Assembly: GCA_001430755.1 (NCBI GenBank)
Contig: CP013062.1
Location: 60,001-92,000, forward strand
Length of the DNA: 32,000 nt
Reading direction: 5' to 3'
Source of the DNA: Candidatus Peribacter riflensis
GTDB lineage: Bacteria; Patescibacteriota; Gracilibacteria; Peribacterales; Peribacteraceae
Shown: positions 1 through 32,000 of the stretch, piece after piece
How the letters are laid out: the number at the start of each line of letters is the position of its first letter
Position numbering within the stretch: position 1 is the first letter of the stretch
The notes under the pieces: model-generated
Database searches by the model: none
Told to the model about the DNA's origin: nothing
Seen by the model: only the letters and a program-made list of their open reading frames with translations
Made by a program: the position numbers and the translations under genes

Positions 1-470
1 ATGAAGACAGGGGGGAGACGGGAAGCGAAAATCGCAGTGAACGCCGTAGTGATGCGGCGAGGGTCTACAACATGGTGCAGTGTCGCTACAGGATGTGTCC
101 ACAACCGCAGCCATCCGAGGAGGAAGGGAAACGCATACAGACTGAGCGGTCCGCCGTAGTGATAGGTTTCGTGCTGAAAATGAACGACGTCGCAGTTACT
201 CCAGCGTACGCGCCAGGCGAGCGACAGCAGACTGAGTAGATTGCGCTTGAGCAGGGGACGGATGGTCAGAGCCCCCGACTCAACGGCGCTGGCCAATGAA
301 GGACGCAGGATGAGGGGCCGGCCCGCCTGCGAAGTGATGATTTGAATATGGAGAGAGGGATCCTGCTTGAGCATCGCTTCGATGAGGCTCAGGTTATATT
401 GAGCGAGGTTATAGCCGCACTCACGCGCGTCCGCAGTTTTCGGGCAATGGAAGATGGAAGTGATGTGCAT
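1..470 (-). CDS. glycosyltransferase, GT4-like N-terminal domain (partial; 3' end runs off the left edge; absent from the supplied ORF track)
   Basis: My own reverse-strand translation from ATG (470-468) stays open to position 1 (156 codons, no stop): MHITSIFHCPKTADARECGYNLAQYNLSLIEAML...NCDVVHFQHETYHYGGPLSLYAFPFLLGWLRLWTHPVATLHHVV. The VVHxQHE..YGG..P.V.T.HH pattern resembles the N-terminal Rossmann half of GT-B/GT4 enzymes. Confidence 0.55.
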   Translation of the reverse strand, partial: MHITSIFHCPKTADARECGYNLAQYNLSLIEAMLKQDPSLHIQIITSQAGRPLILRPSLASAVESGALTIRPLLKRNLLSLLSLAWRVRWSNCDVVHFQHETYHYGGPLSLYAFPFLLGWLRLWTHPVATLHHVVDPRRITTAFTAIFASRLPPVF

Positions 471-480
471 GTTTCATAAG

Positions 481-489
481 ATTATAGCA
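481..489 (-). promoter_or_regulatory. extended -10 promoter element (TGcTATAAT on the minus strand) for the GT4-like gene
   Basis: The minus strand reads ...aaaaattgTGcTATAATcttatgaaacATG. The hexamer ends 10 nt before the ATG at 470, implying a very short or absent leader. No good -35 at 17-bp spacing. Confidence 0.4.
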
Positions 490-635
490 CAATTTTTATG
501 TCAGCGCATTGCCTGTGCAGTAGGGAAGAAACGAACACAGTAGTCTGTCAATATTTGTGTTTCGACGGCTGGTTCCATCATACGGCACCGATCGAAATGT
601 TGGCTTCAGTAAGCCATTTCAGAGCTCTTCATGCG

Positions 636-3600
636 TTACGGAGTTCCGGCGTCATTTGTCCAGCCGAGCTCTTTCGCCTTTGCGAGGTAGATGAGGCGGA
701 AGAGATGGGATTTTTTCAGCAGGACCTCCGCAGTGGAGCCGGACTGCGGGAGGCCGATTTGCGAGAGCAGCTGCTGCTTTCTCTGTTCTGACATTTGATC
801 GGGATCCCCTGCAAAGAGAGAGAGGATAGTCGCAGGTTCCATTGTTTCGATGGGCAGATCCTTCTGCCAGATCGCCTTCAGAAGAGGGGCGTCAGATGCA
901 GACAGGGGTTTCTCTGCATCGACGATAAATTGGAAGGCATGATACGCAGACGATGGCTGAAGAGGAACGAGCTTGGGCTGGAGCAGCCCGTCAACGATCA
1001 GGTGCTGCACCGCTCTCGAGAGGACGGAATCGGCGTTCATGTCGCGGATGGGGTAGATGATCACCTTTTTCTCGATGAGTGCATGCTGGAAGGCGCGCAG
1101 ATGAACCGGATCTTTGAGCAGCTGAGCCGGAGAAACACCCTCTCTCAGGCAGTAGACGAGCAGGTGCCCCGCGGCCTGCCCGATGGCCATTTCGTTAATG
1201 TGGATGCGAAGCGCGCCATTCGCGAGCTGCGTGGCTCCCAGGATATTCGAAGCGAACACAAGATTTTCTGTCTCGCGCGAGATGAGCGAGCCGAGCTTGA
1301 GTGAAGAAGGGCGGGCGAACACGAGCAGGCGTCCCAGGGGGTGGGAATTCCCATTCAGAATGCCTTTGTCGGTGAAGTACTGCAGAAATGCAGAGATGCC
1401 TTTCGTCCCGTAGAATTCATCGAGGGTGTAGTACTGGTGCAGATCAATGCTGTAGTGAACGGCTGCAACTGCCCGTTGAGAGAGTTGGGCCTCTTGGTTT
1501 CGCTTCAGGCAGTACTGGCGATTCTCCACGAAGCTCACGCACGCTGCATCATTGCAGGCGTTCGGGTTCTCAGTGCAGGATTCCAAGGCGAGCGTGAGAT
1601 CCATTTCAGTCATTTGATCCAATGTTTTTGCTCTTCTACCCTCACGATAGTAGGGCTTGGTGGCGAAGAGATCCGAAGATCCAGGGAACATGCCCAGAAG
1701 GAGTGTCACACGTTTCATCGAACAGGTGAGATCGCGTTCGGCGTCACAATCGAAGAATGAATGATCGATGGGCATGATGTACTTCATCCAGTAGTAAAAT
1801 TGGTACGAGCGCTTGCGTGAGCCATCGACGATGTCGCTCGACTCGACACTGTCTGCCGGAACGGGGAAATAATCGTTGGAGGGTTCTGCAATGATGGTGG
1901 CGCCCATGGTGGAGCGGGCGACGGGGGAATGGATGTCTATCGGAAAAAGACCGGAGATCACCGATCCTGAAGACACGATATTTCTGAGGTGGAAGAGCCC
2001 TGCAGGCGCGCCTTTTACCGGTCGACCGATCATCATGCGATTGAGCCCGAATTGCCAGGAGTCGATGAGGTTGGGGATCTCTTCAAAGTACCAGATATCT
2101 TCTGCATCGCTCGGAAGTTTGGCCATGATCATCTTCGAAAGTCCCTGATGCAGGAATGGGCTCTTGGCGATGAGGGAGGCCAAAGAAGGAAACAGTGGAA
2201 TAGTCTGGTCTGCAAAGTCGGCATCGTCATGTTGGACGACGGCAGCGAAGGAGCTGTTTGCATCCGGGGTCTTCGATCCTCCCACAACAACCGACCATCG
2301 TCCCGGAGGCAAGGATGCAAGATCAACGGTGGCAGAACCGCTTCGAGCAGCGATCTTGCCATGATACGTGTCGGTCTGCAGAGAGGGGATCGCCATGACC
2401 TCGCTGGCGCCATTGGCAGTCAGGCTGTAAGAAGTGTGGAGGAAAGCCGTTCCTGCATACACAAACGCATTCGGACTTTGAAGCTTGATATCGCCCTGCA
2501 GGCCCCACATGGACGAGAGAGGTGATAGGACTTTGACAGAGGCGCTCGGGCCGCGGACCCATAGGTCGTACATACCCGGAACAGGCACCTGTTTGATGCT
2601 GGCGTTGTTCTGGTCCGATTGGCTGTAGAGCGCGTTCGTCGACGCCAATGTCTCGAGCGAGAGTGCCGGAGGAGTTTCCCAATCGGCAGCGGAATTCGTG
2701 AAGGGATCCAGTTCGAGCCGATAGAATGTTCCTGCAGTCAGGCGCAGGACTCTCAGGGGCTGCACGGTTCGATTGGGGTAACGAGGTTGCACACCCAGGG
2801 CCAGTATTTCTTTATTGGCCCTGCTCTCCCACAGTGCAATTTTGATCCATCGTTTCTGTTGCCAATGCACGCCGAGTACGTAATCGCCGCTCTCGGCCAC
2901 TGTAAAGTCCCAGGATGTTTTTTCCGGTTTGTTCTTGCCCCCGCTGGGGGATGGCGGCCGGAAGACGGAACGAGGATCGGGAAGACCCGTAGGAACGATC
3001 AGGATGTTTGTAACCGTTTTCTTGGTCTCGGGGGGGAGCAGGATCGTTCCTGTGGATTGGATGATCACGCCGCGGAGGAGATACGTATGCTTCCCTTCCC
3101 TTGTTGCGCTGTAGGGCACATCCCCGATGCTGATCTGTAACGCAGAACCGGTAGAGGTTTCGTCGCTGCTGATGAGGTAGACATCCGATGCCACAAAGGG
3201 GAAACCCGGCCGCTCGATGGCAATTTTCTCGGCGAAGGGGGCCGAGATCACCACAGGGGCATGGTGAAGATTGGTTTTGACCAGGATCATTCCCTCGACA
3301 GAAAGGCCGCTCGTTTGTGAGCTGAAGGAAAGGGAGGGAGCGTTGAGAGGGTCGATGAAAAACGTTCCCATCTTCACGAAACGCTCGCGTTCATCCATTG
3401 TTTTCGACAGATGCAGAGTGATATCCGGAGACGGCCAGTGGATGACGGCATCGACGGACCGGTTTCCATGGTTGATGAAGTACAGATCATACGTATCGCT
3501 GAAACCGGGAAGCAGGGTCATTTCTGCGGTGCACGCAGACTTCGTTGCCTGCAAAACTGTTCCGTTGACGATGAAGCTCTCGGCTGCCGCGGGGCTCCAA

Positions 3601-4433
3601 CATTCTTTATCCTGCAGTCGATCGATGGGGAAGAAATCTCCCGCATATCCTTTATCGAAGAGGATGAAGGGGGAGCTGACGGCCTGGACACGGTTCCCCC
3701 ATCCGGGGAATTGCGTCTTACCATCTTGGAGCCCATTCACGAAGGCATCGCGCACGACAGCCGGCAGGGCATTCGGCTCCTGTGTCTCTTCTTTCGTGTC
3801 GAATCCGACATCGAACGGCTCGTCTGCGGGCTTGAAGTAGTTGCCTATCGCCGTGGCGCCGACGAGGTAAGAAAAGCGCACACGCACCGTTTGTTGCGTT
3901 ACCATGTCTTCCAGGATTGCCTCCTTGAATGTGTTCTTTTCTTTGCGCCCTTCGACGAATCGGTGGCGTCTGAGGAGTGTAATGCGCGGATACTCGGAGA
4001 TTTTTTTGAGGAAGAAATCCTCAATATCCTGGGCCGGACTGGCCATTGCCCCCACCCGGGGACTCCCAAGGCCGGCTTTGCCATTGTTGTGCTTGCTGCG
4101 CAGATAGTCCTTCAATTCACCGTAGAGCCCCCAGTGTTCCCAGGGATTGTCTAAATCATCGAATGCGCTGATGCCCGATTCAACCGCCTGTCCGCCAATC
4201 ACAGAATTCTCTGTAGCCAGAATGACAGTCCTCCCGGCTTCTGCCAGCACAATGGCTGCGCTCAAGCCCCCCAGACTTCCGCCGAGAACCAACGCATCCG
4301 CTTCGATGGTTATTTTTGGGGAAGCCGCTCCGTTCGGTTCCGATTTATTGAAACGGATGAAGATTGCCGCCCCGATGACACCTGTCAGTGCCAACAGCGC
4401 CAGGAAGAATGTGAAACGGGGCAGACGGCTCAT
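636..4433 (-). CDS. large membrane-anchored FAD-dependent oxidoreductase family protein with a long inserted beta-rich region
   Basis: 1269-aa ORF (GTG at 4445; ATG at 4433 preferred). N-terminal signal anchor FTFFLALLALTGVIGAAIFI. Dinucleotide-binding motif DALVLGGSLGGLSAAIVLAEAGRTVILATE near the N-terminus. The C-terminal FAD-domain-like stretch NLVFASNILGATQLANGALRIHINEMAIGQAAG lies roughly 900 aa later. Confidence 0.7.
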   Translation of the reverse strand: MSRLPRFTFFLALLALTGVIGAAIFIRFNKSEPNGAASPKITIEADALVLGGSLGGLSAAIVLAEAGRTVILATENSVIGGQAVESGISAFDDLDNPWEHWGLYGELKDYLRSKHNNGKAGLGSPRVGAMASPAQDIEDFFLKKISEYPRITLLRRHRFVEGRKEKNTFKEAILEDMVTQQTVRVRFSYLVGATAIGNYFKPADEPFDVGFDTKEETQEPNALPAVVRDAFVNGLQDGKTQFPGWGNRVQAVSSPFILFDKGYAGDFFPIDRLQDKECWSPAAAESFIVNGTVLQATKSACTAEMTLLPGFSDTYDLYFINHGNRSVDAVIHWPSPDITLHLSKTMDERERFVKMGTFFIDPLNAPSLSFSSQTSGLSVEGMILVKTNLHHAPVVISAPFAEKIAIERPGFPFVASDVYLISSDETSTGSALQISIGDVPYSATREGKHTYLLRGVIIQSTGTILLPPETKKTVTNILIVPTGLPDPRSVFRPPSPSGGKNKPEKTSWDFTVAESGDYVLGVHWQQKRWIKIALWESRANKEILALGVQPRYPNRTVQPLRVLRLTAGTFYRLELDPFTNSAADWETPPALSLETLASTNALYSQSDQNNASIKQVPVPGMYDLWVRGPSASVKVLSPLSSMWGLQGDIKLQSPNAFVYAGTAFLHTSYSLTANGASEVMAIPSLQTDTYHGKIAARSGSATVDLASLPPGRWSVVVGGSKTPDANSSFAAVVQHDDADFADQTIPLFPSLASLIAKSPFLHQGLSKMIMAKLPSDAEDIWYFEEIPNLIDSWQFGLNRMMIGRPVKGAPAGLFHLRNIVSSGSVISGLFPIDIHSPVARSTMGATIIAEPSNDYFPVPADSVESSDIVDGSRKRSYQFYYWMKYIMPIDHSFFDCDAERDLTCSMKRVTLLLGMFPGSSDLFATKPYYREGRRAKTLDQMTEMDLTLALESCTENPNACNDAACVSFVENRQYCLKRNQEAQLSQRAVAAVHYSIDLHQYYTLDEFYGTKGISAFLQYFTDKGILNGNSHPLGRLLVFARPSSLKLGSLISRETENLVFASNILGATQLANGALRIHINEMAIGQAAGHLLVYCLREGVSPAQLLKDPVHLRAFQHALIEKKVIIYPIRDMNADSVLSRAVQHLIVDGLLQPKLVPLQPSSAYHAFQFIVDAEKPLSASDAPLLKAIWQKDLPIETMEPATILSLFAGDPDQMSEQRKQQLLSQIGLPQSGSTAEVLLKKSHLFRLIYLAKAKELGWTNDAGTP

Positions 4434-4488
4434 TGGTGGACACACTACTCCTTCCAGGAGATTCTTTCACTGCGGACACGGATGGGAC

Positions 4489-6282
4489 TTAAGAGCCGGA
4501 GAGCACTCCGGGGACAATCGATCCCGTGTAAATGAATGGCATGGTGGGGTAGGCAGACCGCAGGGCCCCGGAGAATTCACGGATTTCCGCCCGCGTGAAC
4601 TTGCGGGTCCGCTCAAAAATGCTGACTGTGACATTGTTTCTCAGTGGGAAACGATAGGGCAATCGACGATAGGCTTTGCCGATACCCTCGTTGTTCACTA
4701 TGCGCTCCAGAGGGAAGGCCACAGTGAGGGAGTACTGCTTGCTTGAAAAATACTGAGGTGGCTCAGGAATCACCACGTACTTTGCCTTGAAGAAGTTCGA
4801 GGGGAAGCCATCACTGAGATCGAAAGAGGCGGTGATGAACACCCGATCAGAGAGATCCGGCCCATCAGGGAACGTGAAGTGTTGATTGCGGAGCATTTCA
4901 TAATTAAGGATTCCAGTGAGGGAGAGGACGTAGATCGAGTCGTCTGTGCCATACGTGAGATCGGAGAGTGTTCGATGCAGACTCCGGAGGCTGTCGAGAT
5001 CCGTTTGCACGGCGGGTGCCCACTTTTCTTTTGAAGTCCATGGAACGAATTTTGATGTTTTTGCCATCACCGGCGGATAGAACACCGCGAGGAATAAAAA
5101 GCCGAACACGACGGTGGCAACGGCAGCGGTGGTACGAAACCAGCGGGAAACCTGCGCGATCCTGAAGAAAAAATACACCGAGAAGAGCAGGATCGTTGGC
5201 AGGAGCAGATAGAGATGCTGGTAAGCGAAACCCTGGTTCATTATTTGCAGGTACAACGCGATGATGTAGTGAATCATGAAGAAGGCAGCGATGAGCCGAA
5301 GACGCGGCTGAAAGAGAGCGAACAGCAATCCTGCAAGAGCGATGAGTAGAGAGATGTAACCGAACTGACCATGAGCGACTGCGATGGCCCGCAGCCATCC
5401 AAAATTAGGGATTTGGTATGGTGCGTAGAGTACGGAGTAATCGGTGGAGAGAGCCCGCCACGCAAAGGGCGTGGTCACGGCGAAGAGCAAGGTAGAGAAA
5501 ATGCCAATACTGCAGGAGAATTGCGCTATGGAACGCAGGGCAGAGCGCCAGTCCCGCTTTCGGAGAGCCAGGAACAAGATGAGGATCAGACGCGCTGCGT
5601 AATAAGCGGCAATCCAGATCAGGAACCAGCGACGGAACCGCGCCAGAAAGAATAACAGCACGCCGACTGTCACCTCGTCGCGCCACCGGAGGTTCGGAAA
5701 ACTCCTGAGCGTGAGAAAGAGAACCACGCAGACAATCGCAAGGCCGCCGACGGAGGGCATACCGGCGATGGAGGTGATCCAGAAAATCGGCGAAAGCAGA
5801 ATGGTCACCAGGGCGAGGAGTGAGCGGCCGAGCCGCGGAGCATCTGACTCGTTGGAGGCGGGGAGAGGATGAGCAAGCCCGATGAATATGTCGGCGAGCA
5901 GCACAAACGCGACAATGGATGGCACAGCGAAGGTATTCACAATTGCCAGGATGTACGCCAGCCGCGTGACCCCGAAGAGTGCAATGAAGGGGAGGAGGGG
6001 AACGACGGTGAAAGACGGGTAATCATCAATACGAAAGCCTCTCCAGGCCCAGTAGATTGCGTTCCATGGATCGGCGGCAAGATTCTTTTTGAGGCCAGCC
6101 AGCTGGGTCCAGTACCCGATGGAGTCGAAGTGATAGACGATGTGCTCGTGCAGGACGTACCAGAGAGCGAATCCGTTGGAGAGGGCAATGATCAAGAGCA
6201 AGAGAAAGATGCCCCACGACCATCGGTTTCCCCAGAAGCGCGAAGGGGTTTCAGTCGGCAGGGGTGTGGGAGAGGGGGCCAT
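4489..6282 (-). CDS. polytopic membrane protein, possibly a GT-C (ArnT/PMT-like) glycosyltransferase
   Basis: 598-aa ORF (GTG 6285 / ATG 6282). About 11-12 hydrophobic segments over the first ~400 aa, followed by a ~190-aa soluble C-terminal domain. The function is inferred from architecture only. Confidence 0.6.
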   Translation of the reverse strand: MAPSPTPLPTETPSRFWGNRWSWGIFLLLLIIALSNGFALWYVLHEHIVYHFDSIGYWTQLAGLKKNLAADPWNAIYWAWRGFRIDDYPSFTVVPLLPFIALFGVTRLAYILAIVNTFAVPSIVAFVLLADIFIGLAHPLPASNESDAPRLGRSLLALVTILLSPIFWITSIAGMPSVGGLAIVCVVLFLTLRSFPNLRWRDEVTVGVLLFFLARFRRWFLIWIAAYYAARLILILFLALRKRDWRSALRSIAQFSCSIGIFSTLLFAVTTPFAWRALSTDYSVLYAPYQIPNFGWLRAIAVAHGQFGYISLLIALAGLLFALFQPRLRLIAAFFMIHYIIALYLQIMNQGFAYQHLYLLLPTILLFSVYFFFRIAQVSRWFRTTAAVATVVFGFLFLAVFYPPVMAKTSKFVPWTSKEKWAPAVQTDLDSLRSLHRTLSDLTYGTDDSIYVLSLTGILNYEMLRNQHFTFPDGPDLSDRVFITASFDLSDGFPSNFFKAKYVVIPEPPQYFSSKQYSLTVAFPLERIVNNEGIGKAYRRLPYRFPLRNNVTVSIFERTRKFTRAEIREFSGALRSAYPTMPFIYTGSIVPGVLSGS

Positions 6283-6393
6283 CACGGTGTGCGGGAGAGG
6301 GAGCGTAAGGGCACCCCCGTTCCTTTCTGATTATCATGGAAAAACGTCCCGATGACAATTGCGCACGGTCCTTCATGGCACTGTGGCGCTGTT

Positions 6394-8937
6394 TCAGCGG
6401 CTCTTGCGCTGATGGAGCGGAGCGAGTGTGGCGCCGCGCACGGTCATGGTGCCGCCGGCTCCGCCGAATCCTACGGCCGGTCCGGCGAGTGGGGGACTAT
6501 CCTTTTCCTTGGTGAGATAGGGATTGCTATCAATCGTTGATGGGGCGACGAGGGTCGCTGACGCGAGGACGGTATTGCGCGCCTTCTCGATGAGGTTCGC
6601 GACGATGCGGACCTGCGGGCCCTCGGGCGTGATGGTGCCCTGACACACGTACTCCCGTCCGTCTTCCTGGATGAGGGGTTGGGTGCGGTGGAGGCGGAAC
6701 GGCGCATTTCCGGCTCTCTGGTCGAAGAGATCAGATCCACTGGCGTAGATGCCAGACCGGTACATTCCTCTCTTGGCGAAATCCGCGTTCATGTTCCCGT
6801 CCCACAGCAGACCGACGTGCCGGCCGGTGGGCAGTGGAACGAGGAAGGCGGCTCCTCCCTGCTGGGATCCGTTATCCGGCGTCCTGCCTGCTTCGGTGCG
6901 CGAGAAGGTGAACGAGAACGTGTAGGGTTTGCCGCTGCGCAGGATCTCCTGCGCTTCCTTTGTCAGGGGGACATGAATGAACGAAATCCATGAATGATGC
7001 CCCGATTTTCCTTCGAGCACCGGAGCGCCATTCACCTCCGAGACCTGCCATGCCGGCCGGAGGACATTGCTGCGCTGCATGAGGTCGGCGGGGCTGCCAC
7101 TGAGCAGGTTCACAGAACCGGGGAGATCCACCGTTTCTATCGAGGTCACAGGAAGAGTCGACTGGCCTGTCTGCCCCTCCTGAGGAGTGATGTGGAGGGC
7201 CAGTGGCAGAACCGCCCCATGTTTCTGCAGAATCGTGAGCCGCAGATCTTTGAGACGTGTGACGACAGCTGGTCCCGCGACTTTCTGCTTACCGATGTCG
7301 CAGCATTCAAGTGCGAGCGCGGCAACGCCGGGCTTGGCGGGATACGCTGTGAGGAGCTCTTGGGCAAACTCCAACAGTTCTTCTGCAGAGAGCATCGCGC
7401 GCCGGTCCGCGCGTGTGGCGAGGTCGCTCAGTGCGGTATCATCCGATTTGCGCAGATAGGCGGTCTGTGCGGCAGACCAGTCGCCGCGCTCGAAACAGGA
7501 AAACTCACCGACTGCCCGGTTCGCTGCGGGGTCGCCGGGAGTCTGCTCCAGAGTTTCGAGGTGCCCGGCGATGTTCTGCCGGATGTAGGTCGCCTCGAGT
7601 TTCGCCACGAAGCGCGTGGCTTCGGTCAGTTGCTGCTTGCTCGTGGAAGGGCGGCCCTGCAGGCGCGAGAGAAAGCGCTTCGCCTCTTCGAAGTTGGCGC
7701 CATCACAGAGATCCCGCGTCACCGTCTGTGCATGCTGCATGACCAGCGCCACGTTGCCATTCTTCTGTCCGGCGGCATCGCGTACGACGGAGGCCGCTTC
7801 GGCCAAGATCACCTCGTCGTCGTCAAATACCTCGCGCATTTCGCGGAGCGCGGCCATGGCGCCATCCAGATCTCCCTTGGCGCGTGCCCTCTGTTCCGCG
7901 ACACGGTAGAGCGCGCACTGTTCCGCCGCATCACGGCTGGCGCGTGCCTGTTCCAGAATTTCTCTGGCCGAGAGTTCGGCGAGTGTCGGGCTCTTGTGCA
8001 AATCTTTGAACGGGGCCAGCTCCTCGGCTGTGGGCATCGGAAGGCGGGCGGCGGGGTTCTGCTCCACAGAGGTTTTCGCTTCGGCTGGCTGAGCGGGAGC
8101 GGGAGACGCGGGGGCAATTTCCGGTTTGGCCGGAACAGTGGCAGGAGTGGGGAGCGACGCCACGGCTACCGGTTCCGCCGGTGTCTCGGCGGGTTTTTCC
8201 GGTTTCGGTTCCGGGGCGGGTGCCGCGGCAACCGGGGAAGGAACGTTCACCGCAACGGGTGTTGCGATTGGGGGCGTCGAATCAGGCGCTTTTGCGGGTT
8301 TCTCGATGGTTGCTGGCGGCAGGGTTTCGCTTTCGGGCATGTGCGCGACAGCCGCCGACACATCAGACTGCTTTGCCGTTTCATGCGGTCGTGTAGCCAT
8401 GAAGAGGGCTCCGGAACCCGCGAGGACGGCTGCGGAAATGCCGGTGACCAGAGGATTTTTCTTCACCCACGCAGCAATGCGCTGGAGCGGCTTCTTCTGC
8501 TCGACGGTGTGTTCCGGTAGGTTCTGCGCAACGGCTGAGCGCGTCGTGTGCGTCTGGTAGAACGCCACCAGTTCCGGATGTTGTGCAAACAGACTCTGGT
8601 TGTATCGCTTGCGCCGCTCGGGATCCGAAAGGCACTTATCCACTTTCTCTATGGCATCTGTGATGCTCTTCGCTTCGTCATGGTCGGGATTTTCCTCATG
8701 CAGGAGCGCCGAGAGCTGTACGATGCGGTCGGTGGCAGCGTCATGCACCCGCTCCGGAATATCGGCGTCGGCCGGGGTGATACCGAGCAGGCTGTAGTAG
8801 TTCAGCGATCCCTCAATGCCGAGCCACTCTCGCACATGTTTCGAGTGCAGGCTCTTGCCATTCCCATTGCCGTTCGGCCCGTGCTCATGCCTGTGGCTAT
8901 GCTCTTCTGGGTGGAACGTGCTAGCCATGCGGTACAT
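6394..8937 (-). CDS. membrane protein with His-rich N-terminus, J-like domain lacking the HPD motif, Pro/Ala-rich linker, helical region and C-terminal beta-sandwich-like domain
   Basis: 856-aa ORF from TTG 8964. ATG candidates at 8937 and 8928; aggaag lies 9 nt upstream of 8928. J-domain-like segment: YYSLLGITPADADIPERVHDAATDRIVQLSALLHEENPDHDEAKSITDAIEKVDKCLSDPERRKRYNQSL. One TM segment, LVTGISAAVLAGSGALFMA. Confidence 0.7.
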   Translation of the reverse strand: MYRMASTFHPEEHSHRHEHGPNGNGNGKSLHSKHVREWLGIEGSLNYYSLLGITPADADIPERVHDAATDRIVQLSALLHEENPDHDEAKSITDAIEKVDKCLSDPERRKRYNQSLFAQHPELVAFYQTHTTRSAVAQNLPEHTVEQKKPLQRIAAWVKKNPLVTGISAAVLAGSGALFMATRPHETAKQSDVSAAVAHMPESETLPPATIEKPAKAPDSTPPIATPVAVNVPSPVAAAPAPEPKPEKPAETPAEPVAVASLPTPATVPAKPEIAPASPAPAQPAEAKTSVEQNPAARLPMPTAEELAPFKDLHKSPTLAELSAREILEQARASRDAAEQCALYRVAEQRARAKGDLDGAMAALREMREVFDDDEVILAEAASVVRDAAGQKNGNVALVMQHAQTVTRDLCDGANFEEAKRFLSRLQGRPSTSKQQLTEATRFVAKLEATYIRQNIAGHLETLEQTPGDPAANRAVGEFSCFERGDWSAAQTAYLRKSDDTALSDLATRADRRAMLSAEELLEFAQELLTAYPAKPGVAALALECCDIGKQKVAGPAVVTRLKDLRLTILQKHGAVLPLALHITPQEGQTGQSTLPVTSIETVDLPGSVNLLSGSPADLMQRSNVLRPAWQVSEVNGAPVLEGKSGHHSWISFIHVPLTKEAQEILRSGKPYTFSFTFSRTEAGRTPDNGSQQGGAAFLVPLPTGRHVGLLWDGNMNADFAKRGMYRSGIYASGSDLFDQRAGNAPFRLHRTQPLIQEDGREYVCQGTITPEGPQVRIVANLIEKARNTVLASATLVAPSTIDSNPYLTKEKDSPPLAGPAVGFGGAGGTMTVRGATLAPLHQRKSR

Positions 8938-8986
8938 CTTCCTGCTGGAGCTCCGAATTGTCAAGTTTGCCTCACATCAGCCCATT

Positions 8987-11320
<2,334 letters not shown>

Positions 11321-11376
11321 TTATTCGCCTCTCGCTCAGCCTCTCTGCAGGTCCACCCACTGTTTCCCTCCTCAGT

Positions 11377-11613
11377 ATGATGATGACCGACGACATTCTG
11401 GCAACACTCGAAAAGATCGATCAGCAGATCGTGCGCCTGATCGCCGATCGCCGCGACCTCGTGGCGCAGGTGCCCGGGGGCCTGAGTGCCGATCAGGAGG
11501 TGGAGGCCATGAGTTTATGGATCGACGAGGCGGTGGAACGCGAACTCCCCGAGGATGCCATGGAGAAAATGGGCAAGATTTTGAGCCAGGTGTGCCGGAA
11601 GAGAGGGGAGTAA
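11377..11613 (+). CDS. small helical hypothetical protein (weak chorismate-mutase-type-II-like N-terminal pattern)
   Basis: 78-aa ORF with protein-like amphipathic sequence DDILATLEKIDQQIVRLIADRRDLVAQV. The overlapping alternative ORFs look like junk. No SD sequence, and the catalytic residues of AroQ enzymes are not evident. Confidence 0.4.
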   Translation: MMMTDDILATLEKIDQQIVRLIADRRDLVAQVPGGLSADQEVEAMSLWIDEAVERELPEDAMEKMGKILSQVCRKRGE

Positions 11614-11630
11614 TGCGGGGCTGCGCTTCA

Positions 11631-11659
11631 TTGTAAAATATGGCATAAAGATGTATAAT
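11631..11659 (+). promoter_or_regulatory. sigma70-type promoter: -35 TTGTAA, 17-bp spacer, -10 TATAAT
   Basis: ttgtaa (11631-11636), 17 nt, tataat (11654-11659), 29 nt upstream of the GT2 ATG at 11688. This is the only AT-rich patch between the upstream ORF and the GT2-rfbF-rfbG-pilT gene string. Confidence 0.6.
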
Positions 11660-11687
11660 TGTACTTACATACACACTTCCCCATCGT

Positions 11688-12446
11688 ATGCCGAAACTTT
11701 CGATTGTCCTGCCGTGCTACAACGAGGAACAGGTGGTCGCCACGACGGTGCAGCAGGTCATGCAGTGGCTGGAAACAGGGCGCAGTGATGCGGAAGTGAT
11801 TGCGGTGGACAATGCCTCCACAGATAGCACCCCGTCTGTTCTGCGTGAGCTCTGCCAGAGGTATCCGCTCCTTCGCGTCGTCACGCGTGCATGCAACGGG
11901 GGCTACGGTTCATCCGTACGTTCCGGGTGTGATGCCGCACAGGGAGAGATCATTGCCTGGATGGATGCGGACGGCCAATTCGATGTGCAGGATTTCGATA
12001 CCCTCCTTCCTCATCTCGCCTCCGTTGATTTCGTCTCGGGCATCCGCGCGAAGCGTTCTGATTCTTGGGTGCGTCTGCTGCTTGGCCGCATGTGGGACGG
12101 CGTGATCCGCATCTGCTTCGGCATCCGCGCACGCGATATCGACTGCGGCATGAAGGCGTTTCGCCACGATGTCTGGCCGCTCATCCGCCCGACCATTACG
12201 GTCGGTGACGCGTTCAATGCGGAGTTCTTCTTTCGTATCGAGCGGTGCGGTCTCACCTGGAGGCAAGAGCCGGTCCGGCACTATCCGCGTCTCACGGGAA
12301 CATCCGGGAGTGTGCGGCTGCCGGATATTCTGAGAGCGTTCAGCGAGACAACCCGGTTGTTCTTTGCAGCGCGGCTGGGCCGGTTTCGGTGCGCTGCGTC
12401 TCACGGCGGTCCTGACCTGACGATGCCTTCCTCCCTTCACACATGA
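11688..12446 (+). CDS. family 2 glycosyltransferase (dolichyl/polyprenyl-phosphate sugar synthase-like)
   Basis: LSIVLPCYNEEQVV, VDNASTDST and the DxD-type WMDADGQFD motif. The stop overlaps the rfbF start (ATGA at 12443-12446). Confidence 0.85.
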   Translation: MPKLSIVLPCYNEEQVVATTVQQVMQWLETGRSDAEVIAVDNASTDSTPSVLRELCQRYPLLRVVTRACNGGYGSSVRSGCDAAQGEIIAWMDADGQFDVQDFDTLLPHLASVDFVSGIRAKRSDSWVRLLLGRMWDGVIRICFGIRARDIDCGMKAFRHDVWPLIRPTITVGDAFNAEFFFRIERCGLTWRQEPVRHYPRLTGTSGSVRLPDILRAFSETTRLFFAARLGRFRCAASHGGPDLTMPSSLHT

Positions 12447-13267
12447 AGATCGTTCTTCTCTGCGGCGGCAAAGGCACGCGGCTTCGCGAGGAAACCGAGT
12501 TTAGGCCCAAGCCCATGGTGCCCATCGGCGGCAAGCCCATTCTGTGGCACATCATGAAAACGTTCGGCTTTCACGGGTTCTCTGATTTCGTCTGCTGCCT
12601 GGGGTACCGCGGCGAGATCATCAAAGACTACTTTCTCAACTACGAATCGATGAACAGCGATTTCACCATCACGCTCGATCGCAAGAAGCCGATTGATTAC
12701 CACGGCAAGCCGAATGAGCGGCACTTTCAGGTGACCCTGGCTGAAACGGGGGCAGACAATAACTCCGGCTCGCGCGTGAAGCAGATCGAAAAGTACGTCG
12801 ATGACGGCGATGACATCTTCATGGTCACGTACGGCGATGGCGTCGCGGATATCGACATTCCCAAGCTCCTCGCCTTCCATCGTTCCCACGGCAAGCTGGC
12901 CACGGTCACGACGGTGAATCCCGCCTCGCGTTTCGCGCTCATCCAGTTCGACGAGAGCGGCAAGGTGGTGACGTACAAAGAGAAGCCGAAAATGCACAGC
13001 TGGATCAGCGTGGGCTACTTCGTCTTCGACAAGCGTGTGTTCGACTATCTGAGCGACGCGCCCGAAAGCATGCTCGAAAAGGAGCCGCTCGAGCGTCTTG
13101 CACAAGAGGGCCAGCTGATGGCGTACAAACACGACGGGTTTTTCTACGCCATGGATACCTTCCGCGACTTCACCTTCCTCAATGACCTCTGGAACCAGAG
13201 CAATGCCCCGTGGGCGGTCTGGGACCAGGAACGTCATGGTTCCTCCACGCTCGATGTCAGCCTCTGA
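12443..13267 (+). CDS. rfbF: glucose-1-phosphate cytidylyltransferase
   Basis: [39 protein letters not shown] is the canonical RfbF N-terminus. The 274-aa length is typical. Confidence 0.92.
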
Positions 13268-14255
13268 CCGATCCGCCTTCTGGCGCGACCAGCCCGTCCT
13301 CGTGACGGGCGGGACCGGCTTTGTGGGTTCCTGGCTTGTGGCACGGCTTCTGGAGCTTGGGGCGCACGTGGTCTGTCTGGTGCGCGACTGGGTGCCCGAG
13401 TCGGAGCTGATGCACTCCGGAGCCGTGAAGCGCGTGACACTGGTCCGCGGTGATCTGTGCGATGGAGCGCTGCTCGAACGCATACTTTCTGAGTATCAGA
13501 TCGATACGGTGTTTCATCTGGCGGCGCAGGCGATCGTGGGCGTGGCGAACAAGAGTCCGGTGCCGACCTTCCATGCCAATATCGAGGGCACGTGGCTGCT
13601 GCTGGAGGCCTGCCGGCGCACGGGGGTGAAGTCCATTGTCACTGCGTCTTCGGACAAGGCCTACGGCGAGCACGACGTGCTGCCCTACACTGAGTCGATG
13701 GCCCTACAGGGGCGACACCCGTACGACGTGAGCAAATCGTGTGCCGATCTGATCGCGCAGAGCTATGCCGCATCCTTTGGGCTTCCCGTCGCCATCACGC
13801 GGTGCGGCAACTACTTCGGGGGAGGGGACCTGAACTGGAACCGCGTCGTGCCGGGCACGCTGCGATCCCTTCTGCACAATGAGCGTCCCAGTCTGCGTTC
13901 CGACGGCACGTTCGTACGCGATTACCTGTACGTGGAAGACGGCGTCGAGGCATACCTGCTGACGGCGGAGAAGCTCTCCGTTTCACCCGATCTCAAGGGA
14001 CAGGCATTCAACTTCTCGTACGGCACGCCGCTCTCGGTGCTGGATGTGGTGCAGAAAATCACTGCCCTGATGGGTTCTGACCTAAAGCCCGACATCCGCA
14101 ACGAGGCCTCAAATGAGATTCCACGTCAGTATCTGGATTCCTCCAAGGCGCGGAGCGTGCTTCAGTGGGCGCCGCGCTTCGGATTCGACGACGCCATGCG
14201 GCGCACCATCCAGTGGTACCGTGACTATTTCTCGCGGAATGCTTCCGCCTCCTGA
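13254..14255 (+). CDS. rfbG: CDP-glucose 4,6-dehydratase
   Basis: [22 protein letters not shown] (NAD-binding), SSDKAYG and YDVSK (YxxxK). Start chosen at ATG 13254, which overlaps the rfbF stop. ATG 13236, with agga 5 nt upstream, is an alternative. The track start 13182 is probably too long. Confidence 0.9.
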
Positions 14256-14259
14256 GCAC

Positions 14260-15279
14260 ATGAAACTCACTCCTTCAGAGGTGTTCACATCGGCGCAGGA
14301 ACAACATGCGTCCGATGTGCACGTGGCGGCGGGGTACCCCGTGCTGCTGCGCATCGACGGCGCTCTCTCGCCGCTCTCTGCAGAGAAGATGACCGCCGAA
14401 GCGGCCGAGGAATTCGTGCGCGCGGTGCTCGGCAAGGCGCAGTGGGAGCGCTTGATCCAGGACCGCGAGATCGACGTCTCGTTCGTTTCGGAGAGCGGGG
14501 TGCGCCTGCGCGTGAACTGTCACTTCGAGCGCGGACGCCCGGGGCTCGTGGCGCGCCTCATCCCCGTTGCCATCCCTTCGCTCGCCGAGGTCGGGCTGCA
14601 AGGCATGATCGAACCCTTCTGTGAGCTTCAGAACGGGCTCATCCTGCTCACGGGGCCGACAGGATCGGGCAAATCCACATCACTGGCGGCGATGCTGCAG
14701 CACATCAATCAAACCCGGGCCGCGAGTGTCGTCACGCTCGAAGACCCCATCGAATTTGTCTTTCCGCAGGGCAAGTGCGTCATCCGCCAGCGCGAACTGC
14801 ACTCCGACTTCACCTCGTTCCCCGAGGCGCTGCGCCACGTGCTGCGGCAGGACCCCAATGTGGTGATGGTGGGCGAGATGCGCGATCTCGAGACCATCGC
14901 GGCAGCCCTGACCCTGGCCGAGACGGGGCACCTGATCCTCGCCACGCTGCACACACCCAATGCCGTGCAGACCATTGACCGCATCATCGATGTCTTCCCT
15001 CCGCATCAGCAATCGCAGATTCAGTCACAACTCTCGCTCTCGCTCAAAGCCGTCATCGCCCAGCGGCTGGTGCCATCGGCAAAGGGCGGCCGCACAGCGG
15101 TGCGCGAGATTCTCATGAATACGCCGGCCGTGGCCAACATCATCCGCGATCACCGGCTGCAGGAGCTGCCCTCGGTGCTGCAGACAGGCGGCGAAGCCGG
15201 CATGCGCACGTTCCAAAAAGATGCCGAGCGGCTCGTGAAAGAGGGCATGATCACGAAGGAAGTGGCGAAGGGGGTGTGA
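14260..15279 (+). CDS. pilT: PilT-family type IV pilus retraction / twitching ATPase
   Basis: ASDVHVAAGYPVLLRIDG, Walker A GPTGSGKST, TLEDPIEF, VVMVGEMRDLETI, TGHLILATLHT. ATG 14260 lies 4 nt after the rfbG stop; the track start 14113 overlaps rfbG. Confidence 0.92.
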   Translation: MKLTPSEVFTSAQEQHASDVHVAAGYPVLLRIDGALSPLSAEKMTAEAAEEFVRAVLGKAQWERLIQDREIDVSFVSESGVRLRVNCHFERGRPGLVARLIPVAIPSLAEVGLQGMIEPFCELQNGLILLTGPTGSGKSTSLAAMLQHINQTRAASVVTLEDPIEFVFPQGKCVIRQRELHSDFTSFPEALRHVLRQDPNVVMVGEMRDLETIAAALTLAETGHLILATLHTPNAVQTIDRIIDVFPPHQQSQIQSQLSLSLKAVIAQRLVPSAKGGRTAVREILMNTPAVANIIRDHRLQELPSVLQTGGEAGMRTFQKDAERLVKEGMITKEVAKGV

Positions 15280-15284
15280 GATTG

Positions 15285-15376
15285 CGTGGAAGGACAACCT
15301 GCGGTTTTCCTTCCGCGGACCATCCTTGCCCTTCAATGGTTGCGCTCCACCCCGCAACAAGTGCGGGGTTCGCGCA
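15285..15376 (+). repeat. two-hairpin structured element, copy 1 (divergent; terminator-like, 5 nt after the pilT stop)
   Basis: Hairpin 1: cgtggaagg-acaacc-tgc-ggtttt-ccttccgcg (15285-15317). Linker gaccatccttgcccttcaatggt. Nested hairpin: tgcgc-tcca-ccccgca-acaag-tgcgggg-ttc-gcgca (15341-15376). Same architecture and apical sequence as copies 2 and 3. Confidence 0.6.
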
Positions 15377-15427
15377 GTTGTTTCATTTCAGGCACGATAC
15401 ACGTTTTGTTCTGTCCACTTCTTTGTT

Positions 15428-15485
15428 GTCATCCTGAGCGGCATCTCCTTGCCATCCCGGCGTCACCCATTGGTCATCCCGAGCG
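15428..15485 (+). repeat. two degenerate direct copies of gtcatccYgagcg
   Basis: gtcatcctgagcg at 15428-15440 and gtcatcccgagcg at 15473-15485, in the pilT / 167-aa-gene intergenic region. Confidence 0.4.
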
Positions 15486-15556
15486 CAGTCGAGGGGTGGT
15501 GAATAGGGCGCAAATCGCACTCCGTCGCACAATCATGTCCTCGTGCATTGTTTGTT

Positions 15557-16060
15557 TCACTTCAGCCACGATGCGAATTTTTCAGGAGCAGGCAGGATAG
15601 CAAGGAATTCCTTGAGGAGAGGCAGGAGTTTTGCCTTGTCTGCCTCAGAGGGTTCTTCTCCGGTGATACCCATTTCGTCGGAAAGGTTCTCGATCTTTCC
15701 GGCGAGTGCGCAGAACTCCAAAATTTTTGGGTGGAAGGGGCAACGTTTGGCGATGGCCCGAAAGCGGACTCCTCCGGCGTGGAAGGGGAGGAAAATGGTG
15801 GAAAATGAGCCTTTGACTGGCTGCATGAGGCTTGCGATCGGCCGTCTCTGGTCCAGAGACTTCACTACTTCGGCAATATCTCGTTGGCATTGTGTTTGCA
15901 CAAACAGATGCTCGAACGCTTCGAGCAGGTCTTGCTTGAACAGTTGTGCATTCTGCACATTCTCTGATGGAGGAGAAGACTCAGTCATCCAAGATAGTAT
16001 GATAGCAAAATGTTGGGGGAGTGGCTGCAAGGCATCACTCCCCCGGGACGAATGGAGCAC
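15557..16060 (-). CDS. hypothetical protein
   Basis: 167-aa ORF with protein-like composition. GTG start at 16060, 3 nt after the upstream 62-aa gene stop; ATG 15988 is an alternative. No motif recognised. Confidence 0.5.
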   Translation of the reverse strand: MLHSSRGSDALQPLPQHFAIILSWMTESSPPSENVQNAQLFKQDLLEAFEHLFVQTQCQRDIAEVVKSLDQRRPIASLMQPVKGSFSTIFLPFHAGGVRFRAIAKRCPFHPKILEFCALAGKIENLSDEMGITGEEPSEADKAKLLPLLKEFLAILPAPEKFASWLK

Positions 16061-16063
16061 AGG

Positions 16064-16252
16064 TCAGTCCTGGTGCTGCTTGATCAGATTGCCTTCGGCA
16101 TCGAAGATAAAGTGGTAGCCACCAATCTTCCGGTTCGAGACGATCTCGCCCGAACCACGATCGTAGGTGAAGAAGCTCTCGTCGACATCTTCACGGACGA
16201 TCTCGCGTACCTTGGATCTGATCCGATTCATCACCTGCCAAGGAACCGCCAT
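16064..16252 (-). CDS. small hypothetical protein (62 aa)
   Basis: ATG 16252 is preceded on the minus strand by ggagg with a 6-nt spacer (ggaggtttccaATG). Sequence MAVPWQVMNRIRSKVREIVREDVDESFFTYDRGSGEIVSNRKIGGYHFIFDAEGNLIKQHQD is non-repetitive. Confidence 0.65.
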   Translation of the reverse strand: MAVPWQVMNRIRSKVREIVREDVDESFFTYDRGSGEIVSNRKIGGYHFIFDAEGNLIKQHQD

Positions 16253-16373
16253 TGGAAACCTCCATTCAGAAAAGGGAAGGAACGTATGGAGCGATGTGCT
16301 CCGACATCACAGTGAAACTCCTTGGATTTTCCTGATAGAGCATCCACAAATGATTGTTCCAGTGAGTGTTTAT

Positions 16374-16397
16374 ATTTTGGCTTACCTAAGCCAAAAT
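16374..16397. promoter_or_regulatory. perfect 11+2+11 bp palindrome, candidate operator
   Basis: attttggctta-cc-taagccaaaat, abutting a tatatt hexamer (16371-16376). It lies in the divergent region between the 62-aa gene and the TrmB-like gene. Confidence 0.45.
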
Positions 16398-16518
16398 CAG
16401 ACGTTCTGCACCTGCATGGAACGCCCTGACCGAACCTGTGTGGCGCAGGGCCGGACAAAACATGAAGGTGTCCTAAGCGCTTTACACAGCCAAAAATTCG
16501 GGTAGAGTGCAAGTTTGC

Positions 16519-18780
16519 ATGACTGACCTCCCCGCCAGCATCGAGGCGTATCTTACGGAAGCAGGATTCTCTGCGACCGAGCTCCTGGTGCTCAAAAAGC
16601 TCCTCGAGGGCGAGGCGCTGACACTCAGGGAACTGGCCGCCAAAACGGGCAAATCGACGGGGGTTCTGGATCTCGCCGTGAAGAAGCTCCTCAGCCGCCG
16701 CATCATCAGCCGCGAGATGGTGAATGACACGCCCAAGATGCTCCTCAAGTCTCTGGATGCGGTCATGAAGTGGGTGAAGGACGATACCGAGGAGAAGCTC
16801 AAAGCCATGAAGAGCCGTGCCCTGGACTTCGAATCGTTCATTGCGTCGCTCAAGCGCGAGAGCAAGCGGCCCGAGATGGAGTACTTCGAGGGCGAGGAGG
16901 GCATCAAGAAGGCCTACATGAAGCTCCTGGAGGTTTCTGTGAAGGAGTTTCTGCACTACCGCCCCGTCACGATGAAGGAGGAGGAAGACCCGTTGGCGGC
17001 CTTCCGCGTGCAGTACTTCCGCGAGCGGCACAAGCGGAGCATTTTCTCGCGCGTCCTGGCGCCCTCCACCTCTCTCGGGCGGCGCTTTCAGTCGCGCGAC
17101 GTGTTCGAGTATCGCGAGACACAGCTCATCAAAGACGAGGAGTTCCCCATCACGTTCGAAAAGATCATCGTCGGCGAGACGGTGGCGTGCTTCAACCATG
17201 CGGAGCAGCGCGCGTGCTTTCTCAAGTATCCCGAATTGGCGCACACCGAACGCACCATGTTCGAGCTGCTGTGGCGCCGTGCCAAAGAGCCGCCCACGCA
17301 GCCGCAGACCGTGGCTCTCACCCTCCCGCAATCTTCCCAGCCGGTGATCTCTTTGAGCACGCGGTCACTCTCGAGCCTGCGTGAGTTCTTCTTAAGCCGC
17401 AATAGCGTGGCGCTCTTCTTTGGGGGTGCCGTGCTGGCTGCGGGCATTACCTATGGGCTGTGGTGGCATACGTATAATTTGAATCGCGAGCGGGTGCGGG
17501 AACGGGCCATGGCGATTGCCGCCACTGCCGCCATGGAGTTTGATGCCAGAGACATCGAACAGCTTCGTACGAAGGAGGATGTGAAGAAGCCGGAGTTTAT
17601 GAAGCTCGTGACGCACCTGCGCGAGATCAAGACACGCAATGAGAACATCCGATTTGTCTACATCGATCGTCCCATTGAGGCGAAGGACGCATCATGGGCA
17701 GTGGTTGCAGATGCCGATTACGGCACGCCGGATGAGGATCTGGACGGGGACGGTATTATCGAGGATTTTGAGCAGCTCACTATGCCCGGGCAGATCTATC
17801 CACATGTGGATCCGCTCTTTCAGGAGCGACTCCATAGACCGGCCGCAGACTTTCTCAGTGACGAATGGGGTGCATACTGCGATGCATCAGCTCCTATTTT
17901 CGATGCGGAAGGGAAGGCCATAGCTGTTCTTTTCGTCGATATCGATCTGCAGCAGGTGCGGGATCTCACTTCACAGTCATTCAAGGTAGCCTATGTCTTC
18001 CTTGGGCTTTTCCTCTTTTTCGTCTTCATCCGTCTCGCGGCCTTCAATCGGCCGCTTTTCTTTGAGTTGCTCAAGGTGTTGCGATCTAGGGGAGTGCTGA
18101 TGATTTTGGGGGTGTGTGCGCTGATTTCGCTTGGGGTGACGTGGGGGATGTATCGGTATAGCTACAATCTCAATCTCCAGCGTGTACGTGAGCAGGTAAC
18201 GGCAATCGCTGCAACCGCTGCACCAGAGTTTGATGTGGAAGACTTGGATCAGCTTCATACGTGGCATGATGTTGAAAAAACCGTTTACAAAAAAGTGGTG
18301 GCACAGCTGCAGGATATTCGGAAGAGAAATGCGACGGTGAGATATGTCTACATATTGCGGGCAACGGATGATCCGTATTTCTACGAGTTCGTGGCAGATG
18401 CAGATTCACTCAATATTCGATCATTTTCAGATTTTTCCGAAGATGGACTGAGGAATGACATCAGCCCACCTGGATATTCATATTATGATTATGAGGGAGT
18501 CAAATCCTCACTTATGAAGGCTATGCATGAACCATTTGCAGATCATCAGATGGTTTACGATTTATGGGGAGAATGGATTTCGGGGCATGCGCCTATTAAA
18601 GACAAGAATGGCAAAATGAATGCAATTATTGGAGTTGATGTAGATGCGAGTAAGGTTGACGCCCTATCAAGGCAGGCATTCTCACCAATTTTTCTGTTTG
18701 CCAGCCTGTTTTCTCTTTTGGTTTTTGTACGATTTATCACATTCGTGAGTCCGCGATTTATAAAACATCTTCGGAGATAA
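16519..18780 (+). CDS. TrmB-family HTH regulator fused to two tandem TM-bounded extracytoplasmic (Cache/PDC-like) sensor domains
   Basis: N-terminus LTEAGFSATELLVLKKLLEGEALTLRELAAKTGKSTGVLDLAVKKLLSRRIISRE (wHTH), followed by a TrmB-type effector-like region. Four hydrophobic segments (~17401-17470, ~17986-18045, ~18091-18150, ~18687-18745) bracket two homologous ~170-aa domains that share FD..D(I/L)(E/D)QL, (I/V)R(F/Y)VYI, (F/V)VADAD, WG, API.D..GK and VD(I/V)D. ATG 16519 preferred over GTG 16507. Confidence 0.8.
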   Translation: MTDLPASIEAYLTEAGFSATELLVLKKLLEGEALTLRELAAKTGKSTGVLDLAVKKLLSRRIISREMVNDTPKMLLKSLDAVMKWVKDDTEEKLKAMKSRALDFESFIASLKRESKRPEMEYFEGEEGIKKAYMKLLEVSVKEFLHYRPVTMKEEEDPLAAFRVQYFRERHKRSIFSRVLAPSTSLGRRFQSRDVFEYRETQLIKDEEFPITFEKIIVGETVACFNHAEQRACFLKYPELAHTERTMFELLWRRAKEPPTQPQTVALTLPQSSQPVISLSTRSLSSLREFFLSRNSVALFFGGAVLAAGITYGLWWHTYNLNRERVRERAMAIAATAAMEFDARDIEQLRTKEDVKKPEFMKLVTHLREIKTRNENIRFVYIDRPIEAKDASWAVVADADYGTPDEDLDGDGIIEDFEQLTMPGQIYPHVDPLFQERLHRPAADFLSDEWGAYCDASAPIFDAEGKAIAVLFVDIDLQQVRDLTSQSFKVAYVFLGLFLFFVFIRLAAFNRPLFFELLKVLRSRGVLMILGVCALISLGVTWGMYRYSYNLNLQRVREQVTAIAATAAPEFDVEDLDQLHTWHDVEKTVYKKVVAQLQDIRKRNATVRYVYILRATDDPYFYEFVADADSLNIRSFSDFSEDGLRNDISPPGYSYYDYEGVKSSLMKAMHEPFADHQMVYDLWGEWISGHAPIKDKNGKMNAIIGVDVDASKVDALSRQAFSPIFLFASLFSLLVFVRFITFVSPRFIKHLRR

Positions 18781-18848
18781 TTAAACTCAAGGATTTAGCT
18801 TTCAATATTGGCTTTATTGATTACATTGTTCTGAACATTAAGTGCAAA

Positions 18849-19817
18849 TTACTTTCCAAGAACGTAAGAGAAAATTAATGGAGCAACAATTGTTGCATCG
18901 GAATTGATCACAAAACTTGGAGTGTTCTTGGTGACTTTGTGCCAAGTGATCTTCTCTTTCGGAGTACAGCCAGAATAGGAACCGTAAGATGTAGTAGAGT
19001 CAGTAATCTGAGCATAATATGCCCAATGGGGACATTCCTTGCCCAAATCTAGAAGAATACAAGGCACACAACACAGGGCAAAATCTCCGGCAGTACCACC
19101 ACCGATTTGGAAAAAACCAACAGATGATTTTTTGCTTATTTCCTGATACCACTGCATCAAGTGTGCGAACTGTTCTGTGCCGTGTCTGATTGCAGCATGG
19201 CTTCGGATAGTTCCATCCATTACACGAGCAGCAAAAATGTTGCCCAAAGTTGAATCTTCCCAACCAGGGGAGTAGATCGGAATTTTCTTTTCCCATGCCG
19301 CAGCCATCCAAGAATGCGCAAAAGGTACCTGATTAATGTTATTTAGAAATCCCTCATCAAACAGCCGGAAGAGATACTCGTACGGGAAGTGGTGTTCTTC
19401 TTTTTTTGCAGCTTCTGCCCAGTATTCAATAAGTTTGTTTTCTACTTTTCGCATGACATTTTCTGGAATACATACATCAGTGACGCGATTCATGCCACGG
19501 TCGCGCAAGGCCTCCTCATCATCGGGCGTGAGATTGTCATAATCTGGAACCATTTCATACTCGTTATGAGCGATAAGGTTGAAGATGTCCTCTTCCAGAT
19601 TTGCAGCTGAGCAGGAAATAGCATGAATCTTGTCTTCCCGGATCATTTCTGCAAGTGAAATGCCGATTTCGGCCGTACTCATTGCTCCTGCCATAGCAAG
19701 GAACATTTTCCCTCCTTTCTTTTCATGGTCTACCCATGCCCGCGCAGCCCGCAGCGTTGTAAACGCGTTGAAGTGCTTGAAGTTTTCTTCCATAAATGAG
19801 GAGATTGGCTTCGGCAT
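18849..19817 (-). CDS. deoxyhypusine synthase family protein (homospermidine-synthase-like)
   Basis: 322 aa. RDRGMNRVTDVCIPENVMRKVENKLIEYW matches the DHS INRIGN..VPNENY region. FFQIGGGTAGDF matches the GGG loop. The C-terminal YSGCTPKEKITWHKV keeps the catalytic-Lys context (SWGK in eukaryotic DHS). Confidence 0.85.
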   Translation of the reverse strand: MPKPISSFMEENFKHFNAFTTLRAARAWVDHEKKGGKMFLAMAGAMSTAEIGISLAEMIREDKIHAISCSAANLEEDIFNLIAHNEYEMVPDYDNLTPDDEEALRDRGMNRVTDVCIPENVMRKVENKLIEYWAEAAKKEEHHFPYEYLFRLFDEGFLNNINQVPFAHSWMAAAWEKKIPIYSPGWEDSTLGNIFAARVMDGTIRSHAAIRHGTEQFAHLMQWYQEISKKSSVGFFQIGGGTAGDFALCCVPCILLDLGKECPHWAYYAQITDSTTSYGSYSGCTPKEKITWHKVTKNTPSFVINSDATIVAPLIFSYVLGK

Positions 19818-19885
19818 GATTTATTGGGAACTATTGCAAATGATAGAACTCGAATACTAGTTTGCAACTTCCAAATTAGTATTAA

Positions 19886-20347
19886 TCACAGGATCTGTTG
19901 CATTTGTTCTACTTTCTCTCCAGATCCTCGGATATCCAGTACTGATCGTTTGTCACCCGAAGAATTATGGGAATTGATTGCACGATTTATAAAAGTGGCC
20001 TGCCACAAACCTAAAGGTAGGTGCTTTGTTAACGTGATCAGCGCCACCTTCCAGTCAAATCCTTGGCAGCTATATATATCCATGTGAATATGTGGTTGCC
20101 CATTTGGTTCATCGAAATAATGACCAGAGATGTGGCTTGTTGTAATTGGTTGTAGGAATGACCAACCAGGTGCGAGAAGATCGGTTGCAGGATAGATTTC
20201 CAATGGACCGAGCTTCTTCATTTTTAATGTACTCAGCAAATCTTCAATGAGTGCGTGAATCATTTTCTCATTTTCTGAGTTATCGAATGGCTTTAGCAAA
20301 TGTGCATCCAAGATAAAATGGTGATGAAGCAGAGCAATACTAGACAT
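19886..20347 (-). CDS. S-adenosylmethionine-decarboxylase-fold (SpeH-like, pyruvoyl) protein, divergent paralogue 1
   Basis: GWSFLQPITTSHISGHYFDE...HIHMDIYSCQGFD aligns by eye with the prokaryotic AdoMetDC core (..VVISESHLTIHTWPE...IDLFTCG). ATG 20347 has ggagaa 11 nt upstream. The track start 20383 is a TTG. Confidence 0.72.
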   Translation of the reverse strand: MSSIALLHHHFILDAHLLKPFDNSENEKMIHALIEDLLSTLKMKKLGPLEIYPATDLLAPGWSFLQPITTSHISGHYFDEPNGQPHIHMDIYSCQGFDWKVALITLTKHLPLGLWQATFINRAINSHNSSGDKRSVLDIRGSGEKVEQMQQIL

Positions 20348-20443
20348 AAGGTGAAATTCTCCATATATCGGATAAGAAGTCAATTATATTGTGACGACGA
20401 ACTGGTACTGGCTTTACGAATTAACTCGGTTTACATTGCTATT

Positions 20444-20869
20444 ATGAAATATATCTGGGCGTCAATATTACTATTGTTACTGGTTGGAGGGGGGTTTGCT
20501 TTTTCAAGTTATTTAAGACTTGCCCATGAAGAGCAATTAGTTGCCACAGCTCAGTTAAGGAACAGAGACCGGAAGGAACATTTACGAACATTAGTATCTG
20601 CTATTAAGCAGTATATGAGTGATCACAACAAACAAGCGCCAGGAATTTTGGATAGTACTCAAAAAAATATTTGTAGAACTGACGTTAAGGTTGATTGCAC
20701 AGATTTAGTAGACCTTTCCAAGCTTACAGAAGAATATCTTGTTACTCTTCCAATTGATCCATTGGTTTCATCGGGCGCAAGTACAGGTTATGCAATTCAA
20801 ATAGATGGTAATATTATCACCGTCAAAGCCATATATGCGGAGGACGAAGATGTATCAATTTCTTTCTAA
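20444..20869 (+). CDS. membrane-anchored pilin/pseudopilin-like protein without a canonical prepilin cleavage motif
   Basis: 141 aa from ATG 20444. Anchor MKYIWASILLLLLVGGGFAFSSYL, then LRNRDRKEHLRTLVSAIKQYMSDHNKQAPG, which resembles the R(D/N)..R..DL..(I/L)..A(I/L)..Y..D helix of type IV pilin-like proteins. There is no G/FTLIE processing site. Confidence 0.5.
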   Translation: MKYIWASILLLLLVGGGFAFSSYLRLAHEEQLVATAQLRNRDRKEHLRTLVSAIKQYMSDHNKQAPGILDSTQKNICRTDVKVDCTDLVDLSKLTEEYLVTLPIDPLVSSGASTGYAIQIDGNIITVKAIYAEDEDVSISF

Positions 20870-20881
20870 TTATGGTATAAT

Positions 20882-22330
20882 TTGTTTGTGAAACTTATAC
20901 AAACAACAGCTATCTGGTTTCTTGATAAAGGCAAGAGTTATTTGGTGCTAATTCTCTGTGGGCTCATTGCTGGAGCAGCAACGATTTCTCTATTTGGATA
21001 TACAAGAGATCTGCTGCTTACGCGCCTAGAGGACAAACTTATTGCGATCAGTTCGACTGCTTCACTTTTATTTGATGAGAAAGAAATCGAGCAGTTGCAT
21101 GAATTGGGTGGAGAGAGTGTCAATACTGATTTGTATCGGAAGACAGTATTAACATTGCGGAAAATTAAACGAAGAAATTCGGACATCAGATATGTCTACA
21201 TTTTTCACAGGACAGATGATCCGAGCCTACTCAAATTTGTGGCTGATGCAGATATGATCGCTCTGAAGACAGAATTGAATTTCACCGGTGAATCACAAGA
21301 TGAGAGTGATTTTCCCGGTACCGATTACGATGTGACCGAATCTCCAGGATTGCTTAGTGGTAATGCGTTCATCGAACCTACGATTGATGATCTTTATCAG
21401 GATGACTGGGGTTACGTGTTTTCAAGTTATGCACCTATCCGAGATAACCAAGGGGTGCCTTCCGATTCAATTATTGGTATCGATGTTGATGTAACACAAT
21501 ATCTCAATAATGTCTTTGCCACGCTCATACCTTTTACTGCGTTTATTGTGGCGTTATTCATTCTACTTGGTCTTCTAACTTTCTTCCTCCTTAGGATATG
21601 GGGATCGCGTGTGGACCTCCTCAAAGACCTCGACCGCCAAAAAGACGAACTCATCAGTATCGTCAGTCACCAACTGGCAACACCGGTGACCTCGGTGAAG
21701 TGGTACCTCGAGATGCTGCTGGATGGAGATTCCGGTGAACTGAACGAGGAACAGAAGAAACAGCTCATGACCATGCAGGGGGTGACAGAGGACCTTGTGG
21801 ACCTGGTGGGTATGATTCTGGATGTTTCGCGCATTCAGCTGGGCCGCATGAAGGTGGATCGCGGGCCGTTGGATCTGGGCACCTTCTTTACCGAAGTGCT
21901 GGCCGTGATCGAGCCCAAGGCGACCATGAAGAAGCAGCAATTCATCAAGAATATCCCGGGCAAGCTGCCCGTGGCGTCGCTGGATAAGCGTCTGATGCGC
22001 ATGACGCTCGAGAACCTGCTCAGTAATGCCGTCAAATACACGCCGGAGGGCGGAAAGGTGGAGCTGAATGTCACGCTCACAGATCACACGCTCCGCTACG
22101 AGGTGAAGGATACGGGTTGCGGCATCCCCAAGGAGGATCAAGAGAAGATCTTCGGCAAGCTCTTCAGGGCCACCAACGTGCGCAATACGGAGGGCAATGG
22201 TCTCGGCCTCTTCGCCGCCAAGGGCGCCGCCGAGGCGCAGGGTGGCAAAGTGTGGTTCGAGAGCGAATCGGGTAAAGGCACCACGTTCACCGTGGAAGTG
22301 CCGCTTGAGGAGGTGAAGGAGCAGGAGTAA
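20882..22330 (+). CDS. sensor histidine kinase with a periplasmic domain homologous to the TrmB-fusion sensor domains
   Basis: Two TM segments flank a domain containing FDEKEIEQLH, IRYVYIF, FVADAD, DDWGY, APIRDNQG and GIDVDV. H-box ISIVSHQLATPVTSV. HATPase motifs NLLSNAVKYTP and GNGLGLFAAKGAAEAQGGKVWFESESGKGTTFTVEVP. Start is TTG 20882 or GTG 20888. TGgTATAAT at 20873-20881 ends immediately upstream of TTG 20882, so a leaderless GTG-20888 start is possible. Confidence 0.9.
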   Translation: MFVKLIQTTAIWFLDKGKSYLVLILCGLIAGAATISLFGYTRDLLLTRLEDKLIAISSTASLLFDEKEIEQLHELGGESVNTDLYRKTVLTLRKIKRRNSDIRYVYIFHRTDDPSLLKFVADADMIALKTELNFTGESQDESDFPGTDYDVTESPGLLSGNAFIEPTIDDLYQDDWGYVFSSYAPIRDNQGVPSDSIIGIDVDVTQYLNNVFATLIPFTAFIVALFILLGLLTFFLLRIWGSRVDLLKDLDRQKDELISIVSHQLATPVTSVKWYLEMLLDGDSGELNEEQKKQLMTMQGVTEDLVDLVGMILDVSRIQLGRMKVDRGPLDLGTFFTEVLAVIEPKATMKKQQFIKNIPGKLPVASLDKRLMRMTLENLLSNAVKYTPEGGKVELNVTLTDHTLRYEVKDTGCGIPKEDQEKIFGKLFRATNVRNTEGNGLGLFAAKGAAEAQGGKVWFESESGKGTTFTVEVPLEEVKEQE

Positions 22331-22412
22331 ATCAAGCGTGGCATGCTCCCGATCATTATTAATCTTCACGTGAATGGTTTCCATTTTTCTTGTCGTGGTA
22401 TCAGTTGATGCA

Positions 22413-22530
22413 ATGAAATTATTTGCGGCGAAGCGTTGGGTGGCTCTGACGGGCCCCAACGCTGGAGCCGCACCGCTCAAGGGAAAAGAGAGCTCATGAG
22501 AGAAAAACCGCAGGTTTGTCTCTCATGACT
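22413..22530 (-). repeat. two-hairpin structured element, copy 2 (begins 1 nt after the ABC ATPase stop codon; terminator-like)
   Basis: The minus strand reads tcatgagaga-c-aaacc-tgc-ggttt-t-tctctcatga, gctctcttttcccttgagcggt, gcggc-tcc-agcgttggg-gcccgtcagagcca-cccaacgct-tc-gccgc, aaataattt. In my hand alignment 90 of 104 columns are identical to copy 3. Confidence 0.7.
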
Positions 22531-23536
22531 ATGCCCGTGACTCCATCGCAAACGCCTTCTCGATCACCTCCGTCAGGTCCACTTCTTCCATACGCAGTTC
22601 CTCGATGGGGAAGCTTCTGAGCATCCACTGGGTGGCGGCAGAGAGCTCCTCACGCGGCACGGCGATGCGGTAGGTGCGGGGGTCCACCTGTTCCAGGTGC
22701 TTGTTCTTCACCATCTCTGCAATCTTTTCGGTCTGGCCCTTTTCGAGCTGATCTTTGTGGAAGCGGATGATGCCGCAGCGTTCCGGCTCCAGACGATTGA
22801 CGAGCGATTCGAAGGAACCGTCGAAGACCTTCTTGCCCCTGTTGAGGATGATCACGTTCTCGCACAGGTTCGCGATGTCGTGCACGTAGTGGGAGGTCAA
22901 GAGCACCGTCATCTTCTCTTTCGCCTGGTACGTGCCGAGGAACTCCCACAGGTGCACCTGTGAGATCACGTCTAAGCCGATGGTGGGCTCATCCAGAAAG
23001 AGCACTTTGGGCTTGTGCAGGAGCGAAGCAATGAGCTCACATTTCATGCGCTCGCCCAGCGAGAGCTGACGCACGGGGGTACCGAGCACGTGTTCGACCC
23101 TGAGGAGCTTTGTGAGCGTATCCAGCGTCTCATTCCATTGATTGCGCGGAATCTCGTACAGATCGCGGTGGAGCACGAAGGTATCGGTGGGCGGCAGATC
23201 CCAGATGAGCTGGCTCTTCTGACCCATCACAAAGCCGATCTGCTTCTTGAAGGCGCGCTTGCGCTCAAAAGGCGTGAAGCCCAGCACCTTGCAGGAGCCT
23301 GCGGTGGGGCTGAGGATGCCCGAGAGCATCTTGAGAGTGGTCGTCTTGCCGGCACCGTTGGGTCCCAGAAATCCCACAAAGCTTCCTTCCGGAATAGCAA
23401 AGCTGATGCCGTCTACGGCATGCGCATCACTCCACTCACGCCAGAGCACGCTCTTGATCGTCGGGAGGAGGCCCGGTTTCTTTTCGTAGTGCCGGAACGT
23501 GCGCTTGAGATTCTTGACGGTGATCGCATCGGCCAT
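22529..23536 (-). CDS. ABC transporter ATP-binding protein (ABC-2 type, uncharacterised-substrate subfamily)
   Basis: Walker A GPNGAGKTT, signature LSLGERMK, Walker B VLFLDEPTIGLD, H-loop TSHY. ATG 23536 (MADAITVKNLKRTF) preferred over the track start 23617. Confidence 0.92.
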   Translation of the reverse strand: MADAITVKNLKRTFRHYEKKPGLLPTIKSVLWREWSDAHAVDGISFAIPEGSFVGFLGPNGAGKTTTLKMLSGILSPTAGSCKVLGFTPFERKRAFKKQIGFVMGQKSQLIWDLPPTDTFVLHRDLYEIPRNQWNETLDTLTKLLRVEHVLGTPVRQLSLGERMKCELIASLLHKPKVLFLDEPTIGLDVISQVHLWEFLGTYQAKEKMTVLLTSHYVHDIANLCENVIILNRGKKVFDGSFESLVNRLEPERCGIIRFHKDQLEKGQTEKIAEMVKNKHLEQVDPRTYRIAVPREELSAATQWMLRSFPIEELRMEEVDLTEVIEKAFAMESRA

Positions 23537-23549
23537 AGGGCGGGGGACT

Positions 23550-24305
23550 TTAGGAAGAGGCGGAACCGTAGGAACGAAGAAGGACTTTGAGGAGGAGGAG
23601 GGCGAGGGCCCACACACAGGCGGAGATCAACAGAAGGACCAAAATCGACAGTCTGCCTGTGATCACTTCAAGGGCGAGAGAATACTGCAAAACACCGAAA
23701 GAAGCAAGCCATAACATAAAACTGCGACTTCGTCCAATAGGGATAGAACGGGCGTTTTCCATGTATTCCCACAGACCTTCATAGGGATCCCACCTGCCCC
23801 ACCGGATCGAGGGGATGCAGAAGAGGAGGACGAGGGCCATCTCGATGGTGCTGGCAACGAACGCGGTCAAAAAAGCCATGAACCAGAGTGAAACAGGGAA
23901 GGCCCAGAAGATGATGCCGCTCCCCACGACAACGTGCGGCCAGTACCACACGATGCCCAGCTCTTCCGTCACGAGGCGGAGCAGGAACGGAGGGGGCTGC
24001 AGGAGCCAGTGATCCAGATTCCCACGCCAGACAGCCTTGTTGAGCGAGATGATCACGCCAACAATGACTGATTCTGCGATGCCGGTGGCGACGAGTGCCA
24101 TTCCAAAATAACCAATGACCTCGTTGGCCGCGTACCCGAAGAAGTTCCCGCCGCTGACCGTGAAGGTGACGTAGAGGAAGACCGCCTGAATGCCGAGGGT
24201 GCACCAGATGGTCACGATCCAAACCAGCACATCGGCGCGATAGCGACTCCAGCGCAGGAAGTGGAGGTTGATGGCCCGTTGGTAAATGGAGAGGAGGTAC
24301 CGCAT
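23550..24305 (-). CDS. ABC-2 family transporter permease
   Basis: 252 aa from ATG 24305 (MRYLLSIYQRAINLHFLRWSRYRADVLVW), 6 hydrophobic segments. The stop lies 13 nt before the ATPase start. The track start 24506 overlaps the upstream permease. Confidence 0.8.
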   Translation of the reverse strand: MRYLLSIYQRAINLHFLRWSRYRADVLVWIVTIWCTLGIQAVFLYVTFTVSGGNFFGYAANEVIGYFGMALVATGIAESVIVGVIISLNKAVWRGNLDHWLLQPPPFLLRLVTEELGIVWYWPHVVVGSGIIFWAFPVSLWFMAFLTAFVASTIEMALVLLFCIPSIRWGRWDPYEGLWEYMENARSIPIGRSRSFMLWLASFGVLQYSLALEVITGRLSILVLLLISACVWALALLLLKVLLRSYGSASS

Positions 24306-24310
24306 ACTGA

Positions 24311-25108
24311 TCAGCCACCTACGGCGTCGTAGCGCCGTATGCCGGCGCGCCAGAGGAGGATGACTAAGCCAAAGAGAAGGATGCTCCACAGCGCCTGTCC
24401 GAGGAGCAGAGCAGAAAGCGCGGCAGACTGTGGATGCAGGATGGCATCCACCGGGCCGGAGATGCCAAACCTGAGCGGGAGCACGCGACTGATATGCTCG
24501 AGCCAAGCAGGGAGCAGATCCAAGGGGAGGAGCCGGCCCCCGAAGAACTCCAGGATGAGCATGACCAGAGCAAAAATGCTATCCGTTTTGATCACCCAGA
24601 AGGCACACATGCCGACTGCAGTACTGAGGAGGCTGAAGAGTACCAGTGAGAGGGGCATTACGATGATGGCATTGATGAGTGACGCGAATGAGAGCTCCGC
24701 AAAGACAGAGGGGAAGATCCACAAACACAGAAGCAGTGCGGTGAGCGCAGGGATCAGCAGGAGGACGATGCGCGAAAGAATGATACTCACTGTCGTTTCG
24801 AGAAACGTAAGTGGACGGATGAGCCACTGGTTCAACGTGCCCATGTGCACCATCGAGCTCATCTCGTAATGAAACTGGATATCGGTGAAGATCCCGATGA
24901 TGAACACAAGCAGGTAGTAGGCGATCATGTCATTCTCGGCCCATCCGCCGAGGGAATCTGCCTGTGCGTGATCAAAGATCGCTTTCCATGCGAGCAGAGG
25001 GATCGTGAGCGGCAGAATGCGTTCCAGAAAGAGCTGAAGCCAGAACTCCCGGTGCAGGAGTTTCTGCTGCAGGTGCACCGAAATCGTGGATGCAAGCACT
25101 CGAATCAC
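24311..25108 (-). CDS. ABC-2 family transporter permease (second subunit)
   Basis: 265 aa, GTG start, multi-TM. Paralogous layout to the downstream permease, 5-nt gap to the next gene. Confidence 0.8.
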   Translation of the reverse strand: MIRVLASTISVHLQQKLLHREFWLQLFLERILPLTIPLLAWKAIFDHAQADSLGGWAENDMIAYYLLVFIIGIFTDIQFHYEMSSMVHMGTLNQWLIRPLTFLETTVSIILSRIVLLLIPALTALLLCLWIFPSVFAELSFASLINAIIVMPLSLVLFSLLSTAVGMCAFWVIKTDSIFALVMLILEFFGGRLLPLDLLPAWLEHISRVLPLRFGISGPVDAILHPQSAALSALLLGQALWSILLFGLVILLWRAGIRRYDAVGG

Positions 25109-25289
25109 TGGATGACTATACCTTGTTTTTTCGCATGGTGAAGCTGTAGCGTGGCGGGAGTGGAAGGATAAATGCGTTTTTCACCAAGTATAGGAGGATT
25201 AAGATTCGCAGAAGCGCCATATTTTTTTATTGTGCTGAATACTCAAGGATGTAACGTTTTGCCTCGTTTCACTCTTTCCCATCATTGCA

Positions 25290-25721
25290 ATGCCACAGGT
25301 CTTTGTTCCAACCATGAAGGAATACAATTCCAGCGGTGCCTGGGGGATGCTGACTTCCATCGATGTTCACGGGTGCAATCCCGCAACCGTCCGCAGCGCA
25401 GAGGCCATCAAACTGTTTACGCAGCAGATGTGCGAGCTGATCGATATGAAGAGGTACGGCGAGACGCAGGTCGTCAACTTTGGCGATGATCCGCGGGTAC
25501 ACGGGTATTCCATGGTGCAGTTGATCGAAACATCGCTGGTGTCGGGCCACTTTGCCGAAGAGACGAATTCCGTCTTCCTCGATGTGTTCAGCTGCAAGTA
25601 CTACGATGCTGCCAAGGCCGCCGCGTTCGCTGCAAAGTTTTTCGGCGGTAAGGACTACAGCGCGACCACCCTGCTCCGCGGGAAATTCGAAAAGAGCTCC
25701 CTTCCCGATAAAAAGCAGTAG
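25290..25721 (+). CDS. S-adenosylmethionine-decarboxylase-fold (SpeH-like, pyruvoyl) protein, divergent paralogue 2
   Basis: AWGMLTSIDVHGCNP (N-terminal strand), HGYSMVQLIETSLVSGHFAEE (processing-site region) and VFLDVFSCKYYD (conserved Cys region). 143 aa, typical of the family. Confidence 0.72.
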   Translation: MPQVFVPTMKEYNSSGAWGMLTSIDVHGCNPATVRSAEAIKLFTQQMCELIDMKRYGETQVVNFGDDPRVHGYSMVQLIETSLVSGHFAEETNSVFLDVFSCKYYDAAKAAAFAAKFFGGKDYSATTLLRGKFEKSSLPDKKQ

Positions 25722-25750
25722 GCGCAGAAAATCCTCAGCATGGTGAAGGC

Positions 25751-26320
25751 CTAGTGGGCCTCTTCCATCAGGCGTGCAACGCTTTCTTCGAGCATCGTGA
25801 GGAGCAGACGGTAGGCATCGGCATGCCGGGTTTGCCGCGCCTCCTCGCGCGCAAAGAGCGGCAGGTAGAGCGTGGCGGTTTCGCTGAGCAGGGCTTCGCG
25901 GCGCGCGGGGGCGAGGTACTGCGACGTTTCGAGATTGTGCAGCCGGTCGGCCATCTTGATGAGGAGCACGTACGGCAGACGCCCGTTCACCTCGACGATC
26001 CGGGCGAGGTAGGACTCTTCGTGGGCGCGCTCACTGAGCCTCTTGGGCCGTTCTGCGCGCGTGAGGGCCTCGACGGCATCGGCGACATCCGCGCCGAAGG
26101 CGGCCCGGATCCCGGCGATCGTGGCCTGGCCATCCTCCGCCGCGTCATGGAGCAGCCCCGCCACGTATGCCTCGTGCGGCAGGTCGGTGCCGGCCGTGAG
26201 CAGAAACTGCAGCACGGCGAGCGGGTGCGAGACGAACACACGCCCATCCGCCCTCTTTTGCCCGTCGTGTGCGCGGCGGGCGAAGGCGATGGCATCCCGG
26301 AAGGCTAAGAAGCGTCCCAT
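25751..26320 (-). CDS. HD-domain (p)ppGpp-hydrolase-like protein (SpoT/RelA hydrolase domain only)
   Basis: FARRAHDGQKRADGRVFVSHPLAV and LLHDAAEDG (HDxxED) motifs. ATG 26320 (MGRFLAFRDAIAFA) preferred over the track start 26419. Confidence 0.8.
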   Translation of the reverse strand: MGRFLAFRDAIAFARRAHDGQKRADGRVFVSHPLAVLQFLLTAGTDLPHEAYVAGLLHDAAEDGQATIAGIRAAFGADVADAVEALTRAERPKRLSERAHEESYLARIVEVNGRLPYVLLIKMADRLHNLETSQYLAPARREALLSETATLYLPLFAREEARQTRHADAYRLLLTMLEESVARLMEEAH

Positions 26321-26554
26321 AGTGAGGGGTGCGGCGGGCGGGAGCGACGGAGCACCTGCGTCGATGAGGCAGGTGAGGACCGCGCAGGACCGGGGCCGCT
26401 GGTGGCAGGAGGTATCCAAGAGACAGTATGGAACGCGAGAGGGGCGTGCATACTAGCGGCTGAAAAAATGGAATCGAGCAATTTTGGTTTACGGGCTGTA
26501 CGTAATTGTATACGTGACCAAAAGGGCGTTCTGGTGGGTGGTGGAACGCAAGGG

Positions 26555-26676
26555 TTCATGAGAGACAAACCTACGGTTTTTCTCTCATGAGCTCTCTTTT
26601 CCCTTTAGCGGTGTCGCTCAGCTACGGGTCCCGTCAGAGCCACCCGCAGCTTCGCGACGATTATTGAAATAATTTG
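26555..26676 (+). repeat. two-hairpin structured element, copy 3 (orphan, inverted relative to copy 2)
   Basis: tcatgagaga-c-aaacc-tac-ggttt-t-tctctcatga (26556-26590), gctctcttttccctttagcggt, gtcgc-tc-agctacggg-tcccgtcagagcca-cccgcagct-tc-gcgac (26613-26658), then gattattg aaataattt. Confidence 0.7.
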
Positions 26677-26721
26677 TAAGAAGCAGAAATTTCCCCAATG
26701 CGATCTTTTTCCGTATCAATG

Positions 26722-27390
26722 TCACTTTAGCAGCGCGAATGACTTCGTGAACGCGTCGAAGTAGCGCAGGTTGCGATCGAAGCGGTCTGCGATCGCGCTA
26801 AATTCCAGCACGATGATGCGGTTGCCCGAGGGGATGCGGATCTGGCGGACTTTGCACGTCTTGCTCTGGCAGCGGTGTGTGAACGTACTCACGAGCGTTT
26901 CTTTCTTTTGCCAGGTGGAACCCTCGGATGACAGGGCTTCGGGCATCAGGAGAAAACGCCCTCCCTCGAATTCTTCCGCGTAGAATGGGGCGCGCGAGAA
27001 GTTCTCGAAATCCTGCCGCATGCGGTCCATTGTCGCGGCCTTGCCGAGAGGCGCGATGCCCACCGAGAGCGTCGTCCCCAGATAGGCGGGGCTTTCAAAA
27101 CGCGTCCAGTCGTATTGCTGCCGCGTAGTGCCTGTTTCTTTGTCTTCGTACGTGAGGCTCCAGTCTTCGGGATACTCTACGCTCCACCCTCCGAGCACAT
27201 CGCGGTACGCGCGTAGTGGAGTAGAAGGCAGGGTCGGAATCTTGATCCGCATGTCCTTGCGCGCTTTCGCCTGCGTGGCGCGGTAAGTTGGCCGCGACGA
27301 TGAGGCCTGCGGAAGGAACCGGGCGGATGCCATAACGGGGCAACCGAGGAGGAAGATGACGGAGAGGGCGAGAAAGGAGGAGGGACGCAT
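26722..27390 (-). CDS. putative lipoprotein, function unknown
   Basis: The signal peptide MRPSSFLALSVIFLLGCP carries a lipobox-like LLGC. The 222-aa mixed alpha/beta-looking mature part has no recognised motif. Confidence 0.65.
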   Translation of the reverse strand: MRPSSFLALSVIFLLGCPVMASARFLPQASSSRPTYRATQAKARKDMRIKIPTLPSTPLRAYRDVLGGWSVEYPEDWSLTYEDKETGTTRQQYDWTRFESPAYLGTTLSVGIAPLGKAATMDRMRQDFENFSRAPFYAEEFEGGRFLLMPEALSSEGSTWQKKETLVSTFTHRCQSKTCKVRQIRIPSGNRIIVLEFSAIADRFDRNLRYFDAFTKSFALLK

Positions 27391-27408
27391 GGGGGAGGGG
27401 GAATGGAG

Positions 27409-27957
27409 CTACGGGGCTGCCTTTCCGAAGGAGAAGGAGTTTCGTAATTCGGGGTACTTTTCCCAGGCTTCAAACTTCAGTGTGCATCCCGCACGGATAA
27501 CGGCGTTACGGATAGGGAGGCAATCCGCAGCGCTACGATTTCTGTGCGCCCGCAGCAAATCACACCAATCCAGGCGTAGAGGATCAGATTGCGGTTTACT
27601 GCACTCGTCCCATTCAAAGAATCCAGCATCCATGTGATCTTCGTATTCCTGCGCAGTGACGTCATTGATGCAGCTCAGGCCATACTCGCTCGGCATCAGC
27701 AGTGCGCAGGCGGAGGGATCATGAGAGAGTTCTGCATACTCTCGTATGCATCTATTCCTCAATTCTCGAGTCGTTGGCCTGAACCAAGGATCCAGTGTGA
27801 CAAAAAGATAACAATCTTTGGCAGGCCTGTTTTCATTCACCAGTTTCATTGGAAGCTCCTCCGGCGAGCGGGCATGTTCGTAATAGAATGTGTGTAATCC
27901 GACGAAACCAACTGCAATGAGGACGACAGTGATGATGAGGAGCCTGTGTCGATGCAT
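27409..27957 (-). CDS. membrane-anchored Cys-rich protein, paralogue P1 (DPSAC..LLMPS.YG.SC family)
   Basis: TM anchor LLIITVVLIAVGFVGL, 8 Cys, shared motif HDPSACALLMPSEYGLSCIND. ATG 27957 (GTG 27969 in the track). Confidence 0.7.
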   Translation of the reverse strand: MHRHRLLIITVVLIAVGFVGLHTFYYEHARSPEELPMKLVNENRPAKDCYLFVTLDPWFRPTTRELRNRCIREYAELSHDPSACALLMPSEYGLSCINDVTAQEYEDHMDAGFFEWDECSKPQSDPLRLDWCDLLRAHRNRSAADCLPIRNAVIRAGCTLKFEAWEKYPELRNSFSFGKAAP

Positions 27958-28062
27958 AAAATATGACACGAAAAGACGGATTAGTAATTGGTACTTGTGC
28001 TTTCTCCTTCCTCCAAAGGAATTTGATCATAGATATGCGTATGATGTGGGATGGTGCTATGA

Positions 28063-28695
28063 CTACTCAATTCGGTATGCGTAGAGGATATCGTCTATCC
28101 ATGATCCATAAAAAAACATGGTTGAAGAATAGAGTTTTTTCTGCCCATTAGAAGCAATATTTCCAAGCCCAATTTCATACCAGTCCCTTCTCCAACGCAT
28201 TCCACTGCTTGGCCATACCTTTTTCCATCCCGTGGAAGACAATTCTCTGTCGTAGAATTGTGCAATTCCCTCAAAAGGTGTTTCATCCTCAAAAGTAATA
28301 GAAAGCATCGGTTCATTGTCAAAACCATCTCCGCCGTTGTACAACTGTTTTTTTTCGATGGAAATGGCGTAGTGTGGCATCAAATTTTCAGCGATTTTTT
28401 CTCGCTGCAATTGCAAATACTGCTGTTTGGCTTTGTGGCTGAATACGGTTAGACCGATGAGTAGCGTGAAGAGAGCGAATGACAGAACAAACCTAAATGG
28501 CGGCAGACGTCCACGCCATCCGAGCAAAGCACCAACTATTACTGATAACAACGGTATCCAGAACAGAACCCACAACAGTATTGGATGCTCGAATGGGAGA
28601 GTAAGTGCAAGAAGCGCTAGGCCGAACCCAAGGAAACCACCAAACACGGCGCTTCTCCTGCGATTTCCTACAGTTCTTGTTACGTTTGGAATCAT
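28063..28695 (-). CDS. 3-TM membrane protein with C-terminal soluble domain
   Basis: 210 aa. Positively charged N-terminus (GNRRRS), three hydrophobic segments, then a ~115-aa domain. Its ATG (28695-28693) overlaps the upstream gene stop (ATGA), suggesting translational coupling. Confidence 0.7.
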   Translation of the reverse strand: MIPNVTRTVGNRRRSAVFGGFLGFGLALLALTLPFEHPILLWVLFWIPLLSVIVGALLGWRGRLPPFRFVLSFALFTLLIGLTVFSHKAKQQYLQLQREKIAENLMPHYAISIEKKQLYNGGDGFDNEPMLSITFEDETPFEGIAQFYDRELSSTGWKKVWPSSGMRWRRDWYEIGLGNIASNGQKKLYSSTMFFYGSWIDDILYAYRIE

Positions 28696-29345
28696 GACCC
28701 GTAAGAAATGAGACTTGAAATATAACGAAGAACGAAGGGTGCCGCATAATTATCGATGGTACTGTGCGTTTGCGAATCCTGTATGCCATCGCAATCAATC
28801 TGTATCATCGGGATTGATCCATTATTATTCATTGCCATGCCATTAAGTGTACCATCTGAGGCGATGCCAACATTTGATTGGTAAATATTTAGCATAGTAC
28901 ATGTGTTTACCGGAATAAATGGTTCCGGGAAACCACAAGCAAGGTTTCCTTGGGTAACTGCATCAACATATGCCGATCCAGTTATCGTGATATTGCCGTG
29001 ATTTTTCGCTATCCATTGACTGAATTTATGCACCATTCCTCCGCCCCAGCTGTAACCAACAAGAATGATATTTGTGAGTTGCGGGTTATTCTGAAGTCTG
29101 GATTCTACGAAGGTTTGCGCATTTTGCAGGGCTTCATCGGCAGTGGGTGACATAATCTCAAACCAAATCAGATCCCAGCACTCGTTCGCTGGCCTCCCGT
29201 TCTTTACGAGATACTCGGCCAGATCCCACGGTGCCCAATTGATGTAGGGCCGGTGCCAGCCAAAGATTGTCATCCAACCATAGACGATCAGAGCTAAGAC
29301 AGTCAGGGCGAGAGTGCCAATGAGGTATGGGGCACGGAATCTCAT
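28692..29345 (-). CDS. chimeric protein: 69-aa anchor module of the Cys-rich family fused to a 5'-truncated lipase-like alpha/beta-hydrolase segment (GYSWG)
   Basis: Residues 1-69 are identical to P3. From residue 70: DEALQNAQTFVESRLQNNPQLTNIILVGYSWGGGMVHKF (GxSxG nucleophile elbow at Ser99), later IDCDG and SQTHSTID. Only ~28 aa precede the nucleophile, so the oxyanion-hole strands seen in the large lipase (VWVVVHG..VATVDW) are missing. Confidence 0.65.
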   Translation of the reverse strand: MRFRAPYLIGTLALTVLALIVYGWMTIFGWHRPYINWAPWDLAEYLVKNGRPANECWDLIWFEIMSPTADEALQNAQTFVESRLQNNPQLTNIILVGYSWGGGMVHKFSQWIAKNHGNITITGSAYVDAVTQGNLACGFPEPFIPVNTCTMLNIYQSNVGIASDGTLNGMAMNNNGSIPMIQIDCDGIQDSQTHSTIDNYAAPFVLRYISSLISYGS

Positions 29346-29373
29346 ACTAGTTTCCTAGGATAGGGGAACCATT
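29138..29373 (-). repeat. 236-bp direct repeat, copy X (234/236 identical to 30601-30836)
   Basis: Hand alignment gives a constant offset of 1463 nt. There are two mismatches, both synonymous on the minus strand (TCA/TCG Ser, CTG/CTA Leu). Confidence 0.95.
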
Positions 29374-30010
29374 ATTTTCTTACGAGTGCACGGACTCCAA
29401 CCAGACAAGCTGACCGGATATTTGCGTTTTCGATCTTCGAGCACGCTTCCATGTTGATTTTTTTCTTTGCCACTTCGTGGTAGCACTGATCGATGAAATC
29501 TCGTGTGGCTACGAGAGAGGAGCAATCCTTCTTTTCGTCATAGAAGGCGATGCGTGCAACTGCACAGCAGGTGTTATTTTGTGTGGCAGCGTCACCATGC
29601 ACACACTGTGCCAATGGAGCAATGATTCCATTGCCTCGGACTTCAGGCGGCTCTTTGAAATCAAACAAGCACGGCTGCTTGTCTGTTGCTGCCCCCAAGC
29701 ATGACCATCCGTAACTGCTCGGCATCAGAAGCTCGCAGGCAGAGGGGTCGTGCGTGAGCTTGGCGTAGATGTAGATGCAGAGCCTTCTTTTTTCGGCCAA
29801 GGAAGGCCCCATAGTCGGCATGGTCTGTTGAAGTTTTCTACAGCGCGTGGGATCACCCTTCTCTGAAGCAATGGCCTGCGCAAGCTCTGAGGGCGAGATA
29901 TCGACGGGATAGCCAATCATCTGGAGCACTAAACCGCGTCCAATGAGAAGGACTATGCCGATGACGGGCAAGGCGGCAACTATGCCGAGAACAAGCAGGA
30001 GCTTCCGCAT
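29372..30010 (-). CDS. membrane-anchored Cys-rich protein, paralogue P2
   Basis: TM anchor LLLVLGIVAALPVIGIVLLIG, 12 Cys. PSELAQAIASEKGDPTRC and RRLCIYIYAKLTHDPSACELLMPSSYGWSCLGA parallel P3. Confidence 0.75.
   Translation of the reverse strand: MRKLLLVLGIVAALPVIGIVLLIGRGLVLQMIGYPVDISPSELAQAIASEKGDPTRCRKLQQTMPTMGPSLAEKRRLCIYIYAKLTHDPSACELLMPSSYGWSCLGAATDKQPCLFDFKEPPEVRGNGIIAPLAQCVHGDAATQNNTCCAVARIAFYDEKKDCSSLVATRDFIDQCYHEVAKKKINMEACSKIENANIRSACLVGVRALVRK
29689..29734 (-). repeat. 46-nt perfect repeat inside P2 (identical to 30493-30538 in P3)
   Basis: ctgcccccaagcatgaccatccgtaactgctcggcatcagaagctc in both genes. It encodes ELLMPSSYGWSCLGA. Confidence 0.9.
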
Positions 30011-30133
30011 GTGACGTGCTTAGGGGAGGTACGATCCGGGGCCAGAGGATGGCGGCTGGATCTCTCTGTACACGATGAATATTGTTACGGGGTGGCCTGT
30101 GAAACGACGCAGAGAGAAAAGCACGAGTGGTTA

Positions 30134-30808
30134 CTATCGAGCGAAAGACCAATTCTGAGAGTATTGCTGCCACGCATTAATTTCCATTTCACAAAGCTTT
30201 CGTTTCTTTTCATTTGGCATCTTGGCACAGAGAGAAGGATCTTTCATTTTAAAGGCATATCGTCTCTCGCAGATTTCCCGCAAGCCAGGCGGATCGGTGG
30301 AGATCTTGTCGCACTCATACACGTTCGGCAACGAAGCAGAACGCTCTTCATGGCACCAATCGCGGAGGATTCGTTGATCATAGGCATTACAATCATCGAT
30401 GCCCAAGTTTGGCGAGAAGACGTTATATGCTCCGCAGTTTATTTTCTCTTTGGTGCTTCCACAGCCAACGCCTTCCCAGAGTTTGCCCTTCACTGCCCCC
30501 AAGCATGACCATCCGTAACTGCTCGGCATCAGAAGCTCACATGCGGAGGGATCTTTGGCGGTTTTGGCGTACGAATAAATGCACGATGCTCTTTGTTCTG
30601 CGGCAGTGGGCGACATAATCTCAAACCAAATCAGATCCCAGCACTCGTTCGCTGGCCTCCCGTTCTTTACGAGATACTCGGCCAGATCCCACGGTGCCCA
30701 ATTGATGTAGGGCCGGTGCCAGCCAAAGATTGTCATCCAACCATAGACGATCAGAGCTAAGACAGTTAGGGCGAGAGTGCCAATGAGGTATGGGGCACGG
30801 AATCTCAT
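30134..30808 (-). CDS. membrane-anchored Cys-rich protein, paralogue P3
   Basis: TM anchor YLIGTLALTVLALIVYGW, 12 Cys. ASCIYSYAKTAKDPSACELLMPSSYGWSCLGA. ATG 30808 lies 1 nt after the stop of the upstream lipase gene. Confidence 0.75.
   Translation of the reverse strand: MRFRAPYLIGTLALTVLALIVYGWMTIFGWHRPYINWAPWDLAEYLVKNGRPANECWDLIWFEIMSPTAAEQRASCIYSYAKTAKDPSACELLMPSSYGWSCLGAVKGKLWEGVGCGSTKEKINCGAYNVFSPNLGIDDCNAYDQRILRDWCHEERSASLPNVYECDKISTDPPGLREICERRYAFKMKDPSLCAKMPNEKKRKLCEMEINAWQQYSQNWSFAR
30493..30538 (-). repeat. 46-nt perfect repeat inside P3 (identical to 29689-29734)
   Basis: See the partner entry at 29689-29734. Confidence 0.9.
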
Positions 30809-30836
30809 ACTAGTTTCCTAGGATAGGGGAACCATT
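30601..30836 (-). repeat. 236-bp direct repeat, copy Y
   Basis: Covers the last 8 sense codons plus stop of the large lipase gene (NGSPILGN*), 1 nt, and codons 1-69 (plus 1 nt) of P3. Confidence 0.95.
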
Positions 30837-32000
30837 TTCATCTTGCGAATAGAACTGGTAGGCGTTTGCTATCCATGCCTGCTTTCCGTTATCCGCTCCA
30901 CTCGTGAATGTCGTCAACGACGGGTTGGCATAGAAGCAGCCTTCCCAATTATTCTCCCGCGCGCTGAATTCCGCAGCATTGGAACGGAGATTGGGCAGGG
31001 AAAATCGGTTTGCTATTACATCGCTAGGATTCTCCTTCTGTCTCCTCAAGAGTCCTGAGAAGAGAGATACGGCAAATCCGTGTTCATTGTAGGCATCGCG
31101 GAGTTCATCGGCAGTTTCAATTCCAAGCGCTGTAAAATAGTGTTGTGAAGCGACCATCTGTGCGGCAGCGGCGTCCCACGATCCCTGTTCGTAATTTTCG
31201 GGAGCGACGATGCTGAAAGCGTACTGCGCCGTGAGTGCGCGATTCCTGTCTCCGAATGTGCTTGAATGGAACGCGTACGAGTTCGCCGCGATGTTGGCGA
31301 ATGAGAAGTTGGGATCCTCGATTCCTTTGTACTTTCCTCCACCCAGCAGCTTGGAATCCGCCGCCGGATCCAGCGCGATCAAGGTCTGTACTCCGCCCGG
31401 TGTCCGCTTGCCAATTTCGTATGCCACGTATGCACCCCAGCTGTGGCCCACGAGGCAGATATTCTGCGTGCTGAAGCCAGCCGCCTGCAATTGATTGGTA
31501 ACCCATGTGCCCACGCTCTCAATCCAGCGTGAACCTTCCAGGCCGATGGGCGTGGCATTATCAGCTGCCCCGTCTCGCCAGTCCACGGTGGCGACTTGTG
31601 CGCCCAATGCATGAAGATTCTTAGTCAATTCCGCGATCTGACTACTCTCTTCACTATTCCCTCTCCCATGCACCACCACCCAGACGGGCTTGGAGGGATC
31701 GAGTTCTGACACTTTGTTGTAGTCAGTGATTCGTTGTCCGTTTTCAAACTCCGCCACACTCATGCTCACCGGCATTGCCACATCCCTCCCTTCGATACTG
31801 ACCATCCCCTCAATCTTCTGCGACCGATAGGGTTTGATTTCATACTGCACCGAAGTTGCAGAAGGCGCACAGTCAAATGTTGAATCGTCCCTCACGGTGA
31901 TCGTATATGTCCCCGGGAGCAGTGCGAGACTGACAGATTCCGCCGAGGCCACGGACTTGCCGGATGTGTAGGGTCCGACGGTGTGCCCGTCCACAGTAGT
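30810..32000 (-). CDS. lipase-family alpha/beta hydrolase domain protein (5' end beyond the right edge of the window)
   Basis: KPVWVVVHGRGNS, VATVDW, ICLVGHSWGAYVAYEIG (GHSxG), TLIALDPA and AFHSSTFG follow the pancreatic-lipase-family order GHSLGAH...LDPA...H. The track start 31994 is a GTG, and the two codons upstream of it (to position 32000) are sense codons, so the gene probably continues upstream. Confidence 0.8.
   Translation of the reverse strand, partial: TTVDGHTVGPYTSGKSVASAESVSLALLPGTYTITVRDDSTFDCAPSATSVQYEIKPYRSQKIEGMVSIEGRDVAMPVSMSVAEFENGQRITDYNKVSELDPSKPVWVVVHGRGNSEESSQIAELTKNLHALGAQVATVDWRDGAADNATPIGLEGSRWIESVGTWVTNQLQAAGFSTQNICLVGHSWGAYVAYEIGKRTPGGVQTLIALDPAADSKLLGGGKYKGIEDPNFSFANIAANSYAFHSSTFGDRNRALTAQYAFSIVAPENYEQGSWDAAAAQMVASQHYFTALGIETADELRDAYNEHGFAVSLFSGLLRRQKENPSDVIANRFSLPNLRSNAAEFSARENNWEGCFYANPSLTTFTSGADNGKQAWIANAYQFYSQDENGSPILGN

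What the first reader, a model, noticed from the sequence alone, without database searches (positions are those of the whole stretch)
18849..20347. Deoxyhypusine-synthase-like gene paired with an AdoMetDC-fold gene that has T-S instead of E-S at the processing site
The two genes are adjacent on the minus strand with a 68-nt gap. The DHS-like protein keeps the NAD/spermidine-site landmarks I can recognise, including the C-terminal Lys context. The AdoMetDC-fold protein aligns with the prokaryotic core, but the self-cleavage dipeptide Glu-Ser is Thr-Ser (PITTSHISGHYFDE), and TIHTWPE is replaced by SGHYFDE. Bacterial DHS homologues are known as homospermidine synthases. AdoMetDC-fold enzymes are known to have been recruited as arginine decarboxylases in Crenarchaeota. 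No spermidine synthase (speE) is present in the window. A putrescine-to-homospermidine route fed by a neofunctionalised decarboxylase is therefore a reasonable but untested alternative to classical spermidine synthesis.
Basis: partly seen in the sequence, partly recalled or inferred. Interest (0 to 1): 0.6.

Follow-up and report, generated by a model that had tools for sequence, protein, structure and literature searches.

The report
Agmatine-coupling gene pair lacking hydrolase
A tiny groundwater bacterium carries a two-gene version of a recently published polyamine pathway (probably arginine to agmatine, then two agmatines joined), but it lacks the enzyme that normally finishes the product and already has a separate complete route to homospermidine; the 'odd' Thr-Ser cleavage site is a known signature.

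Summary
Both genes are real, 68 nt apart, in a Peribacteraceae genome. Thr-Ser is not an anomaly: it occurs in tested AdoMetDC-derived ornithine decarboxylases (SpeDC) and in a tested phage arginine decarboxylase, and all self-processing residues are kept. The decarboxylase belongs to a separate clade with no tested member that I could find. Across 75 non-redundant loci it sits beside a DHS-like gene (41), near agmatinase, never near homospermidine synthase (hss), and is once fused to agmatinase. It is most likely an arginine decarboxylase. The genome (one contig, 98% complete) has no agmatinase, agmatine deiminase or speE, so G44G may be the end product; 14 of 25 pair-carrying relatives also lack a hydrolase. 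This scan noted a hydrolase-less pair before in another genome. Verdict: variant of a known pathway; no activity was measured.

The parts
19886..20347 (-). SpeD-fold pyruvoyl decarboxylase proenzyme (153 aa) of an untested clade; predicted cleavage Thr70-Ser71; keeps Gly61, Ser63, Ser71, His76, Cys94; probable arginine decarboxylase
   Evidence: Pfam, family conservation in 114 sequences, alignment to tested enzymes, fold, tree, gene context, dN/dS 0.085 (101)
18849..19817 (-). SpeY-type deoxyhypusine synthase homologue (322 aa); K294, E288, W292, D188 kept; N193 and Y281 replace human D243 and D316; probable agmatine-coupling (G44G) synthase
   Evidence: Pfam/NCBIfam, residue mapping, homologues, dN/dS 0.033 (101)
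25290..25721 (+). Second SpeD homologue: canonical SpeDC-type ornithine decarboxylase (143 aa), not in the finding; partner of an unlinked hss
   Evidence: 57.6% identical over 125 aa to validated OGJ64158 and in its clade (84, 89); hss match E 1e-94 to 2PH5
18158..21600 (.). Low-GC variable cargo slot holding the pair, with edges inside two paralogous sensor-domain genes (TrmB-sensor gene 16507-18780, histidine kinase 20882-22330)
   Evidence: GC 41-45% against 58.5% for the genome; similarity to same-genus genomes without the pair stops near 18158 and resumes at 21576-21620 (115)

Best explanation
The pair is a speDA-speY module. Protein 1 self-cleaves at Thr70-Ser71 to form a pyruvoyl group (inferred from conserved residues) and decarboxylates L-arginine to agmatine (inferred from gene context). 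Protein 2 uses NAD+ and a K294 imine intermediate to join two agmatines into N1,N9-bis(guanidino)homospermidine, G44G (inferred from tested SpeY proteins). The genome has no recognisable enzyme to remove the guanidino groups (shown by searches), so G44G probably accumulates or leaves the cell, while homospermidine is made separately by the canonical SpeDC plus HSS.
For: Processing residues invariant in 114 homologues and shared with tested enzymes. In 75 dereplicated loci: DHS-like gene within 700 nt in 41, agmatinase in 20, aguA/aguB in 1, hss in 0, speA in 0. Natural fusion of this clade's domain to an agmatinase followed by DS; one open frame joining it to DS; operon with DS-aguB-aguA. In 199 relatives, hand tally: this clade adjacent to DS in 25 of 45 genomes and to hss in 0; canonical SpeDC adjacent to hss in 11 of 16. 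The tested arginine decarboxylase of HTVC201P also has Gln(-4) and Thr-Ser and is 33% identical over 109 aa, against 27% over 70 aa for the tested ODC. SpeY lacks human D243/D316, as the agmatine-coupling CdmS does. No arginase-family, PAD_porph, CN_hydrolase or ADI gene (22, 23, 26, 119, cross-checked in 101, 123). Both genes under purifying selection.
Against: No activity measured. Protein 1 keeps two of the four SpeDC (ornithine) diagnostic residues, and the published rule of thumb says a genome without speB/aguAB points to ODC. The tree does not join this clade to any tested enzyme; deep nodes are unresolved. About 14 relatives have the decarboxylase with no DS gene, and one locus has it beside speE. 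This SpeY differs from its family at about 11 otherwise conserved positions, so its specificity may have shifted. An unrecognised hydrolase cannot be excluded. Genomes counted are related, not independent.
Confidence: 0.52

Rival explanations
1. Same first two steps, but G44G is finished to homospermidine by a hydrolase of an unrecognised family or by a host cell, or the pair is a remnant of a three-gene cluster.
For: Outside Peribacteraceae the clade usually has agmatinase right behind DS; 9 of 25 pair genomes have a clear speB or aguA hit; the published model requires a hydrolase.
Against: No candidate by four family searches in a one-contig, 98% complete genome; no recurring unknown gene downstream of the pair; 11 genomes at least 90% complete share the lack; dN/dS 0.03-0.09 argues against decay.
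Confidence: 0.15
2. Protein 1 is a second ornithine decarboxylase feeding putrescine to HSS and possibly to a putrescine-using SpeY (closest to the first reader's idea).
For: Gln67 and Thr70 match the SpeDC signature; hss present, no agmatine-using hydrolase; same-genus G165 has hss and this gene but no canonical SpeDC.
Against: Never adjacent to hss, and hss is no commoner in genomes with it (7/45 vs 27/154); fused to or clustered with agmatinase elsewhere; a canonical SpeDC is already present; no tested SpeY makes appreciable homospermidine without an agmatinase; several relatives have hss with no SpeD homologue, so G165 says little.
Confidence: 0.17
3. The altered SpeY makes a different product, e.g. 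mono-guanidino homospermidine from agmatine plus the putrescine supplied by SpeDC, or protein 1 is bifunctional or uses lysine.
For: Lineage-specific SpeY changes (R19, E20, I242, I248, F268, A284) kept under selection in the two genomes of this genus that have the pair, both of which also have hss; a phage homologue with both Arg and Orn activity is known.
Against: Other hydrolase-less genomes checked (G028, G100, G182) have the ordinary SpeY N-terminal and GGG motifs; most changes are conservative; no precedent for a mixed product.
Confidence: 0.11
4. Ordinary AdoMetDC and/or a DHS that modifies EF-P.
For: One Thr-Ser-clade relative (phage phiN3) is a true AdoMetDC; one locus lies beside speE.
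Against: No speE in the genome; the Pro diagnostic of true AdoMetDC is Asp79; EF-P has Gln, not Lys, at the tip position; D243/D316 equivalents are lost.
Confidence: 0.05

Closest known systems
speDA-speY(-speB or -aguAB) clusters of the agmatine-dependent (diagmatine/G44G) homospermidine pathway (Li et al. 2023 PMC10407285; Li et al. 2026 PMC13625781), e.g. Ca. Marinimicrobia, Capsulimonas corticalis, Gimesia maris
   Same: SpeD-fold decarboxylase directly upstream of a SpeY gene, no speE, no PLP-dependent ADC/ODC in the genome
   Different: No ureohydrolase or iminohydrolase anywhere in the genome; hss and a canonical SpeDC coexist; the decarboxylase is from a Thr-Ser clade not shown to include any tested enzyme
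SpeDC pyruvoyl ornithine decarboxylases (Ca. Peribacteria OGJ64158; D. phosphitoxidans SpeD2)
   Same: Gln(-4), Thr-Ser cleavage site, conserved Gly/Ser/His/Cys, same host family
   Different: Only 27% identical over 70 aa; Tyr77 for the diagnostic Phe and His88 at the likely diagnostic Tyr; separate clade; partnered with SpeY rather than hss. The gene at 25290-25721 is the true member
Pelagiphage HTVC201P arginine decarboxylase (AXH71538; PMC9992855)
   Same: Gln(-4), Thr-Ser-His-Ile, longer loop before the Cys strand, 33% identity
   Different: Not grouped with it in the tree; phage gene without SpeY; protein 1 has an extra C-terminal hairpin
Thermus thermophilus CdmS / caldomycin synthase (PMC10981699)
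   Same: Catalytic Lys and Glu kept; acidic residues equivalent to human D243 and D316 replaced
   Different: Belongs to the ~320-aa subfamily whose named hits are Planctomycetota and Elusimicrobiota; no downstream ureohydrolase; direct comparison with the CdmS sequence not done

Membership tests
Class 1b AdoMetDC fold / pyruvoyl enzymes | Fold plus processing residues (T. maritima S63, H68, C83, conserved Gly) | tested here: met
   G61, S71, H76, C94 invariant; Foldseek top hits 2III, 1VR7, 1TLU
Class 1b AdoMetDC fold / pyruvoyl enzymes | Actual self-cleavage to alpha and beta chains | not testable with these tools
   Needs expression and MS
Bona fide AdoMetDC (SpeD) | Conserved Pro after the catalytic His; speE in genome | tested here: not met
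   Asp79 in place of Pro71; no speE
SpeDC ornithine decarboxylase | Four diagnostic residues Gln, Thr, Phe, Tyr | tested here: not met
   Gln67 and Thr70 present; Tyr77 and His88 at the other two. Positions 3 and 4 inferred from Fig. S5 text and OGJ64158, as the logo figure is not held
SpeDC ornithine decarboxylase | Falls in the clade of validated ODCs | tested here: inconclusive
   Outside the OGJ64158 sub-clade, own clade at SH-aLRT 95; deeper nodes open; quick tree only, one validated ODC included
SpeDA arginine decarboxylase | Clustered with speY, no speE, Pro not conserved | tested here: met
SpeDA arginine decarboxylase | speB or aguA/aguB in the same genome | tested here: not met
   Absent here; present with the clade elsewhere
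SpeDA arginine decarboxylase | Decarboxylates arginine only | not testable with these tools
   Needs enzyme assay
SpeY / CdmS G44G synthase | DHS homologue with catalytic Lys and Glu; human D243 and D316 replaced | tested here: met
   K294, E288; N193, Y281
SpeY / CdmS G44G synthase | Forms G44G from agmatine | not testable with these tools
   Needs LC-MS; grouping with the tested SpeY sequences was not possible as they could not be fetched
eIF5A/EF-P-modifying DHS | Target factor with Lys at the loop tip | tested here: not met
   EF-P has Gln where other EF-Ps have the modified Lys (93, 103)

The most novel reading that the evidence does not exclude
A stand-alone, mobile two-gene module in Peribacteraceae uses a further, independently evolved pyruvoyl arginine decarboxylase to make G44G (or a mixed guanidino-polyamine) as a final product, side by side with a SpeDC-HSS homospermidine route, showing that guanidino-polyamines have a role of their own and that the SpeY and HSS routes can coexist.
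Probability: 0.35. Interest if true: 0.58.

Novelty: new variant of a known kind. Interest (0 to 1): 0.36.

Why it matters
The published model treats G44G as an intermediate, says speY moves together with its hydrolase, and calls the SpeY and HSS routes mutually exclusive in substrate. A 1.25-Mb genome that keeps both routes under selection and no hydrolase is a clean test of that model. The clade also shows that the Gln/Thr-Ser signature alone cannot be used to annotate ornithine decarboxylases. This matters to polyamine specialists; it is not a new kind of system.

Tried and rejected
Sequence search of the PDB with protein 1 gave only chance hits. No viral contig encodes this clade by pattern scan. 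Promoter/terminator scan was at chance level. The careful tree did not finish; the quick tree was used. Five look-ups of sister-clade proteins gave short or uninformative contigs. A guessed paper id for AdoMet-binding residues was the wrong paper and a text search found none, so ligand-binding roles in T. maritima are not used. Other agmatine or putrescine sources were not found: PvlArgDC, alanine-racemase-fold decarboxylase, and the weak AAT-fold hit looks like a DegT-type aminotransferase. Pseudogene reading rejected (dN/dS, 101). No complex prediction was run, since no binding claim is made.

Full report
Observation. The two ORFs, their strand, the 68-nt gap and the quoted residues are as described. 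Protein 1 (153 aa) scores just over the Pfam AdoMet_dc cut-off and protein 2 (322 aa) is a clear DS-family member below all NCBIfam equivalog cut-offs. The genome is one contig of 1,248,026 bases, 98% complete, 58.5% GC; named homologues are Peribacteraceae. An earlier scan note calls it Ca. Peribacter riflensis, which I did not verify.

The Thr-Ser site is known. Li et al. 2023 (PMC10407285) describe AdoMetDC homologues turned into ornithine (SpeDC) or arginine (SpeDA) decarboxylases and list Gln, Thr, Phe and Tyr as diagnostic of SpeDC. In their Fig. S5 the SpeDC domains have Thr before the pyruvoyl Ser, and mutating that Ser (S229A) abolishes ODC activity. I recovered the tested Peribacteria ODC OGJ64158 and the tested phage arginine decarboxylase of HTVC201P: both have Gln(-4) and Thr-Ser. 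So the site neither blocks processing nor fixes the substrate. Protein 1 keeps Gly61, Ser63, Ser71, His76 and Cys94 (T. maritima G53, S55, S63, H68, C83), invariant or nearly so in 114 homologues. Its model (pLDDT 93) matches class 1b AdoMetDC. It lacks the Pro that marks true AdoMetDC, and the genome has no speE.

Which substrate. Protein 1 is 27% identical over 70 aa to OGJ64158 and 33% over 109 aa to the HTVC201P enzyme. In a quick tree its relatives form their own group (SH-aLRT 95), apart from true AdoMetDCs, the OGJ64158 group and the HTVC201P group; deeper nodes are unresolved. Sequence does not decide, so context is the main evidence. In 75 loci dereplicated at 90%, a DHS-like gene lies within 700 nt in 41, an agmatinase is in the locus in 20, aguA/aguB in 1, speE in 1, hss and speA in none. 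One member heads a DS-aguB-aguA operon, one is fused to an agmatinase and followed by DS, and one shares an open frame with DS. In 199 genomes of the order (hand tally) the clade is in 45, adjacent to DS in 25 and to hss in none, whereas canonical SpeDC is in 16 and adjacent to hss in 11. hss is no commoner in genomes with the clade (7/45 against 27/154). These genomes are related, so the counts show a pattern and are not independent tests. The pattern is that of SpeDA, so arginine is the most likely substrate (inference).

The DHS homologue. It keeps K294, E288, W292 and D188 (human K329, E323, W327, D238) but has N193 and Y281 for human D243 and D316, the same two positions that differ in the agmatine-coupling CdmS of Thermus (PMC10981699). 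Li et al. 2026 (PMC13625781) found that all SpeY proteins tested make G44G from agmatine and need a hydrolase to give homospermidine. EF-P has Gln at the tip position, so it is a poor target.

A second SpeD homologue lies at 25290-25721, 57.6% identical to OGJ64158 and in its clade, and an hss lies at genome position 1,067,133-1,068,611. This is the published ornithine-putrescine-homospermidine route, independent of the pair.

What remains unusual. The genome has no arginase-family, agmatine deiminase, carbon-nitrogen hydrolase or ADI-family gene (controls rang; cross-checked with fetched queries in 101 and 123), and no other recognisable arginine decarboxylase. Of the 25 genomes with an adjacent pair, 14 have neither an arginase-family nor a PAD_porph hit, 11 of them at least 90% complete, including one other single-contig genome; 9 have a clear hit and 2 a weak one. 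Both genes are under strong purifying selection against a same-genus copy (dN/dS 0.085 and 0.033). So the simplest reading is that G44G is made and not hydrolysed in this cell. Coexistence of SpeY and hss is not unique: the genome of OGJ64158 also has a DS gene about 3 kb from hss. The SpeY of this genus differs from its family at about 11 conserved positions, which leaves room for a shifted product.

Origin. The pair is 41-45% GC and sits in a slot between two sensor-domain genes whose contents differ among genomes of the genus (same pair in G165, other cargo in G162 and G163, none in G167); DNA similarity breaks inside the flanking genes.

Verdict. Shown: genes, residues, fold, gene inventory, context. 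Inferred: cleavage, arginine specificity, G44G formation and its fate. The pathway type and the Thr-Ser site are published; the untested clade, the missing hydrolase and the parallel SpeDC-HSS route make it a modest variant. The scan reported a hydrolase-less pair in another Patescibacteria genome (e1-3793381), an unchecked note that is not independent support.

Noticed in passing
window 25290-25721: The canonical SpeDC is itself an insertion between the ABC-2 operon and an HD-domain gene; absent at this slot in G162, G163, G165, G167 and unlinked to hss, unlike most relatives.
   Followed up: partly
L023:437-1921 (G075): Single open frame joining this decarboxylase clade to SpeY; one MAG contig, not checked on reads.
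   Followed up: partly
L121:5001-6272 (P0155): Natural fusion of the decarboxylase domain (N-terminally short as called) to an agmatinase, followed by a DS gene.
   Followed up: partly
L011, L017, L027, L030, L031, L074, L075 and others: About 14 Peribacteraceae genomes carry the decarboxylase with no DS gene, near EamA transporters, small EamA/SMR-like proteins, methyltransferases and sensor kinases; possibly amine export.
   Followed up: no
L094:991-1956, L095 (G185, G191): Tandem two-domain SpeD proteins with a degenerate N-terminal domain and a SpeDC-like C-terminal domain whose catalytic His looks replaced in L094; the reverse of the published active-N, degraded-C fusions.
   Followed up: no
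L117:1123-1680 (genome ~887 kb): EF-P lacks the Pro-Gly-Lys-Gly tip and has Gln at the modifiable position.
   Followed up: partly
G163, G166, G169 and about ten other genomes: hss present with no SpeD homologue found by either query; putrescine source unknown, perhaps imported.
   Followed up: no
L180:3-1137: One clade member lies divergently beside a spermidine synthase gene, the only such case in 75 loci.
   Followed up: partly
G189:C1:41525-43009: Both genes of the pair are broken together in this genome, consistent with a shared function.
   Followed up: no
window 20447-20869: Very low-GC (37%) gene for a small protein with one N-terminal hydrophobic segment, pilin-like by eye and without a Pfam hit, inside the same cargo slot.
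   Followed up: no

Follow-up and report, generated by a model that had tools for sequence, protein, structure and literature searches.

The locus examined here raises the question of whether two neighbouring hairpins in the genome of Candidatus Peribacter riflensis, which lie antisense to both annotated neighbour genes, belong to a nucleic acid whose fold is under selection, and what that fold would do. The window, meaning the whole 32-kb stretch of Candidatus Peribacter riflensis DNA that was analysed, was scanned with a covariance model of the element, which placed the complete focal unit (4-nt lead, first hairpin H1, linker, second hairpin H2, and tail) at 26553-26675 on the plus strand with 103 bits and E = 3.9e-27. 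Both hairpins are present in the sequence, as an earlier note on this DNA had claimed. H1 (26556-26590; TCATGAGAGA...TCTCTCATGA) is a hairpin of 15-16 bp with a purine-rich 5′ arm at 26557-26571, a UAC loop at 26572-26574, a pyrimidine-rich 3′ arm at 26575-26589, and a C.U mismatch at 26566/26580. The pyrimidine linker GCTCTCTTTTCCCTTT (26591-26606) contains a mirror repeat of the H1 3′ arm, CTCTCTTTT at 26592-26600, which is a candidate third strand and is followed by a nearly invariant UUCCCU. H2 (26613-26658) is nested: its outer stem (26613-26617 / 26654-26658) encloses an inner stem (26621-26628 / 26643-26650) with an apical loop at 26629-26642, and its internal loop reads UCA on the 5′ side (UCCA in the family consensus) and UUC on the 3′ side. 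The tail GATTATTGAAATAATTT (26659-26675), inside which lies the palindrome ATTATTGAAATAAT, is a weak, U-poor form of the family's U-rich tail with 4 T, and a consensus terminator scan found no site there. Relative to shuffled sequences, the stability of the fold corresponds to z = -6.8 for the focal copy and z = -5.2 for the copy at 22408-22531.

The claim that the window holds three copies was reproduced by the covariance-model search, which recovered exactly three (113, 103, and 64 bits). The second copy lies on the minus strand at 22408-22531 (113 bits) and begins 1 nt past the TAG stop (22529-22531) of an ABC-transporter ATPase gene (22529-23617, minus strand; Pfam ABC_tran), and the third, divergent copy (15281-15393, plus strand; 64 bits, E = 2e-16) stands 5 nt behind the TGA stop of a T2SSE/PilT-like ATPase gene (14113-15279, plus strand; Pfam T2SSE). 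The H1 of the third copy is GCGTGGAAGGACAACC/GGTTTTCCTTCCGCG, and its linker has changed in step to CCATCCTTGCCC. Recounting the focal copy against the reverse complement of 22424-22528 identified them as the same element, with the 90 identical columns of 104 reported previously, and returned the same four double substitutions that preserve pairing (26614/26657, 26615/26656, 26623/26648, and 26625/26646) and the same single A.C at 26624/26647, where the second copy has U-A. Shuffled sequences lead one to expect 0.01 occurrences of the H1 palindrome pattern; the window has two. No tRNA or tmRNA was found in the window. A composite transposon with the two inverted copies as its ends around the HD-ABC block was unsupported, the operon being kept without the upstream copy in five relatives.

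An exact 21-mer of the element is common to 32 loci in 15 Peribacteria/Peregrinibacteria assemblies, a looser pattern matched metagenome sequences too, the listed matches being a lower bound, and cmsearch yielded ~140 sense-strand matches, 130 of them distinct, among the matches listed; the sources of these ~130 copies are 15 Peribacteria/Peregrinibacteria assemblies and 80 metagenome contigs. The 3 copies in the 32-kb window, and 4 further copies found in one genome within 56 kb of flanks, correspond to a density of roughly one per 10-14 kb, and the copy number is probably around a hundred per genome. The unit is bipartite and 105-125 nt long (typically ~115), with a conserved 15-bp H1, a pyrimidine linker, H2, and a U-rich tail. 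Across 90 distinct sequences, 92.9% of cells are paired compared with 77.0% in shuffles, and 341 cells are compensatory compared with 102 in shuffles, a level that 0 of 500 shuffles reached; slid-alignment controls were 40-49% paired. Changes on both sides were seen in 18 of 23 pairs across the family, including 11 of the 15 pairs in H1, and H1 is perfectly paired in only 7 of 95 haplotypes, its near-constant single true mismatch having the look of a selected feature. The internal loop of H2 is nearly invariant (TCCA in 119/130 copies, TTC in 123/130), and the first 6 bp of the inner stem combine 602 Watson-Crick pairs out of 636 with 4-6 pair types per position. We rejected H2 as a free-standing generic type of terminator, since 88 of the 92 occurrences of H2 with the invariant UCCA/UUC loop are accompanied by H1 and the linker, and the remaining four represent variant or truncated elements.

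Four contigs, three of them from named assemblies and one from a metagenome, carry the element behind the stop codon of a gene whose product ends in ...MPWHKWK, with differing H1/H2 classes, and copies behind apparently the same gene, as recognised from shared C-terminal coding sequence, have different stems across genomes with pairing kept. Other copies are identical in H1 and linker and have wholly different H2 hairpins. Extra hairpins were noted as insertions at loop positions (the H1 loop, the linker end, and the internal and apical loops of H2), similar to the variable regions of structured RNAs, and truncated and H1-less copies are present. Rfam 15 gave no match at gathering thresholds over the whole window, and a search with E up to 10 over 22300-26900 returned noise, its best hit over the element being MIR848 at 19.5 bits against a gathering threshold of 90; no Rfam family match explains the element. 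The 21-mer has no exact match in viral contigs, the element goes unmentioned in the paper on Peribacteria genomes (PMC4736985), and literature searches with keywords and consensus sequence strings returned nothing relevant and no description of it. The element is a previously undescribed, lineage-specific, multi-copy cis-element of Peribacteria, members of the candidate phyla radiation.

In most copies the H1 end adjoins a same-strand stop codon (0-6 nt, mode 2) or the 3′ end of a tRNA (3-9 nt). Where a neighbour lies within 12 nt of the H1 end, 49 of 59 copies follow the stop of a CDS or the 3′ end of a tRNA on the same strand, and the other 10 are turned towards the start of a feature on the opposite strand; where both neighbours lie within 300 nt, the upstream neighbour is on the same strand in 49 of 63 cases and on the opposite strand in 14 (~22% antisense). 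Stop-codon usage before the element is at background, so the stop codon is not a sequence target, and the flank at the H1 end is conserved for only 4 A/T-rich nt. After H2, T makes up 52-77% at each of positions +3..+9 in the family logo, and the interval +2..+9 contains 4.7 T on average and at least 5 T in 80 of 129 copies. The arrangement of H1 at same-strand stops and tRNA ends and of a U-rich tail past H2 fits the earlier suggestion of a 3′-end module. Some copies are followed at a distance of 0-30 nt by a tRNA or CDS on the same strand, so not all of them can be efficient terminators, and at L011 and L019 the element stands behind a canonical-looking terminator. Both orientations were seen, including tail-to-tail dimers with a common 17-nt tail between tRNA genes. 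The ABC ATPase gene is followed by the element in two species, and across relatives its 3′ end is full, H1-less (the H1-less copy at L159 9264-9356), or empty; the tRNA-Cys site in related genomes holds either the full element or one whose 5′ part is replaced by 1.9 kb; and the focal site is empty of the element in five relatives. No sign of target-site duplication emerged from the longest direct k-mer common to both flanks (4.02 versus 4.09 ± 0.08 in shuffled pairings), inverted repeats in the flanks were likewise at the level of shuffled pairings (4.04 versus 4.04), and no terminal inverted repeats were found beyond H1.

The linker had been described as almost invariant, which is true between the near-identical window copies only; family-wide, it covaries with H1. 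In register 0 the linker equals the reversed H1 3′ arm in 86.4% of cells compared with 29-45% in shifted registers, the mutual information between linker and H1 runs along the diagonal in a constant register, and the H1 5′ arm covaries with the 3′ arm, a three-way covariation (both H1 arms and linker) that is unusual. Canonical C.G-C and U.A-U triples occupy 72.5% of cells in register 0 and 24-39% when shifted, the H1 helix itself (P-W) reaches 85.8% of cells, and concerted changes between GC.C and AT.T occur at five positions. One position, however, carries A.C with C in 43 haplotypes and A-U with A in 24, both off the canonical triplex code, and the linker agrees more closely with the 3′ arm than with the purine-arm complement (73.1%), which is not what a simple sense-strand triplex predicts. 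An alternative in which the linker forms Watson-Crick pairs with the purine arm, as in a switch of the terminator/antiterminator type, was rejected on the grounds of having no constant register, at most 68% pairing, and weak covariation. Judged from sequence, a mirror linker that covaries with H1 in a constant register is the design of an intramolecular triple helix, and part of the element may fold as one.

The role that we propose is that of a lineage-specific RNA 3′-end module acting as a terminator or exonuclease barrier, a reading to which we give about even chances; capping of transcript ends appears to be the most likely function. The element would be transcribed as the 3′ end of the preceding gene or tRNA, with the sense RNA as the presumed active molecule, and H2 with its U-rich tail would serve as an intrinsic terminator, as a barrier to 3′-to-5′ exonucleases, or as both. 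H1 and the mirror-repeat linker would form an additional, sequence-conserved structure that marks or stabilises the transcript end, most likely a putative pyrimidine-purine-pyrimidine triple helix in which both faces of the purine arm would be read, a site bound by protein, or a combination of the two. As in intrinsic terminators, tandem-hairpin ones included, a G+C-rich hairpin leads into a T-rich stretch, read on the upstream gene's strand, the unit sits right behind stops and tRNAs, and the stem sequence of H2 is free as long as pairing is kept. Ordinary terminators, however, share no sequence, whereas in the element the hairpin upstream, the linker, and the internal loop are conserved across species; its U tract is interrupted and begins 2-3 nt past the stem; and some copies stand directly before a co-directional tRNA or gene.

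The closest parallels for H1 and the linker are the triple-helix RNAs at 3′ ends, namely the ENE of KSHV PAN RNA, MALAT1, and MEN-beta, which lie near RNA 3′ ends, as the element would. The strands would follow in the same order, with a purine strand and a loop first, then a pyrimidine strand, a turn, and the mirrored pyrimidine strand, and in parallel register C would stand for G and U for A. Single-strand purine-loop-pyrimidine-loop-pyrimidine triplexes were reportedly made in vitro by Sklenar and Feigon in 1990. MALAT1 couples its triple helix with a tRNA-like processing site, and the element adjoins tRNA genes. The differences are nonetheless considerable: in the ENE, two U-rich strands belonging to an internal loop grip a tail rich in A, whereas the third strand of the element would be a C/U linker; a triplex in the element would need several C+.G-C triples; another hairpin follows, unlike in the ENE; ENEs are eukaryotic or viral and the element is bacterial; and the recurrent A.C + C and A-U + A depart from the code of canonical triplexes. 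A bolder version of our reading, which we put forward tentatively, is that Peribacteria might use a natural intramolecular RNA triple helix (purine arm, pyrimidine arm, and mirror linker, with H2 and its UCCA/UUC loop as backing) as a genome-wide 3′-end device on mRNAs and tRNA precursors, with about a hundred per genome probably read by a lineage-specific factor, as a bacterial counterpart of the ENE/MALAT1 principle.

Several other explanations have to be weighed against a 3′-end module. A functionless chance similarity or the passive decay of a recent in-window duplication could be entertained while only two near-identical copies (88% identity) were visible, two sequences being unable to prove covariation; it is now refuted and has virtually no probability left, given ~130 distinct copies among the matches listed from many genomes and habitats, covariation far above shuffled and slid controls, and a conserved position relative to genes. 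The case made previously for selection on a folded nucleic acid is thereby strengthened, as these copies keep both hairpins by compensatory change and, behind apparently the same gene, carry different yet paired stems across genomes. Rather unlikely, on our assessment, is a DNA repeat of the REP/BIME kind, kept or spread as folded single-stranded DNA that is recognised by a dedicated protein such as a RAYT-like Y1 transposase, with the gene-end position a tolerated insertion and any RNA effects secondary. Like the REPs and BIMEs of Enterobacteria and Pseudomonas (REPINs, RAYT), of which dozens to hundreds occur per genome and which reportedly stabilise the mRNA upstream of them and influence termination, the element is multi-copy, extragenic, mostly right behind genes, hairpin-forming, lineage-restricted, and long-lived, and it occurs in both orientations and in inverted pairs. 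Its density, its varying presence at the same locus (the focal site, the ABC 3′ end, and the tRNA-Cys site), the tail-to-tail dimers between tRNA genes, and the truncated and H1-less copies all suit such a repeat, as does the agreement of the antisense G.T (rather than A.C) and of the linker/3′-arm rule (G with G, A with A or T) with the purine-motif triplex code, purine-motif triplexes forming with DNA rather than RNA. Against it stand the lack of target-site duplications and of terminal inverted repeats beyond H1, the fact that no transposase or RAYT gene came to notice, the orientation bias of 49:14 to the upstream gene with a one-sided T-rich tail, the divergence of same-gene copies through compensatory changes, the absence of the exact 21-mer from viral contigs, and the pairing of identical H1 and linker with wholly different H2, which fits sequence selection better than recent copying. 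The element is, moreover, asymmetric and ~115 nt long, whereas REPs are imperfect palindromes of 20-40 nt; it lacks their GTAG-type 5′ motif, with only 4 A/T-rich bases conserved in its 5′ flank, and it has the invariant internal loop, mirror-repeat linker, and orientation bias that REPs do not. Bacterial MITEs (Correia/NEMIS, ERIC, RUP, BOX), which are often co-transcribed with neighbour genes, are similarly short, multi-copy, structured, and intergenic, but in the element terminal inverted repeats and target-site duplications are absent, stems are compensated rather than decaying, and the placement behind stop codons is fixed, whichever of them is used. The functional form of the integron attC is the folded single strand antisense to the gene, and attC sites share with the element a location immediately 3′ of ORFs and a conserved structure with varying sequence and length; the element, however, is dispersed behind housekeeping genes and tRNAs rather than in cassette arrays, no R/L core sites or integrase came to notice, and its H1 and linker are conserved in sequence.

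The strand evidence is in conflict, because the antisense strand folds better: in 117 of 130 copies its RNA has the more stable fold, with a mean advantage of 5.1 kcal/mol, and on the sense strand A.C outnumbers G.U by 79 to 16 in H1 and by 25 to 3 in the inner stem of H2. It is therefore conceivable, if improbable, that the functional molecule is an RNA of the opposite strand (an independent small RNA or a cis-antisense RNA) and that the strand described here is its complement. On that strand G.U would replace almost every non-Watson-Crick combination in H1 and the inner stem of H2, the invariant internal loop would read GAA/UGGA, a purine-rich 3x4 loop that we take to resemble known RNA modules more than UCCA/UUC does, and the focal copy would be co-directional with both neighbour genes. 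Such an RNA would, however, have no conserved promoter- or terminator-like flank, only 4 A/T-rich bases and no U tract following H1′; at most copies it would either read straight into a convergent gene from that gene's 3′ side or lie antisense to a tRNA; and the orientation bias favours the other strand. The mismatch pattern also has another explanation in the one true mismatch that H1 almost always carries, for which reason the G.U versus A.C test, whose outcome was antisense, is not relied on; the signal from the antisense strand is weakened by that mismatch but still stands. Tetraloop orientation (UNCG, GNRA, CUYG) was uninformative as a strand test. Mini-ORFs in H1 (AUG/UGA in UCAUGA on either strand, with an SD-like AAGGAG on the antisense) were rejected as a general feature, as roughly one haplotype in four has a CGCG or CACG variant and thereby no start codon. 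More doubtful still is a signal in duplex DNA, in which H-DNA from the mirror repeat and a cruciform from the palindrome, or a triplex of the nascent-RNA linker on the just-transcribed 3′-arm duplex, would form a barrier to transcription or replication at gene ends. The location of the copies at gene ends and the better fit of the linker to the 3′ arm than to the purine-arm complement, as a triplex on a W:W′ duplex needs, agree with this proposal; yet the mirror arms of only ~9-10 nt are short for H-DNA, the H1 5′ arm covaries with the 3′ arm, and H2, the invariant internal loop, the compensatory evolution, and the inserted hairpins would be left unexplained.

For the focal copy itself, the 3′-end module has to be reconciled with the earlier statement that it is not behind a same-strand gene. 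No annotated gene precedes it on the plus strand, which agrees with that statement, but a candidate 25-codon ORF with a TTG start (MVYGLYVIVYVTKRAFWWVVERKGS; 26484-26561, plus strand) ends at the H1 base, with its TGA stop within TCATGA. Its first 22 codons are retained by 5 of the 6 relatives compared; L157 shows four synonymous changes. For a 40-aa query the protein database contained no homologue of the small peptide. Only if this ORF is real does the focal copy lie downstream of a gene on its own strand. Among copies without a called adjacent gene, 35% have an ORF of at least 25 codons ending at the H1 base, compared with 13% at control positions. Adjoining the H1 end is a conserved non-coding block upstream of the HD-ABC operon (26425-26550, minus strand), seen in a six-species alignment, which contains a hairpin CGTTC-CACCACCNCCCA-GAACG, then CCCTTTT, then GTAAACCAAAATTGCTCGATT..ATTTTTT..CGCTA(G/C)TATGC. 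A structured RNA gene in this block was rejected, with no covariation by RNAalifold in the six-species alignment and no Rfam match, and the view of the focal copy as an orphan, whether the 3′ end of a small RNA or a relic, could not be established. Because a short, partly conserved plus-strand ORF ends inside H1, the focal copy may be an ordinary one and not an orphan; either it ends a short plus-strand transcript, whose origin would be the candidate 25-codon ORF or divergent transcription around the HD-ABC promoter, or it was gained in this lineage and would have no role there.

The candidate phyla radiation consists of bacteria that cannot be cultured by themselves, and to our knowledge almost nothing is known about how their transcripts end, are processed, or are stabilised. 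If a density of one per 10-14 kb holds genome-wide, the element would make up ~1% of a 1.2-Mb genome and would stand behind perhaps one gene in ten and many tRNAs, and it could be used as a marker for Peribacteria contigs in metagenomes. We know of no earlier repeated triple-helical gene-end element in bacteria, so that this one would be the first if the triplex is true, and its ~hundred sequence variants per genome would then be a natural test set. Should the element instead be a REP-like DNA repeat, it would mean that even such minimal genomes carry and keep these elements. For the Peribacteria, a lineage of ultra-small groundwater bacteria, the element offers a concrete, testable handle on RNA 3′-end biology.

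Both hairpins that the earlier note described for the copy at 26553-26675 (the focal copy) are present on the plus strand: hairpin 1 (H1, 26556-26590) reads TCATGAGAGACAAACC-TAC-GGTTTTTCTCTCATGA and is followed by GCTCTCTTTTCCCTTTAGCGGT, and the nested hairpin 2 (H2) has the outer stem GTCGC/GCGAC and the inner stem GCTACGGG/CCCGCAGC. The second copy (22408-22531, minus strand) is the same element, 90 of 104 alignment columns being identical to the reverse complement of 22424-22528; the 14 differing columns include, as claimed, four double substitutions that preserve pairing, and one stem position is A.C in the focal copy versus U-A in the second. The H1 palindrome pattern occurs twice in the window against 0.01 expected, and folding compared with shuffled sequences gave z = −6.8 and −5.2 for these two near-identical copies, the opposite strands of which fold as well or better. 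The covariance-model check that had been proposed was run and detected a third, divergent copy at 15281-15393 (plus strand); a scan of the whole window with this model, filters off, returned no copy beyond the three.

One exact 21-mer taken from the linker (TCTCATGAGCTCTCTTTTCCC) was found in 32 stretches from 15 species-representative assemblies, with a maximum of eight matches per genome, and these assemblies are all named Peribacteria, Peribacteraceae or Peregrinibacteria except for one contig labelled candidate division WOR-1 (METM01000030.1). The latter equals a Peribacteria contig (MFXW01000055.1) over the 190 nt compared and was probably binned wrongly. A looser pattern, which leaves the H1 arms and linker unfixed, gave metagenome matches that, among those listed, came from groundwater, lakes, the sea and sludge, and no viral contig searched with the exact 21-mer contained it. 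Applied to the collected loci, the covariance model produced at least about 140 sense-strand matches, 130 of them distinct, among which were 98 distinct haplotypes of H1 plus linker and 106 distinct canonical H2. No family in Rfam 15 matches the element, and no description of it was found in the Peribacteria genome paper (PMC4736985) or in full-text searches, consensus strings included.

The whole unit spans about 105-125 nt. Four A/T-rich bases lead into H1, a hairpin of 15 bp whose loop has 3 nt (UAC or UGC), with a purine-rich 5' arm, a pyrimidine-rich 3' arm and a nearly invariant apex (AAACC/GGUUU); after a two-base turn comes the pyrimidine linker, which ends with a nearly invariant UUCCCU and is separated from H2 by five to eight variable bases. 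H2 consists of an outer stem of 5 bp, an internal loop (5' side UCCA in 119 of 130 copies, 3' side UUC in 123 of 130) and an inner stem-loop, which comes in several length classes from 17 to 31 nt, plus one case of 68 nt, and differs considerably in sequence. In the tail that follows, T makes up 52-77% at positions +3 to +9. Because H2 with the conserved internal loop almost never occurs without H1 and linker (they co-occur in 88 of 92 cases, the other four being variant or truncated units), the three parts form one unit. Additional hairpins are present in some copies, at the H1 loop, the linker end, the H2 internal loop or the H2 apex, and a linker-end insertion of 95 nt is conserved between two genomes.

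The proposal that selection acts on a fold, rather than the copies decaying passively, is borne out by paired changes across a large sample. In an alignment of 90 distinct metagenome copies, which was fitted to the model and is thereby biased toward structure, standard pairs occupy 92.9% of pair cells (shuffles, 77.0%), both partners vary in 18 of 23 pairs, and compensatory cells number 341 versus 102 in shuffles, a value reached in 0 of 500 shuffles. Pairing falls to 40-49% when the partner is slid by 1-3 columns. A base-anchored count over the unmodelled part of the inner stem nevertheless agrees: Watson-Crick pairs make up 602 of 636, and each position shows four to six types of pair. Apparently the same gene (ending ...MPWHKWK*) bears the element in four contigs (L004, L010, L013 and L075), and its copies fall into three H1 classes and no fewer than three H2 classes (the H2 of L004, L010 and L013). 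Where copies stand behind apparently the same gene in different genomes, their differences are paired changes, and together with those across the family these rule out passive decay.

The linker had been called almost invariant; across the family, however, it changes jointly with H1 and is not simply invariant. It repeats the 3' arm of H1 in mirror order, the centre of symmetry being the final base of H1. In register 0, linker and mirrored 3' arm have the same base in 86.4% of cells, versus 29-45% in shifted registers, and the covariation score is 0.119 versus about 0.015. These values are near those of the H1 helix over the same positions (85.8% paired, covariation score 0.149). When the linker is instead set antiparallel to the purine arm, no more than 68% of cells pair and covariation is slight. 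Mutual information between linker and H1 falls on the diagonal (0.65, 0.81, 0.70, 0.29 and 0.21 bits), and at five positions G-C with C alternates with A-U with U. The mirror covariation of linker and H1 is established.

The arrangement of purine arm, loop, pyrimidine arm, turn and mirror pyrimidine strand is a design for a single-strand triple helix, the same as that reportedly built into an oligonucleotide by Sklenar and Feigon in 1990. The code of ENE and MALAT1 is C+.G-C / U.A-U, and canonical triples account for 72.5% of cells in register 0 versus 24-39% elsewhere. Off-code combinations occur at H1 position 10 (A.C with C in 43 haplotypes, A-U with A in 24), the linker tracks the 3' arm more closely than the purine arm, and on the antisense strand the same triples read as G.G-C, A.A-U, U.A-U and G.G.U, a purine-motif code that is known for DNA rather than RNA; for these reasons, that H1 and linker might form a triple helix is offered only as a hypothesis.

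The evidence on which strand folds is in conflict. The orientation bias, the one-sided T-rich tail and the close placement behind the 3' ends of genes and tRNAs favor the sense strand, whereas in 117 of 130 copies the antisense RNA has the higher stability (by a mean of 5.1 kcal/mol, and still by 2.0 with G.U pairs disallowed) and the invariant internal loop is purine-rich there (GAA/UGGA). Also in favor of the antisense strand, on the sense strand A.C exceeds G.U by 79 to 16 in H1 and by 25 to 3 in the H2 inner stem, with the opposite trend in the H2 outer stem (A.C 4, G.U 12). Of 95 H1 haplotypes only 7 pair perfectly, and 53 have a single true mismatch, located at position 10 or near position 14; this mismatch looks like a retained feature, and the wobble comparison therefore carries less weight. 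Hairpin-loop motifs did not discriminate between the strands. We rank the sense-RNA reading first, with moderate confidence.

At the family level, the idea of a 3'-end module is supported by the positions of the copies, for which neighbors were called with ARAGORN and from crude, greedily selected ORFs of at least 90 codons. In about 30 copies the stop codon of a same-strand gene lies 0-6 nt (mode 2) from the H1 end, and in four of these the gene's own TGA is that within UCAUGA; in 17 copies the H1 end is 3-9 nt from the 3' end of a same-strand tRNA, and in 10 it is within 12 nt of an opposite-strand tRNA or CDS start. Usage of the adjoining stop codons (TAA 13, TGA 12, TAG 5) agrees with the background, so the stop codon is not a sequence target. 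Of the copies flanked on both sides by a neighbor within 300 nt, 27 are placed between convergent genes, 22 in sense between co-directional genes, eight antisense between co-directional genes (the class of the focal copy) and six in divergent regions; the tail side showed no neighbor preference. Where no adjacent gene was called (n = 84), an ORF of at least 25 codons ends at the H1 base in 35% of copies versus 13% of control positions, which indicates that the share behind a stop codon exceeds the crude calls.

Tail-to-tail pairs with a common 17-nt tail occupy the interval from tRNA-Arg to tRNA-Ala and one that separates two tRNA-Gly genes. Tail-to-tail dimers between two co-directional tRNA genes are located in L006 (7368-7579), L016 (158-390) and L105 (2144-2354); the two units have the 17-nt tail in common in L006 and L105 and are set apart by a 17-nt spacer in L016, and only 1-7 nt separate the H1 end of the second unit from the start of the following tRNA. 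L031 has one unit between tRNA-Arg and tRNA-Ala, and it fills that spacer exactly. Neither a target-site duplication nor an inverted repeat was found in the element's flanks. At L011 (3400-3420) and L019 (about 6570-6600) the element directly follows a canonical-looking terminator (G+C-rich hairpin plus TTTTT) and is thus not required there as sole terminator. At a tRNA-Cys site (L007 2169-4059 versus L022 4479-4642), one genome has the full element with a 95-nt structured linker insertion, and in a close relative 1.9 kb, including a 538-codon gene, replaces the stretch from the tRNA end to mid-H2, such that the breakpoint falls inside the element. A second repeat motif, CYGAGC-N3-GTCGARGG, usually part of a small hairpin (its loop or an arm), occurs in the window at 15479-15495 (plus strand) and recurs adjoining, or inserted within, copies of the main element; 17 exact matches were found in 16 loci (e.g., L001 6604-6620, L028 2337-2353, L032 7460-7476, L098 281-297 and L158 9283-9299), with about 0.04 expected by chance in the sequence searched.

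The focal copy is antisense to both annotated neighbors: upstream, the gene for a 222-aa protein that belongs to a paralogue array, and downstream, the HD-domain gene of an operon with the order HD/ABC-2/ABC-2/ABC-ATPase. In five relatives (HD proteins 56-67% identical) the operon is conserved and no element lies upstream of it. A non-coding block, about 200 nt long, shows almost base-for-base conservation in six Peribacteraceae species (the window and relatives L153-L157), and in the window it (26425-26550, minus strand sense) begins directly at the element's H1 end. It contains a CGTTC-CACCACCNCCCA-GAACG hairpin, CCCTTTT and then GTAAACCAAAATTGCTCGATT..ATTTTTT..CGCTA(G/C)TATGC, with an insertion of roughly 145 nt between its two halves in L156. 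The block holds promoter-like boxes for the HD-ABC operon and, since folding it as RNA on the window's plus strand only revealed no covariation, is probably a promoter or operator region.

Within this block lies a candidate hydrophobic ORF (26484-26561, plus strand; 25 codons, TTG start, MVYGLYVIVYVTKRAFWWVVERKGS*) whose stop is the TGA at the H1 base. Its first 22 codons are kept in five of the six species, with four synonymous differences in the most distant; the C-termini differ, and an insertion breaks it in one species. The peptide had no homologue in the protein database, and no annotation of the ORF was seen. Given this stop and the partial conservation, the focal copy, earlier called an orphan that may be the end of a small RNA, has perhaps an equal chance of being an ordinary copy behind a small unannotated gene; otherwise, it would be a lineage-specific gain at the outer edge of the promoter region, where it could stop divergent transcription in its sense. 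The second copy stands behind the ABC ATPase, where one relative has an H1-less copy and another has none. The two inverted window copies do not bound a mobile block.

The paralogue array itself comprises six tandem genes of about 185-225 codons (26722-30808, minus strand) with no Pfam match; its inter-gene repeats at 29133-29385 and 30596-30848 are 97% identical over 253 nt, and relative L154 has a single copy of the gene. An S-adenosylmethionine decarboxylase-like gene (25290-25721, plus strand) lies in opposite orientation between the HD and ABC-2 genes in P. riflensis, and none of the five relatives examined has it at that position. The gene for a deoxyhypusine synthase is located at 18849-19817.

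Among known systems, REP/BIME-type repeats and intrinsic terminators are closest to the element in behavior, and triple-helix RNA 3'-end elements are closest in the design of H1 and linker. The element departs from REPs in size and in lacking their GTAG; the TIR and TSD that define MITEs are likewise missing. The family as a whole resembles intrinsic terminators in its place behind same-strand genes and its T-rich tail, the focal copy only weakly. We file the element as a repeated structured gene-end element. The main rival reading, a REP-like DNA repeat, is considered unlikely. Three copies in this 32-kb window and a further four within 56 kb of flanking sequence from one genome suggest a copy number of order one hundred per ~1.2-Mb genome, as extrapolated from local density rather than counted. 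In the leading reading, held at about even odds, the element would act as a terminator or 3'-end stabilizer with a conserved recognition structure; a more novel and less likely one is that it may be a bacterial triple-helical 3'-end device.

Follow-up and report, generated by a model that had tools for sequence, protein, structure and literature searches.

The stretch of DNA analysed here (the window) comprises 32,000 nt of Candidatus Peribacter riflensis CP013062.1 (assembly GCA_001430755.1, positions 60,001-92,000 of the forward strand), and all genes described below lie on its reverse strand. The 3' part of a lipase gene occupies positions 30810-32000 and encodes the pre-toxin region and the C-terminal pancreatic-lipase-type domain of a secreted protein of 1770 aa. 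The ORF with the lipase domain (PF00151) spans 30810-31994 in the window and the gene continues past the window end, with no upstream stop; the complete gene is found at 3889-9201 of locus L062. One nucleotide past the lipase stop starts P3 (30134-30808; 224 aa, 12 Cys), a membrane-anchored protein predicted to be the cognate immunity protein. P2 (29372-30010; 212 aa, 12 Cys) has no lipase gene of its own and is a candidate orphan immunity gene, and P1 (27409-27969; 186 aa, 8 Cys), the minimal family member, lies at the end of the array. Two other genes are found between P2 and P1. The first (28692-29345; 217 aa) is a chimera: its residues 1-69 are identical to P3, and the rest corresponds to a second alpha/beta-hydrolase type (GYSWGG), of which the C-terminal two thirds are present and the N-terminal strands are missing. 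It is probably a recombination remnant or an orphan toxin fragment. The second (28063-28695) encodes a 210-aa protein with three hydrophobic segments, has the lowest GC of the locus (0.44), and is of a type that recurs as a partner of that second hydrolase type. A 222-aa secreted protein (26722-27390), possibly an accessory gene, recurs after family members in L039, L003, L029, and L015. A previous reading of the sequence alone had noticed both the alternation of the Cys-rich genes with lipase-like genes, which here correspond to the PF00151 lipase and the truncated hydrolase, and a region of lower GC, which is real: GC is 0.43-0.47 at 27501-29500, with a minimum in the 28063-29345 cassette, against 0.55-0.63 in the flanks.

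P1, P2, and P3 are paralogues with around 31% identity in the alignment and an invariant block, DPSAC.LLMPS.YG.SC. This shared motif, the counts of 8, 12, and 12 cysteines, and the single N-terminal hydrophobic segment of each protein had been described in the sequence-only reading, and all were reproduced from the ORFs and the three-way alignment. Among 120 family members, 113 have a single N-terminal hydrophobic segment, preceded by basic residues. Eight cysteines are conserved in 99-100% of them and the total number of cysteines is even in 95. These basic residues and the conserved, mostly even cysteines fit an outward-facing, disulfide-bonded domain, as had been proposed. The family is thus predicted to be of type-II topology, membrane-anchored, and disulfide-rich, the orientation and the disulfides being deduced from these features. 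The ectodomain is made of two homologous helical units of four cysteines each, with a variable insert between them and the motif in a central position (hhalign probability of unit A vs unit B, 92.5%). The AF2 model of P3 (pLDDT 94.2, pTM 0.85) has a mainly helical ectodomain with one short beta-hairpin.

The earlier reader had not recognised the domain, and our searches found no characterised housekeeping family either. P1, P2, and P3 have no match in Pfam at E <= 1 or in NCBIfam at E <= 0.1, the family has no sequence match in PDB, and Foldseek of the model against PDB gave nothing at E < 1, with every listed TM-score <= 0.27. The family is new and previously undescribed, and annotation pipelines label its members "hypothetical". 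It has been seen almost only in Peribacteria, and the named members are all from Peribacteria or Peregrinibacteria (CPR). It is linked to a larger superfamily of Cys-stapled helical repeats that lacks annotation (2791 representative proteins at E <= 1e-3). Related Cys repeats form long lipoproteins elsewhere.

The enzyme encoded upstream of P3 belongs to the pancreatic lipase family (PF00151, 7e-12, 45.7 bits for a cut-off of 27; PDB 1lpa, 2.8e-9). Its AF2 model (pLDDT 86.8) has lipoprotein lipase, pancreatic lipase, and hornet PLA1 as top Foldseek matches, with E about 1e-10. The catalytic triad can be read in the window as the Ser of GHSWG, the Asp of ALDPA, and the His of EHG, and it is retained wherever readable, orphans included (42 sequences, one of which is cut off at the Ser position). 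We therefore regard the enzyme as a catalytically intact lipase of the pancreatic-lipase/PLA1 type. In Candidatus Peribacter riflensis, it is carried at the C-terminus of the 1770-aa protein, after an export-type N-terminus and LamG domains; homologues of 2700 aa have a signal peptide, WD40 repeats, and the lipase. More generally, the giant proteins have a signal peptide or an LE.LE.R.MMS motif, coiled coils, WD40 or LamG repeats, and the lipase at their C-terminus.

Several loci (L001, L005, L010, L014, L017, L025, and L031) also have short lipase ORFs of 295-413 aa that lack a signal peptide and are each followed by their own partner. Most of them start in the conserved pre-lipase region, and in the four pairs aligned (L001, L005, L010, and L025) the short ORF matches the C-terminal region of the main protein. 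Since the short ORFs possess start codons and a basic leader, albeit a loosely conserved one, they may not be true orphans. The toxin end itself is variable. In L027 and L002, a CdiA-CT RNase A (PF18431) is the C-terminal toxin in place of the lipase, and the region flanking it in the L002 ORF has 59.6% identity over 230 aa to the lipase-bearing protein of L005, from the same MAG. Lipase cores have likewise been swapped between conserved flanks. With a secreted multidomain protein ending in a toxin, a variable toxin end, and downstream cassettes of toxin and partner homologous to the main gene, the locus is built like a polymorphic toxin locus, and the Cys-rich proteins occupy the immunity position; the sequence-only reading had not reached this.

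The linkage with hydrolase genes is recurrent. We counted pairs in 42 genome loci and the window (44 lipase genes), and in 19 metagenome loci (23 lipase genes) that were retrieved via the lipase itself. A family member lies directly downstream, on the same strand, of all 67 lipase genes in these 61 related loci and the window. The gap ranges from −67 to +45 nt, mostly −4 to +26 (44 pairs tabulated), and an overlap of 4 nt is frequent. The association is asymmetric: there are zero lipases lacking a partner, and partners are in surplus in the window and in other loci (one lipase for 5-6 partners in L019, one for four in L033). In L037, a partner is found alone among housekeeping genes. One may ask if the partner is a Lif-like foldase, i.e., a membrane-anchored steric chaperone, encoded just downstream, that folds the lipase outside the cytoplasm. 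The gene order and the N-terminal anchor are those of lipA-lif operons, the gene pair is tightly coupled, and the ectodomain is largely helical. Yet, P1-P3 match neither Lipase_chap/Lif nor any other Pfam family, and pancreatic-type lipases are not known to need Lif. The presence of up to 5-6 partner genes per lipase and of solitary copies, together with the shuffling of gene halves without regard to the lipase (see below), also argues against a foldase, and we consider this explanation very unlikely.

The earlier reader had also spotted a stretch of 46 nt identical between P2 and P3 and suggested gene conversion. The identity between 29689-29734 (P2) and 30493-30538 (P3) is exact and cannot be extended. 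It covers the motif-coding block and spans 15 consecutive identical codons, whereas outside the block P2 and P3 use the same codon at just 18 of 46 identical residues. The equivalent block of P1 (27688-27738) is 73-76% identical to the two other copies, from which it differs synonymously. In a set of 70 genes of the family, the motif has a synonymous identity (0.42-0.51) not markedly higher than that found elsewhere (about 0.28-0.50). Given these observations, the block reflects a local event of conversion or recombination, not coding constraint. We also found a direct repeat of 253 nt (97%) that had been missed. One copy (29133-29385) spans the start of the chimeric hydrolase gene together with the spacer between this gene and P2. 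The other (30596-30848) takes in the first 213 nt of P3 plus ~40 nt on its upstream side, where it overlaps the final codons of the lipase gene. This accounts for the 69 residues shared by the chimera and P3.

The proposal of gene conversion is supported and can be extended, since the motif is a recombination junction for the exchange of N- and C-halves. The partner genes are mosaics whose C-half is swapped at the motif. All nine pairings of three N-half and three C-half types occur, and the two halves are uncorrelated (r = −0.02). The C-half of P2 is 74.7% identical in nucleotides to positions 4280-4662 of L039, that of P1 is kept in the single chimeric gene (P0004) of a sister genome, and locus L006 has a chimera of the P3 N-half and the P1 C-half with the junction at the motif block. 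A comparison of the window with two loci from a single sister genome places reciprocal breakpoints near 31650 and 30540. Such mosaicism, the long lipoproteins made of related repeats, and the strain-variable Cys-rich surface proteins noted in the Peribacter genome paper would all suit variable surface proteins involved in adhesion or evasion, for which shuffling itself is the function and the linkage with lipases a by-product of a recombination hot-spot. This is scarcely probable, since the presence of a member downstream of 67/67 lipases, often with overlapping stop and start, is too strict for chance, and the motif is conserved as protein, not as DNA.

The two halves of the partner differ in their relation to the lipase. 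Lipase identity is correlated with that of the partner N-half (Mantel r = 0.40, a value reached in 0 of 2000 permutations; e.g., 0.90/0.88 and 0.76/0.75), whereas the correlation with the C-half is r = 0.00. The lipase core and the partner N-half are thus co-inherited, and the downstream crossover within the partner gene suggests that specificity for the lipase may reside in the N-half. The correlation could result from physical linkage instead of co-adaptation. In addition, the exchange of the C-half, with its variable insert, independently of the lipase would be unexpected if the whole ectodomain set the specificity.

Considering the obligate pairing, the surplus of partners, the toxin anatomy, the co-inheritance, the retained triad, the predicted topology, and the literature, we think it probable that the family consists of membrane-anchored, outward-facing lipase immunity proteins. 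We infer binding and inhibition of the lipase from gene position, coupling, and co-inheritance. In this model, the lipase that ends the giant secreted protein would be a toxin, and the gene immediately downstream encodes its partner. The ectodomain of the partner, exposed at the external surface of the producer's cytoplasmic membrane, would there bind the lipase domain of its own cell or of sister cells and neutralise it. Loci diversify by cassette exchange. The unit is the lipase core plus the partner N-half, with one breakpoint where the lipase core begins and the other in the DNA encoding DPSAC.LLMPS.YG.SC. This produces chimeric partner genes, orphan partners (such as P2 and P1), and remnants such as the 217-aa chimera.

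All the lipases belong to one homologous family, and instead of being interbacterial toxins they may act on the host or serve nutrition. Lipoprotein lipase and pancreatic lipase-type enzymes have Cys-rich protein partners, and those of the animal relatives of this fold (colipase, GPIHBP1) are cofactors or tethers, not inhibitors, so that the analogy favours a cofactor over an immunity protein. Like GPIHBP1 with lipoprotein lipase or colipase with pancreatic lipase, the partner would then stabilise, position, or activate the lipase on the Peribacter surface for the harvest of host membrane lipids. The lipase model indeed resembles lipoprotein lipase, pancreatic lipase, and venom PLA1 most closely, strict one-to-one adjacency and co-inheritance suit any specific binding partner, and fatty-acid synthesis is absent from Peribacter (PMC4736985). 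Nevertheless, the partner has no similarity in sequence or fold to colipase or GPIHBP1, there are surplus and solitary partner genes without lipase, and the same loci contain RNase A-type cassettes and short lipase cassettes lacking signal peptides, which are typical of conflict systems. Moreover, a C-terminal lipase held at the producer's own membrane would face self. A tether or cofactor is therefore unlikely. The broader idea that the pair is a lipid-acquisition apparatus of a bacterium unable to make fatty acids, and not an interbacterial weapon, seems to us similarly doubtful. The giant adhesin-like protein would deliver its PLA1-type lipase to the surface of host cells, the Cys-rich protein, with its new fold, would be the receptor, guard, or cofactor of the lipase on the symbiont membrane, functionally analogous to GPIHBP1 or colipase, and shuffling at the motif would be a built-in diversification of the interface as hosts change.

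Peribacteria are tiny, probably symbiotic groundwater bacteria. They are part of the CPR (Patescibacteria), an abundant group with few cultured members whose cells are thought to live on those of other organisms. For the question of how CPR bacteria attack hosts, acquire lipids, and protect themselves, the locus provides a testable pair of effector and partner: a giant surface protein bearing a catalytically intact PLA1/lipase, and a disulfide-rich protein with a confidently modelled new fold. It also brings a new candidate immunity family, tied to a much larger unannotated superfamily, and a natural example of cassette exchange with the downstream crossover inside the partner gene.

Several known proteins share features with the partner. 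Helicobacter cysteine-rich proteins and Sel1-like repeats also have helical repeat units with paired cysteines, but the spacing in the Peribacteria family (C-x11-14-C) differs; there was no Sel1 Pfam match for P1-P3 or the long repeat proteins, and no Foldseek match. Lif, whose gene likewise lies immediately 3' of that of the lipase, has an N-terminal anchor and a helical domain outside the cytoplasm, but is not Cys-rich and lacks arrays and mosaics; the searches of Pfam (E <= 1) and NCBIfam (E <= 0.1) with P1-P3 did not retrieve it. Colipase and GPIHBP1, the latter also membrane-anchored, are disulfide-rich partners of lipases of the same fold family. They are animal cofactors or tethers with the colipase and three-finger folds, whereas the Peribacteria partner is mainly helical, is found in a toxin-locus context, and has no homology to them (no Pfam match to colipase or Ly6-uPAR, nothing at E < 1 with Foldseek in PDB).

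The Tle1-5/Tli pairs of T6SS also combine a membrane-targeting lipase with an adjacent extracytoplasmic immunity protein, and have arrays of extra immunity genes. By Pfam, however, the Peribacteria lipase does not belong to a Tle family (PF00151 and generic alpha/beta-hydrolases only). The window and the loci showed no T6SS genes such as vgrG, hcp, or PAAR, the scanned neighbours had no T6SS domains, and Foldseek found no similarity of the partner to solved Tli structures. The orphan cassettes of CDI and Rhs systems (cdiA-CT/cdiI) are also short tandem cassettes of toxin and partner with upstream homology, and CdiA-CT RNase A is present in the sister loci; the proteins scanned had no CdiB/TPS or Rhs repeats. 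Among the polymorphic toxin systems, some have alpha/beta-hydrolase toxins that resemble lipases and are matched by immunity families of their own (Tox-ABhydrolase-1/-3 and Imm66/Imm69; Zhang et al. 2012, PMC3482391). They share with the Peribacteria system a large secreted multidomain protein whose C-terminal toxin can be exchanged, a small gene directly downstream, short cassettes with upstream homology, and alternative toxins on related scaffolds. No RHS, filamentous haemagglutinin, LXG, or PAAR trafficking domain was recognised in the Peribacteria system. It differs from those systems by its PF00151 toxin, its new Cys-rich anchored partner without Pfam match, its CPR host, and a downstream breakpoint that lies inside the partner gene, so that half of this gene travels with the toxin.

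The paralogues P1, P2 and P3 belong to a row of minus-strand genes spanning 26.7-32.0 kb of the window. The row opens with a lipase ORF (30810-31994) that lacks an upstream stop and continues past the window end, as the sequence-only reading had not noted, and proceeds with P3 (30134-30808, 224 aa), P2 (29372-30010, 212 aa), a 217-aa alpha/beta-hydrolase-like gene (28692-29345), a gene for a 210-aa protein with three hydrophobic segments (28063-28695), P1 (27409-27969, 186 aa), and a gene for a 222-aa secreted protein (26722-27390). The Cys counts first read for P1, P2 and P3 (8, 12 and 12), their common motif DPSAC.LLMPS.YG.SC (around 31% identity in the alignment surrounding it) and the lower GC content (0.43-0.47 at 27.5-29.5 kb vs. 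0.55-0.63 in the flanks) were all recovered. A scan of 26400-32000 for promoters and terminators gave a signal no higher than expected from shuffled sequence. Secreted proteins of the 222-aa type (around 220 aa, weak PsbP-like match) recur after partner genes, i.e. members of the P1-P3 family, in other loci (L039 4716-5336, L003 3228-3962, L029 3253-4062, L015 10871-11608), and the gene is missing from the sister-genome locus L006.

The proposed recurrent linkage with lipase genes is borne out in other genomes. We analyzed 42 genome loci, nearly all from MAGs of Peribacteria, where the family genes are clustered on the same strand. Directly upstream of a family gene, 36 of these loci encode a protein homologous to the window lipase. 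Counting the window's own, there are 44 lipase genes, and a family member comes next after each of them; the intervals run from −67 to +45 nt, most of them between −4 and +26. The search for lipase homologues identified 17 proteins. The metagenome scan was built on the 12 closest sequences, the alignment of 42 lipase sequences being too diverse; in the 19 metagenome loci found by the lipase alone, 23/23 lipase genes precede a family member. The converse fails, as arrays of four to six partner genes may follow one lipase (L033, L019), and L037 has a solitary partner gene amid housekeeping genes. The strict pairing speaks against a family of variable surface proteins with no relation to the lipase, the reading that we regard as the least probable of all, and the surplus and solitary partners speak against a Lif-like foldase, which is hardly less improbable. 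Typical lipase/partner or toxin cassettes were also found on contigs from MAGs labelled Micrarchaeota, Gammaproteobacteria, Akkermansia, and Kiritimatiellales (L017, L018, L024 and L027). These labels likely reflect misbinning, the alternative being transfer to other lineages.

The lipase is carried as a C-terminal domain by very large proteins. The one in the window genome measures 1770 aa and combines a LSFESLESRQMMSG motif at the N-terminus with a pair of LamG domains and with coiled coils; those of other loci reach around 2700 aa and have a signal peptide and WD40 propellers. The domain matches PF00151 and pancreatic lipase, Ser/Asp/His are retained in every sequence readable at those residues, and the folds nearest to its model (pLDDT 86.8) are lipoprotein lipase, pancreatic lipase, and hornet venom PLA1. 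Giant proteins without a classical signal peptide begin with a LE.LE.R.(M/L)(M/L)S motif, both in the window lipase protein (full-length gene in L062, N-terminus at 3889-3990) and in L023, L035, L036, and L040. The motif possibly directs export in CPR; its resemblance to the Pfam entry "Planctomycete extracellular" (PF07595), at E = 0.011, falls below threshold. Seven loci have extra short lipase ORFs (295-413 aa) without signal peptide, each followed by its own partner, and most of them start inside the conserved pre-lipase region. Short predicted cassette ORFs downstream of partner genes open with a loosely conserved basic leader, e.g., MPSRRxSRHxxVFxMxMEI (L002 2149 and 5169, L005 4160, L014 1754, L001 2889, L010 7261). 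Some large ORFs of sister loci (L027 54-2324, L002 2149-3915) have a CdiA-CT RNase A toxin (PF18431) as their last domain instead, and a stretch of 230 residues in one of them is 59.6% identical to a lipase-bearing protein from its own MAG. The ORF of L027 is followed by a small soluble ORF of 114 aa, in a locus of the kind that houses the lipase cassettes. A partner that tethers the lipase or serves as its cofactor, in the manner of GPIHBP1 or colipase, would be in keeping with the fold of that enzyme and has to be weighed against these alternative toxins on related scaffolds; we consider it unlikely, if less so than a foldase.

A profile search gathered 234 proteins in the partner family, all annotated as "hypothetical", and all named members are from Candidatus Peregrinibacteria, Peribacteraceae, Peribacter, or an unclassified Patescibacteria-group bacterium. 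The domain had not been recognized at first reading, and indeed P1-P3 have no match among Pfam, NCBIfam, or PDB sequences. The single N-terminal anchor and the even number of Cys extend to most of the family: exactly one N-terminal hydrophobic segment was found in 113 of 120 members, and 95 of the 120 have an even count. In this alignment, eight Cys are kept in 99-100% of the members (P3 positions 56, 76, 90, 102, 166, 180, 194, and 206), and the additional ones, which vary between members, sit in the segment 102-166. Residues 66-110 are homologous to 170-196 (hhalign 92.5%), which points to a predicted ectodomain of two 4-Cys units flanking a variable insert. The AlphaFold2 model of P3 is confident and mostly helical (pLDDT 94.2, pTM 0.85), and Foldseek matched it to nothing at E < 1 in the PDB and BFVD. 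An exhaustive HMM search retrieved 2791 representative proteins at E <= 1e-3, among which are long lipoproteins where a Cys repeat of around 36 residues recurs 7-12 times in tandem, likewise without Pfam or PDB match. Five such proteins (P0208, P0242, P0248, P0251, and P0255; 640-1030 aa), whose two-Cys repeats are related to the 4-Cys units of the family, include at least three with a lipoprotein-type signal at the start, and proteins of this type point to a large unannotated repeat superfamily.

The two halves of the partner, on either side of the motif, have different histories. Lipase identity correlates with that of the N-half (r = 0.40, reached by 0 of 2000 permutations) and not with that of the C-half (r = 0.00), nor do the halves correlate with each other (r = −0.02). 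Lipase pairs at 0.90 and 0.76 identity have N-halves at 0.88 and 0.75 and unrelated C-halves, and each of the nine possible pairings of an N-half type with a C-half type is present. Relative to L001, from the sister genome, the window has 65-86% identity in the pre-toxin region, 29-49% in the lipase core and P3 N-half, and 65-80% from the motif on; relative to L006, from the same genome, the pattern is reversed. Hence, the exchanged cassette comprises the lipase core and the partner N-half; one breakpoint lies close to 31650, the other at the motif, around 30540. The single partner of L006 (P0004) joins the N-half of P3 to the C-half of P1, and the window holds 2.8 kb extra between two motif copies. 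We also asked whether the locus has diverged much further than the genome at large, and the comparison bore this out only weakly (72-81% nucleotide identity with L006 vs. 79-90% in the flanks).

Traces of recombination are also found between the genes of the window. The 46-nt perfect identity of P2 and P3 (29689-29734 and 30493-30538) is exact, and the gene conversion proposed from it gains support: the block comprises 15 identical codons, whereas outside it only 18 of 46 identical residues share the codon. P1 carries synonymous changes within the block, and across 70 family genes the motif shows hardly any rise in synonymous identity. Together, these observations identify the block as a local conversion or recombination tract. 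The marginal rise also led us to reject a family-wide constraint on the motif at the DNA level, either as recombination signal or RNA element. Beyond the earlier reading, we found a direct repeat of 253 nt (29133-29385 and 30596-30848; 97% identity, one mismatch in the central ~225 nt), whose second copy overlaps the final lipase codons. It places a copy of the P3 5' end and upstream spacer on a truncated hydrolase gene, such that the first 69 residues of the 217-aa product are those of P3. This gene is thus a chimera, in which the P3 leader precedes the last two thirds of a hydrolase of a second type; the fuller form of that hydrolase, with its multi-TM neighbour, is present in L002 and L010. 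Cassettes with a GYSWGG alpha/beta-hydrolase beside a multi-TM protein (window 28063-29345, where the GC of the locus is lowest, 0.44-0.46; L002 46-1393; L010 3129-4512) may be another toxin/immunity pair.

Elsewhere in the window, a second low-GC island (18000-21500, GC 0.38-0.44), without blastn match in L006, encodes a deoxyhypusine synthase homologue and the second of two AdoMet-decarboxylase-like genes (19886-20383; the other at 25290-25721). Three large ORFs have no Pfam match: 4489-6285 (598 aa), 6394-8964 (856 aa), and 16507-18780 (757 aa).

Considering the obligate order from toxin to partner, the surplus and solitary partners, the orphan-like cassettes, the alternative toxins on related scaffolds, and the topology, the best-supported mechanism is that the partner is probably a membrane-anchored, outward-facing immunity protein against a secreted lipase toxin, with putative binding and inhibition. 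The lipase may additionally, or instead, serve the acquisition of host lipids. The papers searched had nothing specific on lipases of Peregrinibacteria or Patescibacteria, or on polymorphic toxins in CPR; they describe neither the partner family and its fold nor giant CPR proteins bearing a PF00151-type toxin, and neither the occurrence in CPR nor a crossover within the partner gene. The type of system is itself already known: the layout of the lipase-partner locus is that which Zhang et al. 2012 (PMC3482391) define for polymorphic toxin loci, and lipase-like alpha/beta-hydrolases are among the toxins they list.

Follow-up and report, generated by a model that had tools for sequence, protein, structure and literature searches.

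Two copies of a 236-bp segment lie in direct orientation in the 32,000-nucleotide stretch of DNA analysed here (the window), and they are probably the product of a genuine young segmental duplication within an island of polymorphic-toxin-like genes in Ca. Peribacter riflensis, which belongs to the CPR (Peribacteria). The repeated block sits right after the stop codon of the gene P2 and is fused in frame to the 5'-truncated tip of an orphan hydrolase gene, forming the chimeric open reading frame PX. The features concerned are as follows.

30810..32000, minus strand: 3' part of the gene for a 1770-aa secreted protein with a lipase tip, cut by the window end; full length in locus L001
30601..30836, minus strand: copy Y (source), the end of the lipase gene (last 8 codons and stop), then 1 nt of spacer and P3 codons 1–69
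30134..30808, minus strand: P3, a 224-aa membrane-anchored Cys-rich partner, directly after the lipase
29372..30010, minus strand: P2, a Cys-rich paralogue of 212 aa whose module has diverged, between the repeats
29138..29373, minus strand: copy X (derived), 28 non-coding nt left over from the lipase 3' end, then PX codons 1–69
29139..29145, minus strand: fusion point, a 7-nt microhomology CACTGCC (Thr-Ala codons) between P3 and the hydrolase gene (as in L041)
28692..29345, minus strand: PX, a 217-aa chimeric ORF, P3 module (aa 1–69) plus type-2 alpha/beta-hydrolase fragment (aa 70–217)
28063..28695, minus strand: 210-aa multi-pass membrane protein, whose start overlaps the PX stop by 4 nt; GC 44%

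Comparison of the window with itself gives an offset of 1463 between the copies, which differ at 2 of 236 positions (T at 29148 against C at 30611, and C at 29304 against T at 30767). Both mismatches fall at third codon positions and are synonymous (Ser TCA/TCG and Leu CTG/CTA), as the sequence-only reading had it, and residues 1–69 of the P3 and PX ORFs are identical. Identity falls to background within about 12 nt of the upstream edge and about 5 nt of the downstream edge, and chance alone would not be expected to give such a match in 32 kb. From the 99.2–99.6% identity and the sharp edges, we conclude that the duplication is young, in line with the earlier claim of a recent event. In copy Y, the lipase part encodes NGSPILGN followed by the stop codon, and the P3 part consists of codons 1–69 plus 1 nt. 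Copy X, 1.4 kb from the source junction in Y, comprises the 28 nt that precede the partner ATG and 69 codons that encode a TM helix and the first part of the ectodomain; it overlaps the P2 stop codon (29372–29374) by 2 nt and supplies codons 1–69 of the 217-aa ORF. The 28-nt relic matches the end of the L008 lipase gene at 27 of 27 positions and contains a Shine-Dalgarno-like AGGAAA site.

The 1770-aa protein ends in a pancreatic-lipase-type alpha/beta-hydrolase domain with a GHSWG motif (Pfam PF00151, 7e-12), and this tip matches pancreatic lipases in the PDB at 3e-9. The orthologous lipase of L008 is 80% identical in amino acids (94% in nucleotides over the last 117 nt) and ends in ENGSPILGN; a Cys-rich gene with an 81% identical module follows it after 1 nt. 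The same arrangement is found in L017, where lipase and module are each 72% identical. Because the lipase end and the adjacent module-bearing Cys-rich gene are thus orthologous in two related species, Y is the source, as had been proposed from the sequence. The comparison with related genomes that had been suggested as a check gives the same picture: L008 and L017 keep the Y arrangement, and relatives of the hydrolase are without the module. Both halves of the claim about the module's origin are borne out, since it is contiguous with the Cys-rich domain in P0003, P0005, P0006 and more than 200 homologues, and the full-length hydrolases P0004, L009 and L041 have different upstream sequence. The ancestral unit is a giant lipase-tipped gene followed 1 nt later by a membrane-anchored Cys-rich partner, the arrangement seen at copy Y. 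In 22 Peribacteria loci, a biased sample in that they were retrieved via the Cys-rich gene, 26 of 27 lipase tips are followed by a Cys-rich gene within 450 nt.

The other half of the chimera belongs to a hydrolase type that forms the extreme C-terminus of 850–1373-aa proteins in relatives. Residues 67–213 of PX are 40% identical to residues 1101–1256 of the 1260-aa L009 protein, P0004 (aa 66–300) is 46% identical to 1007–1256 of the same protein, and L041 has a complete copy of the hydrolase (80% aa, 82% nt identical). The model of P0004 is a six-stranded minimal alpha/beta hydrolase, with lipases/esterases and the MARTX ABH effector as its best PDB matches. PX holds, fused in frame, the last ~148 residues of this ~210-residue minimal domain, and GC3 steps from 65% in the module to 38% in the hydrolase fragment. 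The fragment keeps GYSWGG, YVDAV and THSTID; it has no equivalent of P0004 residues 100–153, which include strands 104–109 and 136–139 and helix 122–132, or of the invariant YGSxQ (Y110-G111-S112-Q114 in P0004). PX does not have the full set of elements of a complete alpha/beta hydrolase (full sheet, nucleophile elbow, acid, His and oxyanion-hole elements), and the fragment probably cannot fold as an enzyme. Since two of the six beta-strands and the invariant YGSxQ are missing, PX is most likely an enzymatically dead by-product, these absent fold elements being the sole basis for predicting loss of function. The sequence-only reading had spoken of a lipase-like gene given a new N-terminus: the module is indeed foreign to the hydrolase, but what received it is not a whole gene; it is a 5'-truncated, low-GC hydrolase tip. 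A 66%-identical homologue of the 210-aa membrane protein follows the complete hydrolase gene in L041/L042, so that, on the evidence of L041/L042 only, the type-2 hydrolase has this protein as its conserved partner on the downstream side, and the fragment in the window has kept it. The 199-aa membrane protein that follows the L009 tip shows no BLAST similarity to the 210-aa protein of the window.

Two routes could have produced the graft. By the first (route A), a 1463-bp tandem duplication from the lipase 3' end through P2 would have been followed by a microhomology-mediated deletion joining codon 69 of the second P3 copy to the orphan hydrolase; by the second (route B), a break in the orphan hydrolase would have been mended in a single step, with Y serving as the template for the patch. 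By either, PX would have come by a start codon with its ribosome-binding site, as well as by a membrane anchor. A single population does not fix how many steps there were, or in which order they came. Chimeric genes formed by segmental duplication with microhomology-mediated illegitimate recombination, and deletions between short direct repeats, are the known parallels to this case: a near-identical direct repeat with sharp edges, a 7-nt microhomology at the junction, unrelated coding sequences joined in frame, and the loss of exactly one repeat unit by deletion; the mechanism here is not unusual, and it is the locus that is of interest.

The remaining members of the Cys-rich family in the window, with their relics and hinges, are listed here.

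30493..30620, minus strand: P3 hinge DNA, encoding ...C..YAK..KDPSACELLMPSSYGWSC
29689-29816 (in P2) and 27688-27738 (in P1): paralogous hinge copies, present as sequence repeats
30011..30076, minus strand: intergenic relic of the 3' end of a second type of lipase just upstream of P2, ending in ...EIQPPSSGPGSYLP and a stop codon
27409..27969, minus strand: P1, a third Cys-rich paralogue
26722..27390, minus strand: 222-aa secreted protein, marking the conserved end of the locus

More than 228 proteins belong to the family, for which Pfam has no entry that matches; in the window, P3, P2, P1, the 210-aa membrane protein and the 222-aa protein are all without a Pfam match. Its members are mosaics that switch at a hinge, and the conserved DPSACELLMPSxYG hinge at residues ~85–102, not codon 69, is where the family usually recombines. 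In L029, a 100%-identical repeat of ~300 nt, made of a lipase 3' end (22 nt) and the N-terminal ~94 codons, is common to two adjacent genes with different C-domains. Module identity tracks that of the upstream lipase (module/lipase 81%/80%, 72%/72% and ≤34%/≤47%). No such agreement is seen between the Cys-rich C-domain and the lipase tip: the L008 lipase is 80% identical but its partner's C-domain just 32%, and L017 has a 72% identical lipase but a C-domain of the P1 type. Genes with a C-domain of the P1 type directly follow a lipase in L034 and L017. The relic upstream of P2 is 87% identical to the L018 lipase 3' end over 38 nt (E 7e-6), and its peptide end is common to L016 and L018; such lipase 3'-end relics before partner genes recur, upstream of P2 and also in another species. 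An orthologue of the 222-aa protein (82.5% in L033) follows a lipase and a single Cys-rich gene in L033 and L015.

Short-read mis-assembly across the repeat, as the source of the second copy or of the chimeric junction, has to be considered: contigs do break within the repeat (L005 and L039 begin inside Y, and L040 stops inside X), the interval between the copies is missing from one assembly, and 236 bp probably exceeds the length of the short reads, which we take to be about 150 nt. However, the window is 100% identical to contig MFYN01000072.1 of GCA_001789115.1, and the two-copy structure is found in independent assemblies from ENA, JGI and NCBI made with different pipelines. P2 and PX each lie on contigs longer than 1 Mb in 6 collection blocks, and the three genes are consecutive (e.g. 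PeribacterA2_0096/0097/0098) in at least four complete genomes of Ca. Peribacter riflensis, which were manually finished at 1.25 Mb. With the two-copy form in these complete genomes and in independent assemblies, the structure is not an assembly artefact, an explanation to which we give next to no credence. The distinct flanks and a copy-specific fixed difference recur in every assembly, repeat position 225 (A in X, G in Y) being the sole difference fixed between the copies across assemblies, and the in-frame fusion falls at the GC3 step and at the onset of homology to L041. One hybrid of P3 and P2 joined through the hinge (L045) has 1.4x coverage, is perhaps a chimeric contig and was left out of the evidence. 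Repeat position 69 (A/G) is polymorphic across assemblies in both X and Y, and the segregation of the same SNP in the two copies would fit an old chimera whose near-identity reflects recent gene conversion of Y onto a pre-existing, diverged module at X, as would the analogous repeat of L029, which fades gradually within the hinge in the manner of a conversion tract. This is unlikely, as both edges in the window are abrupt with flanks unrelated beyond 5–12 nt, the tract holds 28 nt of lipase coding sequence for which no homologous counterpart would be expected after P2, and the chimera is missing from the nearest relatives L008, L033 and L015. Under a young duplication, gene conversion between X and Y could itself have spread the polymorphism at position 69.

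X and Y may also act as substrates for homologous recombination, which would give the 1463-bp deletion seen in one assembly. The prediction that the repeats prime such a deletion is partly upheld: L003 (GCA_003500185.1) has exactly the predicted 1463-bp deletion and is otherwise identical to the window, but it is a single, third-party reassembly, and the deletion form may either be genuine variation or have arisen when the repeat loop was collapsed on assembly. L003 does not represent the ancestral state, given that it already has the non-native fusion of module and hydrolase and that the junction of P2 stop and lipase relic is not derivable from it. An apparent nonsense mutation in P1 of L003 is merely a gene-calling difference. 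The repeat of the window is probably not the 'direct repeat of about insert size' of the genome paper, which would exclude ~3 kb (PMC4736985).

In gene order and domain content, the locus is polymorphic-toxin-like in architecture, with a variable C-terminal hydrolase, an adjoining partner gene and orphan cassettes. The features of polymorphic toxin systems, including orphan toxin/immunity cassettes, have been listed for CdiA-CT/CdiI, Rhs-CT/RhsI and MafB/MafI (PMC4436062). Swapping of tips between scaffolds is seen in P0017, whose N-terminus is LipFull-like (49% over 450 aa) but whose tip is of type 2, and the type-2 tip also occurs on FG-GAP/LamG scaffolds (L009) and on other 850–1370-aa proteins. 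Downstream partners are found behind both kinds of tip, a Cys-rich gene behind the lipase tips (26 of 27 in the biased sample) and a membrane protein behind the type-2 tip in the window, L041 and L009. Second pairs of lipase tip and Cys-rich gene occur as orphan modules in L013, L016, L019, L026 and L028; that of L013 is without an N-terminal trafficking region, and in L013, L016 and L028 the pre-tip region of the main gene is linked to that of the orphan by DNA repeats of 88–93%. The PX fragment and the membrane protein of the window are such an orphan cassette, further truncated. Among N-terminal domains, Pfam gives only Laminin_G, FG-GAP and lipase domains and no trafficking or secretion domain, and a classical signal peptide is absent from the giant protein; a shared N-terminal LE(S/Q)LExRQ(M/L)(M/L)S motif is present.

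The likeness to polymorphic toxin systems thus lies in a big secreted protein with a conserved scaffold, a variable C-terminal enzymatic tip and a small adjoining partner gene, in 5'-truncated downstream cassettes of tip and partner homologous to the main gene, and in recombination and deletion between repeats. The present case differs in its CPR host, in the absence of any recognisable trafficking domain of the CDI, Rhs, T6SS or T7SS kind and in its tips, which are lipase or esterase domains of predicted function. In addition, the repeated block is the last 28 nt of the toxin gene and the partner N-terminus rather than the pre-toxin region, and its product joins fragments of partner and toxin, the partners themselves being hinge-recombining mosaics. 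Antibacterial lipase effectors with tandem immunity arrays are known from the T6SS (Tle/Tli) and the S. aureus T7SS (TslA/TilA) (PMC13560087, PMC4436062). These too have an alpha/beta-hydrolase lipase toxin followed by several paralogous, envelope-located immunity genes, but there is no sequence or fold relation here to Tli or TilA, P3 being without a PDB match, and a T6SS or T7SS context is absent. By analogy, the lipase and hydrolase tips would act as toxins or effectors, with the Cys-rich and membrane proteins as their partners or as the source of immunity to them. The rearrangement is typical of fast-evolving toxin/immunity-like clusters and is not a new kind of element. A strictly cognate immunity protein would be expected to covary with its toxin, which the C-domain does not do with the lipase tip.

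PX might instead be a selected, functional fusion, acting as extra immunity or decoy through a lipase-recognising module or as a membrane-anchored working hydrolase fragment. Its ORF is intact in every assembly with the Ser, Asp and His motifs retained, the graft brought a Shine-Dalgarno-like site and a start codon, and it is the module, not the C-domain, whose identity tracks that of the upstream lipase. Physical linkage explains this correlation equally well, however; the module's invariant Cys56 loses the family's invariant downstream cysteines (e.g. C76), two core strands and YGSxQ are gone from the fragment, and the evidence of conservation is confined to one near-clonal population, so that we consider selection for function quite improbable. 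A different role for the partners, which would leave the rearrangement unchanged, is that of lipase-specific helpers (foldase- or chaperone-like, or adhesins) in an operon of enzyme plus helper. In the Lif operons of Pseudomonas and Burkholderia, a TM-anchored, helical extracytoplasmic foldase is encoded directly downstream of the lipase gene. The likeness is in the placing of a TM-anchored helical extracytoplasmic protein right behind a lipase gene, here 1 nt after it and with N-terminally anchored, mostly helical ectodomains; the Cys-rich partner has no sequence or fold similarity to Lif. We know of no multi-copy arrays, orphan cassettes or tip polymorphism in Lif operons, unlike the Peribacteria loci. 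The free swapping of C-domains relative to the lipase would suit helpers, and attachment roles have been suggested for Cys-rich surface proteins in the genome paper (PMC4736985). On the other hand, the model of P3 (AF2, pLDDT 94) has no match among PDB structures, foldases included (best E 0.9), and toxin/immunity islands are marked by just such features as arrays of 4–6 paralogues behind a single lipase (L021, L029), 5'-truncated cassettes of tip plus partner, and tips exchanged on a common N-terminal scaffold (PMC4436062); we consider a helper role unlikely.

The last ~25 nt of the lipase gene and the anchor module may together be the constant part of a cassette system by which Peribacteria continually re-assort variable Cys-rich ectodomains and, occasionally, toxin fragments behind a secreted lipase, with two preferred recombination points; we put this forward tentatively, as a possibility with the balance against it. 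The points would lie just upstream of the partner start codon and at the DPSACELLMPSxYG hinge, and PX would represent either off-target recombination or an anchored decoy that has newly become expressed. If so, this would be a polymorphic partner/immunity system with diversification aimed at the partner gene and not at the toxin alone.

The repeat is a clean and datable case of new genes and deletions arising in a conflict-type island of an uncultivated CPR bacterium. The system to which it belongs, in which giant proteins have swappable lipase/esterase tips and are each followed by Cys-rich partners, anchored in the membrane and built as two-part mosaics, was previously unannotated: all members are labelled 'hypothetical protein', and the partner protein has neither a Pfam family nor a PDB fold match. 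Were the tips and partners toxins and immunity proteins, Peribacteria would have a candidate weapon against the membranes of a host or of competitors, and a partner gene, not the toxin alone, would be seen to evolve through cassette exchange, which is rare. The genome paper noted only that strain variation is concentrated in large exported proteins (PMC4736985). The habitat of Ca. Peribacter riflensis is groundwater.

A 236-bp direct repeat occurs as copy X (29138–29373) and, at an offset of 1463 bp, copy Y (30601–30836), with two mismatches between them; a recomputed alignment confirms the sequence-only reading that both differences are synonymous, each lying in a third codon position. Similarity of the flanks falls to background within at most 5–12 nt past either edge. 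The repeat lies among the following genes, P1–P3 being Cys-rich paralogues and PX a chimeric ORF.

30810 to window end, minus strand, large lipase gene, 3' part
30134–30808, minus strand, P3, 224 aa
29372–30010, minus strand, P2, 212 aa
28692–29345, minus strand, PX, 217-aa ORF
28063–28695, minus strand, 210-aa membrane protein
27409–27969, minus strand, P1
26722–27390, minus strand, 222-aa protein

In Y the lipase gene contributes its last 8 codons and its stop, and after 1 nt come P3 codons 1–69 (the module: a TM anchor and the start of the ectodomain); X supplies PX codons 1–69 and shares 2 nt with the P2 stop codon. This make-up and the overlap, both claimed earlier, are reproduced in the gene map. 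A 165-aa ORF antisense to P3 (30011–30508, plus strand), for which one assembly (L043) has a gene call, is almost certainly spurious.

The window from this CPR bacterium of the Rifle aquifer (PMC4736985) is identical to contig MFYN01000072.1 of GCA_001789115.1. PX, P2 and P3, annotated everywhere as 'hypothetical protein', are adjacent in at least four finished 1.25-Mb genomes (e.g. PeribacterA2_0096/0097/0098) and in a third-party MAG, and contigs of more than 1 Mb bear PX and P2 (each) in six collection blocks, as do ENA, JGI and Logan assemblies. The two-copy arrangement recurs in finished genomes and independent assemblies, and the direct repeat is real rather than an assembly artefact. 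Some short-read contigs break inside it, as expected if the repeat exceeds the read length, which is probably the case. Repeat position 225 separates the copies in all assemblies compared (X = A, Y = G), whilst position 69 can be A or G in each of them, the (Y,X) combinations being A/A, A/G and G/G, as would be expected under occasional exchange of sequence between X and Y.

The two copies now permit deletion by homologous recombination. In 1 of 24 contigs read (L003, GCA_003500185.1) the lipase gene is followed directly by PX, with the upstream flank of Y, the downstream flank of X and the X allele at position 225; outside the deletion it is identical to the window. A real variant and a collapsed repeat loop, the latter suggested by its origin in a third-party reassembly, are equally good explanations. 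In another assembly (L045:1–131, ERZ4902887, 1.4x coverage) P3 sequence from the 5' side runs through the hinge, a conserved stretch of the Cys-rich family, into the 3' part of P2, and this is either a genuine hybrid or a chimeric low-coverage assembly. Upstream of the window, on the window's own contig (L002), an N-gap (5525–5561) within the lipase gene explains why this is called as 972 aa there versus 1770 aa in other assemblies.

Comparison with related genomes shows Y to be the source copy, as had been proposed. In a related species (L008) the C-terminal region of the lipase is 80% identical, with 94% nt identity over the final 117 nt; it ends in ...QFYSQDENGSPILGN and a stop, and 1 nt on starts a Cys-rich gene, with 81% identity over its first 69 residues. 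L017 has the same layout at 72%/72% identity. In P0003, P0005, P0006 and a family that numbers more than 228 proteins, the module likewise runs straight on into the Cys-rich domain, in line with the earlier view that it is native there. P2 carries the diverged version already noted, and that of P1 is strongly diverged too. The family is confined to Peribacteria/Peregrinibacteria, and no Pfam domain was found in it.

Residues 70–217 of PX are two-thirds, the C-terminal part, of a minimal alpha/beta-hydrolase domain of a separate type (type 2). PX 67–213 is 40% identical to residues 1101–1256 of a 1260-aa FG-GAP/Laminin-G protein (L009), of which residues 1007–1256 match P0004 (308 aa) at 46%. 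An exhaustive HMMER search places the domain at the extreme C-terminus of 849–1373-aa proteins and in some 290–400-aa ORFs. The nearest complete copy (L041; 80% aa, 82% nt) is followed by a homologue, 66% identical, of the window's membrane protein. The AlphaFold model of P0004 is a minimal six-stranded alpha/beta hydrolase, with lipases/esterases and a MARTX ABH effector as best PDB matches. PX begins after strands 104–109 and 136–139 of this model and lacks the family-invariant YGSxQ, whilst keeping GYSWG, YVDAV and HSTID; on these losses it is predicted to be unable to fold as an active enzyme. The earlier description of a lipase-like gene with a foreign N-terminus therefore holds for the graft but not for the recipient, a 5'-truncated hydrolase fragment rather than a whole lipase gene.

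The fusion point is sharply defined. GC is 42–44% (GC3 38–44%) in the hydrolase fragment and membrane-protein gene, GC3 is 65% in the module and 53–75% in neighbouring genes, and the GC3 step coincides exactly with the repeat edge. Homology to L041 begins 7 nt within the repeat, where CACTGCC is common to P3 (…SPTA/AEQ) and the hydrolase (…GITA/SEAL), indicating that the in-frame join was microhomology-mediated. In L041 (3–5654) a giant gene resembling that of the full-length lipase and its stop precede a separate 396-aa ORF with the complete type-2 tip, then the membrane-protein homologue; the N-terminal motif of the 396-aa ORF, IHVGQTGT..D.V.REF..., recurs in an L013 ORF (4696–5046).

Forty members of the Cys-rich family were cut at P3 residue 69 and the halves compared separately.

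Types of module and C-domain in members of the Cys-rich family
L017: module P3-type 72%; C-domain P1-type 84%
L016_5411: module P2-type 68%; C-domain P1-type 59%
L018: module P2-type 69%; C-domain P3-type 48%
L013: module unrelated 34%; C-domain P3-type 76%
L008: module P3 81%; C-domain unrelated 32%

On these alignments the partner proteins are two-part mosaics. The switches of type lie in the stretch encoding C..YAKLTKDPSACELLMPSxYG.SC, and hinge DNA is conserved between paralogues at every locus (74–100% over 85–95 nt; in the window at 30493–30620, 29689–29816 and 27688–27738). The identity of the module parallels that of the upstream lipase and the identity of the C-domain does not, a pattern most simply explained by physical linkage; even so, it speaks against the C-domain being a simple cognate immunity protein. 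The P3 model (pLDDT 94) has a TM helix and a mainly helical, Cys-stapled ectodomain, with no fold match in the PDB.

The layout is consistent among loci on 23 contigs from genomes of other Peribacteria, a sample retrieved through the Cys-rich gene and hence biased: a Cys-rich gene lies within 450 nt after the lipase C-terminal domain in 26 of 27 cases and at 637 nt in the other. Right behind the first pair, L013, L016, L019, L026 and L028 have a second, 5'-truncated lipase tip with its own Cys-rich gene; that of L013 begins immediately past the preceding stop codon and lacks the N-terminal region. The pre-tip regions (EIKPY..QKIEG..SIE) of main and orphan tips form 88–93% DNA repeats in L013, L016 and L028. 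Arrays of 4–6 Cys-rich genes occur in L021 and L029, and P0017 joins an N-terminus like that of the full-length lipase (49%) to a type-2 tip. Tip swaps, an adjacent partner gene and orphan tip-plus-partner cassettes liken these loci to polymorphic toxin systems with orphan modules, which such genomic features define (PMC4436062); Pfam and inspection of the N-terminus found no known trafficking domain and no signal peptide in the giant lipase. By analogy the system is polymorphic-toxin-like, with putative toxin and immunity roles. The PX fragment and membrane protein read as an orphan type-2 cassette, and P3, P2 and P1 as a partner-gene array. L033 and L015 have only a lipase, a single Cys-rich gene and the 222-aa protein, so that the window's array has either expanded or kept the ancestral state, with gene loss in those two. 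An N-terminal motif, ...LE(S/Q)LE.R(Q).(M/L)(M/L)S..., is shared by the 1770-aa lipase (L001:3224–8536), the 1260-aa L009 protein, P0007 and P0008, and may be an export signal in place of a classical signal peptide.

Similar scars recur. In a different species (L029) two adjacent Cys-rich genes carry a 100% identical direct repeat of ~300 nt (9967–10270 and 10705–11008) that begins 22 nt before the ATG and takes in the last 19 nt and stop of the lipase gene, a 2-nt spacer and ~94 codons from the start of each. It terminates in the hinge, the C-domains past it being unrelated in register, and is of the same design as the window repeat. A 1.17-kb perfect tandem repeat in L021 also terminates in a hinge. 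The P3–P2 spacer (30011–30076, minus strand) holds a 3'-end relic of a second lipase type, ...EIQPPSSGPGSYLP and a stop, in the order ...PPSSGPGSYLP, stop, 9 nt, P2 ATG. It matches lipases preceding P2-type modules in L018 and L016, so that P2, too, came in a lipase-plus-partner cassette whose lipase was deleted later. The 28-nt relic in X is thus one among several such scars.

Two junctions are novel, that of the P2 stop with the lipase relic and that of module with hydrolase. We infer two simplest accounts. In the first, 1463 bp that begin at the lipase 3' end and include P2 would have been duplicated in tandem, and a microhomology-mediated deletion would then have removed the DNA between codon 69 in the second copy of P3 and a point within the orphan hydrolase. 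In the second, 236 nt would have been copied from Y by one-step templated patch repair. The graft equips a fragment that otherwise had none of them with a Shine–Dalgarno-like AGGAAA, a start codon and a membrane anchor, and PX is most likely an inert by-product. Recent module shuffling in a secreted-protein cluster is thus supported, refined as to the recipient, the mosaicism of the family and the recurring scars. Segmental duplication, fusion at a microhomology and deletion between repeats are ordinary mechanisms. Less ordinary is where they acted, an unannotated polymorphic-toxin-like lipase system of Peribacteria only, with two-part mosaic partner proteins.

Elsewhere in the window, a 64-nt inverted repeat (22465–22528/26556–26619; 94% complementary, ~101 nt at 88% when extended) flanks ABC-2 transporter, AdoMetDC-like and HD-domain genes. 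A low-GC block at 18000–21500 (38–47% versus 55–63% around it), holding a deoxyhypusine synthase gene (18849–19817) and its neighbours, may be acquired DNA.
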